Translations under genes and position numbers: made by a program
Shown: piece by piece, positions 1 through 34,600 of the stretch
Numbering within the stretch: position 1 is the first letter of the stretch
How the letters are laid out: each line of letters starts with the position of its first letter
Notes under the pieces: model-generated
The model's input: the letters and a program-made list of their open reading frames with translations, nothing else
Database searches by the model: none
Told to the model about the DNA's origin: nothing
DNA from: a virus
DNA length: 34,600 nucleotides
IMG/VR virus record: IMGVR_UViG_3300025917_000011
Span: 1 to 34,600 of that record
Strand: one strand, 5' to 3'

Positions 1-127
1 AGGATGCGCAGCCATGAAAGCCAATGGAACAGCAAGGGTCAAAGTTTGTCGGGCCCTCGCGCCGAGTGCGGCGCCCACCACCAAGACAGTTGATGTACGC
101 ATCACTGCGAAACGCGTCTATGTGCCT
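1..127. repeat. Terminal direct duplication, left copy; identical to 34474-34600. Read as a circular-assembly overlap.
   Basis: Base-by-base comparison of the window start (aggatgcgcagccatgaaag...) with 34474-34600. The repeat lies inside coding sequence: it spans the stop of 34296..34490 and the start of the ORF at 14/34487. Confidence 0.9.
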
Positions 128-232
128 TTGCTTGATCTTGTATTCGATCGAGAAACCCATCGCATGGTGAGCGCATTCAACCCGTACAGCGCATACAGCT
201 ATCGGCTGGAGTCTTACGAGGCGCAGCCATGA
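14..232 (+). CDS. Hypothetical early protein, 72 aa.
   Basis: ORF track. In the duplicated copy its ATG (34487) overlaps the stop of 34296..34490 (ATGA), so it belongs to the rightward early operon that crosses the artificial junction. Confidence 0.5.
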   Translation: MKANGTARVKVCRALAPSAAPTTKTVDVRITAKRVYVPLLDLVFDRETHRMVSAFNPYSAYSYRLESYEAQP

Positions 233-402
233 ACGCCGAACGCCTCGCGGCCCTAGCGCTGCTAGACAGCATGCAGCGCACGACGCCCGGCGGCATCCGT
301 CGCGAGCAGTTCTTGCGCAGGCACCCGCTCAAGACTCTAGCGGCGGCCCTCCCTTTCCTTGCGCTCGCGGTCTTCGCTGCGTTCGCAATCATCACTCGTT
401 GA
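229..402 (+). CDS. Small protein, 57 aa, with a hydrophobic C-terminal segment (LAAALPFLALAVFAAFAII).
   Basis: Hand translation; below the ORF-track size cutoff. ATGA overlap with the upstream stop at 230-232. Third codon positions are GC-rich. Confidence 0.4.
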   Translation: MNAERLAALALLDSMQRTTPGGIRREQFLRRHPLKTLAAALPFLALAVFAAFAIITR

Positions 403-419
403 CTCACAGGAGAGTAGAA

Positions 420-701
420 ATGGTTGCAAATAAATCCATCATCGAACGTCCCGTCATCGTCTGCACCGAACATCGCGGAGTTTTCTTCGGGTATGCAGGC
501 GACACGCGTGCCACCGAAATCAAACTTAAGAAAGCGCGCATGGCGATTTCGTTCGGCACCACGCGTGGCGTGATGGAACTGGCTGAAACCGGCCCGACCT
601 CGCGCAGCAAGATCAGCGCCCGCGCCGATATCGATGTGCGCAAAGTCACCGCTGTTTTCGAAGTGACGCCGGCTGCTGCGGAGAAATGGGAGGCAGCATG
701 A
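420..701 (+). CDS. Hypothetical phage protein, 93 aa.
   Basis: ORF 399..701 trimmed to the ATG at 420, which has a GGAGA Shine-Dalgarno 7 nt upstream. Its stop overlaps the next start. Confidence 0.6.
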   Translation: MVANKSIIERPVIVCTEHRGVFFGYAGDTRATEIKLKKARMAISFGTTRGVMELAETGPTSRSKISARADIDVRKVTAVFEVTPAAAEKWEAA

Positions 702-1210
702 ACGCCTGGGCATACAAGCCTGTCGTGACCGTGATCGACGTGCTGGATACCGGCGCATGCATCGGTGGCGTGAAGGCCTTCGTGCTCAAACACGGGCTCG
801 CCATCGTCCGCAAAGCCGCTGATTTTCTCGACATCGAATGGATTCAGCGCGCCGCGATGAACGGCTACGGCTACGACTACGGCTACGGCTACGGCTACGG
901 CTACGGCTACGGCGACGGCTACGGCTACGGCGACGGCTACGGCGACGGCGACGGCTACGGCTACGGCGACGGCGACGGCTACGGCTACGGCGACGGCTAC
1001 GGCGACGGCGACGGCTACGGCGACGGCGACGGCTACGGCTACGGCTACGGCGACGGCTACGGCTACGGCGACGGCGACGGCGACGGCTACGGCTACGGCT
1101 ACGGCTACGGCTACGGCGACGGCGACGGCTACGGCGACGGCGACGGCTACGGCGACGGCTACGGCGACGGCGACGGCTACGGCTACGGCTACGGCGACGT
1201 GCTGAAATGA
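698..1210 (+). CDS. Early protein, 170 aa: a 55-aa N-terminal domain followed by a 112-aa Gly-Tyr/Gly-Asp dipeptide repeat tail.
   Basis: ORF 686..1210 trimmed to the ATG at 698 (GGGAGG upstream, ATGA overlap with the previous stop). Its own stop overlaps the next ATG at 1207. Confidence 0.6.
   Translation: MNAWAYKPVVTVIDVLDTGACIGGVKAFVLKHGLAIVRKAADFLDIEWIQRAAMNGYGYDYGYGYGYGYGYGDGYGYGDGYGDGDGYGYGDGDGYGYGDGYGDGDGYGDGDGYGYGYGDGYGYGDGDGDGYGYGYGYGYGDGDGYGDGDGYGDGYGDGDGYGYGYGDVLK
863..1198 (+). repeat. Tandem hexanucleotide array, 56 units: 32 GGCTAC, 23 GGCGAC, 1 GACTAC.
   Basis: Counted unit by unit from the sequence. There are no other substitutions and no indels. All six frames are open across it. 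Confidence 0.95.
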
Positions 1211-1392
1211 ACAAACAAGATCGTGAGCTTGCCACGCCTGTTCCGGCTCCCCTCCCGGAACAACCCCAACACCTTGCGGAGGACAGGGTGCAAGCCTCCT
1301 CCTCCCTTTTCCCCTTGGACAAGCACGCGTTGCCCGACATGACTCCCGAACAATGGGCAGCATGGGAGCGGGAACGCTGCGGGCCTTGGTAA
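1207..1392 (+). CDS. Hypothetical protein, 61 aa (MNKQDRELATPVPAPLPEQ...).
   Basis: Distal part of ORF 838..1392, starting at the ATG that overlaps the upstream TGA (ATGA). Confidence 0.4.
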   Translation: MNKQDRELATPVPAPLPEQPQHLAEDRVQASSSLFPLDKHALPDMTPEQWAAWERERCGPW

Positions 1393-1484
1393 CAAACGTC
1401 AGCGCTGGACGGACCTGAAAGCAGCGCGCCGTGGCGGCCCGGAGACCGACCGCCCAACCTCAACCCATGAACGAGGACAACGAA

Positions 1485-2147
1485 ATGACCATGACCTTTC
1501 CCACAGGCGGCACCGGAGGCGACTTCAAGCGCGTTCCGGCAGGATCACATATTGCAGTGTGCAACTTGATTGCCGATTGTGGCATGCAGCCCGGCTCCCC
1601 CCTTTACCCATCGCCCAAACACAAGCTGTACATCCGTTTCGAGATTCCGGCTGAACGCGTGGAGTACGAAAAAGATGGTCAGACAATTGAAGGCCCCATG
1701 ACCATCGGATCGTTCTACACCGCCTCGATGAACGAAAAGGCCACCTTGCGCAAGCAGCTCGAAAGCTGGCGCGGACGCGCCTTCACCGATGAAGAAGCCG
1801 CACAATTCGACGTGTCCGCGATCTTGGGCAAAGGCTGCATGTTGTCAGTCGTGCATTCCGAAAATGGTGGCAAGACCTACGCCAACATTGTTGGTATTGG
1901 ATCGTTGCCTCGAGGCGTGCCGATTCCGGAGCCAGAAAATCCGCTGCTGTATTACGACGATCAATCGCCTGCCGTGGACCTGGACAAATTGCCCAAGTGG
2001 TTGCAGGACAAGATCAATGGACAACTGACCGGGCCTGTACCACAAGTGTCGGATACGCTCCCGGATCAAGGTGGGGCTGGCGGCGGATTCGAGGATGATG
2101 AAATCCCGTTCGCCCCGCTTGGCAAACATTCGCACTGGATTGCCTGA
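1485..2147 (+). CDS. Phage single-stranded DNA-binding protein, DUF669 type.
   Basis: Shows the DUF669-like pattern (YTASMNEKATLRKQLESWRGRAFTDEE ... GKTYANI). The acidic C-terminal tail FEDDEIPF is typical of SSB partner-binding tips. GAGGA lies 9 nt before the ATG at 1485; alternative in-frame starts are 1467 and 1431. Confidence 0.75.
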   Translation: MTMTFPTGGTGGDFKRVPAGSHIAVCNLIADCGMQPGSPLYPSPKHKLYIRFEIPAERVEYEKDGQTIEGPMTIGSFYTASMNEKATLRKQLESWRGRAFTDEEAAQFDVSAILGKGCMLSVVHSENGGKTYANIVGIGSLPRGVPIPEPENPLLYYDDQSPAVDLDKLPKWLQDKINGQLTGPVPQVSDTLPDQGGAGGGFEDDEIPFAPLGKHSHWIA

Positions 2148-2172
2148 TACGCCACTCACAGAGGATTGCGGG

Positions 2173-2370
2173 ATGAGCAATGACATACGCAAACACCCAC
2201 GGCCCCAACAGGCGTGGGGCGTCTACAACTGGGGTCTGCTATCGGCCATTGCGCGTACACGCCGCGAAGCTATCGCAATGGTTCAGGATCGGCGCGGGCT
2301 GTCATGGACAGAGGCCAAGAAATACATGGAAGTCCACAAGGTAATTGTGAGTAAGAAGGAGACCCCATGA
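2173..2370 (+). CDS. Hypothetical protein, 65 aa.
   Basis: ORF 2071..2370 trimmed to the ATG at 2173, preceded by GAGGA. Confidence 0.5.
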   Translation: MSNDIRKHPRPQQAWGVYNWGLLSAIARTRREAIAMVQDRRGLSWTEAKKYMEVHKVIVSKKETP

Positions 2371-2816
2371 ACGCCGACAAGCTTGCGCAGGCTTTGCGCG
2401 CATTTCCAGAAGACCCAAATCCCTTCACTTATCGGCGCGCATATGCAAAAGCTCAAGCAGCCCTCGCCGAGCACGACGCCCAACCCGCGCAAGCAGCGCA
2501 ACCGGTGGGCGTCCCTGCCGGATGGATGTTCGAAGAACTCGATGGCGGATTCGTCCATGTTGAATCGCCTCAGACGCTGGCCGTGAACCTCGGGTATTAC
2601 CCGGAAGGGAACGCAACTGCGTCGCAACTACTACGCCTCTTGGCATGCGCCCTATTAGCCCCGCAGCCACCAGCGCAGCCGAGCGCGGATGCGGTAAGCA
2701 TCGCTGCCGAAATTTCGACGCGGCCGGAGTTCGCCAAGTACGAAGCTCCGCTGATCCTGGACATCGTGCGCGAAACGCTCAAAGCAGCCCGCGCGGCGGA
2801 GGGTGGGAAATCATGA
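2367..2816 (+). CDS. Hypothetical protein, 149 aa.
   Basis: ORF track. GGAGA Shine-Dalgarno upstream and ATGA overlap with the upstream stop. Confidence 0.55.
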   Translation: MNADKLAQALRAFPEDPNPFTYRRAYAKAQAALAEHDAQPAQAAQPVGVPAGWMFEELDGGFVHVESPQTLAVNLGYYPEGNATASQLLRLLACALLAPQPPAQPSADAVSIAAEISTRPEFAKYEAPLILDIVRETLKAARAAEGGKS

Positions 2817-3058
2817 GCGCAAGCAACGCAACAGTGGCGACGGGTCATCACTGCGGCAGACCGATAGGCGGCGTTGCAACGTGGCTAGGCGGATTGCCAC
2901 ACCACCCCGAATGCACGCATGGACCTGGCTACCCGACGCACTATGCACCCCTCGCGTCTGAACATGAAGGGTGCAAGCCGCTGCACCAGATAACTGAAAA
3001 CGATGTGCGCCGGATCGTCAGGGAAGAACTGGCGCGCGTAGCGCGTCCGCTGGAATGA
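2813..3058 (+). CDS. Hypothetical Cys/His-containing protein, 81 aa.
   Basis: ORF 2645..3058 trimmed to the ATG at 2813, which overlaps the upstream stop (ATGA). Confidence 0.5.
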   Translation: MSASNATVATGHHCGRPIGGVATWLGGLPHHPECTHGPGYPTHYAPLASEHEGCKPLHQITENDVRRIVREELARVARPLE

Positions 3059-3089
3059 CGAGTTAGGTTGCGTACGGCCGAAGAAAATC

Positions 3090-3317
3090 ATGGGACAAGC
3101 TCAAGACATGTTTGCGGCATTGATGCCGCCGAAGCCGCCTAGGGCAAAGCCGCGCGTGATGATGCACGTCACCGATGGCGGATACGTGGATGGGCTGGGC
3201 GACGCCGCAACGTTTAAGTGCGACCGGTGCGGCCATGAATCTGACTGGACGCGGATCAATGGGGTCACGGATGTCAGGCGCGGATTCCCGTGCCCGAAGT
3301 GCAACGAAGCAACCTAA
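3090..3317 (+). CDS. Small zinc-ribbon protein, 75 aa (CDRC ... CPKC).
   Basis: ORF track; two CxxC pairs. Bracketed by the inverted 10-12-mer GAGTTAGGTTGC / GCAACCTAAC. Confidence 0.55.
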   Translation: MGQAQDMFAALMPPKPPRAKPRVMMHVTDGGYVDGLGDAATFKCDRCGHESDWTRINGVTDVRRGFPCPKCNEAT

Positions 3318-3379
3318 CGCTGGAAATCAGCCGCCGCGTAGCGGTCGGCTGGATTGACTTATTGGACGGCAGGAGACGA

Positions 3380-3613
3380 ATGGTGCGAGTGCTCTCATTG
3401 AAGAAAAACCGACCGGAATACCTGCGCCGAGTGCGCGCGCAAACGCTGGCATGGATAAACGGACGACCCTACCACGATCCCGTGACCAATGAATGCTGCC
3501 CTGATTTTTCATGTTGCAAACCATCGCTGTTTACAAAAGACGCCGAACAGCGGCAACGCGAAGGGCTGGAAATGCTGCGTCGCGAGGGCGCGGATATGCC
3601 GCCCAACGGCTGA
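3380..3613 (+). CDS. Hypothetical Cys-rich protein, 77 aa (ECCPDFSCC).
   Basis: ORF 3290..3613 trimmed to the ATG at 3380, which lies behind AGGAG. Confidence 0.45.
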   Translation: MVRVLSLKKNRPEYLRRVRAQTLAWINGRPYHDPVTNECCPDFSCCKPSLFTKDAEQRQREGLEMLRREGADMPPNG

Positions 3614-3685
3614 ATTTAGGCGCCGTTGCGAAGCAACGGTCGCCTGGAATGAATTGTTGGGCGGCAACCGCCTACGGAGAACAGC

Positions 3686-3922
3686 ATGGACATTTATTTG
3701 AACGGGGAGAAGGTGACAGTGCAGCCGGGGCGTGGGAGCAAGCCTGGTGCGCGCATGAGCGCGAGCTACGAACTGCTCGCCGAACTTGCAGGTTTGAAGG
3801 GTTGCATGCCGACGATCACATGGCGCGCGCCGGACAAGACCATGGGCCACGTGGGGATGGGCCAAAGGGTGCAGCTTGTTGAAGGCATGCAGATTGACGC
3901 TTGTGTCACCGGATGTGCGTAA
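3686..3922 (+). CDS. Hypothetical protein, 78 aa; possibly a beta-grasp (ubiquitin-like) fold.
   Basis: ORF track with a GGAGA Shine-Dalgarno. The MDIYLNGEKVTV ... RVQLVEGMQIDA pattern resembles ThiS/multiubiquitin-type small domains; this is a weak impression only. Confidence 0.5.
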   Translation: MDIYLNGEKVTVQPGRGSKPGARMSASYELLAELAGLKGCMPTITWRAPDKTMGHVGMGQRVQLVEGMQIDACVTGCA

Positions 3923-3925
3923 CCG

Positions 3926-4150
3926 ATGAAACTGACCGCCTCGCAAGCTGCATGGCTGCGCTGGCTGGCCGAACGTGGCGGCTCTGGATACCTGGACCGC
4001 TACGGACGAGTGAATGCGCAGGGCGAGAATGCACCCCTCGCAGCATGGCCGGCATGGATGAACCTTGTGGCTGCCGGGTTGCTGGCTGGCGGCGAGCAGC
4101 GCCTGACGATCACGGATTACGGCAAGCAACATTTGCCGCCCAACAGTTGA
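3926..4150 (+). CDS. Hypothetical protein, 74 aa.
   Basis: ORF track. Same strand and tight spacing within the early operon. Confidence 0.45.
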   Translation: MKLTASQAAWLRWLAERGGSGYLDRYGRVNAQGENAPLAAWPAWMNLVAAGLLAGGEQRLTITDYGKQHLPPNS

Positions 4151-4205
4151 GTTGTGCGGCGCGAGCGATTAGCGAGCGTCCGAACGAACGAGGAGTTAGG
4201 TTGCC

Positions 4206-4454
4206 ATGAGCGCCCTAAGACACATTGAGCTGCTTTGCGACATTTGCGAAAACTCTGAATGGCTTGCGGGCAGGACTGTAGCAGCCGTCAGGGCCGAGGC
4301 AAGGCGGCGCGGCTGGCGGGTGGCGCTGCACAAGTCCAAGGTGCCACAAGCCGAGGACGCTCCGTGGCGCGGCAGCAGGAAGGACGTTTGCCCGCGATGC
4401 GCTAAACAACCTAACTCTGTTTTAGACCCCCAAAACAGCAATATGCACCCTTAA
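4206..4454 (+). CDS. Small zinc-ribbon protein, 82 aa (CDIC ... CPRC).
   Basis: ORF track. Same CxxC...CP[KR]C architecture as 3090..3317 and bracketed by the same inverted 11-12-mer. Confidence 0.55.
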   Translation: MSALRHIELLCDICENSEWLAGRTVAAVRAEARRRGWRVALHKSKVPQAEDAPWRGSRKDVCPRCAKQPNSVLDPQNSNMHP

Positions 4455-4467
4455 ACGAGCGTTAATC

Positions 4468-4665
4468 ATGACTGACACTGATGATTACAGAACCGCGACT
4501 GCGCCGCTTCAAAACATGACATTCACAGACTTCGTGCGATGGGCGGTTTTGGAATTGCTCAACAATGGCGAAACACAGATTGAATTTGAGATTCCCGGCA
4601 TGTCGCAAGATGGAGTCAAAAAATACATGCTCGCCTTCCAGGTGCGCCTTGAGGAGGTGCAATGA
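4468..4665 (+). CDS. Hypothetical protein, 65 aa.
   Basis: ORF track. Its stop overlaps the next ATG. Confidence 0.45.
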   Translation: MTDTDDYRTATAPLQNMTFTDFVRWAVLELLNNGETQIEFEIPGMSQDGVKKYMLAFQVRLEEVQ

Positions 4666-5033
4666 CTGACACAACCCTGCCGCCCGAGGTCGCGGAAGCG
4701 ATGCCGGAGGGTGCACAAACCGAGCTGCAAGTGTTGGCTAATTACATTGAGCCAGGGGACGCAAGCGTGGCCTTCCACCTGATAGCAAGACGATTGCACA
4801 TCCTCGCCGAGGAAAACGCGCGGCTGCTGGCGGCGAACCGTGACTGCGTGGATCACTTCGAGCAGATGCGGGCCGAACGCGACGCGCTCAAGGCGAGGAT
4901 CGCGGAGGCGAGGCGAGTGATGCTCGGCACGTATCCGGCGCACGGTAGCGGCTACGTGCAGATTGTCTCCGACCCCGCGAATGGGATTGGCGACGAAACC
5001 TTCGCCCTGCTCAAGCTGGAGGACGGCGAATGA
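4662..5033 (+). CDS. Hypothetical coiled-coil protein, 123 aa.
   Basis: ORF track; GAGGAGG Shine-Dalgarno directly upstream. Confidence 0.55.
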   Translation: MTDTTLPPEVAEAMPEGAQTELQVLANYIEPGDASVAFHLIARRLHILAEENARLLAANRDCVDHFEQMRAERDALKARIAEARRVMLGTYPAHGSGYVQIVSDPANGIGDETFALLKLEDGE

Positions 5034-5299
5034 ACTGGCAACCGATTGAGACTTGTCCGAGGGACGGCTCGTGCTTCCTAGTCTGGGTGCACGCGGAAAC
5101 TCACGGCGAAAACGATGAAGGTTTCCCCACGGTTGCCGACAATTCCTATGCGGACATTGGATGGTGGCGCGCTGGGACCGATCCTGTTCTATATGGCTAC
5201 GTTGACTTCGGCGGCCAGAACACGCACCACGTAGACGAGCCGGAGTATTGGATGCCCCTACCACCACCGCCAAGCTGGAGGACGGCGAGCGGTGAGTGA
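5030..5299 (+). CDS. DUF551-family phage protein.
   Basis: The N-terminal W.PIETCPRDG and C-terminal EYWMPLPPPP match the DUF551 signature (W..i...P ... HWMPLPePP). GGAGGA Shine-Dalgarno upstream. Confidence 0.65.
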   Translation: MNWQPIETCPRDGSCFLVWVHAETHGENDEGFPTVADNSYADIGWWRAGTDPVLYGYVDFGGQNTHHVDEPEYWMPLPPPPSWRTASGE

Positions 5300-6116
5300 A
5301 GATAGCCAGCATTGGTACTTGCCGGATGGCACGCCGTTCTACGAATGCAAGGCGCGCGATGGACACATGCGTCCTGTCACGCTTCGTGACGCCCGCAAGG
5401 TTCACGCCGTGCCCAGCGTCACCACCGTATTATCCGTGGTGGCCAAGCCGAATCTGGAAGCTTGGAAAGTCCAGCAAGGGATTCTCGCCGCGCTGACGTT
5501 GCCACGCCGCCCAGACGAATCCGAGGTGGACTGGCTGCAAAGGGTGCGCGACGACGCCAAGGCGCAGGCCAAGGCTGCCGCCGAGGAAGGCTCACGCATC
5601 CACGCGGCCCTCGAAGCCCACGCACGCGGCCAAGCGTATCCCCAGCGCTATCAGCCCCACGTACAGGTTGTCTGGGCCGAGATTGCGAAACTGTACCCGG
5701 ACATCACGGACTGGGTGCCGGAAACCCGCTTTGCCCATCCGGATGGTTTCGGCGGCATGTGCGACCTGCACTCGCCCTCGACGGGCGTGTGTCTGGACTA
5801 CAAAGGCAAGGATGGGGACTTTTCGGACGGGAAGCGCATGGCCTACGACCAGCATTGGCAACTGGCGGGCTACCAGCGCGGCATGGAACTCCCCAAGGCG
5901 ACGTGCGCCAGCGTATTTGTATCCCGCACGCATCCTGGCAAAGTAGCCAGCCACGTCTGGAGCACCGAGGACATGCAGCAAGGCCAGCGGGTGTTTGATG
6001 CCGCGCTGGCGCTCTGGCAGGCGATCAAGAATTACCCGGCGGCGCAGTCCGCCCAGATGATAGCCTCTTCGAGGTACGGCGTGTCGACGGACCATCCGGA
6101 CGGCAACCGCAGGTAG
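5292..6116 (+). CDS. PD-(D/E)XK exonuclease, RecB/Cas4-like.
   Basis: Ordered motifs GSRIHAALE, GGMCDLH, CLDYKGK and QLAGY fit the RecB-family nuclease motif set. GTG start with GGAGGA 9 nt upstream. Confidence 0.8.
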   Translation: MSEDSQHWYLPDGTPFYECKARDGHMRPVTLRDARKVHAVPSVTTVLSVVAKPNLEAWKVQQGILAALTLPRRPDESEVDWLQRVRDDAKAQAKAAAEEGSRIHAALEAHARGQAYPQRYQPHVQVVWAEIAKLYPDITDWVPETRFAHPDGFGGMCDLHSPSTGVCLDYKGKDGDFSDGKRMAYDQHWQLAGYQRGMELPKATCASVFVSRTHPGKVASHVWSTEDMQQGQRVFDAALALWQAIKNYPAAQSAQMIASSRYGVSTDHPDGNRR

Positions 6117-6199
6117 TACATTTCGCCGATACGGATGACCCGCACGCTGGCACGGGTCCAGCGGCCCCACGATGCAATGCGGTTACGCTTGGCGTGCAT
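6032..6199 (-). CDS. Possible 55-aa ORF, the last gene of the leftward operon.
   Basis: ORF 6032..6223 trimmed to the ATG at 6199. It overlaps the 3' end of the convergent exonuclease gene by 85 nt, so it is doubtful. Confidence 0.2.
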   Translation of the reverse strand: MHAKRNRIASWGRWTRASVRVIRIGEMYYLRLPSGWSVDTPYLEEAIIWADCAAG

Positions 6200-6383
6200 G
6201 ACGCGCCCCTCCATTGGTCGCATTCATTTCCACCAGCGCGAGCCTCAAGCACTCCGCGCATGCGTTGAACAGCTCGGCGTTCAATCCGCACGGCGTATCG
6301 GCCAGAACCTGACGGAGGAAGGTGTACACCTTGCGCCCGGCAGCCATGCGTGCGGCGCGTTTCTTGCCAAGAGGCCGATTCAT
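6183..6383 (-). CDS. Hypothetical basic protein, 66 aa.
   Basis: ORF 6183..6515 trimmed to the ATG at 6383, which overlaps the upstream stop (ATGA). Confidence 0.45.
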   Translation of the reverse strand: MNRPLGKKRAARMAAGRKVYTFLRQVLADTPCGLNAELFNACAECLRLALVEMNATNGGARHARQA

Positions 6384-6676
6384 GACTGCGCTTCCCGAGC
6401 ATCGCGGAATCCCGCCCGATACGCGTGCATCAGGCTGAACAGATCGCGGGCACTTCCGGCCCTCAAGAGGGACCGCTCGCCGCCGCGTTCGTTCGTAATC
6501 TCGCTCAATCCCCACGCCAAGCCGTTGAGCGTCGATCCGCGGTTGATGATCAACTTGCCCACCAGCGCCACCAATCGATCCCCGTGGCGCGTGTAGGTGT
6601 AATCGTTCGGACGCCCCATCTCCCGCGCCATGATATCGCGCAGCGCGTTCAGGTCTTTTACCGTGATCCTATTCAT
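6380..6676 (-). CDS. Hypothetical protein, 98 aa (MNRITVKDLNALRDIM...).
   Basis: ORF 6380..6799 trimmed to the ATG at 6676, which overlaps the upstream stop (ATGA). Confidence 0.55.
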   Translation of the reverse strand: MNRITVKDLNALRDIMAREMGRPNDYTYTRHGDRLVALVGKLIINRGSTLNGLAWGLSEITNERGGERSLLRAGSARDLFSLMHAYRAGFRDAREAQS

Positions 6677-6825
6677 GACCGCGCCCTCCGCTTCATGGCT
6701 GCAAGTTGCGCCTTCGTCGGCGGCTTCACCTTCAGCGGAGCGAGCTTGACCCGCGCCTCTTCCCGTACCGCCTTGCATTCCGCGATCCACTCCGCCCAAG
6801 ACCGTTCATCCACCTTCGTATCCAT
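6673..6825 (-). CDS. Hypothetical protein, 50 aa (MDTKVDERSWAEWIAECKAVREEARVKLAPLKVKPPTKAQLAAMKRRARS).
   Basis: Hand translation; below the ORF-track cutoff. GAGGG lies 8 nt upstream. It is the first gene downstream of the sigma-54-like promoter. Confidence 0.4.
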   Translation of the reverse strand: MDTKVDERSWAEWIAECKAVREEARVKLAPLKVKPPTKAQLAAMKRRARS

Positions 6826-6870
6826 GGCTCAACCCTCAATCAAGCAACCCAAGCGGCTGCACCATAGGTA

Positions 6871-6888
6871 ATGCAAGTCGCGTGCCAA
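6871..6888 (-). promoter_or_regulatory. Sigma-54 (RpoN) type -24/-12 promoter reading leftward.
   Basis: The minus strand reads TGGCACGCGACTTGCAT, an exact match to TGGCACG-N4-TTGCW. The ATG at 6825 lies 46 nt after the -12 element. Confidence 0.6.
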
Positions 6889-6913
6889 CAGCTTTCAGCC
6901 CTATTCACATCAA

Positions 6914-6936
6914 AAAGTGACGCGCAACGTCACTTT
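6914..6936. promoter_or_regulatory. Palindromic site AAAGTGACG-N5-CGTCACTTT; candidate operator or enhancer site.
   Basis: Perfect 9-bp arms, read directly. Centred about 64 nt upstream of the predicted sigma-54 transcription start. Confidence 0.6.
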
Positions 6937-6948
6937 CCATGCCCTAAA

Positions 6949-6975
6949 ACGTCACCAAGTGACGCAATACGTCAT
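6949..6975. promoter_or_regulatory. Second site cluster: ACGTCAC-N3-GTGACG-N5-CGTCAT.
   Basis: Uses the same GTGACG/CGTCAC half-sites. The GTGACG-N5-CGTCAT dyad is centred 42 bp (about 4 helical turns) from the first dyad. Confidence 0.55.
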
Positions 6976-7103
6976 CTTCTTCCGTTCAGTCACCCAGCCC
7001 AACAACAACCCAACAACGGCCTTTCGTGTGCATGTGTTATGTGAGTGAGGATGGGTGGACGGGGAAAGTACACCCACACCCACCTATCCTTGGTTCTCAA
7101 ACC

Positions 7104-7124
7104 AATACTGATCAGTACAGTATT
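7104..7124. repeat. Palindrome TACTGATCAGTA (7106-7117) nested in AATACTG...CAGTATT.
   Basis: Perfect 12-bp palindrome centred on GATC, read directly. Confidence 0.85.
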
Positions 7125-7169
7125 CATCCAATCATTCATGGATCACCAAAGGTACAGCCATTGCCCGGC

Positions 7170-7189
7170 AACGGTCGATCAGGACCGTT
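7170..7189. repeat. Inverted repeat AACGGTC-GATCAG-GACCGTT.
   Basis: Perfect 7-bp arms around a spacer that contains GATC. Confidence 0.85.
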
Positions 7190-7410
7190 CAAACTGCTCA
7201 CTGATGGGAGAGCCCAAGAATGCTTTGTGAAGGGCGAACAGCATGGAATTGTTTTGCACCCACACTACGCCCACCCCAAAAAAATCCTGTGGAAAGGGTT
7301 GTGTAAAGGGTAGTTGACAAGTAAGTGGATTAACCTTTGATTTCTTATAGGAATCAATTATTTAGTAATACATTCATAAACAGTGGTTTCGACAGAGTGA
7401 TTTCCGACGA

Positions 7411-7643
7411 CTGCTTTTGATCTTGGCTACGGGCTTGCGATGGTTTTGATCTGGATTTTCTCAAAGGCTTTTGCTTTTGATCGCGGTAGGTCGAAGCGGT
7501 GTTTGAACGCTTGCTGGGGTCTGGCTCTTGATCTGCATGCTCGCGGTAGGTTGACCTAAGGCGAGCGTGGAGATCAAGAGCCAGGAAGGGGCGAAAGACG
7601 ATCCCGGGCTACGTAGGCGGGGCGATCAAAGGCAAAAGCCTTT
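7411..7643. other. Putative origin of replication: GATC-bearing iterons plus a nested dyad centred near 7553.
   Basis: Direct repeats of (T)GCTTTTGATC-like sequence have their GATC at 7419, 7448, 7479 and 7530, with the first three spaced about 30 bp apart. The 14-bp perfect arms 7521-7534 and 7571-7584, and the 22-nt arms 7463-7484 and 7622-7643 (21/22 complementary), share one centre. There are 7 GATC sites in 209 bp. An AT-rich tract (7321-7380, about 23% GC) and two 7/9 DnaA-box-like sites (7288-7296, 7324-7332) lie just upstream. Confidence 0.5.
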
Positions 7644-7739
7644 GGAGGAAAGCCGGGGAGCAGGAGCGAAAGCAGAAGCTTGCCTGATTCACGTACTCAA
7701 GCGTATGGGCAGGGGTTGGTATAAGATAAAGAAGGGATG

Positions 7740-7837
7740 CTCTGGAACCCGCATCAGGACGCGGGTACAGTAAATTGATTGACGCACGGAAAAATATCGT
7801 ATAGTTTATATGCCTTCATTGGATGCGGGTTCCAGAG
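7740..7837. repeat. Perfect 16-bp inverted repeat (CTCTGGAACCCGCATC at 7740-7755, GATGCGGGTTCCAGAG at 7822-7837) enclosing the rep promoter.
   Basis: Read directly. A T6 run follows at 7844-7849, just before the rep Shine-Dalgarno. Confidence 0.85.
7779..7807 (+). promoter_or_regulatory. Candidate sigma-70 promoter for the RepL-like gene: TTGACG-N17-TAGTTT.
   Basis: The hexamers are read from the sequence. TATAGT at 7800 is an alternative -10 with a 15-nt spacer. Confidence 0.4.
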
Positions 7838-7859
7838 GCTCGCTTTTTTGGAGGAAAAA

Positions 7860-8261
7860 ATGCAACCTGAACGGAGTACAGTAATTGGCGATGACTTCGT
7901 GATGCTGATCCAGAACAAGAAGTGGGGCCAAAAATTGATGGATTTTAAGGAGTTGGGGTTCCGGACCCGGGTGCTTTTGGTCTTGTTGGACAAGGTGACG
8001 TACGGGAACGAGGTGTGGCAGACGGGAACGAGCATTGCCAAGACCCTTGGAACCTCTCCCATGGTGGTGAATCGTCATTTGGCGTATTACGCGAAGGTCG
8101 GTCTGATTCGTCGCGGAGGGGATGGGGAACGCTTCAAGATTTATCTCAACGAGGATTTTTTCTGGAAGGGCGGACGTGTCGGACGCATCATCGCCAAGCG
8201 CCAGTCCACAACCCACCGGTTCCAGCGATCCCGTGAGGTGCCATCGTGCGAACGTACTTGA
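7860..8261 (+). CDS. Winged-helix replication initiator candidate, RepL-like.
   Basis: GGAGGA Shine-Dalgarno then ATG at 7860. The pattern RVLLVLLDKVTYGNEVWQTGTSIAKTLGTSPMVVNRHLAYYAKVGLIRR ... KIYLNEDFFWKG resembles RepL-family wHTH proteins. It lies directly downstream of the iteron region. GC is about 48%. Confidence 0.5.
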   Translation: MQPERSTVIGDDFVMLIQNKKWGQKLMDFKELGFRTRVLLVLLDKVTYGNEVWQTGTSIAKTLGTSPMVVNRHLAYYAKVGLIRRGGDGERFKIYLNEDFFWKGGRVGRIIAKRQSTTHRFQRSREVPSCERT

Positions 8262-8485
8262 GGGTTCCCTACGCCGAGAAGGACGCCGCCAAGCGTGCGG
8301 GCGCGCGCTGGGACGGCGAAAAGCGCTTGTGGTACGTGCAGGACATGGACAATCTGCGCCCCGTGATGCCGTGGATTCCCGAAGCCCTGAAACGACCATG
8401 GAACGCGCGTTCGCTTCCCCGCAAACCCGAGCCTTCCCTTTCTCCGAAAAGGGCGTACACTCTGCCCAGCCGACACGGAGCCTGA
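8246..8485 (+). CDS. DUF5710 domain protein, 79 aa.
   Basis: YLRVPYAEKDAAKRAGARWDGEKRLWYV matches the DUF5710 signature seen at the N-termini of plasmid and phage primase/helicase-type proteins. GTG start. Confidence 0.7.
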   Translation: MRTYLRVPYAEKDAAKRAGARWDGEKRLWYVQDMDNLRPVMPWIPEALKRPWNARSLPRKPEPSLSPKRAYTLPSRHGA

Positions 8486-8487
8486 TC

Positions 8488-8706
8488 ATGCCCTTCCCGA
8501 TGCGTCCCGCGAATCCCCCGCAATTCCTTCCCACGGGAGGCAATCCCAAGGTCCGTACGTTCCGCCCCAATGGCCTGGATGGTTTTACCGGCCCCGACTA
8601 TCGCGAACGCCGCATGGCCGGTCCCGTGATTCCTGCGCTGGCTCCGGCGCGCAGCGTCAAGCGAATGGGTGTCGCGGTCGGAAATCGTGGAGAGTGGAAA
8701 CGGTGA
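8488..8706 (+). CDS. Possible hypothetical protein, 72 aa.
   Basis: Distal part of ORF 8122..8706, from the ATG 3 nt after the upstream stop. Third codon positions are moderately GC-rich and no motif was recognised. Confidence 0.3.
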   Translation: MPFPMRPANPPQFLPTGGNPKVRTFRPNGLDGFTGPDYRERRMAGPVIPALAPARSVKRMGVAVGNRGEWKR

Positions 8707-9053
8707 GGACGAACCTTGGGGTGAGGATGGCGATCCGCCGCTCCCCCATCGCCGCTTCCGATTGGGCACGCGAACTGGGCGTGGGTCATTCCGAAATCGT
8801 CAAGCTGCGCGATGGCTGGTCCTGCATCCAGCACGGACCTTTGATGCAACGCCTTGTCCGCATGCTGCAAGCCTTGGATGAAGGGCGCGTGCATTGGGAG
8901 AAGCGTCCGGCCCGTCGTCCCAAGGGACGCCCCTATCACGTGCTGGTCGGCAACGAGAAGTTCACCCCTTCAACCATGGGCCTGTACGCCGATTTCACCA
9001 CCGGCCGCATGGTCAAACGCGCATGGAGCGAATCCGATGCGCTTTCCTGTTGA
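8694..9053 (+). CDS. HTH DNA-binding protein; candidate small terminase subunit.
   Basis: HTH-like segment ASDWARELGVGHSEIVKLRDG. It sits immediately upstream of, and overlaps, terL. The start is uncertain (8694, 8703 or 8727). Confidence 0.4.
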   Translation: METVRTNLGVRMAIRRSPIAASDWARELGVGHSEIVKLRDGWSCIQHGPLMQRLVRMLQALDEGRVHWEKRPARRPKGRPYHVLVGNEKFTPSTMGLYADFTTGRMVKRAWSESDALSC

Positions 9054-10833
9054 ACAATTCCGAACGTTCTGCGGTGCACTGCAACTCAATTCCAAGGAAC
9101 AGGGCCGGGTACGTTTCACGTGGAACGGTGCCCAGCGCCGTTTCATCGATCTTGTTGCCAAGGGACTGGAAAAAGGCATCCACAAGTTTGTCGTGTGCAA
9201 GGCCCGCCAGCTTGGCCTCACGACGGTTTGCCTCGCGTTGGACCTTTTCTGGCTGTATCGGAATGCCGGGATGCAAGGCGCGATGGCGGTTCCGAATGAA
9301 ACGGTCCGCGACCTGTCCCGCAACATCATCGACAATTACATCGACGGCCTTCCGCCTTCAATGAAGTGGCCGAGGCTGCTTAACAACCGCAACGAAATGC
9401 GTTTTGCCAACGAATCACGCCTTGCCCATCTGATCGCGGGTGGACGCAACTCGGGCGCGTTGGCACGCGGTCAGGGCCTCTCTTTCGTCCACGCCACCGA
9501 AATGTCGTCGTGGGCCGATCCCGAAGGCGTGATTTCGCTTGAGGCGTCGATGGCTGAAACCCACAAGCGCCGCCTGTATGTGTTCGAGAGCACCTCGCGC
9601 GGCTTCAACGTGTTCCACGACATGTGGAAGGACGCCGAGCTTTCGATGTCCACCGAGGCCGTTTTCATTGGGTGGTGGGCCAAGGAGGATTACCGGATCG
9701 AGGAAACCTCGCGGCTCTGGAACACCTATGGCCGCAGCCACTTGTCCGCCGAGGAAAAGATGTGGGGGAAGGAAGTCAAGAAGCTCTACGGCGTGGAACT
9801 GGACCGCCAGCAATGGGCGTGGTGGCGCTGGAAGTGGGCGGAAAGCGGCGGCAGTCGGCTGCTGCTCGCCGAATATCCCTTCACCGCCGACCAATCCTTC
9901 GTCATGACGGGAAGCGAATTTTTCCCCTTGCAAACGCTCCAGGACATGCTGAAACGGACGCATGGGGATGAAGGCGAGTCGTGGAACTACAAGCTCTCGA
10001 CCCGTTTCGAGAACACGGAAGTTTACCGCGACGAGGACGGTCCCTTGACCGTGTGGGAAGAACCGCAACCGGATTGTGCCTACGTGATCGCCGCCGACCC
10101 TGCCTACGGCGAATCGGAATGGGCGGACTGCTTTTGCATCGAAGTCCTGAAATGCACCGCGACGGGCGCCGAACAGGTGGCGGAATTCAACACGCCCGAT
10201 TGCACCATGTACGGCTTTGCGTGGATCATGGCGCATTTGGCAGGTGCCTATTCGACGCCCAGGCATGCACCGACCGTGATCCTGGAATTGGGCGGACCGG
10301 GGCGCGGCGTTTTGCAGGAACTTCAACGGATGCCAAGCCAGTACGCCGCGACCGTGGCGGGCCTTTCGGATCGTGCACGGGCGGAACTCGCCGACATTTT
10401 CGGTTCGATCCAGCACTACCTGTACCGGCGCCCCGACAGCCTTTCCGGTTCGTCCCTGTTGCAATGGGAAACCACGTGGAAGACCAAGCAGATCATGATG
10501 AACACGCTGCGTGACCTGATTGAACGCGGCATGATCAAGATTCGCAGCGAAGCGTGGATCAACGAAGCGCGCTACGTGACCCAGAACGGCACATCGATCA
10601 AGGCCGAAGGCCGCACGCAGAAGGATGATCGGGTGATTGCCATGGCCTTGGGCTGCATGGCGTGGCAGGAACAATTGATGCCCCAGTTGTTGATGGGCCG
10701 GGGCATGGACGAATATTCCGGAATGGAGCACAATGCGGTCGCGCGTTCGATTGGGAACTGGCTGTCCAACCTCAACGCACAGACCGAAGAATCGAATTGG
10801 CAGAAAGCCGGGAGCATGTCATGGCAAGACTGA
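9037..10833 (+). CDS. terL: Terminase large subunit.
   Basis: ATPase motifs are KARQLGLTT (Walker A-like) and LSFVHATEMSSW. RNaseH-like nuclease motifs are YVIAADPAYGESEWADCF and KDDRVIAMALGCMAW. ORF 8854..10833 is trimmed to the ATG at 9037. Confidence 0.9.
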   Translation: MRFPVEQFRTFCGALQLNSKEQGRVRFTWNGAQRRFIDLVAKGLEKGIHKFVVCKARQLGLTTVCLALDLFWLYRNAGMQGAMAVPNETVRDLSRNIIDNYIDGLPPSMKWPRLLNNRNEMRFANESRLAHLIAGGRNSGALARGQGLSFVHATEMSSWADPEGVISLEASMAETHKRRLYVFESTSRGFNVFHDMWKDAELSMSTEAVFIGWWAKEDYRIEETSRLWNTYGRSHLSAEEKMWGKEVKKLYGVELDRQQWAWWRWKWAESGGSRLLLAEYPFTADQSFVMTGSEFFPLQTLQDMLKRTHGDEGESWNYKLSTRFENTEVYRDEDGPLTVWEEPQPDCAYVIAADPAYGESEWADCFCIEVLKCTATGAEQVAEFNTPDCTMYGFAWIMAHLAGAYSTPRHAPTVILELGGPGRGVLQELQRMPSQYAATVAGLSDRARAELADIFGSIQHYLYRRPDSLSGSSLLQWETTWKTKQIMMNTLRDLIERGMIKIRSEAWINEARYVTQNGTSIKAEGRTQKDDRVIAMALGCMAWQEQLMPQLLMGRGMDEYSGMEHNAVARSIGNWLSNLNAQTEESNWQKAGSMSWQD

Positions 10834-11045
10834 CCGCCGCCAAACGACGCGGCATGAAACGCAGCACGTTTGCCCTATCGGGGCGCCGGTTTCCCGTCAA
10901 TGACGCGGCGCACGCCCGCGCAGCCCTGTCGGGCGCGACCCGCGCCTTGCGAGCAGGCAACATCACCGCATCCGAAGCCCGCAAAGTGCGTGGCAAAGCC
11001 CGCGCCAAGCTGCGCGGCTCATCGTCCCGTTCCCGTCGCCGGTAG
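10821..11045 (+). CDS. Small basic phage protein, 74 aa (RRFPVNDAAHARAALS motif).
   Basis: ORF 10662..11045 trimmed to the ATG at 10821, which overlaps the terL 3' end. Confidence 0.5.
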   Translation: MARLTAAKRRGMKRSTFALSGRRFPVNDAAHARAALSGATRALRAGNITASEARKVRGKARAKLRGSSSRSRRR

Positions 11046-11055
11046 GAGTTCCCGC

Positions 11056-11241
11056 ATGGGCATTGTGATCGTTGTCTTGTTGGCCATCCTGATCCTGTTC
11101 GCGGTCGCCGAAGTGCGCGCGCATCGCAAGCACATCGCAATCCAAACGGTCTTGCATGCCGAAGTGTCCTCCGGCATTGCTGACCTCAAGATGGCGATTG
11201 GCAAGCTGGACTCGAAATTCGATGGCGGGGCCAAGTCGTGA
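11056..11241 (+). CDS. Small membrane-anchored protein, 61 aa.
   Basis: TAGGAG Shine-Dalgarno. N-terminal hydrophobic helix IVIVVLLAILILFAVA. Confidence 0.45.
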   Translation: MGIVIVVLLAILILFAVAEVRAHRKHIAIQTVLHAEVSSGIADLKMAIGKLDSKFDGGAKS

Positions 11242-11741
11242 AGCGCTGGCGCTGCAACGCGTGTCTCAAACGCGGCCTTCCTGCCGAGGAATGCGAATGG
11301 GAAGATCATCTGACCCAAAGCCATTGCCGGGCGTGCGGCGAAGCGGCCACGCGCATCATGGAATTCGGCTGTTTCCAGTGCCACGACGAAGGTGTTATTT
11401 TTTTCGGGGAAGTCGCAAGCTCGCATCCTTGCCCCGAATGCGGCTCGGACGCCTTCCGGATCGTGTATGCACCTGCCGTGATCGGGCAGGCGAGCCGTGC
11501 CGCGCATGCCGCCGCCGACAAGCTGCTCGAAACTGAATTGCAGAACCAGAAAATCTCGACCACCAGCCTCAAGCGTGAACCCAAGCGCAAGGCCGAAGCC
11601 GCTCCCGGCCCCTTCGCAGCCCACTGGTCGGACGCCAAGGAACTCTTACCGGCAGGCGGCCGGGGCGTAGGGGGGCAATTGCCCTTCGGCATGCCGCGTC
11701 CCATTACTGCCGTCGTCGGAAAGTACGACGGTCCAGCCTGA
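11238..11741 (+). CDS. Protein with four CxxC pairs (double zinc ribbon), 167 aa.
   Basis: CNAC, CRAC, CFQC and CPEC pairs. GTG start overlaps the upstream stop. Lies between terL and the portal gene. Confidence 0.55.
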   Translation: MKRWRCNACLKRGLPAEECEWEDHLTQSHCRACGEAATRIMEFGCFQCHDEGVIFFGEVASSHPCPECGSDAFRIVYAPAVIGQASRAAHAAADKLLETELQNQKISTTSLKREPKRKAEAAPGPFAAHWSDAKELLPAGGRGVGGQLPFGMPRPITAVVGKYDGPA

Positions 11742-13420
11742 TGCGTATACCTCTCGCCATCGACGAGCGGTCGGCATGGCTGGATCGTACACGCCAGCAG
11801 TTGCGGCGTTCGCTCGACCAGCGCCGTGGCCACTATGGATCGTGGCGGACGTGGTATCTACATGGGGGATTTGAGTGGGGCGCGCGTTACAACAAGATCG
11901 GGCCGCAACTCAACACCCTTTCGTCCTATCTCTACTCGCCGCGTTCGGTGCGTTTTGGCCTGAACGCGGGTCCTTTGGCGGATGAAGGCCAATTGGGCAT
12001 GTACGAAGCAGTCTCGGACCGCCTGCGTTCGTTGTGGGGCGAGTCCGGCGCAGATCAGCACTACGCCCACGGCGCCCTGTGGTCGCTGGTGTACGGCTGC
12101 GAAGTTCAGAAATTCGGATGGGGCGCCAAGCGTCCACGCTGTGATGCCGTGGGGGCAGGCAATTTCGGCGTGTGGCGGGATGATTTGCCGGGACTCGAAG
12201 GCCAGCAGGCCCTTTTGCACACTTTTCGGCTGGACGTCGATACGGTGCGGGGTTGGCTGATCGGCGCGGGCATGCCAGAAATGGAAGCCGAGCGCTGGAT
12301 ACGTCGCTGGGGCGAAGGCAAACCTGCTGCACACATGGCACAAGGCACGCTCGCGATCGGTGCGCAGAATCCGATCGTCTGGAATGGGAGCGCGCCGGGC
12401 ACCGTGGCGGGGGGCGTGGCAGATTGGGGGTCGACTTCAGCAGTCTATGACGCGGCTTCGGACACGCCAACGCTCGAAATCGAAGAAATCTGGGCGATGG
12501 ATGATCGCACCCACGATTACCGCATCTTCCAGACAGTGGAACACGATTTGATCCTTTCGGATCGCAAAAATGATTTCCTGCCGCACCACCATCCCTTTGT
12601 GCAGATGACGGTCGATCCAATCGACGATTATTTCTGGGGGTATTCGACGGTCGCGCAATTGATTCCCCTGCAGGCGTGGCGCGAAAAGCGCATGAACCAG
12701 TTGGACCGCCTGTTCGCGCGCCAAGCCAATCCGCCGATGGTCTTTTCAGGCTTCATGGGCGGTGTATCGGATGAAAAGGCGGCGGCGGTCATGCGTCGCG
12801 GTGGTTTGCTCGCCAATTCCCAGACGCCAAGCGCCAAGGTGGACTTGCTCACCCCAAACATCAATGAGCTTTCGTTCACCGAAATTGGCGAGATCGATCA
12901 GATGTTCAATGAAACACTGGGCTTGACCGCTGCTTTGCAGGGCGCATCGACCGGCGGCGAACGTGGCGGTGAACACGCACGCGCTGTCATGAGCGCGGGA
13001 GCGGGCCGTTTGACCCGGCGCATGATGAATGTGGAACGCGCGGTCGCCGAAGGCGCCTCGTTGTTGCTGGGGTTGGCGCGTCGATACGACGATACGATGC
13101 TCGTGACGGAGGATGGCATGAAGTTCACGCTGGCGATGTTGCCGGGCGATGCCAATGTCGAAGTCGCTTCGCATTCGGCGTCACCCTTGTTTGCAGGACA
13201 GGCCCAGCAACAGGCTGAACAATTGATGGAATTGGGCGTTATCGACAAGGAAGATTTCCTTGACCTTGCCGACCCGCCGATGGCGCAAGCCTTGAAGCAG
13301 CGGTTGAAGAAACGCGAGGCGCAACAGGCGCAGCAGATGCAGCAGGCGATTGCATCGGTGCCCGAAGCCGAACGCGGAAGCTTGCTCGGCAAGATTTTCG
13401 GCGGAAGGAGCAAACACTGA
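11741..13420 (+). CDS. Portal protein (putative).
   Basis: 559 aa, located after the terminase and before scaffold and capsid. The acidic/Gln-rich C-terminus is typical of portals. The call is positional plus size; no diagnostic motif was seen. Confidence 0.7.
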   Translation: MRIPLAIDERSAWLDRTRQQLRRSLDQRRGHYGSWRTWYLHGGFEWGARYNKIGPQLNTLSSYLYSPRSVRFGLNAGPLADEGQLGMYEAVSDRLRSLWGESGADQHYAHGALWSLVYGCEVQKFGWGAKRPRCDAVGAGNFGVWRDDLPGLEGQQALLHTFRLDVDTVRGWLIGAGMPEMEAERWIRRWGEGKPAAHMAQGTLAIGAQNPIVWNGSAPGTVAGGVADWGSTSAVYDAASDTPTLEIEEIWAMDDRTHDYRIFQTVEHDLILSDRKNDFLPHHHPFVQMTVDPIDDYFWGYSTVAQLIPLQAWREKRMNQLDRLFARQANPPMVFSGFMGGVSDEKAAAVMRRGGLLANSQTPSAKVDLLTPNINELSFTEIGEIDQMFNETLGLTAALQGASTGGERGGEHARAVMSAGAGRLTRRMMNVERAVAEGASLLLGLARRYDDTMLVTEDGMKFTLAMLPGDANVEVASHSASPLFAGQAQQQAEQLMELGVIDKEDFLDLADPPMAQALKQRLKKREAQQAQQMQQAIASVPEAERGSLLGKIFGGRSKH

Positions 13421-13596
13421 TGCCTCTCGCACGCGGGACTTCGCGCAAGACGCTTTCCCGGAACATTCGTGAGTTGCATACCGGGGAAACCTACGCGCGC
13501 ACCGCAAGGAAATCGGGCAAGCGCGCGGCGAACCGGCAGGCCATTGCCATCGCCTACGCACAGCGCCGGAAATCAAAACGCGGCGCACGCAAATAA
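13420..13596 (+). CDS. Small basic protein, 58 aa (RELHTGETY ... NRQAIAIAYAQRRK).
   Basis: Hand translation; its ATG overlaps the portal TGA. The QAIAIA-type motif recalls a widespread family of small basic proteins. Confidence 0.5.
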   Translation: MPLARGTSRKTLSRNIRELHTGETYARTARKSGKRAANRQAIAIAYAQRRKSKRGARK

Positions 13597-13599
13597 AAC

Positions 13600-13630
13600 T
13601 TGACACCTGTTCGTTCATTGGTGTTATAAA
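13600..13630 (+). promoter_or_regulatory. Near-consensus sigma-70 promoter: TTGACA, then an extended -10 TGtTATAAA.
   Basis: TTGACA is at 13600-13605 and TATAAA at 13625-13630, preceded by TGt. The spacer is 19 nt (18 nt if TTATAA is taken as the -10). It lies in the gap after 13596. Confidence 0.55.
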
Positions 13631-13776
13631 TCCCTCCGTGCAACGCAATCGACCGCCGCGCACATCCGCGCGGAACCGTGCGGTCTTTACCGGAGCGATC
13701 CGGCAACACGCGGCCTCAATCGGGGCAAGGCGGTTGGACCCAGAGATTCCGTCTTACCATCCAATGGAGAAAAGAC

Positions 13777-13860
13777 ATGGCACGCAAGCACAAGAGCACC
13801 AAGCGTTCCGCGAAGCATTCGACGAAGCGCAGTCACAAGCGCTCGTCCAAGCGCGCGTAA
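13777..13860 (+). CDS. Micro-ORF, 27 aa, hyper-basic (MARKHKSTKRSAKHSTKRSHKRSSKRA).
   Basis: GGAGA lies 7 nt upstream. 23 of 27 third codon positions are G or C. Confidence 0.35.
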   Translation: MARKHKSTKRSAKHSTKRSHKRSSKRA

Positions 13861-13869
13861 GGCACGATC

Positions 13870-14013
13870 ATGCGTACGCCCGTCCGCGAACCGCGTGAAC
13901 CGATGGCCCGGAAAAGCAAGGCATCGCCCGCGCGTCCGGCACAACCCATCCATCGCCAACCGACAGGCCGCAACAACACGCGGCCTACGTCGCGCGGCGG
14001 CTACCGTCCGTAG
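13870..14013 (+). CDS. Micro-ORF, 47 aa, basic and Pro/Arg-rich.
   Basis: Hand translation (MRTPVREPREPMARKSKASPARPAQPIHRQPTGRNNTRPTSRGGYRP). Weak AAGG Shine-Dalgarno. Confidence 0.3.
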   Translation: MRTPVREPREPMARKSKASPARPAQPIHRQPTGRNNTRPTSRGGYRP

Positions 14014-14022
14014 GAGTCCATC

Positions 14023-14100
14023 ATGGCTACCGCCAAACAGAAAACCGCCGCGCGCAAGAACCTGCGCAAGGCGCGCAAGTCCCGCAAGGTGCGTCGCTGA
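14023..14100 (+). CDS. Micro-ORF, 25 aa, hyper-basic (MATAKQKTAARKNLRKARKSRKVRR).
   Basis: AGGAG lies 7 nt upstream. 21 of 25 third codon positions are G or C. Confidence 0.35.
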   Translation: MATAKQKTAARKNLRKARKSRKVRR

Positions 14101-14103
14101 ACC

Positions 14104-14475
14104 ATGGCGACCCCCGATCTCGGTACGTTGTCCGCTCCGCTCCCCGGTCAAGGTCAGGCCGGGGCAGCGGGCGGCGATCCGTCTGGCGGCAATCCTGCGG
14201 ACGCGGCTGCACCCGCTCCGGCCACGGGACAAGAAAGTCCAGCAGGCAAGATCACACTGGCCAAGACCAAGGTTTCCATTGCGTTGTCCATGTTGAACGC
14301 AACCCTCTCGGACTTCGAGCCGGGATCGCGCGAACACAAGGCGGTCATGGATGTGACGCGGAAACTGGCAAAAGAATTCGCAGGCGCGGGCGCCGCCAAG
14401 CAGTTGGCGCCGTCCGAAGCCGGTATGTTGCAATCGGAGGCGGCCAGCACCGGCGCCGCACAGTTGAATTCATGA
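14104..14475 (+). CDS. Hypothetical virion-module protein, 123 aa, with an Ala/Gly/Pro-rich N-terminus.
   Basis: ORF track; same strand within the late operon. Confidence 0.5.
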   Translation: MATPDLGTLSAPLPGQGQAGAAGGDPSGGNPADAAAPAPATGQESPAGKITLAKTKVSIALSMLNATLSDFEPGSREHKAVMDVTRKLAKEFAGAGAAKQLAPSEAGMLQSEAASTGAAQLNS

Positions 14476-14485
14476 GGATCAGAAC

Positions 14486-14680
14486 ATGGCTGAACGCCCG
14501 AACAACCTCACCCCTGAAACCAACGGTTTGCGTCCGCCGGACACGAACGAGAAGCGCTATGGCAACCTGATCAACGGGCCGCGCTTCCCTGAATTCGGCG
14601 GCGCTGAAGCCGTCAACAAGATCGTGAAGCGTGCGCCGTATGGCCGCATCGCCCACGTCGGTCGCCGGGGCAAGCCGTAA
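14486..14680 (+). CDS. Hypothetical protein, 64 aa.
   Basis: ORF track; GAGGA lies 7 nt upstream. Confidence 0.5.
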   Translation: MAERPNNLTPETNGLRPPDTNEKRYGNLINGPRFPEFGGAEAVNKIVKRAPYGRIAHVGRRGKP

Positions 14681-14922
14681 TGGCAACCCCGCAACATCCC
14701 GCAGGGACCGCGCCGCAAGGTCGCCCGAATGCCCAAGGCATGTCGCAGGGCACCTACACGGGCAACGTGGGATTCTCGCGCGGCACCACGGACCTTGTTT
14801 CCAGAGGCGCAAGCCTGCCTTCAACCAAGGCGGCTGCGCCAACCCCTGCCCCGACTCCCGTTGCACAACCCGTTGCGCCGCCGCCTTCACGTCCGCGTTT
14901 TCTCGGCTCCGTTTCTTTTTGA
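14680..14922 (+). CDS. Hypothetical Pro/Ala-rich protein, 80 aa.
   Basis: ORF track; TAATG start-stop overlap. Confidence 0.45.
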   Translation: MATPQHPAGTAPQGRPNAQGMSQGTYTGNVGFSRGTTDLVSRGASLPSTKAAAPTPAPTPVAQPVAPPPSRPRFLGSVSF

Positions 14923-14925
14923 TGG

Positions 14926-15468
14926 ATGGATGATCCCATGGCAGACCTTAGCAACGAACAGAAAATCCAGCTTTTCGATGAAGTGTCGAAGGACAAGGGC
15001 CTGTATCGCCAGATCGTGAAAAAGCTGGCGGACGCCCATCCCGAAACCTACATCCCGGAAGTGGAATTGGGCAACCAGATCGAAGCCGCCAAGGCGGAGC
15101 ACGCCACAGCGCTTGAATCATTGCGCGCGGAGTTGCAGGCCGAAAAGGATGCACGCGTCGCCGCCGAGGCGATGATCAAAATCAAGCAGGAACATGGTGT
15201 CGATGATGTGCAGTTGGGCGAAGTCGCGCAGTTCATGCAACAGAACCACATCGAGGATTTCGATGCGGGTCTGAAATTCAAGCGGCTGTCCGATGCGGAA
15301 GCGGTGCGCGCCAACACGCGGATCGAAGATCGAACCAGCATGAAACTTCCGGCGCAGTTTGCGGAAGCAGTCAAAAATCGTCGCGGCTACCGCCGCAAGA
15401 AGTTGTACGAAGGCATCGACGAACTGCGCAAGCAGGGCGCACGCGCCGCCATCCTCGCCACCAACTAA
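14926..15468 (+). CDS. Scaffolding protein (putative).
   Basis: 180 aa, charged and helical in composition, immediately upstream of the major capsid gene. Positional call. Confidence 0.55.
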   Translation: MDDPMADLSNEQKIQLFDEVSKDKGLYRQIVKKLADAHPETYIPEVELGNQIEAAKAEHATALESLRAELQAEKDARVAAEAMIKIKQEHGVDDVQLGEVAQFMQQNHIEDFDAGLKFKRLSDAEAVRANTRIEDRTSMKLPAQFAEAVKNRRGYRRKKLYEGIDELRKQGARAAILATN

Positions 15469-15483
15469 TCAGGAATCGCCGTC

Positions 15484-16491
15484 ATGCCAACGCTCGGCAC
15501 AGGCATCATACCCTCTGGCGCACTTGGTGCCCAGCTCTCCGCTGTCACCCGGCGCGGCATCACCGAAGATGCCATTGTTGCCTTGTACCAGGCATCGCCC
15601 ACGCTGGCGATCTTGTTCTCCAAGGCCAATGCGGCTTCGGGCGGTGTCTCGTCCGTCACGGTCCCGGTGCAGTTGCAGCCGATGACTTCGGGTTCGTGGA
15701 CCGACTTCGGGGGCACCTTCCCAGCGCCGCAAGTAATGGCGGGCATGGTTCCGGCAGAATTCAACCTCAAGGGGTTGGTGGTGCCGGTTCCGCTGTTGGG
15801 CATGCAAACCATGGTACAGGTGGATGAAACCGTGGTGAGCTTGCTCGAAGCCACCATGGACGATGCCAGCAATCAGGCTGTGCAAATCCTGACCACCGCA
15901 TTGTTCAACAACAGCACGAACAACCAGCAGTTGATGGGCCTGCCTGCCGCGATCAGCGCCACGGGCACCTACGGCGGCATCAATCGCGCGACCTACACGA
16001 ACTGGCAGGCCATCGCGATTGCCGAGGGCGCCGTTGCGCCGACCCGCAATTCGGTGCTGCTCGACATCATCAAGGTTATTGCCGGTCAAGCGGGCGGCCC
16101 CGGTGGCGAACGTCCGACCTTCGGCGTGATGGGTCCGCTGACGTGGCACAAGCTGGCCACGGACTTCGCGGCGGAAGAGCGCTACAACGTCAATCCGGGC
16201 GGCTCGTACGCCGATGGCGAATTCGGCGCACAGGCGATGTTCCAAGCCCTTTCCGTGGGCGGGGTGCCGATCTACCTCGACGCCAACATGACGGAAGGCG
16301 ATGCGTACTATCTCAATGAGAATTACGTCTCGCTGTACTGCCATCAGGACGTGAGCTTCGGATTCACGGGCTTTGAATCCACACTGATCAACAACCAGAT
16401 CGGTTTCATCGGCGCATTGCTCTCTCTGCTCGAACTGGTGGTGAGCAAGCCGTCCACGAACGCCGTCGCCACCGGCTACACCCACTCTTGA
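15484..16491 (+). CDS. Major capsid protein.
   Basis: 335 aa, located after the scaffold. The sequence character is capsid-like (ATGTYGGINRATYTNWQ, PTFGVMGP, VPIYLDANM). No search was run. Confidence 0.8.
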   Translation: MPTLGTGIIPSGALGAQLSAVTRRGITEDAIVALYQASPTLAILFSKANAASGGVSSVTVPVQLQPMTSGSWTDFGGTFPAPQVMAGMVPAEFNLKGLVVPVPLLGMQTMVQVDETVVSLLEATMDDASNQAVQILTTALFNNSTNNQQLMGLPAAISATGTYGGINRATYTNWQAIAIAEGAVAPTRNSVLLDIIKVIAGQAGGPGGERPTFGVMGPLTWHKLATDFAAEERYNVNPGGSYADGEFGAQAMFQALSVGGVPIYLDANMTEGDAYYLNENYVSLYCHQDVSFGFTGFESTLINNQIGFIGALLSLLELVVSKPSTNAVATGYTHS

Positions 16492-16501
16492 GGATCGAAC
16501 C

Positions 16502-16804
16502 ATGAGCCTGATTTCCAGCAAGATGATCCTCGCGAACAACCCGGTTGCATTGGGTGGCGAAGGTTCGGCCTACACTGCCATGCAGACCAACGTGTTTGCG
16601 GGGGCGGGCAATTTCCTGTTGCCCAGTGGCGATTGGTGGATCGTTCCGAATGCGGATATTTCCGTCCAGATCACGACCGATGGGGGCACCACGTGGGTGA
16701 CCATCGCTGCGGCCAATGCCGGGTGCTTCATCCGTTCGGATGGGGTGGCCGTGCGTCTGGTGGCCAGTGCGGCGACGACCGCCGATTTCTTCGGTCCAGC
16801 CTGA
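16502..16804 (+). CDS. Small structural protein, 100 aa; possible decoration protein.
   Basis: ORF track; directly follows the capsid gene. Contains one Asp-box-like motif, TTDGGTTW. Confidence 0.55.
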   Translation: MSLISSKMILANNPVALGGEGSAYTAMQTNVFAGAGNFLLPSGDWWIVPNADISVQITTDGGTTWVTIAAANAGCFIRSDGVAVRLVASAATTADFFGPA

Positions 16805-16820
16805 CCGGTGGGACGCATGA

Positions 16821-17933
16821 ATGGCCCTGACCTCCGCATTCGCGCATCGACGGGATTGGCTCGCTGATTACCTGTTCGACGTAAGGTTCCTGTTGCACGA
16901 TACGTCCGGAAATTACTTTCAGGACTCGGAACTCGTTGCCTACATCAATGAAGCACGCACCACGGTATGCGTCGATACCGGCTGTCTGCGCAAGCTCCTG
17001 GCCGTCACCCTGCCGGGTGGCATCGAAACCTTCTCCATCGGTGGCGTATTCGCCATCCCCGCCAATACCGCACCGCCGGTGGGCGGCGTTGCGCCCTATT
17101 CGCTGGTAAGCGGCGGCGGCGCCACGGCTACGGCCAACATCACCACGGTCCCGCTGACCGTGACGGTCACCAACGCCGGAAAGTATTACCAACCGCCCTT
17201 GGTGACGTTCGACGTGGGCGCGCCGGGCATTGCGCTGGGCGCTTCGGGCACGGCGGTTTTGAACGCCACGAACGGTGTTGCCAGCGTCTACGTTGATTTC
17301 GACAATGGCTCGTTCAACAATGCCGGGCTCACGCCGAACGTGATCTTTACGCCGGTGGGGCAGCCCGCGCAGTTGGATGTGGTGGGCGGCTTTCTCAATC
17401 TCACCAGTTTCGGTTCCGGACAATCAGGCGGCGTCTACATTCAGGACAGCGCCGCCACGCCCGTCCTGACGGCCCTGAATGGCGTTTCGATCCTTGATGC
17501 CGACATTGCCTCGATTGATCAGGTGACGGTGTTGTGGGGCAGCCAGCGCGTGCCTTTGCGCAATTACGCCTACAGCGACTTCAGTGTGCAGGTGCGCGGC
17601 ATCGTGGGCTTCCAGTCGGTGCCGGTGGCGTTTTCCATGTACGCCGACAAGCTCTACATTGGTCCGATCCCGAACCAATCCTACGCGTACGAACTCGACT
17701 GCATCATGTACCCGGCGCCGTTGCTGGATTTTTCGACCATGGGCGAGATCAATGATCGTTCATCCATCATGGCGGTCAAGTATTACGCGGCGTTCCGCGC
17801 ACGCATGAGCCAAGGCGATGCCGCCGCCGCCGAGGCGTTCTTCCAGTTGTATGGGCAGCGCATCGGCTGGTCCGCCAACCGCTTCACCACGCGGCTGTCG
17901 CAATTGTTCCCCGACAACGAGAACTTGGAGTGA
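16821..17933 (+). CDS. Virion structural protein, 370 aa; possible head-tail adaptor or tail tubular protein.
   Basis: ORF track. The position matches the adaptor or tubular-protein slot in podovirus gene order. The function is inferred from position only. Confidence 0.6.
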   Translation: MALTSAFAHRRDWLADYLFDVRFLLHDTSGNYFQDSELVAYINEARTTVCVDTGCLRKLLAVTLPGGIETFSIGGVFAIPANTAPPVGGVAPYSLVSGGGATATANITTVPLTVTVTNAGKYYQPPLVTFDVGAPGIALGASGTAVLNATNGVASVYVDFDNGSFNNAGLTPNVIFTPVGQPAQLDVVGGFLNLTSFGSGQSGGVYIQDSAATPVLTALNGVSILDADIASIDQVTVLWGSQRVPLRNYAYSDFSVQVRGIVGFQSVPVAFSMYADKLYIGPIPNQSYAYELDCIMYPAPLLDFSTMGEINDRSSIMAVKYYAAFRARMSQGDAAAAEAFFQLYGQRIGWSANRFTTRLSQLFPDNENLE

Positions 17934-17936
17934 GCC

Positions 17937-19091
17937 GTGGCCAACGAACAACAGGGTCAGGCCGCGCCACCTTCCAAGACGCTCATCGAGCGTAATTTCC
18001 AGTCGGTCAACATTTCGACGTCGCCCACATCCTTGCGGGATGGTGAGTGTGCACAACTTGAAAACCTGATGCCCTACGCGCCCGGCAATCTCGCTGTGGT
18101 GCCGGGGCAGTTGTTCCAGTCCACGGTGCCCGTCTTGAACTCACAATGGTGGGCGACAGTCACGGGGTCCAACACGCTGTATTACAGCAATGACCTTGTG
18201 ACGTGGAACACCACGACGCGGACGCCCAATGTTTCGTCATCTTCCACGATGGCCCCTTTGGGGACGGGACCGGGCAAAACCGTGATTTTCAGCAACGGCA
18301 CGAACAACGACGAAGTCATTACCAATTTCGGTTTCCCGATTACGACCACGCTGGGCACAGCAGCATTCAATCCAAATGTGGCGCAGTATTACCCCGATAT
18401 CAACGCAATCATTGCGCTGCAATATGCTGGCGCTGGCGGAAGTTCAGGAGCGACTTCTGTATGGATTTCGACGGACGGCGGCAAAACATTTCAGTCGTAT
18501 GCGTTGCCGGGGCCGGGAGCGGTAGGCATTACGCGCCTCAACAATGGCCGATGGTTGATAATTGACGGGCCAGCTTCTGGCGCAACGAGTTTATTTCGAT
18601 ATACCGAATCTTCGCTTCCTACGGGCGGATGGATAACGGGAGGCGGACTCGTTCCCGCGCCGCCCCCTTACTTTAATGCCTATTCCGGGATTGCATCCAA
18701 CGGAATCACGGCAGTCGTCCTTGACAATGCGCAACACGCCTATTACACGACCGACGGCGTAACGATTACTTCGGTCAATACCCCCTCTCCACCCCATGAT
18801 TCTCATCCTTACGACGCATGCGCGACCAACGGCAACACGTTCGTATTCGGATTGGATGGGGGAACTCCGGCCAATGTTTTGCAAAGCATCGACGCTGGAT
18901 TAACGTGGAACGCGCGCGCACTTCCCTACGCATCATCCAACCCAACCATGATGCGCTATGGAAACGGCGCGTTTGTATTGAGCACCACAACCACTAAGCC
19001 CATCATGAGCACGGATGATGGCGTCACGTGGACTTCGATTGCTGCGCTACCCGCTGGTGCCCAAGTGGCGCCTGTGGAGTTTATTTCGTGA
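17937..19091 (+). CDS. BNR/Asp-box beta-propeller structural protein, 384 aa.
   Basis: Five Asp-box-like motifs are spread along the protein: SNDLVTW, STDGGKTF, TTDGVTI, SIDAGLTW, STDDGVTW. GTG start. Confidence 0.65.
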   Translation: MANEQQGQAAPPSKTLIERNFQSVNISTSPTSLRDGECAQLENLMPYAPGNLAVVPGQLFQSTVPVLNSQWWATVTGSNTLYYSNDLVTWNTTTRTPNVSSSSTMAPLGTGPGKTVIFSNGTNNDEVITNFGFPITTTLGTAAFNPNVAQYYPDINAIIALQYAGAGGSSGATSVWISTDGGKTFQSYALPGPGAVGITRLNNGRWLIIDGPASGATSLFRYTESSLPTGGWITGGGLVPAPPPYFNAYSGIASNGITAVVLDNAQHAYYTTDGVTITSVNTPSPPHDSHPYDACATNGNTFVFGLDGGTPANVLQSIDAGLTWNARALPYASSNPTMMRYGNGAFVLSTTTTKPIMSTDDGVTWTSIAALPAGAQVAPVEFIS

Positions 19092-20449
19092 CCGCCATTG
19101 CCAACATGTGGACGTTCGACAAGGTGAATGGCGAAAGCCAGATCATCTTGCAAATGGATGATGGATCGATCTTCCAAGCTCACCTTGTGAATCCTCCGCC
19201 GTGGACATGGAACCTGATCGTCACGGCAGGGGGCACCACGGTAGGCGGCTTGCACTTCACCAAATGGACAGGCGCTGATTCCCAAGGCAATCCCGAAGCC
19301 CTCTTGTGGGTGGATACCGTGAAGGGCTACGGATCATGGGATGGCACGACGTGGAAGGTCTTGCAGGCAGGCGTCACGGGCCAAGCCATCGCCGTGTACG
19401 CGGGTCGCGTCTGGATTGCATCGGCCATGGAAATCCTGTTCACGGCGCCCGATGCCTACAACGATTTCAATGCCGCCGATTACGCAGGCGGATTCCAGCT
19501 TACCGATCCGACAATGCAAGGGCCGGTGCATTCATTGCAGGTTGCACAAGGCTGGTTGTACCTGATCGGCTGGGGCATGATGGCCCTCAACAACGTGCAG
19601 GTGCAATCGGTTGCCGGATCAACGGTGCTTGTCACGACGTACTACCTGACGCCTGTATCGTCCAGCATTTCCATTGCCAATGATCGTGCGGCTTTGGTTT
19701 GGGACAATACCCTGTTCGTGGTTTCGACCACGGGGTTGTGGGCGTATTCGGGACTGAACGGACAGATCGTCAGCGCCAACATGGGCGACAATTTCTCGGG
19801 TACGCAAACAATGTTTGCGGCGACCGTCTATGGCAAGAATCTGATCGTCCTTTCGTCCGGCTACGTGTTCATGCTGGAAGGACAACAATGGTTTACGATG
19901 ATCGGCGATGCACAAGGCTGGGTTGCAACATCCTATTTCATTGAGGATACGACACAATCTCTCGTGGTTGCCAACAACCAAATTTTGAAGTTCGGTGCAG
20001 ACTTCACCACGGCGCGCGCTTGTACGATGGTGACGAAGTTGTACGATGCCGGGAACGCTTCCATCAACAAGCAGGTCTTGAAGATGGGGGTCGAGTTGTT
20101 CCCCAACGAATTGCTGCAACCCGTCCCGACTTCGCTTTCAATCTCCTTGACCCTGCAATTGCTAGGGTACGTCTCGCGGTCGCAGGCAGTGAACATGCTG
20201 CAAAGCGTCAACAATTTGCTCCCGCAGAACATGTTCCTTCCAACCACGGTGAACATGCTGGATCGTTATTTTTCGTTGAGCGCGCAGTTGACGGCTTCAC
20301 CTGGCACATCCATCGGCGCGTGTTTCTTCCAGTTCATGGATTCGACGCCGTGGCCGAACCGCAACATCATCGTCGATACGATCCTGCCCAACCCCAGCCC
20401 GAGCGTCACCGTCGATCAGTCTCCCGTCACGATCCTTGTGCAAAATTGA
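19088..20449 (+). CDS. Virion structural protein; tail tubular/nozzle-like candidate.
   Basis: ORF 19028..20449. The GTG at 19088 overlaps the upstream stop (GTGA); alternative starts are 19028 and 19106. The repetitive beta-strand-like sequence suggests a propeller. Confidence 0.6.
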   Translation: MTAIANMWTFDKVNGESQIILQMDDGSIFQAHLVNPPPWTWNLIVTAGGTTVGGLHFTKWTGADSQGNPEALLWVDTVKGYGSWDGTTWKVLQAGVTGQAIAVYAGRVWIASAMEILFTAPDAYNDFNAADYAGGFQLTDPTMQGPVHSLQVAQGWLYLIGWGMMALNNVQVQSVAGSTVLVTTYYLTPVSSSISIANDRAALVWDNTLFVVSTTGLWAYSGLNGQIVSANMGDNFSGTQTMFAATVYGKNLIVLSSGYVFMLEGQQWFTMIGDAQGWVATSYFIEDTTQSLVVANNQILKFGADFTTARACTMVTKLYDAGNASINKQVLKMGVELFPNELLQPVPTSLSISLTLQLLGYVSRSQAVNMLQSVNNLLPQNMFLPTTVNMLDRYFSLSAQLTASPGTSIGACFFQFMDSTPWPNRNIIVDTILPNPSPSVTVDQSPVTILVQN

Positions 20450-20452
20450 CCC

Positions 20453-22213
20453 ATGGCCATCATTGTCTCCAACGAAAGCAGCCTTGAGCGCGATCCGATG
20501 CAGGAAGCGATCCAGCAGGCACTTGCGGGCATGGACCTCTCACGCGTGCAGGATTCTCGGGCGGCGTTTCGCTACGCCGTATCATCTGTGGATCAAGGCA
20601 ATGTACCGACACTGGTCGGTGCGCAGACGGGCGGCAATTCAGGCACGTTGGGACCGACTTCGCCTGTAACGATCATCGGCGAAGATTCCATTGTCACCAC
20701 CACGACAGCCAACCTGACCACCATCAAACTGGTCAGCGATCAAGGCGGCGGGGGCTTGCCCGGCAACACGTACTACTACGGCACTGGGCCTACGGGCGTT
20801 AAAGGGTTCTACACGGTCGCCTCCACTATGGCCGTGGCATCCACCAGTCGCTTGACCGACACGGTTGGCAGCAATGGCGTATCGACCTTCGATCTTGCGA
20901 CGGTTGCCGATTCCGGCACCGGTAGTTTGCTGGCGCTGGTGAAGGACGCATGGGGCCGCATCACGGGCACCAAGGCGGCGACTATCACGGGCACCGCAGG
21001 ACGTGTCACGGTCGCCAATGGCAACGCCTCGGCAGGTTTGCCCACGATTGACCTTGCCACCACAGCCGTCACGGCAGGAAGCTATGGCGACGCCACGCAC
21101 GTTGCAACCTTCACCGTGGATGCCTATGGAAGGCTGACGGTGGCAGGATCAACGGCTATCGCTTTCCCTTCATCGTTGCCCCCTTCAGGCCCAGCAGGTG
21201 GAAGCCTCGCGGGCACCTACCCCAACCCATCGATTGCCAACAGTGGCGTGACAGCGGCAGCGTATGGTGATTCGACGCATGTGGCGACCTTTACTGTAGG
21301 CACCGATGGGCGCTTGACGGTCGCGGGGAGCACGGCTATCGCCTTCCCCGTCACGTCCGTATTCGGGCGCACAGGTGCTGTGATCGCTGCGGCGAATGAC
21401 TACACCTTTGCGCAGATCGGCAGCAAGCCGACAACGGTTGCAGGCTATGGCATCACGAACGCGCTGGTGACCACGAACAATCTTTCGGACGTTGCCAGCG
21501 CGTCAACTTCGCGCACCAATCTGGGCATCGTGATTCCCCAAGGCTACATCGACGGCCTGCAAATGCAGTGGGTGAGCGGGACGTCGATCACGGTCACCAG
21601 CGGCAATGCCTACATTCCGAGTCTTGCGAATGTGCTGGCATGTCCTAATGCCATGACGCTTTCGGGTCTTTCACTCACGGCCTCGACTTGGTATCACATT
21701 TACCTTTACAGCAACGCCGGAACGCCTGCGATTGAATGCGTGACGACGGTGCCGGTTCTGTACAACGGCACGGCGTACCAGAAAACGGGGGACAACTCAC
21801 GTCGGTATGTGGGGAGTGTGCGCACCAATGCAAGTGCCAGTATCCAGCCCTTTCAGATGGATTCAGGTGGAAACATATTTTATGGTGTTCCTCCAAATAC
21901 TAATGGGTTGCGTGCTTTGTCAAATGGCATGGCGACAACGAGAACTGCGTTCTCGGTTGGGATTGGGATACCTGTTACGGCAACATATTGCATATTTGAA
22001 CTAACTAACACTGATACTAGCGTTTTTGTAAATTTCGGGAATCCTATGAACCCGTCGCCCGGAGGGGTATTAGGTGTTGCGCCTGGAGGACCTCGAGCAG
22101 GGGCAATAGTGAGTTTCACGTGTGATGATAATCAAAATGTTGATTACTTTTATACCAGTTCTCCAACAAGTGGATTTTATCTTGACATTTATGGGTATCA
22201 CGCAAATCGTTAG
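20453..22213 (+). CDS. Tail fibre protein.
   Basis: Duplicated motif [11 protein letters not shown]...[14 protein letters not shown]. Also [21 protein letters not shown] and [17 protein letters not shown], which resemble conserved tail-fibre shaft motifs. The C-terminal part is low in GC. Confidence 0.8.
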
Positions 22214-22257
22214 TAAATCAACATGATTGAATAAATTTAGAGAACACTCACCGAAAC

Positions 22258-22527
22258 ATGAAACAGGGGTTTGAAGTGGATGATTTCGACATTCAGAGAT
22301 TCCTCGGCGCCATTGATGCGAGGACAACGATGCTTGAGAAACGGGTAGCCATCATCGAGCATGAAATCAAGGATGAACTTCGCCTGATTACTGGCAAGAT
22401 CGACCAGATCAATGCCATCGTGACCGCCAACACGGGCGGCAGGCGGGCCATCGCGTGGTTCTGCGCCTTGCTGGCCACGACCGTGGCGCTCCTGACCACG
22501 CTTTATCACATGGGCGTCATTCGTTGA
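22258..22527 (+). CDS. XhlA-like protein: coiled coil plus a C-terminal transmembrane anchor.
   Basis: Architecture only: N-terminal heptad-like region and C-terminal AIAWFCALLATTVALLTTL. Confidence 0.5.
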   Translation: MKQGFEVDDFDIQRFLGAIDARTTMLEKRVAIIEHEIKDELRLITGKIDQINAIVTANTGGRRAIAWFCALLATTVALLTTLYHMGVIR

Positions 22528-22745
22528 TGAGAAATGTGCTCGCCAGTTTGTTCAAGCAAACCAACGGCACATGGGATTTGTCGCGCGTCCTGATGGCGTG
22601 CATGGCGCTGGCCTTCATCGGGCAGAGCGCCTACGCACTGTGGCGCGGGCAAGCGTTCGACTGGCAATCCTTCGGGATCGGCGCGGGGGCGATCACGGGC
22701 GGCGGCGGTGCAGGCGTCTGGATGCACGGGAAGTCGCCCCAATGA
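22527..22745 (+). CDS. Small two-TM membrane protein, 72 aa; holin-like candidate.
   Basis: ORF 22455..22745 trimmed to the ATG overlapping the upstream TGA. Hydrophobic segments are VLMACMALAFIGQSAYALW and FGIGAGAITGGGGAGVWM. Confidence 0.45.
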   Translation: MRNVLASLFKQTNGTWDLSRVLMACMALAFIGQSAYALWRGQAFDWQSFGIGAGAITGGGGAGVWMHGKSPQ

Positions 22746-23143
22746 GAAAGTTGAACGATCTTGAAGTGATCCTGCGCGCCGATGAAATACGCGCCATGGC
22801 AACCCGTATCGTGCGCAAAGTCGAAGGTATCCCGATTCCAACGCCAACGTTGATGCTTGATCTTGTCCAGCGGGGCATCCTGCACGCATGGGAGCACGCC
22901 GGGACGCTGGGGCTGGTGCAAGTGCATTGCCAAGGCCCCCGCATCCTTGCCCGCGTCTGCTATGCGGCGGGCGACTTGAAAGGCGTCCTTCGGTGGTACG
23001 ATGCGTGGGAAGCCGAGTGCAGGCGCTACCGGGTCGATGAAATCCGGATTGGCGGCCGTCCCGGCTGGTTGCGCGTGAGCCGGAAATTGAAGCGCGGATT
23101 CGAGGCCACGGACGACGGCGACATCATCAAGAGATTATGCTGA
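22742..23143 (+). CDS. Hypothetical protein, 133 aa.
   Basis: ORF 22571..23143 trimmed to the ATG overlapping the upstream stop (ATGA). Confidence 0.5.
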   Translation: MRKLNDLEVILRADEIRAMATRIVRKVEGIPIPTPTLMLDLVQRGILHAWEHAGTLGLVQVHCQGPRILARVCYAAGDLKGVLRWYDAWEAECRRYRVDEIRIGGRPGWLRVSRKLKRGFEATDDGDIIKRLC

Positions 23144-23727
23144 TGGGCGGCAAAGGCGGTTCCTCACAGCCTTCACAAACCCCTGCCGAGGCCATGGCCT
23201 ATCAGCAGGCGCAACCGTTCCTGCAAGAGTACAACTCGGGCAAGCTCAACGTGCCCAATCAAGCGGTCGCCAACCTTGCCGACACCAACCAGACCGCCAG
23301 TACGCTGCAACAGTTCGCCAACAGCGGCATGCTGGGCGATTCGTCCCTTGCCAATCTTGTCGGTACAGTCAAGAAAGGGGATGCATCGGGCGGCATGCAG
23401 GCCGGGGCGGGCAGCGTGATCGACCTTTCCAAGCTCTCACTGACCCAACAAATCCTGCAAACGGACCTCAATACCGGCATGGCTTACTTGTCGATTTCCA
23501 GTGGGCAGGCCGCTGATCTTGCGGGCGTGCAGCAGGAACAAAGCGCCGCCCTGGCGAATGCGTTGGGTAAAGCCGCTGATTCCGCCGCAGGCATCCTTTC
23601 CAGTTCCGGCCAAACGCCGCAGGCGGGAACTGACATGTCCACCGGCTACACGGGCGCATCCTCCGTGGGCGACTTGTGGGCGACGGGCGGCAGTTCCGAA
23701 TTGGCTCCTGATATGGCGACCGCATGA
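23137..23727 (+). CDS. Internal virion protein candidate, 196 aa, Gln/Ser/Ala/Gly-rich.
   Basis: ORF track. Position and composition resemble podovirus internal core proteins. The ATG at 23143 is an alternative start. Confidence 0.55.
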   Translation: MLMGGKGGSSQPSQTPAEAMAYQQAQPFLQEYNSGKLNVPNQAVANLADTNQTASTLQQFANSGMLGDSSLANLVGTVKKGDASGGMQAGAGSVIDLSKLSLTQQILQTDLNTGMAYLSISSGQAADLAGVQQEQSAALANALGKAADSAAGILSSSGQTPQAGTDMSTGYTGASSVGDLWATGGSSELAPDMATA

Positions 23728-24431
23728 TGGCCACGACGACCGCTCCCGCTCCCGCAACGCCAAGCCCTGTAGCGCCATCTGGCATGGGGCAAGGCTCTGC
23801 CATGGCCTCGCTTGCGCGTGCCCCGCAGACGCCAGCACAAGCCGCCCCTGCGCCGTCGCAAGCGGCCAATCAGATCATGCACGCCCCGGCCACGGCAGCA
23901 ACAGGATCGGGCTTTGTGCCGGAAACGGGCACGCCCACGCAGCGCGCCGTGGCGATGCCGAATGGTTTGCCCACCCAACAGAGTTCCATGCTGCACGACC
24001 TTGCGAGCATTTCGCTTGGCTTCGCCAACCCTGTCGCGCCGGGCCAAGTGACGAAGCAACAGCAGCAGGTGCTTTCGGCGTGGCAGCAGAACGCCCAGTC
24101 CGATTACAGCCAGTACATGGCCTCGCACGGTTTCAGCAACCTTTCCGCCGATCCGGGCGCGCTGTTCAACGAAGAAGCTCTGGTCGCGCAATCGCAATGG
24201 TCGGTGATGGACACGCAAGGCGCGATGACGGCGCTGAAATTGTCGGTGTCCGATTACGATCAGTGGATGAAAATCGAACAGGAAAAAAAGAAGGAAAAGG
24301 GCGCCTTGATCGGAAAGGTGTTCGAGATTGCCGGAGCCGTGGTCGGCTTCGTCTATGGTGGCCCTGCCGGGGCTATGCTGGGCGCCGAAGTCGGTGGGTA
24401 TGTAGGCGGGGCCGTCGGCGGCGCAACTTAA
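23724..24431 (+). CDS. Internal virion protein candidate with a C-terminal glycine-zipper membrane segment.
   Basis: ATGA overlap with the upstream stop. The C-terminus reads GAVVGFVYGGPAGAMLGAEVGGYVGGAVGGA. Confidence 0.55.
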   Translation: MMATTTAPAPATPSPVAPSGMGQGSAMASLARAPQTPAQAAPAPSQAANQIMHAPATAATGSGFVPETGTPTQRAVAMPNGLPTQQSSMLHDLASISLGFANPVAPGQVTKQQQQVLSAWQQNAQSDYSQYMASHGFSNLSADPGALFNEEALVAQSQWSVMDTQGAMTALKLSVSDYDQWMKIEQEKKKEKGALIGKVFEIAGAVVGFVYGGPAGAMLGAEVGGYVGGAVGGAT

Positions 24432-24449
24432 TTCAGAGGAATGAATCTC

Positions 24450-25751
24450 ATGGCAACCCAAGCAATCCAGCAAGCGCCCGCGGCGCCCCAACAGCCTTCG
24501 CCCGCCGCGCCTGTACTTGGCAGCGACATGGGCGGCTTTTCGGGTATCGCCAAAATGTACGATCAGACGCGCGCCAGCGCAGGGGCTGCCAGTGCAGCCC
24601 AACAGCAACAGATTGCGCCGCTCGAAGTCCAGCTTGACCAACGCGAGGCCGCGGGCGCCGCAGAACAAAAACGCATGGAAGCCATGTATGACGAGCAGAT
24701 GCACGGCCTGAACCTGATGCAGCAGCGCCAGCGCCTGATAACCATCAACCGCGCGCAAGTGCTGCGCAAGACCCTCCCCATCATCGGCATCTTCGCCTTG
24801 ATCGGAGGCGCGTTGGATGGGGTGACCGGAGCCATGTCGGCCTTGGGCGGCGGGTTGGCCGGGCTTTCGCAGGGCATGAAGGAGCGGTATCAGCAGGCGT
24901 GGAGCCAATACAACACGCAAGTCAAGACCATGTTTGACCAGGTGAAGGATACGCAGGCGCAATTGAAGGCGATCCAGAACGACAATTCCAAGACGCTGGA
25001 TGAAAAGCTTGCGTTGCTCAAAATCACGGGCGCGAACATGCCGGTCTACAACAAGATCAACAACAGCGAGGCCGATGCCTACGCCAAGTGGGTCACGGAA
25101 ACGACTTTGATGGACAAGCGTATCCAACTTGCCGAAACCGCCCACAAGGGCGCAGCAGCCGTGAACAAGCGCGTGACCGTCACCGCCGTCAATGATGCGA
25201 TGTCGCAGGCCTTTCCTTTCGCGGCACCTGATCTTTCCAATGCGGAATTCACCGGACAGAACGCGACGGCAGCGTTGTCGGCAGCACGCGGCGCATGGAA
25301 GCAGGACCATCAGATGGCATCGCTTCAGATTGCCACCATCGCGCAGGATTACATGCACAAGTCGGGCAGCGATTGGCCGAGTGCCCTGCAACATACGATC
25401 AGTTGGCTCCGCACGAACAAGTTGCTGGAATCGGGCAAGACGCCCACGCTGGACGATACGGACATCGAATCGCGCATGTTGGGCGGCGATTTGCCGCAAG
25501 GCGTGAAAATCCAGTTGGCGCCGGGTACACCCAAACCGGTCGCGGACGCCGTGCGCGCAGCCGCCAAGGCCGATCATGCGGCGACGACAACCGCTGCACC
25601 CAAGGCCAAAACGGGTACGACGATCTACGTTGCGACCAGCGGACAGCGCTACAGCGCCGCCGATGTGGCGGCTGCGGCCAAGAAAGCAGGCGTGAGCGTG
25701 GCTGATTACGTCAAGCAGAAAGGGCTTTCTTCCATCAAGCTCGGTGGATAA
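24450..25751 (+). CDS. Internal virion protein candidate, about 433 aa, with a central hydrophobic segment.
   Basis: ORF 24441..25751. The second ATG (24450) has better spacing from the GAGGA Shine-Dalgarno. Central segment LPIIGIFALIGGALDGVTGAMSALGGGLAGL. Confidence 0.6.
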   Translation: MATQAIQQAPAAPQQPSPAAPVLGSDMGGFSGIAKMYDQTRASAGAASAAQQQQIAPLEVQLDQREAAGAAEQKRMEAMYDEQMHGLNLMQQRQRLITINRAQVLRKTLPIIGIFALIGGALDGVTGAMSALGGGLAGLSQGMKERYQQAWSQYNTQVKTMFDQVKDTQAQLKAIQNDNSKTLDEKLALLKITGANMPVYNKINNSEADAYAKWVTETTLMDKRIQLAETAHKGAAAVNKRVTVTAVNDAMSQAFPFAAPDLSNAEFTGQNATAALSAARGAWKQDHQMASLQIATIAQDYMHKSGSDWPSALQHTISWLRTNKLLESGKTPTLDDTDIESRMLGGDLPQGVKIQLAPGTPKPVADAVRAAAKADHAATTTAAPKAKTGTTIYVATSGQRYSAADVAAAAKKAGVSVADYVKQKGLSSIKLGG

Positions 25752-25754
25752 TCC

Positions 25755-28700
25755 GTGGCCGATACCGCGCCGGTGCCTTTGGAGGATTTGCCCGATGTGG
25801 GGCCGAAGGCGTCAGACAGCGCGCTTCCGAAATTGGGCAGCAAGCCTTCGTCCGGTTTCATGCGTTCCGCATTGGACGTGCTTGGCGCAACCCTTACGGG
25901 TGAAGCCACTGCCGTCGCAAAAGGCGCTGGCAGCGTGGCGCAATCGATTGCGGGCGTGATTGGTGGACCCAAGCTCGAAGCTGCTACCCAAGCCGAAGCC
26001 GACAAGTTCACGCCGCACTACCAGCCCATGACGGAAGCGGGCGTCGTGACACAACGGTTTGAACAGCGTTACATCGAAGGCGTGAAGTCGCAGGAAAAGC
26101 AGATCGCCAGCGCCATCGCCAACGGCCAGAGTTTCGAGGACGAGCCGGGCCAATCCATGTGGGAACTGGTGCAGGTGCCCATCCAGGGCGCGCTGCATGG
26201 CGCGACTTCAATCGTGGGCTGGGCGGCGGGCGTGGGATATACGGCGGCGGGGCAACCCGCCAAGGGCGCGCAGATTGAAACATCCATCGGGAATTTCGTG
26301 CCTGCTCCGCAACCGGTGACTGCGCTGGGACGCGAGTGGAATACGTGGGGCATGTTGTTTGCGCCCTTGACTGAAACAACCCACGCCGGTGAGGCGGAAT
26401 ACACGGCGGACATCAAAGACCCTTCGGCATGGGCGCACTACGCGTTCGAGGCCGGATCGGCTGGTTTGATGCTGGTAGGCGGCAAAGGACTAGGCGAAGC
26501 GGGCGGCGCTATCGGACGCGCCACGGGATTGCTGGACAAGGATGTTGCGGTTCCCCTTTCCACCAAGCGCGAAGTGCCCGATGAAGTACGGGTGCCCGAG
26601 CGTCCCGGTGCCAAGGCGGAAGAAACATCGGCAGCATCGGCGGAGCCCAAGGACACGCTGTTCGACACGGGCGATGCCGAGATCGAACGGGAAGCGGCGC
26701 GGCAAGCACAGCGCGATCAATACCATGATCTCAACCGCAGCCGCGAAGAAGAAAATACATTCACGCCGTACAAGGACGAGAACGGCCAACCGCTGACGGT
26801 CTACCACGGCACCAACGGCGACTTCACCGATTTCAAGACCGAAGCTGATAGCGTGTTCAACTATGGCCGGGGCGGCAGGGGCGGCAGCATTGGCATCTAC
26901 ACGTCGCCCAATCCTGACTATGCCGGGGCCTTCGCCGACACGAGCAAGCCGGGGGCCAACCTGCGCCCCGTGCATGTGCAGTTGCGCAATCCACTACATG
27001 CCCGGTACGAAACCTTCAACCTTGCCGATCAGGAAAAGGTGCTGGAACAGGCGAAGGCGGCGGGTCACGATGGCGTGATCTTCCACAACGGCAACGTGGT
27101 TGATGAAATTGCGGTATTCGATCCGGCCAACATCCGCAGCATCTTCGACAAGAATGCGTTCGAGTCAGTATCGGACCAGCAGGCCGATTCGATCCTTGAC
27201 TATCAGCGCACCCTGCACGACGCGGCCCAAGCGCATGCGGACGATGCTGATTTCAGTACGGCCCAGCAGAGCGCCGCACGCACGGATGAACTGTTACGCG
27301 GCGGCGGTCCCGGCCATGCGGGCATCCCAAAGGGACAGTACACCGGCGACTGGCACGACTACCTCGCGGCAATGGCTGAACTCGCCGGTACAGATATTGG
27401 CGCGTTGCGATTGAGTTTCAACGAACTTGAGGGCTTGGACAAGGAGCCGGGCGAGTTCGATGATCTCGAAACCTTGTCGCATGAAATCCCGGAACGGGAT
27501 GAGAATGGGTTGGAAGGCCTGACGCCACGCGCCAAGGAGCATCTTGCATCGCTCAAGGCCAAGCGAAGCCTGAAAGCCGCCTTCGGGAACAAGGTTCGTG
27601 ATGTGCGTAGCGGGCTTTACAAGGTGTACTCGGGCGCGACCAGCAAGGCGAGTGAAGCTGACATTGCCCACGTCGCGCAAACCATGGCGCTGGGCGCGAT
27701 GGAACGCGAACGGATGGAAGCCGTCAATGCGGGCATCCGCAAGGTATTCGCGCGCATGAATGATCAGGACTTGGCGGCGTGGTGGCGGCATTTCCAGAAA
27801 GGCGCGCCGATGCCGGATCACTTGGGCGACAAGGCGGATTGGGCGTCCATCGACAAGTTCTACGAAGATATCTTCGCGCGTGGCATGGAAGAGCGCAGAC
27901 TGGCGGCCGATCCCGTCAACGAAATGAAGCGCGCCAAATACTTCCCCCAGTACGCGCGGCCCAAGGATTGGACCCAACGTTTGAACCTTGGGCTTTCCGG
28001 CAAGGAACGCGCCTTCGATACGATGGACAATCTCTTGGATGCCGGGGTTGAACCCTTGTCCATGAACCCTGCCGTGCATTTCCACTACTGGCTGCGCGGG
28101 CAGGAACGCGCCATCGGTCGGGCGGAAATGCGCTGGCAGAAAATCCATGGCGGGTTGCGCGTGGTGCCCAAGTCCTACGTCCCCAAGCCGGATGAACTGA
28201 CGGTCGAATCGCCGGACGGGTTGGTACGCTATGCGGGGAAAGCCGATCTTGTGTCCTTCATGAATAAGAACGTGCTGGCCAAGCCGTTCATGGGATTCGA
28301 GGCCAACTTGATGGCCACGCTGCGCGCAGTAGGGGTGGTCAAGAATTCCGCACAAGCAGTCCTGTTCGGCTTCAACCCCTTCCACGGCATCCACATCGGC
28401 GTGTTCGTGCGGCCCCTGCACGGGCTGGCTGAATCGCTTTCCTTGATCGACAACAAACTGACACCGAGCGGCGTCGTGGACACGGCCAAGGCATTCGGCA
28501 AGATGTTCACGACGGCGGATCGGCCCAAGGTGAACGGCGCCAAGTTGAGCGCGCGCAGCATCCGCAAAATCGCTTCGGGTAAACAGGGCGGCATCCGGTT
28601 CAACCGAAAGACCAAGGCCGTGGAATTTCCGGAGGGCGGCGATCCGTTCCTTGACGTGATCGATGTCGTACGCCACGGCGCCGATCCGTCCATCCTCAAA

Positions 28701-30515
28701 ACGCCTGCACAAGAAATTCTGCGGCGCGCGGCGGTGGGCGGCTATGAAATCCACAACCCCGAATGGACGAACGTGGCGCACGCCAAGTTCCTCGAAGGCG
28801 TGCAGGATGCCACGGCCTCGGGCTACATGCGTGCGGCAGGCTGGACGATTCCGGCTTTCCTGCGTTCGCTTGGCTATCCGATGATGGATCAGTTTGTGCC
28901 GCTGGTGAAGTTGCGGGCCTTCGCCGCCGACACGGAACGCTGGCACCAGGCAAACCCCACCGTTGAACCCGGATCGCCTGCCGAACGCGTGGCCTTTGCG
29001 CGTGCGCGGCGCGAGATCGATCAGCGGTTCGGGGAAATGAACACCAAGCTTTTGGGCATGCACCCGCTGCTCGCGGCGGCGTTTCAGGGATCGATGCTTT
29101 CGTTCGGCTGGAACTTCGGCCTTGCCAGCCAATTCGGTGGTGGCGGCAAGGACGCGGTACACAAGCTGTTCGATGCGGCGACCGGCGAGCAACGTGAAAA
29201 GATGCGCAGCCGCGCGTTGTACGCCTCCCTGTACGCGGGTTACGCCTGTCTGGCCGGGGCTATCGTCACCAAGGCGTTCAGCGGCAAGGACCCGGAAACC
29301 TTGAAAGATTGCATCTACCCCATCGTCGGCACTGACAAACAGGGCCAAGCGATCCGGGTCAAGTTGCCGTCACTCATGAACGATTTTGGCGCCGAGTTCT
29401 ACAACACCCGCGACAAGGGCGTGTTCGAGGGCACCCGCGAGACGCTGGCCAACAAAGCAGCCCCCATCTTCAACAGCTTCGACCAGTTCATCACCAATGA
29501 GAACTGGATGAACCAGAAGATCAGCGACCCTTACGCCCCGGCGATCCAGCAGATCGCCCAGCGGTTCAAGGCCGTCATGGAAAGCAACCTGCCGATTTCC
29601 ATCGCCCAGGCCGAACGCCAAGTCCACAACGTCACGCCTGCCGAACAGAAGGCATTATCCATCGCCGCTTTCGCGGGCATCAACAAGGCTCCGGCCTACG
29701 TTTCCACCCCGGCCCCCATCGAGCAGATTTACCGGGTGTCGGCGATCCTTGGCGGTCAGGAAACCTATTCCAGCAACCAGCTTTACCAAGCCGAGAACCG
29801 CGCCAACCTGCGCGACTTGTTCGAAGAAGGGCAGGGCAGCGGCGACTTCGGCGCCTACCGCATTGCCGAACGCCAATTCCAGACCAAGTGGAACACGCTG
29901 CACCCCGATACGCCGCTGACCAAGACAGGGCTGCGGGCGCTACGCAAGCGGCTGCGCTCGCCGCGTGCCGCCATGACCTTGCAGAACGAGCAGAATGAGG
30001 GGCAGGAGCACGTCTGGCAGTCTATGCAAGACTACGGCGACGGCATGGCCATGCTGGCCCAATACCTTCCCTACTTCCACACCACGGTCAAGCAGCAGAT
30101 GTGGAAGCGCATGACGCCCCAGCAGCAGGCCGAGCTGAAAGCCCAATGGGGTGCGCTCAACGCTCCATTAATACCTGCGGCATCTACAGTCCATGTGCAT
30201 GCGCCTGTATTCATGGCCATTCCAAGACCAACTGGACTTATTCAAGCGGGGAACATCGATTTGTCGGCACGCCCCACTGTACATAATGCAGATGGATCAA
30301 TCAGCACGGTTCGATCAATAACGATAACCGATGACAAAGGGCGCGCTACCTTGATACCTACGGTCGTAGGCAATAAGGTCGTATCCAATCAGGATGCAAT
30401 TGAACACTTCCGCAAGACGGGCGAATTGTTGGGTGTGTTCGACAACGAAAAAGATGCCGATGCGTACGCGGAAGCCCTACATGAACAACAGGCAAAAGAG
30501 TATTTGCCCCATTAA
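25755..30515 (+). CDS. Giant internal/ejection-type virion protein, 1586 aa, with an ART-PolyVal-like ADP-ribosyltransferase domain (aa 335-469).
   Basis: Its size and its position last in the virion block fit a T7 gp16-like role. The domain motif is [15 protein letters not shown] ... [17 protein letters not shown] ... VHVQLRNPL ... [36 protein letters not shown] start. Confidence 0.85.
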
Positions 30516-30787
30516 CGCTCCGCCCACGCCACCAACATCTGCGCCACAAGGCTGAACAGGGCAAAGCCTCCGGCCACGGCCAGCCGCAGCAGGCTTGGTT
30601 GCCACATGGCCCAACAGGCCAAGGCGAATACCAACATCACACTTGCGACCGCCGTGGCGCGTCCTGAAAGCACGCGCAGCAAGACCCTTGCCACCGTAGC
30701 CTCATGCTGTTCGAGACGCACCACGGGGCTCACGTTGCGTTCCTTCAAGGGTTCCAGCGGCAGTTGCGGATCAGTCATCGGCTTCAT
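30512..30787 (-). CDS. Small membrane protein, 91 aa, with two C-terminal TM segments.
   Basis: ORF 30512..30826 trimmed to the ATG at 30787, which lies inside the 3' end of the upstream gene. Its stop overlaps the convergent giant gene by 4 nt. Confidence 0.45.
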
Positions 30788-30971
30788 CCTCGGATTGGGC
30801 AAAGAAGGCGCCGCGTTCGGACGCATCGGAATCCTTGTTGATGGCCTTTTGCCAGTCCACCCCCAGCTTCAAGGCGTCCAGACGAAGGGCGGGTTCGAGC
30901 GCAGATGCCGCCTCAATGACCTTGCGGATTTCACGTTCCAGCAGCTTTTTGAAGGGGATCGGACGGGCCAT
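30771..30971 (-). CDS. Hypothetical acidic-tailed protein, 66 aa.
   Basis: ORF 30771..31040 trimmed to the first ATG at 30971. No clear Shine-Dalgarno. Confidence 0.35.
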   Translation of the reverse strand: MARPIPFKKLLEREIRKVIEAASALEPALRLDALKLGVDWQKAINKDSDASERGAFFAQSEDEADD

Positions 30972-31073
30972 GAGGGTTCCAAAAGGTACATTAAGACGGG
31001 CTTGATCGAGAGCCTCAAAACACAAGGCATTGAAAAACAAGTCAACGGGAGTTGAAATCCGTGCGCGTGTGCC

Positions 31074-31508
31074 TCACGCGGCCCACTGCCCCGTTTCGAT
31101 CATGTTGGCGAGGCGCGTGTAGCGGACTGGAAGCTCCCGGTAAACCTTCGTGGCGCGAAGATCATCGGCAGCCGCCTGCCAGCGCTGGGCGGCGATGTAG
31201 CCGAAGAACACACTGAACGTCGCAATCGACCCGGTGCCGAGATTGAAGAGCATGTCGGCGATGGCGGCTTGGCGGACATCATTCAGCAACGCCCACCAGG
31301 ACTCGGTAGACGCTACCGCCAGCACGGCATCCAGATCGTGCTGGAATTGCAGCATGGCCGCTTGATTCAGGAGCGCCCACACGTCGGTTGCCGGTGGCGA
31401 GGCATCGAGGTTGTGCCCCACGCCCCACGTACGGTGCCCGGTGGTGTCTACATACGGCCAGATGCGTAGCCCTTCATCGTGCAGGATCAGCGATTGCATG
31501 TCAGTCAT
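31074..31508 (-). CDS. Endolysin, T4-lysozyme-like muramidase (GH24).
   Basis: LHDEGLRIWPYVDTTGHRTWGVGHN carries the Glu-8aa-Asp-5aa-Thr catalytic pattern of GH24 lysozymes. Confidence 0.85.
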   Translation of the reverse strand: MTDMQSLILHDEGLRIWPYVDTTGHRTWGVGHNLDASPPATDVWALLNQAAMLQFQHDLDAVLAVASTESWWALLNDVRQAAIADMLFNLGTGSIATFSVFFGYIAAQRWQAAADDLRATKVYRELPVRYTRLANMIETGQWAA

Positions 31509-31977
31509 GGGTGTGTTCCTCGTGGCGTTTCAGCATCAGCGCTTGGATGCCATGTTTGCGGGCCGCCTGTATCCATTCCAGCGCCTTGCCGTTGTTGACG
31601 TGGGCCGTGGTAACAAGGATCGTCCGGAATCCCATCACGGCAGCCAGCGACGCCTTCTCGCAATCGCGCGTGATGCCGGTTCCGGAAGTGTGGCCAGAAT
31701 TGCCCTTGGCGTACACGCCGCCCTGCACTTCGACCAACAGGTCAGGCGAAACGAAATAATCGAAAGCAAACTTGCGCCCCGGAATCGGCTTGTATTGCGG
31801 GATGAACGCCATGCCGACACTTCGTAACTGCGCGTCCAGCAGCAATTCTCCCTTGGACGTTGCTCGTGGTTTGACTGTCTTTTTGGCAGGTTTTGGCTTG
31901 ATGGCCTCCAACGCCTGCTTGCGCCCAGCATTCCACGCCGAAAGCTGATCTTCGGTCCACCGAATCGCCTTGCTCAT
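31501..31977 (-). CDS. Restriction-endonuclease-fold protein, Vsr/DUF559-like.
   Basis: The pattern ELLLDAQLRSVG ... RKFAFDYFV ... LLVEVQGG ... GHTS..GITRDCEK..LAAVMGFRTILVTTAHV fits the DUF559/Vsr-like layout. ORF trimmed to the ATG at 31977 (AAGGTGA Shine-Dalgarno). Confidence 0.6.
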   Translation of the reverse strand: MSKAIRWTEDQLSAWNAGRKQALEAIKPKPAKKTVKPRATSKGELLLDAQLRSVGMAFIPQYKPIPGRKFAFDYFVSPDLLVEVQGGVYAKGNSGHTSGTGITRDCEKASLAAVMGFRTILVTTAHVNNGKALEWIQAARKHGIQALMLKRHEEHTHD

Positions 31978-32240
31978 GGTTTCACCTTGTTGTTCAAGTG
32001 CCGAAGATCGGCAATCTGTGCGTTGCAAACCGCTAGGGCGGCCAGCGCGTGCTGCCAAGCCCACAATAAATCGGCATTGGTCTTAATCCCCGTGGGAGGC
32101 GCGATACAGGGCACCAAATCGGAAGTCGGCATCGGCACGTACTGAACTTTCGTCACGGTCACAATCTGTGGCGGGGCAGCGACAGGGGCGCTGGCACAAC
32201 CTGCCAAGGCCAGCAATATCGCAATGATCAAGATTCTCAC
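31974..32240 (-). CDS. Outer-membrane spanin (o-spanin) lipoprotein.
   Basis: The signal peptide ends in the lipobox LAGC (VRILIIAILLALAGCASAP) and the mature part is Pro-rich. The GTG start overlaps the i-spanin stop (GTGA). Confidence 0.7.
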   Translation of the reverse strand: MRILIIAILLALAGCASAPVAAPPQIVTVTKVQYVPMPTSDLVPCIAPPTGIKTNADLLWAWQHALAALAVCNAQIADLRHLNNKVKP

Positions 32241-32644
32241 GGATTGCCTCCGGCAGCGGATTGGACGGAGGCGGGAACGGGCTGCGCCAACCACGTTGCG
32301 ACATCCGGTTTTGCCTTGGCCTCATCGGCAATCTTTGCCTGCAATGCCGTGATGCGATCCGCTTGAGTCTGGATCGTTGTCGCATGACTGGTGGCAGCTT
32401 GTTGGGCTTCCGTGATGGCAGCTTGCTGTTGCGCCAGTGTGGCCGCGTCGGCCTGTGCCTGTGCAAGCCGCGCCGTATCTTCGGCCTTGATGAGGGCCTT
32501 GGACTGCGCCGTTTGCAGGGCAAAAAGGGCCTTGTCGTCGGATAAGCCACGGACGCGCGAGCCGTAGAGATAACCGGCAATCAGGCACGCCAGCAATAGG
32601 CCAACGCCGATCAGAATGCGGTAGGGGAGTGGAATCAGGTTCAT
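32237..32644 (-). CDS. Inner-membrane spanin (i-spanin).
   Basis: N-terminal TM helix ILIGVGLLLACLIAGYLY followed by an Ala/Gln-rich coiled coil. Lies immediately upstream of the lipoprotein gene. Confidence 0.75.
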   Translation of the reverse strand: MNLIPLPYRILIGVGLLLACLIAGYLYGSRVRGLSDDKALFALQTAQSKALIKAEDTARLAQAQADAATLAQQQAAITEAQQAATSHATTIQTQADRITALQAKIADEAKAKPDVATWLAQPVPASVQSAAGGNP

Positions 32645-32940
32645 GGGCGCCACCAATCAGGCCAAAGCTTTTCGGGCGCCATACTCCCCGCGTACAGCCA
32701 AACGGGTTGTACGCAAAACAATCTGGCCACAGCATCACATGATGGGAATTGATCTTTCGTCGCAAGTTGCCCCTGAGTCTCAAATCGGTATACCTGATGT
32801 TCATCAAGCCCCGTTTTATCAGCAAACTGTTTGCGCGTAAGATTGTGGTGTTCGCGCAGTTGTTTCAGGCGGCTTCCGATCGTGTCACCGGCCGGAACGC
32901 CTGCAAAAGTCATTGCAACCGTATTTCTCATGCCCTTCAT
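32641..32940 (-). CDS. XRE-family HTH transcriptional regulator.
   Basis: IGSRLKQLREHHNLTRKQFADKTGLDEHQVYRFETG is a classic Cro/C1-type HTH. GGAGG lies 5 nt before the ATG at 32940. Its stop overlaps the i-spanin ATG. Confidence 0.7.
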   Translation of the reverse strand: MKGMRNTVAMTFAGVPAGDTIGSRLKQLREHHNLTRKQFADKTGLDEHQVYRFETQGQLATKDQFPSCDAVARLFCVQPVWLYAGSMAPEKLWPDWWRP

Positions 32941-33043
32941 GGACGCCTCCATCTTTTGTCAAGCGAAACACGCAGCAGGAAGGCTGCGACCGTCACGCGA
33001 ATGTTGATGATTTGTTGCAGGCGACAGCGGACTTCGAGCGGCG

Positions 33044-33535
33044 TCATGCTGCAATCTTCCGCTGAATCGGCCACCACGTCACGCATGTGGAATGGCACAC
33101 ATTGCATTTGCGTTTCGGGCCTTGTGCAATCAAGCCATCGGCCATGGCATCACTGGTACGACGTGCGGCTTCGACCCGATCAAGTTGGATGGATTCGCCC
33201 AATTCGGCGCTGGTCTTGCCCGGATCGGCGCAGACCGCCGCCACAATCAATGCCACATGCGCGGCGCGTTGGCCGCGTTGCGTGACGCGTTCCGCCGCCA
33301 TGGAGGATGTATCGGGATCATTGCGATGGGATAGCCGTTTCGCCCCCTTCACAATTTGCCAGCGATCACGCAGATAGTCTTTGTCCACGCCAAACCCGGC
33401 GATTTCAACCAGGTTGATGGCTTCGCGCCAAGCTTCGGGTGCGACATGACGTTCAATGCACGATGCAACGAATTTTGGCGTGGCCTCGGCGGGAACATAA
33501 CGCAGCCAACCCATGTGTACGGATGATCCCATCAT
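33044..33535 (-). CDS. Protein, 163 aa, with a C-terminal winged-helix-like domain.
   Basis: ORF track. DPDTSSMAAERV ... GKTSAELGESIQLDRVEAARRTSDAMADGLI ... KCNVC resembles MarR-like wHTH phage proteins. Confidence 0.55.
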   Translation of the reverse strand: MMGSSVHMGWLRYVPAEATPKFVASCIERHVAPEAWREAINLVEIAGFGVDKDYLRDRWQIVKGAKRLSHRNDPDTSSMAAERVTQRGQRAAHVALIVAAVCADPGKTSAELGESIQLDRVEAARRTSDAMADGLIAQGPKRKCNVCHSTCVTWWPIQRKIAA

Positions 33536-33783
33536 GATCGACTCCGCTTGCCCAAAGCCAACAATCGCAAAGCGAGTTCGCTGCGCGGTTGGCGGGTCGC
33601 CCCGCGTGAAAGCTCGCCAAGCGTGGATACCGGCGCCCGCACCAGCGCGGCTATTTCCGCCAGCGTCCAGCGCTTGCGCAACTTGAGAATGTACACTTGC
33701 CAGTCCATGCGCGTACCATACGGTTTTCCGGAACGCTCGTCAATGGCAGCGTTACAAATGTTCACAATCTCGGGTTGCATCAT
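33532..33783 (-). CDS. HTH DNA-binding protein, about 83 aa; first gene of the leftward block.
   Basis: WTLAEIAALVRAPVSTLGELSRG is an HTH-like segment. The ORF extends to a GTG at 33810; the ATG-ATG at 33783 is preferred. Confidence 0.5.
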   Translation of the reverse strand: MMQPEIVNICNAAIDERSGKPYGTRMDWQVYILKLRKRWTLAEIAALVRAPVSTLGELSRGATRQPRSELALRLLALGKRSRS

Positions 33784-33804
33784 TCCGGTTTTCCGTATTA
33801 TGAT
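33775..33804 (+). promoter_or_regulatory. Candidate early rightward sigma-70 promoter: TTGCAT-N18-TATGAT.
   Basis: Hexamers read by eye in the short divergent region, about 30 nt upstream of the AGGAGG/ATG at 33837. Confidence 0.3.
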
Positions 33805-33836
33805 GGTCACGAATCAGGGCAAACCAGGAGGGTGAC

Positions 33837-33977
33837 ATGCAAACGCAAGATTGGCGCACGGCCAAGCCGGGACACCAAGTAGAACATCGTGATCCGATTA
33901 CGTGGCCGTTCCTGACCTGCGGGCTGGTGATCGCCATCGTGATCCTGTTGGCGCGTGCGTGGGGATTGCTGCCATGA
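33837..33977 (+). CDS. Small membrane peptide, 46 aa (… WPFLTCGLVIAIVILLARAWGLLP).
   Basis: Hand translation; AGGAGG Shine-Dalgarno upstream. Its stop overlaps the next ATG (ATGA). Confidence 0.4.
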   Translation: MQTQDWRTAKPGHQVEHRDPITWPFLTCGLVIAIVILLARAWGLLP

Positions 33978-34294
33978 CGCGCGAATGGTGGGCGGACGGT
34001 CCGCCGGACGATCGCGATGCGATGGCGTTTGACGCCGCGCGAGAAGAAGTGATGAACGACCTTGCGGCAAACGATGCGATCGCGGCCAAGGTTCGTGCCG
34101 AGTTTGAAACCGAAATCAATGAAATCTGTTCGGGCGCGTGGTCCGTCGAGGGCGCTCAAAAGATCGCGGCCGATATGTGTGCGGCGGTGGAACGTGAAAT
34201 CGACCGGCGCGCACGGGGCATCTTGGATGGCTGGGCGCAAGACCACGCGGAGCGGGCGATCGACGCCGATGAATACATGATGGAGGAACGCTGA
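33974..34294 (+). CDS. Hypothetical acidic protein, 106 aa.
   Basis: ORF 33902..34294 trimmed to the ATG at 33974 (ATGA overlap). Confidence 0.55.
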   Translation: MTREWWADGPPDDRDAMAFDAAREEVMNDLAANDAIAAKVRAEFETEINEICSGAWSVEGAQKIAADMCAAVEREIDRRARGILDGWAQDHAERAIDADEYMMEER

Positions 34295-34295
34295 C

Positions 34296-34490
34296 ATGTG
34301 CACTATTCCGGGCGACAAGATGGCTGAAGCCATGCGCGATGAAATGCAGCGCATGGACGTGATGGCCAAGACGCTCAACCAAATTAATGCGGTATTCGGA
34401 CCCGCTTTGCAGCGGGCACGCGAGCAAGCAGACAAAATTCAACGCGCCGCCGAGCTGTGCCGCGAAGTCGACGAGGATGCGCAGCCATGA
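34296..34490 (+). CDS. Hypothetical protein, 64 aa.
   Basis: ORF track; GGAGGA lies 8 nt upstream. Confidence 0.5.
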   Translation: MCTIPGDKMAEAMRDEMQRMDVMAKTLNQINAVFGPALQRAREQADKIQRAAELCREVDEDAQP

Positions 34491-34600
34491 AAGCCAATGG
34501 AACAGCAAGGGTCAAAGTTTGTCGGGCCCTCGCGCCGAGTGCGGCGCCCACCACCAAGACAGTTGATGTACGCATCACTGCGAAACGCGTCTATGTGCCT
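34474..34600. repeat. Terminal direct duplication, right copy of 1-127.
   Basis: Exact 127-bp identity with the window start. Unique genome length is therefore about 34,473 bp. Confidence 0.9.
34487..34600 (+). CDS. Duplicate 5' part of the ORF annotated at 14..232, truncated by the window end.
   Basis: Lies inside the 127-bp terminal duplication and is the same gene as 14..232. Confidence 0.5.
   Translation, partial: MKANGTARVKVCRALAPSAAPTTKTVDVRITAKRVYVP

Follow-up and report, generated by a model that had tools for sequence, protein, structure and literature searches.

A leftward four-gene operon in a phage genome is preceded by a sequence that, on comparative sequence evidence, is probably a sigma-54-dependent promoter activated by PilR of the host. 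The DNA was analysed as a single window of 34,600 nucleotides (IMG/VR record IMGVR_UViG_3300025917_000011, positions 1 to 34,600). The carrier is a podovirus-like phage of approximately 34.6 kb, with a Gram-negative bacterium of soil or rhizosphere as its host. The PilS-PilR system senses pilin, and its response regulator, PilR, would most likely be the activator, because the same type of site array forms the sigma-54 pilin enhancer immediately downstream of pilR in cellular genomes. The coordinates of the promoter, the upstream sites and the operon are given in Table 1.

Table 1. Features of the putative promoter region and the operon, in window coordinates
Feature	Position	Strand	Remarks
Distal dyad ATGACG-tattg-CGTCAC, candidate enhancer	6959..6975	-	centre approximately -106 from predicted start
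Middle site, GTGACG (6955..6950) with degenerate right half GGGCAT	6939..6955	-	centre approximately -86
Proximal dyad GTGACG-ttgcg-CGTCAC, candidate enhancer	6917..6933	-	centre approximately -64; ends 29 nt upstream of -24 box
Sigma-54 promoter core TGGCACG-cgac-TTGCA	6872..6887	-	GG at -25/-24, GC at -13/-12
Predicted transcription start	6860..6863	-	12 nt 3' of the C in the -12 GC; inferred from sigma-54 promoter geometry
Leader, approximately 35 nt, with GAGGG Shine-Dalgarno sequence at 6837..6833	6826..6859	-	nearly invariant in close relatives, diverged in L022
ORF1, 50 aa	6673..6825	-	called as a gene in most related contigs covering that position
ORF2, 98 aa, conserved core gene of the operon	6380..6676	-	11 protein clusters among 5.8 billion proteins
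ORF3, 66 aa	6183..6383	-	replaced or absent in some relatives
ORF4, 55 aa	6032..6199	-	overlaps the 3' end of a convergent exonuclease-like gene (5292-6116) by 85 nt

On the minus strand, positions 6887 to 6872 read TGGCACGCGACTTGCA, which agrees with the sigma-54 consensus TGGCACG-N4-TTGCW at all 12 specified positions; the window has no other exact match. The GG and GC dinucleotides of the core are exactly 10 nt apart, as in sigma-54 promoters. A first-pass annotation made from the sequence alone had recognised this exact match but had placed its start at 6888, one nucleotide off. Its estimate of 0.004 chance matches was approximately 6 to 12 times too optimistic, with values of 0.05 per window obtained from dinucleotide shuffles (5 of 100) and 0.026 per window from a first-order Markov model. 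The expectation drops to 0.0004 for the 1-kb intergenic region read on the operon strand only. The geometry that had been described was correct, with the ATG at 6825, the GAGGG Shine-Dalgarno sequence at 6837 to 6833, and a gap of 46 nt between TTGCA and the ATG.

Upstream of the core, paired palindromes with centres 42 bp apart had been reported. Both dyads and their spacing were found as described, but the count of two was not, since a third, degenerate site lies between them, and the centres of the three sites are 20 and 22 bp apart. The two outer dyads are the only perfect TGACG-N5-CGTCA sequences in the window, against 0.058 expected. The 29-nt gap between the array and the promoter contains no match to the IHF consensus WATCAANNNNTTR. 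A further copy of the dyads in an immunity region, as would be expected if the phage's own repressor bound them, was looked for in the window, and none was found.

Metagenomes of soil and rhizosphere supplied 11 distinct relatives in which the region was compared. TTGGCA[C/T]G and CTTGCAT were invariant in all 11, while the spacer of the core took five forms (CGAC, GACC, CCGC, AGGC and GGGC), and three of the four spacer positions were the most variable columns nearby. One of the 12 specified positions varied, against three of the four in the spacer (Fisher P = 0.027, hand calculation), the pattern expected of sigma-54 boxes under selection around a free spacer. In L022, the most diverged relative, the core was kept and the flanks differed. 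The close relatives are approximately 86% identical over the intergenic region, so that the conservation signal comes largely from a few diverged sequences. At the distal dyad the half-sites were invariant and the 5-nt spacer was variable. At the proximal dyad the left half was invariant and the right half was CGTCAC, GGTCAC or GGGCAC. At the middle site, L003, L013 and L019 had an almost complete dyad (GTGACG-ttttg-CGTCC), and L022 had one of the full type. A search of related phages for the promoter and dyads had been proposed in the first-pass annotation, and its outcome favoured both elements, with the two boxes kept in 11/11 relatives and the dyad half-sites conserved around variable spacers. 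Megablast of positions 5000-9000 returned no cultured relatives, whether close or distant. With tblastn of the terminase the best match was 42% identical, to uncultured spring phages, and no cultured relative was found.

When viral contigs were scanned with the array as the only query, unrelated phage contigs with GC contents of 0.42-0.65 were recovered, in which sigma-54 sites lay 14-100 nt from the array; the contigs were confirmed as phage by their terminase, portal, primase and DNA polymerase genes. When up to one mismatch was allowed, a sigma-54 site pointing away from the array was present within 250 nt in 29 of 67 non-redundant arrays, compared with approximately 0.7 expected from a background of 0.0103 per array, which is an excess of approximately 40-fold. 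A perfect IHF consensus WATCAANNNNTTR was found between the array and the -24 box in 9 of 25 modules (background 1e-4 per nt), and these modules show the classic enhancer-IHF-sigma-54 layout, with the arrays as putative enhancers. The cores in the other array phages were of the type TGGCAC-N5-TTGCA, many with a variant first base in the -12 element (ATGCA, CTGCA, GTGCA). Array-to-promoter distances in 21 modules showed no significant helical phasing (P = 0.08-0.18). When the scan was relaxed to a single dyad with a sigma-54 core, most of the matches were chance ones in coding regions, and it was discarded; the real modules are marked by arrays and not by single dyads. BLAST with a synthetic array consensus returned nothing, and blastn of two other module-bearing loci returned nothing useful. 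As the module recurs in unrelated uncultured phages, it represents a class and not a single case. The reading of the core as a -24/-12 promoter thus gains from its invariant boxes in the 11 relatives and from the recurrence of the module in unrelated phages above chance. The reading of the palindromes as enhancer-type sites gains from the occurrence of the same array beside sigma-54 sites in phages and beside pilin promoters in cells.

In cellular DNA the array has the form GTGACG-N5-CGTCAC-N3-GTGACG and sits between pilR and the sigma-54 promoter that serves the gene for the major type IV pilin. Four proteobacterial matches were obtained from a scan of genomes (L082, L085, L086 and L087), each followed by a sigma-54 site and the gene for a type IV major pilin, and eight further pilin loci from a scan of metagenomes (L093, L098, L102, L108, L110, L111, L128 and L129). 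An example cluster reads pilS-pilR-array-pilA-pilB-pilC. The order in L111 is histidine kinase, a regulator with REC, Sigma54_activat and HTH_8 domains, the array with its sigma-54 site, pilin, PilB and PilC; L082 has the same gene order (PilB, 855 bits). Where the cellular locus was long enough, the gene for an enhancer-binding regulator was found directly upstream or a few kb off. The remaining genome matches (Actinomycetota, Streptomyces and Gemmatimonadales) had neither a pilin gene nor a sigma-54 context. The array-bearing pilSR-pilA contigs come from JGI metagenomes, and the numbers in their contig prefixes are near those in the prefixes of the phage relatives; we take both to belong to the same rhizosphere sample series.

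Control of pilin genes by PilS-PilR, sigma-54 and upstream sites (with IHF) is established (PMC6058289, PMC6528607, PMC7170775, PMC8035640). In P. aeruginosa, PilR sites have been published as TGT-N11-ACA and GTCT elements. The Lysobacter and Xanthomonas papers define no PilR site, and in the Lysobacter paper no match to the P. aeruginosa motif was reported. No link between GTGACG dyads and PilR was found in the literature searched, so that the assignment to PilR is made from gene context.

Sigma-54 is unable to open DNA without an AAA+ enhancer-binding protein. The first-pass annotation had stated that the phage encodes no such protein and that activation would have to use a host factor. The former agrees with our searches: there was no Sigma54_activat domain in the Pfam-scanned ORFs, a set that holds some but not every ORF of at least 250 aa, and none of the GAFTGA, Walker A and Walker B signatures that mark enhancer-binding proteins in any of the six frames of the window. 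These signatures were also missing from every phage-like array locus and were present in cellular loci only. The latter is supported by the absence of a phage activator together with the pilA/pilR context of the array in cellular DNA. The window encodes an Rz/Rz1-type spanin pair and an endolysin. The spanin pair points to a diderm host, in which rpoN and type IV pili could thus be present. When genomes were scanned with the ORF2 family alignment to find the host, no match was obtained.

It is unlikely that the sigma-54 promoter is served by another host enhancer-binding protein of the same specificity, or by an unconventional phage factor that binds the dyads. In favour of such an activator, binding of PilR to the phage dyads is deduced from gene context, the P. 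aeruginosa PilR sites look unlike GTGACG dyads, and the module-bearing phages span GC contents of 0.37-0.65, so that hosts of very different kinds would have to share a single DNA specificity. The window also encodes uncharacterised HTH proteins, at 7860-8261 and 32641-32952. However, in all of the proteobacterial or pilin-bearing cellular loci recovered, four from genomes and eight from metagenomes, what follows the array is a sigma-54 site and then a gene for a type IV pilin. Also against this alternative are the lack of AAA+ enhancer-binding signatures in any phage locus and of a gene shared downstream of the modules in the listed module-bearing phages.

The same bases can also be read as a sigma-70-like promoter, TTGGCA-N16-TATGGT (6888..6861), with 9 of 12 positions in agreement with the consensus. 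That this is the working promoter, with a coincidental sigma-54 match and with dyads that serve as operators for either a class I activator or a repressor, is improbable. Its TTGGCA is invariant, the T-A...G-T of its -10 hexamer is kept in 10 of the 11 relatives with the middle of the hexamer varying, and the dyad centres would lie near -71, -93 and -113, compatible with activator sites. The invariance of CTTGCAT, which would then lie in the spacer beside three hypervariable bases, is left unexplained by such a promoter, and the -11 A is lost in L022, where it is a G. The other array phages share sigma-54-type cores and differ in the sequence downstream of them. The approximately 40-fold excess of array/sigma-54 pairs, the intervening IHF sites, and the cellular copies of the array, which serve known sigma-54 pilin promoters, also argue against it.

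The array might instead act mainly as a decoy, the replicating phage copies titrating PilR off pilA so that pilin shutdown brings about superinfection exclusion and transcription of the operon is secondary. In keeping with this, one phage contig (L074, recovered again as L124) has arrays of 6 and approximately 5 tandem dyads far from any sigma-54 site, and promoter-less arrays occur in other loci. In the present phage, however, the array is joined to an operon and to a promoter that is perfectly conserved, and each genome offers only three sites, which makes a decoy very improbable here. Least credible of all is a functionless motif, a chance match in a conserved intergenic region: 0.026-0.05 matches per window is not negligible over a large scan and the close relatives are 86% identical, but against this, the conservation is bipartite around a variable spacer, the motif is retained in L022, and the complete module recurs independently, both at pilA and in phages that are unrelated.

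In the preferred mechanism, host RNA polymerase with sigma-54 would bind TGGCACG-N4-TTGCA (6887..6872) as a closed complex. The three tandem sites of the GTGACG-N5-CGTCAC type would recruit dimers of a host enhancer-binding protein of the NtrC family, and the dimers would form an ATPase ring and open the promoter. Transcription would run leftward from near 6861 through the four coupled small genes (6825..6032). With PilR as the activator, the operon would be on only in cells with phosphorylated PilR, that is, in cells actively making pilin. As a wider and more tentative proposal, which falls short of being probable, scattered unrelated phages, probably infecting by way of type IV pili, may have wired accessory or early genes into the PilS-PilR circuit through a copy of the pilin enhancer and a sigma-54 promoter; the gene so driven in one of these phages is ArdC-like, of the anti-restriction kind. 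If this is true, the phage would use the activator of its own receptor, which is guaranteed to be active in piliated, and hence susceptible, cells, and PilR would also report the state of the pilin pool to the phage. The promoter-less arrays in some phages may additionally titrate PilR and so shut off pilin synthesis.

As in the phage, bacterial pilA promoters combine a -24/-12 core with an upstream repeat array for a regulator of the NtrC family (PMC6058289, PMC6528607, PMC7170775). Unlike them, the phage module drives four small genes, has a gap of 29 nt between array and promoter in place of the 85-190 nt seen in cellular pilA promoters, and lacks an IHF consensus. Multi-site enhancers are also used by NorR, with three sites upstream of norV, and by NtrC, with tandem sites at glnAp2. 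Both resemble the phage array in having two or three dyads on the same helix face, approximately two turns apart, from which an ATPase hexamer is nucleated ahead of the sigma-54 promoter, as would be the case in the phage. They differ in the half-site sequence and in being chromosomal, and in the phage the regulator is not encoded beside the sites. In the psp response a host operon under sigma-54 and PspF is induced by phage secretin stress; it likewise ties phage to sigma-54 and an enhancer-binding protein, but it is not on a phage genome and has no sequence relation to the operon described here.

Phages make use of host sigma-70, of their own RNA polymerases or of their own sigma factors. 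In the literature searched, no phage transcription unit is reported to depend on sigma-54 together with a host enhancer-binding protein, and the results for phage sigma-54 or PilR promoters covered host-side topics only (psp, phage inhibitors of RNA polymerase, and rpoN or pilR mutants that resist phages). Should PilR be the activator, the phage would read the signal that controls type IV pili, a very common phage receptor, and would follow a new logic in which phage gene expression is timed by, or conditioned on, the status of the receptor. GTGACG-N5-CGTCAC in a 20-bp register is a candidate PilR recognition sequence for soil Proteobacteria. The promoter could potentially be used in phage engineering as a compact and tightly host-gated element.

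The four small ORFs of the operon are translationally coupled, as had been annotated, with ATGA overlaps between ORF1 and ORF2 and between ORF2 and ORF3, and a 17-nt overlap between ORF3 and ORF4. No terminator was found for the operon, which runs into the convergent gene, and Rfam and tRNA scans of the window gave no match. None of the four proteins matched Pfam, PHROGs, NCBIfam or PADLOC. For ORF2 a PDB profile search returned noise only, and an AlphaFold2 model from an 11-sequence alignment had a pLDDT of about 44.5. Phage morons are accessory cassettes with their own promoter, transcribed against their neighbours. The operon resembles them in its own putative promoter, its opposite orientation and a gene content that varies among relatives. 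The moron-like label proposed earlier is only loosely apt, as neither a terminator nor evidence of an integrase or of lysogeny emerged, and a promoter dependent on sigma-54 and a host enhancer-binding protein would differ in type from the phage promoters described in the literature searched. A homologue of ORF4 is still recognisable in the diverged relative L022 by the motif ASWGRW..VR..RI.

A single exact match to TGGCACG-N4-TTGCW was found in the window, on the minus strand at 6887..6872 (TGGCACGCGACTTGCA). The first-pass annotation had identified the same sigma-54 site with its start one base off, at 6888; the chance figure of 0.004 attached to it was too low for a window sequence of 60% GC, and was replaced by 0.05 (dinucleotide shuffles) or 0.026 (first-order Markov model) per window. 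Counting only the operon strand within the 1-kb intergenic region lowers the expectation to 0.0004. Both of the palindromes described previously are present upstream, together with a third, degenerate site that had been overlooked; the centres of the three dyad-type sites are spaced by 20 and 22 bp. Beyond the two dyads no further copy of perfect TGACG-N5-CGTCA occurs in the window (expected, 0.058). Only 29 nt separate this array from the promoter, and no IHF site was found within that gap.

Coordinates of the operon, its upstream sites and selected phage genes in the window
Feature	Position	Strand	Remarks
Distal dyad	6975..6959	minus	ATGACG-tattg-CGTCAC
Middle site	GTGACG at 6955..6950	minus	GTGACG and degenerate right half, between the two dyads
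Proximal dyad	6933..6917	minus	GTGACG-ttgcg-CGTCAC
Shine-Dalgarno	6837..6833	minus	GAGGG
First ATG	6825	minus	
ORF1	6673-6825	minus	50 aa
ORF2	6380-6676	minus	98 aa
ORF3	6183-6383	minus	66 aa
ORF4	6032-6199	minus	55 aa
Polyvalent protein	25755-30515	plus	1586 aa, ADP-ribosyltransferase domain (ART-PolyVal)
i-spanin	32237-32656	minus	transmembrane segment and coiled coil
o-spanin lipoprotein	within 31974-32294	minus	LAGC lipobox, overlapping i-spanin

Viral contigs were scanned with the array alone, the promoter being excluded from the pattern (TGACG-N5-SGTCAC-N3-GTGACG). Many unrelated contigs (GC 0.42-0.65) carried two to six dyads in 20-bp register, and on array-bearing contigs a TGGCAC-N5-xTGCA site was located 14-100 nt off, pointing away from the array. 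These contigs were phage-like by PHROGs, with terminases, portal, primase and DNA polymerase of different families. All fetched loci were then pooled, less the window's first 23 relatives. Of the 67 non-redundant arrays in this pool, 29 had a sigma-54 site within 250 nt, allowing one mismatch, where the background of 0.0103 per array predicts about 0.7. Seven of these 29 belong to the window's own lineage as additional copies; without them the count is 22/60. A perfect IHF consensus, often AATCAATGACTTA, lay between the array and the -24 box in 9 of 25 modules (background, 1e-4 per nt). Enhancer, IHF site and -24/-12 core in that order make up the textbook layout of an enhancer-dependent promoter. 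Helical phasing of the array-to-promoter gap lengths was tested and was not significant.

On one phage contig (L032, about 13484-14490, minus strand) the module is followed directly by an ArdC-like anti-restriction gene (ArdcN and zincin peptidase) and then by a beta-clamp-like gene, so that at least some modules would drive early-type genes; this suggests that early, anti-defence genes can be put under its control. Another (L057, 3026-3545) holds at least five sigma-54-like sites in 520 nt, including a divergent pair around one array, with an IHF consensus on one side.

A stricter array pattern (chance expectation below one match per 596 Gb) was used for bacterial genomes and returned nine loci. 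At the four proteobacterial ones (L082, L085 from Pseudoxanthomonas sp. F11, L086 and L087) a TTGGCAC-N5-YTGCT site always followed the array at a distance of 85-230 nt, and the gene after that site was a type IV major pilin in 4/4. At L082 the gene of an NtrC-family regulator ends with its stop codon a few bases before the array starts, and pilA is followed by pilB (TIGR02538, 855 bits). The five other loci (Actinomycetota, Streptomyces, Gemmatimonadales) were either repeated in tandem or coding, and lacked sigma-54 sites. Two Actinomycetota loci (L080, 6880-7040; L088, 6530-6600) contain 20-bp tandem GTGACGGGGTCGGTCACCGA-like units that fit the dyad pattern. Neither a sigma-54 site nor a pilin gene accompanies them, and they appear to belong to an unrelated repeat family.

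In metagenomes the stricter pattern matched 41 loci, eight of them pilin loci and the remainder including phage-type modules. A cellular locus on a JGI metagenome contig (L111) has the order histidine kinase C-terminus, regulator (REC, Sigma54_activat, AAA lid and HTH_8 domains), array with sigma-54 site, pilin, PilB and PilC. Signatures of enhancer-binding proteins were confined to cellular pilin-type loci. As stated in the first-pass annotation, the phage encodes no recognisable AAA+ activator: the Sigma54_activat domain was absent from the window ORFs scanned against Pfam, and GAFTGA, Walker A and Walker B signatures were absent from every frame. Pilin genes are controlled by PilS-PilR (Nps-Npa), sigma-54, an upstream activator sequence and IHF (PMC6058289, PMC6528607, PMC7170775, PMC8035640). 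This established control, taken with the pilR-pilA context of the array, points to the array as the pilA enhancer and to PilR as its most likely ligand.

From gene context we infer that PilR binds the GTGACG dyads, and it is probably the activator of the window promoter. Host sigma-54 holoenzyme would be positioned on 6887..6872, phosphorylated PilR dimers on the three sites would assemble into an ATPase ring and open the promoter, and transcription starting near 6861 would express ORF1-4. Expression would then be restricted to cells with active PilR, i.e. pili-making cells; PilR is active especially when the membrane pilin pool is low (PMC6058289). The promoter and enhancer system itself is a known one, here carried by phages and probably directed to the regulator that governs a major phage receptor. 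The literature searched, whose coverage was incomplete, yielded host-side topics and no sigma-54- or PilR-dependent promoter in a phage genome, which is absence of evidence. The dyads differ from what is described for PilR in P. aeruginosa (TGT-N11-ACA with GTCT elements), and the PilR target studied in a Lysobacter paper had no match to that motif. That a real sigma-54 promoter here answers to some other activator is possible, if rather unlikely.

Contigs bearing ORF2 came without exception from soil or rhizosphere metagenomes, and their upstream regions fell into 11 distinct versions. Both proposed elements proved conserved in these relatives: TTGGCA[C/T]G and CTTGCAT were kept in 11/11, and the dyad half-sites were conserved while their 5-nt spacers varied. 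The most variable columns of the neighbourhood are the three bases after the G (spacers CGAC, GACC, CCGC, AGGC and GGGC); variation affected 1 of 12 specified columns versus 3 of 4 spacer columns (hand calculation, Fisher P = 0.027) and all nine columns upstream of the promoter element. L003, L013 and L019 have a nearly complete dyad at the middle site. In L022, the most diverged relative, the core is intact, the flanks and leader differ, and all three sites read TGACG-N5-[G/T]GTCA (right half GGTCA or TGTCA). At the sequence level, conserved boxes around a variable spacer are as a sigma-54 promoter predicts. The promoter's own bases also score as the sigma-70-like TTGGCA-N16-TATGGT, and an overlapping sigma-70 promoter with the dyads as operators might do the work; however, it fails to predict the pattern because the invariant CTTGCAT would fall in its spacer, and its -10-like hexamer lacks the key A in L022. 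We consider it improbable, and the site at 6887..6872 is very probably a functional sigma-54 promoter. The initial observation is confirmed with small corrections, and its interpretation is supported and sharpened.

A role of the array as a PilR decoy would accord with the promoter-less arrays of one phage contig (L074, the same contig as L124), and is very unlikely for the window. That contig has six perfect TGACG-N5-CGTCA dyads in strict 20-bp register at 4755-4870 and about five more clustered at 1204-1356, with no sigma-54 site nearby; they might act as a sponge for a regulator or be sites of this kind put to another use. Absence of any function is scarcely credible.

ATGA overlaps join ORF1/2 and ORF2/3, and ORF3 and ORF4 have 17 nt in common. 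ORF4 and the convergent exonuclease-like gene 5292-6116 overlap tail to tail by 85 nt on opposite strands (6032-6116); both genes appear real because L022 keeps a recognisable ORF4 homologue. The operon proteins had no match in four HMM libraries or PDB, the structure model was unusable, and the ORF2 family is tiny (5.8 billion proteins contained 11 clusters of it). The set of genes behind the promoter differs between relatives, with extra cassettes in L001, L015-L019 and L022. The operon is modular, small extra genes sitting directly after the promoter in some relatives (L001, 4960-5280; L015-L019; L022, 2321-3292, with a Phage_P22_Y8K6-family gene), with a repeated junction GAGGGTTGAGCCATG.

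The window is identified as phage by a terminase (8854-10833), SU10-type portal and adaptor, and endolysin. The polyvalent protein is probably an ejected virion protein. The spanin pair and endolysin form a minus-strand lysis cassette (31974-32656 and 31074-31508), and the host is diderm (Gram-negative) because an i-spanin/o-spanin pair is present. No cultured relative was found. Operon-bearing contigs reach 34-37 kb at most, with none above 50 kb, which fits a free phage genome.

GC falls to 0.46 in the non-coding 1-kb stretch 6990-7860, especially at 7400-7700. A near-perfect conserved palindrome of 64 nt (7521-7584) is nested there in a 23-nt inverted repeat (7462-7484 / 7622-7644), with TGCTTTTGATC repeats at 7412, 7441 and 7472 (spacing 29-31 bp). 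Folding is much stronger on both strands than in shuffled sequence (z about -7), and the 7521-7584 hairpin is almost invariant in eight relatives, with no compensatory changes; the region may be an origin, packaging site or structured RNA. The winged-helix gene 7860-8261 is closely preceded by TTGACG-N15-TATAGT and, after it, a GC-rich hairpin ending in or carrying a T-run (7825-7849); this region (7779-7860) could be a promoter with attenuator or terminator, opening the long rightward block through the structural genes.

Follow-up and report, generated by a model that had tools for sequence, protein, structure and literature searches.

This locus raises the question of what resides in the sole large non-coding gap (positions 6826–7859) of a phage genome. 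The window, i.e., the whole stretch of 34,600 nucleotides analysed here, contains a complete phage genome of 34,473 bp in a circular assembly; the contig ends overlap by 127 nt, and such circularity is equally expected of any phage. The phage group is uncultured and was found in Rhodanobacteraceae genome bins. A sequence-only reading had interpreted the gap and the gene behind it as an iteron-type, methylation-sensitive plasmid origin; all the features it had listed were recovered in place, with the exception of the GC content of the winged-helix gene. The anatomy, conservation, modularity and strand bias of the region are established below. The evidence leans slightly towards an element whose active form is a folded single strand, and a plasmid-type origin is not demonstrated.

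That the gap is non-coding, as had been supposed from the lack of a convincing ORF, was borne out by comparison with relatives: none of its ORFs is conserved, and the 95-aa ORF at 7026–7313 is broken by single-base indels and non-periodic substitutions. The GC content is 49% in the gap and 59.6% in the genome. Between the window and its relative L003, the gap is 81% identical and most neighbouring genes are 85–92% identical (the winged-helix gene, with 61%, is the only divergent one), and the idea of a gap more conserved than its flanking genes was accordingly dropped. Another low-GC region (21800–22250), considered as an alternative origin, is the C-terminal part of a 586-aa ORF. Partition genes (ParA/ParB), Rep, integrase and Dam were sought in the phage genome and none was found, the missing integrase having been recognised before; nor were an HUH-type rolling-circle Rep or any replication genes recognisable other than the winged-helix and DUF5710 candidates described below. 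A tRNA scan gave no result. In blastn searches no phage record matched the gap, and no plasmid record matched the gap together with the genes.

The gap is best read as a modular control region flanked by a short leftward early operon on one side and a rightward packaging/late operon on the other. The leftward early genes encode 50 aa (6673–6825) and 98 aa (6380–6676), both without a family match, and are driven by a sigma-70-like promoter on the − strand (TTGGCA, 16 nt, TATGGT; 6861–6888) that is conserved in all relatives. Repeat analysis placed beside it module A (6907–6979), in which operator-like GTGACG/CGTCAC palindromes form two 31-nt direct repeats, and which is conserved in L001–L003 and recognisable in L015. 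Module B (7222–7284, + strand) emerged from the alignment of relatives; its motif GCTTTG..CAC..CGCCCACCCCAAAAAAA persists down to relatives with 63% TerL identity, in which it lies approximately 100 nt ahead of the first late gene, as in L016 and L022. On the best reading, module A, with its operators by the leftward promoter, and module B, with the CCCACCCCAAAAA motif, form a backbone common to distant relatives, and the DNA from approximately 7290 to 8487 has been added to this backbone, separating module B from its first late gene. This extra DNA is best divided into two separable units: an AT-rich tract with a GCTYTTGATC palindrome of approximately 270 nt, and a winged-helix/DUF5710 cassette with its own promoter and operator. 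The AT-rich tract (module C, 7319–7380, 23% GC) contains a perfect IHF consensus, AATCAATTATTTA, at 7352–7364. Its segment 7321–7380, correctly singled out earlier at about 23% GC, is the lowest 60-mer in the window (GC 0.233); positions 7350–7364 are invariant in four aligned loci (window, L001, L002 and L003), and matches to the IHF consensus number three in the window versus 0.42 expected.

Ahead of the cassette genes lies a 28-nt inverted repeat (core CTGGAACCCGCATC / GATGCGGGTTCCAG; 7728–7849), found by repeat and promoter analysis, which brackets a promoter-like TTGACG (15 nt) TATAGT at 7779–7805. A terminator-like hairpin with T6 (7822–7849) stands immediately ahead of the ribosome-binding site GGAGG, and the left arm of the 28-nt repeat is conserved in L097, upstream of a winged-helix homologue of 44% identity. 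The genes encode a 133-aa winged-helix protein (7860–8261, + strand) and a 79-aa DUF5710 protein (8246–8485, + strand), the latter assignment being confirmed by a domain match with E = 2e-19. The winged-helix gene has 54% GC, not the approximately 48% previously given, and the DUF5710 gene has 64%. RepL is the initiator family of small pSN2-type plasmids. Against the RepL profile (Pfam PF05732) the 133-aa protein scores 14.1 bits (E = 0.033), below the gathering cut-off of 20.3 bits, which is passed by two of eight detectable relatives (P0006, 26.3 bits; P0009, 24.3 bits); these two score equally well against the Crp and MarR winged-helix models. The closest solved structures to the model of the 133-aa protein are transcription regulators of the MarR/ArsR/CodY type, the family members give weak matches to phage O-like initiator families, and their PHROG matches are split between regulators and O-like initiators. 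Of the proposed RepL-like protein there thus remain a generic winged helix with a weak RepL/O-like signal and two remote relatives above the cut-off; its own score falls short. DUF5710 is typical of TraC of conjugative plasmids, of other primases and of ArdC-like proteins, and Acinetobacter plasmids carry it as a fusion with Rep_3 initiators (PMC11233732). In L097 the winged-helix homologue is adjoined by a CHC2 zinc-ribbon-like protein, and a word-index search for DUF5710 returned one near-identical cluster only. As in phage morons, there is a promoter-like site of the cassette's own, bracketed by repeats, the first gene and the gap lie below the GC content of the genome, and presence among close relatives is patchy; unlike in morons, no terminator stands behind the cassette, whose promoter may also feed the packaging genes, and the DUF5710 gene is not low in GC.

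Judged from their distribution among relatives, the dyad at the heart of the palindrome and the winged-helix gene are inherited separately. L012 has the dyad and lacks the winged-helix gene; L097 has the distant homologue with the same operator-like upstream sequence and lacks the dyad. The packaging genes (TerL and the upstream HTH protein) are shared by L015, L016 and L022, all of which lack both dyad and winged-helix gene, and backbone replication must therefore be independent of the two modules. TerL of L015 is 76% identical, and its HTH protein, a candidate small terminase, is 63% identical with a conserved recognition segment. The whole winged-helix/DUF5710 cassette is absent from L012 and L015; a hidden protein gene in the replacement segment of these two was rejected for want of amino-acid conservation. 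At the position of the palindrome, L015 has an unrelated sequence that is also very strongly structured on the + strand (z = −6.3, versus −4.6 on the − strand), and in L016 the analogous gap contains a tandem array of seven 12-bp repeats.

The palindrome itself (module D, 7411–7683) is an extended, imperfectly paired hairpin whose best fold is on the + strand. Its inner arms (7521–7551/7554–7584; 31 nt, 87%, the inner 14 perfect) and outer arms (7462–7484/7622–7644; 23 nt, 96%) are nested around a common centre at approximately 7553. Both arm pairs and their single centre had been seen before as a 180-bp dyad; both dyads now prove to be parts of one imperfect palindrome of approximately 270 bases. 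Within it lie four direct copies of GCTYTTGATC (GCTTTTGATCT-like) on the + strand, starting at 7413, 7442, 7473 and 7524 (7413–7533), and two inverted copies on the − strand at 7572–7581 and 7624–7633; Type II relatives have more inverted copies. The direct copies are spaced by 29, 31 and 51 nt, that is, at near-integral helical spacing and in agreement with the roughly 30 bp first proposed for the first three. With one mismatch allowed, the 10-mer has ten matches in 34.6 kb, six of which lie inside 7413–7633, and it is a stronger signal than the GATC count. The ten GATC sites of the gap were confirmed (7110, 7141, 7177, 7419, 7448, 7479, 7530, 7572, 7600 and 7624), with seven in the 209 bp of 7419–7627. 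Since the window has 213 GATC sites in all (6.2 per kb; Markov expectation 227), ten in 1034 bp are unremarkable; seven in 209 bp are the window maximum, matched in nine of 300 Markov-1 simulations (p ~0.03). The core shared by the repeats measures only 10–11 bp. Among eight sequence variants, the second copy (7442) lacks GATC in five and the third in one, and the fourth lies within a 35-nt block that shows no change in any of the eight.

Copies of the palindrome elsewhere were sought in two collections. A metagenome scan with the 11+11 palindrome gave 62 loci, nine of which belong to the present phage group; the others are chromosomal hairpins unrelated to it, namely a family in which the stem is perfect and the 16-nt loop varies, and hairpins with hexamer-repeat arms. 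Since ordinary genes flank these hairpins, which are free of strand bias, they were rejected as convergent low-complexity matches. Of the extra matches from an 18-mer scan of viral contigs, five lie inside coding sequence and are due to chance. Every other true copy in the viral and metagenome collections sits in the same phage context.

Folding of the palindrome was assessed on both strands. Among all 300-nt windows of the genome, 7401–7700 on the + strand is the strongest folding outlier (−4.5 SD after GC correction), and on the − strand it is not within that strand's eight strongest windows. The + strand RNA fold reaches −127.7 kcal/mol (z = −7.6 versus shuffled sequence); relative to its own shuffles the − strand RNA is as exceptional (z = −8.7). 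With DNA parameters, the single-stranded fold has z = −8.5 on the + strand and −5.5 on the − strand. One extended hairpin (−126 to −154 kcal/mol) is kept by all eight variants over approximately 20% divergence, and it survives a right arm that occurs in two largely different versions. Predicted folds contain 15–27 G·U pairs on the + strand and 1–6 on the − strand. Direct alignment of arm against arm gives 13 G·T versus three A·C transition mismatches, with the same direction in all variants, although the + strand is G+T-rich and the ratio is not significant when composition is allowed for (estimated p ~0.13); strand-biased mutation could yield the same picture. In two register-fixed helices nearly all changes are one-sided and pair-keeping (U-A to U-G, C-G to U-G). 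In the complete consensus structure, variation between Watson–Crick and G·U affects 12 pairs and that between Watson–Crick and A·C two, a count that uses the + strand predicted structure and hence leans towards G·U. In the main helices most pairs never vary, and RNAalifold with the eight variants detected hardly any double changes of the compensatory kind there. Rfam 15, searched with the window and seven related loci at gathering and permissive thresholds, gave no match, and at E up to 10 only chance microRNA-like hairpins appeared. The check for a non-coding RNA, as first suggested, thus yields a strong, conserved fold with almost no compensatory change in its main helices and no known family.

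Tentatively, and with a probability of roughly 0.3, we read the palindrome as a strand-specific hairpin that forms part of the leader of rightward transcripts. The palindrome would fold as a single strand of + polarity, most probably as a long G·U-rich RNA hairpin, and would serve as a duplex substrate for RNase III or as a barrier or stabiliser in the leader. In this way it could set the share of upstream transcription that reaches the T6 terminator-like hairpin and the genes beyond. We infer both the rightward transcription of the region and the role of the hairpin from the + strand folding outlier, from retention of the hairpin in every variant despite the exchange of right arms, from the predominance of G·U-compatible substitutions on the + strand, from the + strand structure of the unrelated L015 sequence at the same position, and from the placement of the element, which has conserved module B upstream of it and a hairpin with a T6 run downstream. 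In three variants a 14-nt indel alters the distance from the IHF-like site to the first repeat, which argues against a rigid protein–DNA architecture and points the same way. Against the leader hairpin, a promoter scan and sequence inspection identified no promoter for such a transcript, the exceptional − strand RNA fold and the bounds on the two substitution counts weaken the strand argument, covariation and Rfam lend nothing, and 10-mers at near-integral spacing, an invariant AT-rich tract and an IHF consensus are more typical of protein-binding DNA. Known RNase III leader hairpins (T7 early processing sites, lambda sib, the N-leader) are likewise extended imperfect duplexes in untranslated parts of operons that tolerate G·U pairs; the hairpin predicted here is several times longer than these and is built from internal repeats.

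A close rival, possible though somewhat doubtful, is an accessory plasmid-type origin: the AT-rich/IHF tract would unwind and the GCTYTTGATC copies would bind an initiator, in a captured minimal replicon beside the phage's own functions. Either the winged-helix protein, working with DUF5710, or some other factor could act as initiator. In favour of this origin, six 10-mer copies fall within 221 bp on helical spacing next to the invariant 23% GC tract, the number of repeat copies varies in Type II relatives, and the gap is the only large non-coding stretch of a genome in which the neighbouring genes are the only replication candidates, namely a winged helix with weak RepL and O-like affinities and partners with primase-associated domains (DUF5710 here, CHC2-like in L097). 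Iteron theta origins (P1 oriR, pSC101, R6K, F) share with the locus clustered direct repeats, an AT-rich tract, an IHF-type site, GATC and a small winged-helix neighbour. In them, however, the repeats measure 17–22 bp, whereas the core here is shorter, conservation fails at its second copy, and a 270-bp dyad encloses the copies, with GATC in the repeats and not in the AT-rich tract. The two 7/9 DnaA-box-like sites once counted as origin evidence occur at chance frequency (with up to two mismatches, 52 observed versus 52.4 expected). The putative initiator is not of the Rep_3/RepA type, lies below the RepL cut-off, has transcription regulators as its nearest structures, and is not co-inherited with the repeats (L012, L097): the gene travels with the inverted repeat around its own promoter and not with the 10-mer. 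Relatives L015, L016 and L022 carry neither module, and no plasmid or phage record is similar. What stands of the iteron-type, methylation-sensitive origin is therefore the AT-rich tract with IHF, the weak RepL signal and DUF5710; DnaA boxes, GATC, Dam and co-inheritance tell against it. As a matter of method, GATC clusters and 7/9 DnaA boxes weigh little in a 60%-GC genome, and co-inheritance across relatives is the more informative test.

It is unlikely that the repeats form an array of sites for a phage regulator in double-stranded DNA (with an operator, silencing or centromere-like function) that controls the switch between leftward early and rightward late transcription, with the hairpin as a by-product of inverted sites. 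Such an array would suit the position in a divergent control region adjoining operator-like palindromes, the copies in both orientations on roughly one helix face, the invariant 35-nt block at the fourth copy and the tandem repeats in the analogous gap of L016. No candidate binding protein was identified, however, the 98-aa and 50-aa neighbours having no family match and ParA/ParB not having been found; moreover, the complementarity reaches well past the 10-mers, the hairpin outlasts remodelling of its right arm, and the substitutions are biased to the + strand.

Rather improbable is a single-strand initiation signal in + strand DNA of the palA/ssoA or Frpo/ssi kind, in which the displaced strand would fold and prime complementary synthesis, and the neighbouring small proteins with primase-associated domains might help. 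The strand-specific DNA fold (z = −8.5 versus −5.5) and an imperfect palindrome of approximately 270 nt fit this class (for Frpo features, PMC11541004), whose members are long (150–350 nt), imperfect, strand-specific and non-coding and lie near replication- or primase-related genes; the weak RepL signal of the neighbour and the occurrence of DUF5710 in TraC primases of conjugative plasmids agree with it. Unlike in Frpo, a −35/−10 pair is missing from the stem: a TTGACA/TATAAT-like pair with 16–18 nt spacing was sought in both arms on both strands and none was found, the best being TTGATC, 16 nt, GATGGT. There is also no rolling-circle Rep or relaxase, and the problem of co-inheritance is the same as for the plasmid-type origin. 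The element sits in a terminase-packaged double-stranded DNA phage, and no requirement for a single-strand initiation signal is known from terminase-packaging tailed phages. A more elaborate proposal is improbable: the palindrome and the two small genes would be a captured module like a plasmid leading region or single-strand origin, the DNA hairpin priming or promoting synthesis on single-stranded phage DNA with the assistance of the RepL-like winged helix and a DUF5710 adaptor.

A selfish or neutral MITE-like palindromic insertion with no phage function is equally improbable. Such elements typically take the shape of long imperfect palindromes, and this one is present or absent among relatives at an insertion hot spot; sequence inspection, though, revealed neither target-site duplication nor terminal repeats around it, all other copies found share the phage context, and an invariant 35-nt block and a hairpin kept over approximately 20% divergence and two arm versions speak against neutrality. 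A packaging site (pac or cos) is very improbable. In P1 pac, the cut site lies between clusters of four and three TGATC(A/G) hexamers, and cleavage is under the control of Dam methylation. The locus resembles it in two clusters of short GATC repeats (four left, two or three right of centre), an IHF consensus nearby and the conserved HTH protein and TerL 1.2–1.5 kb downstream, but the dyad is absent from L015, L016 and L022 and is hence not conserved along with the shared TerL and HTH protein, the accessory cassette lies between element and packaging genes, TTGATC is part of a 10-mer, and the arms are complementary over tens of bases. Type III antitoxin-like repeats were rejected (the repeats share just a 10-nt core), as were a retron and a protelomerase site (no reverse transcriptase or protelomerase gene was found).

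For the biology of this phage group, the consequences differ with the reading. An origin would mean a previously unrecognised minimal replicon from a phage group without recognisable replication genes, and with a leading-region-like module a tailed phage would own a second, accessory replicon and perhaps also rest in a plasmid-like state. If the preferred leader hairpin is functional, its ~115 base pairs would make it exceptionally long for a cis-acting RNA in the leader of a phage late operon, and it would also be an example of accessory non-coding modules that are swapped at a fixed hot spot.

The two ends of the window (1-127 and 34474-34600) are identical over 127 nt, which shows the assembly to be circular and to represent one complete genome of 34,473 bp. 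The genome was assigned to a tailed phage because it carries genes for a large terminase (TerL, 8854-10833, phrog_2 match), a lysozyme (31074-31508, accompanied by a spanin-like gene) and an exonuclease (5292-6116), together with a portal-sized ORF (11741-13420) whose counterpart in the related locus L003 gives a weak Pfam match to SU10_portal. The best database relatives of TerL are found in uncultured phages (about 40% identity); the nearest relatives in genome collections are contigs binned as Rhodanobacteraceae, one of which is 34,194 bp long and encodes a TerL that is 76% identical. When the non-structural ORFs were scanned against Pfam and PHROG, no polymerase, primase, helicase, Rep, ParA/ParB, integrase or Dam was recognised. 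The gene called at the TerL position of L003 (3053-5665) has a product of 870 aa where other relatives have about 600-660 aa, and may thus contain an intein or another insertion, or be a fusion. The C-terminal end of a 586-aa ORF (20453-22213) accounts for the genome's second low-GC patch (21800-22213, 43-45%); a receptor-binding domain acquired by horizontal exchange is suspected there.

Apart from 6826-7859, no sizeable stretch lacks a plausible ORF. Three small leftward genes lie to the left of this gap; to its right, in rightward order, are the genes for a winged-helix protein (7860-8261, 133 aa), a DUF5710 protein (8246-8485), a 72-aa protein, a 119-aa HTH protein and TerL. All of the features that the sequence-only reading had listed in this gap were found where it placed them. 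Its interpretation in the classical form, a Dam-sensitive iteron origin with a neighbouring initiator, fails with respect to repeat type, DnaA boxes and co-inheritance. The GATC cluster (seven sites in 209 bp) does exist, but only at p ~0.03, and GATC is frequent everywhere in the window without being enriched (213 observed, 227 expected). The true repeat is the 10-mer GCTYTTGATC, six of whose ten matches in the window fall inside 221 bp (direct copies at 7413, 7442, 7473 and 7524; inverted copies at 7572-7581 and 7624-7633). The number of DnaA-box-like sites in the window is exactly that expected by chance. A perfect IHF consensus at 7352-7364 had been overlooked (three matches in the window, 0.42 expected), and the 15-nt core that encloses it (7350-7364) is invariant in all four aligned loci. 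Both nested dyads fall within a single long, imperfect hairpin, of which they are the best-paired portions (about 7411-7683 for the whole hairpin). The winged-helix gene contains one more near-copy of the repeat, the seventh (TGCTTTTGGTCTTG, 7972-7985), which matches copy 1 at 13 of 14 positions. Operator-like palindromes (GTGACG-N5-CGTCAC and CGTCAC-N3-GTGACG, in two 31-nt direct repeats at 6907-6979) are located immediately upstream of a leftward promoter (6861-6888). The + strand at 6990-7020 holds a G-poor, C/A-rich tract, CCCAGCCCAACAACAACCCAACAACGG, which relatives keep; if covered by rightward transcription, it could serve as a rut-like or Hfq/Crc-type site.

The family of the winged-helix protein is very small, with only eight relatives in a set of 1.8 billion representative proteins, and no similar proteins were found in 72,556 plasmids and 50,697 phages. 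Its scores with HTH_Crp_2 (16.9 bits) and RepL (14.1 bits) are both below the cut-off; two remote relatives exceed the RepL cut-off, yet score equally well with Crp and MarR models. PHROG matches across the family are divided between "transcriptional regulator" and "replication initiation O-like". The predicted model is of moderate confidence (pLDDT 60 overall, 70-84 within the winged-helix core), and its nearest solved structures are the MarR, ArsR, CodY and RbkR regulators. The earlier label "RepL-like" is thus weak but not empty. The DUF5710 protein matches 815 plasmids, 677 of them conjugative, in features named TraC, "DNA primase", ArdC-like zincin and LPD5; phage records gave no match. 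In Acinetobacter plasmids, Rep_3 initiators carry DUF5710 as their C-terminal domain (PMC11233732). In the locus L097, the winged-helix homologue is preceded by a protein that weakly matches a DnaG-type CHC2 zinc ribbon.

Related loci were collected from viral and metagenome contigs, the close ones being L001, L002, L003/L004, L012, L037, L043, L052, L066, L084 and L088, and the more distant ones L015, L016, L020-L022 and L027. The gap is about 81% identical between the window and L003, and most neighbouring genes are 85-92% identical; the winged-helix gene (L003 1867-2259) is by far the most divergent (61% nucleotide identity), despite which its recognition-helix segment LGTSPMVVN.HLAY is nearly invariant. 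In L012, with a TerL 99% identical, the AT-rich tract and the entire hairpin are retained, and about 730 bp of non-coding DNA bearing a strong promoter and terminator stand in place of the winged-helix and DUF5710 genes. Hairpin and genes alike are absent from L015. The homologue P0005 in L097 (44% identical) has no dyad upstream and is preceded by AAGATAAAGAAGGGAATGCCTGAAACCCGCAT, the left arm of the inverted repeat at 7728-7849 of the window; this repeat, and not the GATC 10-mer, is therefore inherited together with the gene. L012 (4970-5100) and L015 (8850-8970), which both lack the winged-helix cassette, have a strong sigma-70-type promoter and, about 100 nt downstream of it, a strong intrinsic terminator; the pair stands immediately before the first late gene, in a layout resembling lambda PR'-6S-tR'. 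The analogous gap of L016 (TerL 63% identity) contains seven tandem 12-bp repeats (GGGCATCAGATA, 8083-8174).

Two sets of metagenome hairpins were also encountered. One has a perfect 28-bp stem (ACTCTTTGTCTTGCTCTTGATCTTACTC / GAGTAAGATCAAGAGCAAGACAAAGAGT) and a loop of about 16-20 nt, different in nearly all copies (L040, L042, L045, L049, L051, L055-L057, L061-L063, L065, L068, L073, L076, L079, L080, L083, L087, L090, L094); large contigs from a few samples carry many of the copies, which may lie inside a longer element with inverted CTGTTGAAA ends (two copies compared, L049 and L076). The other (L035, L044, L050, L059/L070, L071, L074, L077, L085, L089) has stems of up to about 100 bp with arms of tandem hexamers (GCTCTT/GATCTT/GCTCCT against AAGAGC/AAGATC/AGGAGC) and lies between apparently ordinary chromosomal genes, as judged by eye from ORF translations; it was rejected as kin of the phage element, with which it has nothing in common except an 11-nt core.

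The reading ranked first is an RNA leader hairpin, to which a probability of roughly 0.3 was given. Among the 300-nt windows of the genome, 7401-7700 is the top folding outlier on the + strand and no outlier on the - strand, and the single-stranded DNA fold gives z = -8.5 (+) against -5.5 (-). The long hairpin is kept in every variant despite two quite different versions of the right arm; mismatches between the arms comprise 13 G·T and 3 A·C, and changes in the fixed helices are nearly all from U-A or C-G to U-G. An unrelated sequence at the same place in L015 (8270-8700, upstream of its promoter-terminator pair) is also highly structured on the + strand (z = -6.3). However, correcting for the G+T-rich composition leaves the G·T bias without significance, the RNA fold of the - strand is as exceptional against its own shuffles, and no compensatory covariation, Rfam match or promoter was found for the folded + strand. 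The direct repeats, AT-rich tract and IHF site resemble instead a protein-DNA assembly site, although three variants differ by a 14-nt indel in the interval from the IHF site to the first repeat, which weighs slightly against a rigid assembly. Close behind it comes an accessory origin, a weaker form of the origin claim that survives at only slightly lower confidence; an array bound by a regulator follows and is unlikely. A single-strand DNA initiation signal is a little less probable again, a selfish palindrome is improbable, and a packaging site is the least probable of all.

The motif GCTTTG..CAC..CGCCCACCCCAAAAA (7222-7284) is common to L015 (8202-8288), L022 (about 4060-4112) and L016 (about 8390-8440), is the most widely kept non-coding sequence in the phage group, and could serve as a late promoter or activator site or belong to a cos site. 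Only about 100 nt separate it, in L016 and L022, from the first late gene downstream, a homologue of the 72-aa gene, so that 7290-8487 of the window is extra DNA in the window's lineage. This DNA consists of two separable units: the AT-rich tract with the hairpin and its repeats, an element that is real and conserved, and the winged-helix/DUF5710 cassette, for which either a role in replication or one as a regulator is possible.

Follow-up and report, generated by a model that had tools for sequence, protein, structure and literature searches.

The locus described here raises the question of what an ADP-ribosyltransferase (ART) domain does inside the largest protein of a short-tailed phage, and whether it could enter the host cell together with the phage DNA. 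The window, a stretch of 34,600 nucleotides from IMG/VR record IMGVR_UViG_3300025917_000011, contains a phage genome that is complete at 34.5 kb. Genes for TerL, an SU10/P22-type portal, the major capsid protein and an SU10-type adaptor lie upstream of the giant gene, and the order continues from the adaptor region through three small genes to the giant gene and then to a lysozyme gene on the opposite strand (Table 1). The same order is found in the relative L003, in which the counterparts of the second and third small genes encode 184 amino acids, with a weak Gly-zipper_YMGG Pfam match, and 421 amino acids, respectively. Two of the three small upstream proteins have predicted membrane segments. 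The lysis cassette begins with the lysozyme gene, which therefore bounds the virion block; the preliminary description of the giant gene as the last and largest gene of this block is correct. The nearest capsid relatives, MW202753 and MW202825 (47.6% identity), both lack a giant protein. No tRNAs were found, and a sigma-70 consensus scan of the 7.0-7.9 kb gap gave no more matches than shuffled sequence.

Table 1. Positions in the window of the giant gene, the regions of its product and the neighbouring genes.
Feature	Position	Strand	Basis or remark
Upstream gene 1, 196 aa, low-complexity, Q/A/S/G-rich, same operon	23137..23727	+	Syntenic 197-aa gene in L003
Upstream gene 2, 235 aa, C-terminal glycine-zipper-like hydrophobic segment	23724..24431	+	Hydropathy scan
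Upstream gene 3, 436 aa, one predicted transmembrane helix	24441..25751	+	Stop 3 nt before giant gene
Giant protein gene	25755..30515	+	ORF list and translation; GTG start, stop included
N-terminal region, aa 1-334	25755..26756	+	Gly/Ala-rich, moderately hydrophobic stretches (alignment)
ART-PolyVal ADP-ribosyltransferase domain, aa 341-467	26775..27155	+	Pfam PF18760, ten-domain alignment, AlphaFold, Foldseek
H351 codon	26805-26807	+	Verified in sequence
Y382 codon	26898-26900	+	Verified in sequence
D439 codon	27069-27071	+	Verified in sequence
E451 codon	27105-27107	+	Verified in sequence
Middle region, aa 470-989	27162..28721	+	Strongly conserved within close family
All-alpha core domain, aa ~990-1370	28722..29864	+	HMMER search, coverage analysis, AlphaFold
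C-terminal ~95-aa module	30213..30512	+	tblastn vs phages, alignment
Phage lysozyme gene	31074..31508	-	Pfam Phage_lysozyme, E=8.4e-8

The giant reading frame looks like a real gene, since its codon-position GC contents (0.63/0.45/0.73) are of a coding type resembling that of the adjoining structural genes, GGTGGA stands 5' of the GTG start, the start follows 3 nt after the stop of the preceding gene and the MADT... N-terminus of the product also begins its relatives. Full-length relatives share 53-95% identity with the 1586-residue protein. No match was obtained with the gene by megablast against 50,697 phage records or with the whole protein by sequence comparison with the PDB, and searches with NCBIfam and PADLOC returned nothing for it.

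The only Pfam family recognised by hmmscan in the whole protein is ART-PolyVal (PF18760), which occurs in one copy, while some polyvalent proteins contain as many as 12. An ART-PolyVal-like domain had been proposed at positions 26757-27161; these are the in-frame residues 335-469, and all sequence strings quoted in that proposal are present in them. The profile search bears it out with a significant match of residues 341-467 to the whole PF18760 model (positions 1-137 of 140, E=6.6e-16). Its score of 59.8 bits, where the gathering cutoff is 31.2 bits, places this assignment by profile far above chance. A word-indexed homology search with the ART segment alone found nothing, which seems to reflect the search tool and not biology.

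Alignment of ten ART-PolyVal domains revealed that P346, H351, G352, T353, F357, F360, A390, G437 and D439 are invariant in all ten and that position 382 is aromatic throughout. Position 451 is occupied by E, Q, D or C and is followed by aromatic-x-V-F, a motif which we take to resemble the NEYIVY sequence of PARPs. Glutamine stands at this canonical acid position in the subtype of P0002-4 and cysteine in one domain of P0006; in this alignment the canonical strand-5 acid is thus not universally conserved. H351, Y382 and E451 are intact in the giant protein, with H351 located within strand 14-19 and Y382 within strand 47-50 of the AlphaFold model. Two residues are candidates for the catalytic acid: E451, which belongs to an E-hydrophobic-x-V-F motif of the penultimate strand, and D439, which is invariant and opens the strand before that of E451. 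From this we infer a motif layout of the H-Y-E/D type, with either E451 or D439 as the probable catalytic acid. The positions of the histidine, the aromatic residue and a candidate acid appear to agree with the published description of the ART-PolyVal active site, which comprises a histidine on strand 1, a tyrosine on strand 2 and an acid on strand 5 (PMC5512222).

The AlphaFold model of the ART domain is of moderate confidence (pLDDT 73, pTM 0.71), and its residues 30-42 form a disordered loop. The expected fold appears in a Foldseek search of this model against the PDB, which retrieved almost only ART structures among the top 50 matches (tankyrase, PARP2/12/13, MbcT); the best of these is weak, with a probability of 0.99 but an E-value of 6e-3 and a TM-score of ~0.5. 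The modelled fold of the ART domain thus weakly resembles solved ARTs of the PARP/tankyrase type. Weak profile matches over the segment from strand 1 to strand 2 were obtained with Tpt1/KptA, PARP12 and an exotoxin.

The remainder of the protein had been described as about 1100 residues without a recognisable motif. That holds as far as Pfam is concerned, which matches nothing there, but it does not hold for recurrence, as two recurring modules are present: the domain of residues ~990-1370 and the C-terminal module of ~95 residues. Exhaustive HMMER searching found the first of these, which has no Pfam or PHROG match, in 2364 representative protein clusters. The proteins that carry it are mostly large (700-2663 amino acids), and the domain is located near their C-terminus, with a median of 92 residues after the matched region. 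The AlphaFold model of residues 975-1420 is almost wholly helical. By fold it has no match in the PDB (best E 0.84), while structural matches in BFVD are fragments of large phage polyvalent proteins, including LPD-domain proteins; a weak BFVD match to the IVP-D of Roseobacter phage CRP-5 (E 0.083) is the only hint of an IVP-D relationship. Against PDB sequences the profiles of this scaffold domain and of the C-terminal module returned only noise, besides a weak resemblance to a tape-measure protein. A representative scaffold gave no tblastn match in phage records, and the family appears essentially absent from cultured phage records at BLAST sensitivity. The single fragment found by a word-indexed homology search with the scaffold alignment again looks like a tool limitation and not like biology.

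Tblastn against phages detected the C-terminal module, with a pattern that includes ...LIPTV...LGxF...YAxxLH, in 19 records at 45-55% identity. Other podophages have it in proteins of the internal-virion, 'DNA transfer' or minor structural kind, named carriers being the 'IVP-C-like' protein of Klyazma and a minor structural protein of SPN1S; within the giant-protein family only the 1586-residue protein and P0001 possess it. Conservation of residues 1-334 is restricted to the close family and P0009, which was also the sole match of an N-terminal HMM among 149 distant relatives. Of the middle region, residues ~620-900 are present in about one tenth of the distant relatives according to the coverage profile.

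Within the giant-protein family the ART segment behaves like an exchangeable cassette, as judged from its identity to P0002 of 28%, compared with 77% for the N-terminal and 89% for the central region. None of the eight full-length relatives (P0001-5 together with the L004 and L005 proteins) lacks an ART domain, and such a domain is also found in distant scaffold relatives, which we read as independent acquisition. Natural variants differ in the ART subtype, with E or Q at position 451, or have an additional ART-like insert or unrelated cargo. In the scaffold relatives examined the cargo comprises GGDEF, SAM lyase, RadC/JAB, PBECR5 nuclease, LPD37 and ART-PolyVal domains, and all identified cargo is N-terminal to the scaffold domain. 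Judged by these sequence relationships, most of the giant protein is not orphan sequence but part of an unmodelled scaffold family of very large size, in which the effector cargo varies.

Polyvalent proteins of phages and conjugative elements were predicted in 2017 (Iyer et al. 2017, PMC5512222), with ARTs as their commonest macromolecule-modifying domain and with injection as the predicted route (PMC5512222, PMC9503650). A single chain of 1586 residues here combines ART-PolyVal, the domain of residues 990-1370 and a C-terminal module of internal-virion-protein type. Its gene lies among virion genes with lysis genes downstream, the scaffold domain co-occurs with varied effectors and the ART cassette is swapped. 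On these features the protein is a new example of the known polyvalent/ART-PolyVal class and not a new kind of system. The prototype of ART-PolyVal is found in the N4-like vRNAP of Roseovarius Plymouth podovirus 1 (PMC5512222). Similar to that prototype, the domain described here matches the same Pfam family over its full length with a probable histidine/aromatic/acid layout, and it is part of a very large protein whose gene lies among the late virion genes of a short-tailed phage and which is predicted to be co-injected with the DNA. Unlike the prototype, the giant protein gave no Pfam match to RNAP, MPTase, MuF (Phage_Mu_F) or LPD domains, and its partner scaffold is a different domain that lacks a Pfam or PHROG match. 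The literature searched contained neither virion proteomics or activity data for any ART-PolyVal domain nor an assayed member or a known target.

Position and size had also suggested a protein of the T7 gp16 type. The giant gene is indeed, like those of T7 gp16 and IVP-D, the last and largest of the run after the tail genes, and its product exceeds 1000 amino acids and is largely alpha-helical; this part of the comparison stands, but homology was not found and a transglycosylase is missing. Four HMMs, built from the core domain, the central region, the N-terminus and an alignment of 36 proteins, gave no significant match to T7 gp14/15/16, the C-terminal part of N4 gp50, Klyazma IVP-D/C or SPN1S 0017-0019. 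A match to SPN1S_0018 (E=1.8e-4) was set aside, as it came from a database of 10 sequences and involved a low-complexity N-terminal region. Unlike the T7 subgroup, the protein has no N-terminal lytic transglycosylase, and Pfam and NCBIfam gave no match for such a domain in it. Since IVP-D proteins are described as diverging beyond recognition (Hardies et al. 2016, PMC4819975), an analogous role may still apply. Internal virion proteins do host domains destined for the cytoplasm, for example the N4 vRNAP within an IVP-D homolog and the methylase of H66 gp60 (PMC4819975). The giant protein is similar to N4 gp50 vRNAP and to gp60 of Pseudomonas phage H66 in having an enzyme domain that is of use only in the cytoplasm embedded in a giant protein.

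The reading that we consider somewhat favoured is that the giant protein is a polyvalent, mostly alpha-helical protein which is made with the virion genes, packaged and ejected, and of which the ART cargo modifies a host macromolecule before phage expression. The protein would be made late and enter the capsid interior with the three small proteins encoded upstream. At infection it would be ejected through portal and tail, ahead of or with the DNA, in a manner resembling T7 gp14/15/16, the P22 ejection proteins and N4 vRNAP. The helical scaffold may help to form or anchor a conduit across the envelope, and the ART would arrive in the cytoplasm as a free domain or tethered to the site of entry. 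Neither an HExxH motif nor a peptidase Pfam match that could account for ART release was found in the giant protein, and for this reason the ART is perhaps tethered. It would bind NAD+ through H351 and Y382 and, ahead of all phage gene expression, attach ADP-ribose to a macromolecule of the host, in the service of takeover or counter-defence.

An analogy to the packaged Alt enzyme of T4 had been drawn for this locus, and the same model was in fact already proposed for the ART-PolyVal family (PMC5512222). The proposed logic is shared with T4 Alt: an ART that is made late, carried in the virion and active before phage gene expression. The enzymes themselves differ. T4 Alt belongs to the R-S-E (Alt/VIP2) clade and forms a separate head protein in a myovirus, whereas the ART considered here is of the H-Y-E/D type and lies inside a giant podovirus protein of ejection type; no Alt/VIP2-type profile match and no R-S-E triad was found, PF18760 being the sole ART match. 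The two clades are kept apart in the literature (PMC5512222). A further parallel exists with the MuF-fused effectors of temperate phages, such as MuF-VIP2, in which a head-associated carrier is combined with interchangeable effectors including ARTs (PMC9206674, PMC9503650). Unlike in those fusions, the carrier is not MuF and the effector is internal and N-proximal instead of C-terminal.

Several other readings of the ART were weighed. It could work only from newly made protein late in the same infection, like T4 ModA and ModB, with the giant protein unpackaged or a purely structural or ejection part that delivers no activity to the next host. The gene does lie in the late block, where expression is presumably late, and no release peptidase was found. 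Nevertheless, we hold such late-only action to be rather unlikely: it would hardly explain why an ART is embedded in a helical protein of 1586 residues whose gene closes the virion operon, the scaffold is common to thousands of large proteins, of which examined relatives carry SAM lyase and nuclease cargo, and one module is shared with internal virion proteins. ARTs of the H-Y-E clade include enzymes that act on nucleic acids, for example DarT, Tpt1/KptA and some PARPs. A delivered ART might modify nucleic acid and not protein, the substrate being host RNA, host DNA or the entering phage DNA or its ends, which would thereby be shielded from nucleases or restriction. The domain is on the H-Y-[EDQ] side of the superfamily, shows weak profile and fold matches to Tpt1/KptA and PARPs and would, without a release peptidase, be tethered to a protein expected at the DNA entry site. 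This substrate choice is improbable in our estimate, considering that the Pfam hmmscan detected no nucleic-acid-binding domain in the giant protein and that modification of host proteins is the published prediction for ART-PolyVal (PMC5512222).

Loss of catalysis has to be considered in view of the variation of the strand-5 acid (E/Q/D/C, with Q in one close-relative subtype) and the moderate confidence of the model. The domain would then be dead or repurposed, for instance for binding or sensing of NAD+ or ADP-ribose, as an NADase or as a structural insert. The giant protein keeps H351, Y382, E451 and the invariant D439, however, and the retention of the ART in all full-length relatives together with its independent acquisition in distant scaffold relatives suggests selection for an activity; a dead or repurposed domain is therefore quite doubtful. 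Hardly to be expected is a toxin or fitness factor directed against competing bacteria or eukaryotes, or a role in superinfection exclusion, even though ART-PolyVal has been grouped with Tox-ART-HYD2 (PMC5512222) and phage ARTs of the HYD2 family could be toxins or virulence factors (PMC9503650). No secretion, adhesion or immunity gene adjoins the giant gene, no integrase was matched by Pfam or PHROGs among the ORFs scanned, and the domain lies inside a protein of the virion block instead of forming a C-terminal toxin tip.

The preferred reading, delivery of a packaged ART that acts before phage expression, may be extended to the scaffold, albeit only tentatively and with the odds rather against it. 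The domain of residues ~990-1370, together with a wider region of ~750 residues in some relatives, could represent a large, undescribed family of phage effector-delivery ejection proteins, in which the C-proximal scaffold is fixed and an N-proximal slot exchanges enzymes by recombination. The enzymes so exchanged would comprise ARTs of two subtypes or in tandem, GGDEF, SAM lyase, JAB and BECR nuclease. In the present phage the ART would be tethered at the site of DNA entry and would ADP-ribosylate what it meets first, be it a host defence nuclease, RNAP or the end of the DNA. Such a tethered ART would have a mode of action distinct from that of T4 Alt, which diffuses freely.

For the study of ART-PolyVal the locus is a compact one, with a complete 34.5-kb genome, a single ART, an intact motif set and natural variants. 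If packaging is true, the protein would support a wider idea of podophage ejection proteins that deliver SAM lyase, GGDEF-type domains, nucleases and ARTs, and counter-defence carried in the virion, if it occurs, would escape screens restricted to early genes.

The largest open reading frame of the window, which encodes what we call the giant protein, has a coding-type GC content by codon position (0.63/0.45/0.73). Its GTG codon is preceded by GGTGGA and lies 3 nt past the stop of the preceding gene, and the N-terminus (MADT...) is common to the giant protein and its relatives. The preliminary description proposed an ART-PolyVal-like domain at 26757-27161, which corresponds in frame to residues 335-469; all motifs it quoted are present there. 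A Pfam search with the whole protein returned a single family, PF18760 (ART-PolyVal), matching residues 341-467 over 137 of 140 model positions (E=6.6e-16, 59.8 bits, gathering cutoff 31.2), which confirms the ART-PolyVal identity of this segment. PHROGs added only two families, neither with an assigned function, whose alignments cover this segment too.

Ten ART-PolyVal domains were aligned: the window copy, those of five full-length relatives and four from P0006, a 2360-aa multi-ART polyvalent protein. Residues P346, H351, G352, T353, F357, F360, A390, G437 and D439 are invariant, and position 382 is aromatic (Y in the window, F or W elsewhere). Position 451 is E in five domains including that of the window, Q in three, and D and C in one each; it is followed by an aromatic or hydrophobic residue and then x-V-F. 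This motif resembles the N-E-Y-I-V-Y catalytic strand of PARP. An AlphaFold2 model of residues 335-472 (pLDDT 73, pTM 0.71) has strands at 14-19, 47-50, 68-76, 80-83, 106-111, 114-120 and 126-128 in the numbering of the modelled segment. The first two hold H351 and Y382 and the penultimate one E451, while D439 opens the strand before that of E451; E451 and D439 are both candidates for the catalytic acid. Iyer et al. 2017 (PMC5512222) group ART-PolyVal with Tox-ART-HYD2 and place its active-site H on strand 1, the Y on strand 2 and an acidic residue on strand 5. The top 50 Foldseek matches in the PDB were almost all ART folds (tankyrase 1/2, PARP2, PARP12, PARP13, MbcT toxin) with a probability of 0.99, yet the best E was only 6e-3 and TM about 0.5. 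A profile search of PDB sequences gave sub-significant matches to Tpt1/KptA, PARP12 and an exotoxin over the segment from strand 1 to strand 2. The coordinates of the key ART codons were verified. Together, the alignment, model, Foldseek and profile results support an ART of the H-Y-E/D clade with its motif set intact. The preliminary description had tied its assignment to a significant ART-family match and an ART-like fold; PF18760 provides the former, and Foldseek points to the latter weakly. Membership of the R-S-E clade, to which T4 Alt and VIP2 belong, was rejected, since PF18760 is the sole ART match and the motif is H-Y-E/D.

The two ends of the window (1-127 and 34474-34600) carry the same 127 nt in direct orientation. 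This exact repeat marks the window as a complete phage genome, either circularly assembled or terminally redundant, of 34,473 bp and with a GC content of about 60%. Few of its genes have PHROGs matches, and no tRNA genes were found in the whole window. The nearest capsid relatives (47.6% identity) belong to metagenomic 'Bacteriophage sp.' genomes that lack the giant gene. A homolog with 54% identity and the same ART subtype is encoded at 8558-13030 of L005 (DATFGT010000080.1), a contig of 34.2 kb assigned by binning to a Rhodanobacteraceae MAG. This contig is about the size of a phage genome and may itself be one, so the host assignment to Rhodanobacteraceae is only a hint.

Virion block, giant gene and adjoining lysis gene of the window
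Feature	Coordinates	Strand	Remarks
Large terminase	8854-10833	+	
Portal	11741-13420	+	SU10/P22 type
Major capsid protein	15484-16491	+	
Adaptor	16821-17933	+	SU10-type
Several large ORFs		+	between adaptor and three smaller genes; probably tail genes
Three smaller genes		+	followed by giant gene at right end of virion block
Giant gene	25755-30515	+	1586 aa, GTG start
C-terminal module of giant protein	30213-30512	+	aa 1487-1586, ~95 aa; ...LIPTV...LGxF...YAxxLH; no Pfam model
Phage lysozyme	31074-31508	-	opposite strand to virion block

The ORF list bears out that the giant gene is the last and largest of the virion block. The same order is kept in L003, a 31.6-kb contig encoding a relative, where the capsid protein and adaptor are followed by further genes, genes for products of 197, 184 (with a weak Gly-zipper Pfam match) and 421 aa, the ART protein and minus-strand lysis genes. 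The corresponding upstream products in the window are a low-complexity protein of 196 aa, a protein of 235 aa whose C-terminal segment is hydrophobic and glycine-zipper-like, and one of 436 aa for which a single transmembrane helix is predicted. Such an arrangement is that of the internal virion (ejection) proteins of podoviruses, which as a rule are identified from their size and synteny and not from sequence (PMC4819975, PMC8954989). Residues 36-108 of the 436-aa protein (24441-25751) gave a weak PADLOC match to the MotA/ExbB-like ZorA (E=7e-5), with no stretch passing alone; a coiled coil or the amino-acid composition, not homology, probably accounts for it. PADLOC found no defence-system similarity for the giant protein.

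Two other regions stand out. About 1 kb upstream of the terminase region (~6870-7860) lacks a convincing ORF, and 7001-8000 has the lowest GC of the genome (0.486). One terminator-like hairpin is located at 7825-7843, and a sigma-70 scan of the region was not above background; it may be a regulatory, origin or packaging region. At 686-1210 (+), a 174-aa ORF without PHROG match (GC3 0.92) ends in ~115 residues that consist almost entirely of repeated GY/GD dipeptides, GYGYGDGYGDGDGY..., the underlying DNA being tandem repeats of 12 and 18 nt (783-1274).

The preliminary description recognised no motif in about 1100 further residues of the giant protein; Pfam and PHROG are indeed silent over their core, but both this core domain and the C-terminal module recur elsewhere. 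An exhaustive HMMER search with a profile of residues 470-1488 retrieved 2364 representative clusters at 50% identity (E<=1e-3), 1385 of them at E<=1e-10, and nearly all align only to residues ~990-1370 (28722-29864). This scaffold sits towards the C-terminal end of large proteins, which mostly measure 700-2663 aa; the few traced to their contigs come from contigs no longer than 45 kb. No Pfam or PHROG match was found over the domain in the window protein or 15 relatives scanned. Its AlphaFold model (pLDDT 70) is almost wholly helical with several very long helices and has no fold match in the PDB (best E 0.84). The best matches in BFVD are fragments of large phage proteins, for example a 'DNA 3'-5' helicase' of an uncultured Caudovirales (3e-6), an LPD-containing protein (3e-4), a protein of Cellulophaga phage phi46:3 (1.5e-3), an LPD protein of E. 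coli phage PTXU04 (1.2e-2) and the 'internal virion protein D' of Roseobacter phage CRP-5 (0.083). The carrier scaffold constitutes a very large family that neither Pfam nor PHROG matches and that deserves a description of its own.

Relatives sharing the scaffold differ in the Pfam domains N-terminal to it. GGDEF domains occur in P0010, P0012 and P0013, the second of which also carries RadC/JAB; P0017, encoded in a phage-like region adjoining an integrase, has a PBECR5 nuclease and LPD37. Among 36 further scaffold proteins, three contain GGDEF, two ART-PolyVal, one SAM lyase and one DUF7178, and most have no recognisable cargo; a local ART HMM found its domain in 4-5 of 149 scaffold representatives. 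The closest outgroup (P0009) keeps the N-terminal region and scaffold, with about 540 unrecognised residues at the place of the ART. Among the close relatives, variation concentrates in the ART: the window protein and P0002 share 77% identity in the N-terminal region, 28% in the ART and 89% in the central region. The more distant P0005 retains the window's ART subtype (50% identity; central region 59%), whereas close relatives (P0002-P0004; L003 10001-14449) have a second subtype with Q instead of E451. P0004 contains an additional ART-like insert of ~150 aa (HHGS...FFLT...RYA) with a weak DUF3990 match. The slot filled by the ART is exchangeable, and E/Q as well as tandem variants of it occur naturally. 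A scaffold with an interchangeable effector is the architecture that defines polyvalent proteins.

When the giant protein was compared with 50,697 phage records by tblastn, only its last ~95-137 residues matched (19 records, 45-55% identity), in genes annotated as 'DNA transfer protein', 'minor structural protein', 'IVP-C-like protein' and similar. In Klebsiella phage Klyazma this module forms the C-terminal end of the last gene of the IVP-A/B/D/C cluster, directly before the holin; Salmonella phage SPN1S has it within a minor structural protein of 938 aa, at the position of the epsilon15 core proteins. Podophages that carry it include Uetakevirus and Zobellviridae, and the polyvalent proteins P0006-P0008 contain it as well; in polyvalent proteins its place is N-terminal, internal or C-terminal. 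Within the close family only the window protein and its 95% relative P0001 possess it; it is absent from the 91% relative on IMG/VR record L004 and from more distant members, and the IVP-C-type module was appended in the lineage of the window protein. A resemblance to the C-terminal part of the solved tape-measure protein 9g8s is weak and non-significant.

The T7 gp16-type position assigned earlier holds for gene order, which is that of podovirus internal virion proteins, but homology to T7 gp16/IVP-D was not demonstrable: none of the HMMs built for the core domain, the central region and the N-terminus, or from an alignment of 36 proteins, significantly matched T7 gp14/15/16, the C-terminal part of N4 gp50, Klyazma IVP-D/C or SPN1S proteins. 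Pfam also finds no transglycosylase domain in the giant protein; the likeness is one of position, size and helical content.

In the best-supported reading, the giant protein would be made late, incorporated in the capsid with its three small upstream partners and ejected on infection, after which the ART would modify a host macromolecule with ADP-ribose from NAD+, ahead of any phage gene expression. Its support is contextual: where the gene lies, with synteny conserved in L003; a C-terminal module in common with annotated internal virion proteins; an architecture typical of polyvalent proteins; and the published prediction for the ART-PolyVal family (PMC5512222, PMC9503650). Internal virion proteins that host cytoplasm-destined domains also have precedent, namely the N4 vRNAP within an IVP-D homolog and the methylase of H66 gp60 (PMC4819975). 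No HExxH motif or peptidase domain was found in the giant protein, so the ART may work at the entry site still attached to the ejected protein. A virion contains roughly 3-4 copies of an IVP-D-type protein, as for phiRIO-1 gp37 (PMC4819975), and the T7 gp16 annotation likewise gives roughly 3-4; if this held for the giant protein, few enzyme molecules would be delivered, which would suit a catalytic effector. Among the candidate targets, host RNA polymerase is suggested by the analogy with Alt; defence proteins and nucleic acids are the others. Apart from the giant gene the window has no ORF of >700 aa, so that a phage-encoded RNA polymerase of the single-subunit type is unlikely and the host enzyme probably carries out early transcription.

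A computational study of 2017 already described ARTs in polyvalent, virion-associated proteins of podoviruses, the prototype being from an N4-like podovirus (Iyer et al. 2017, PMC5512222); the ART of the giant protein is of this known kind and will not surprise a specialist. New here are the scaffold family without Pfam or PHROG match, the exchangeable ART slot and the appended IVP-C-type module. Experimental characterisation of any ART-PolyVal domain was not found in the literature searched, and the locus in the window is a reasonable experimental entry point for this family.
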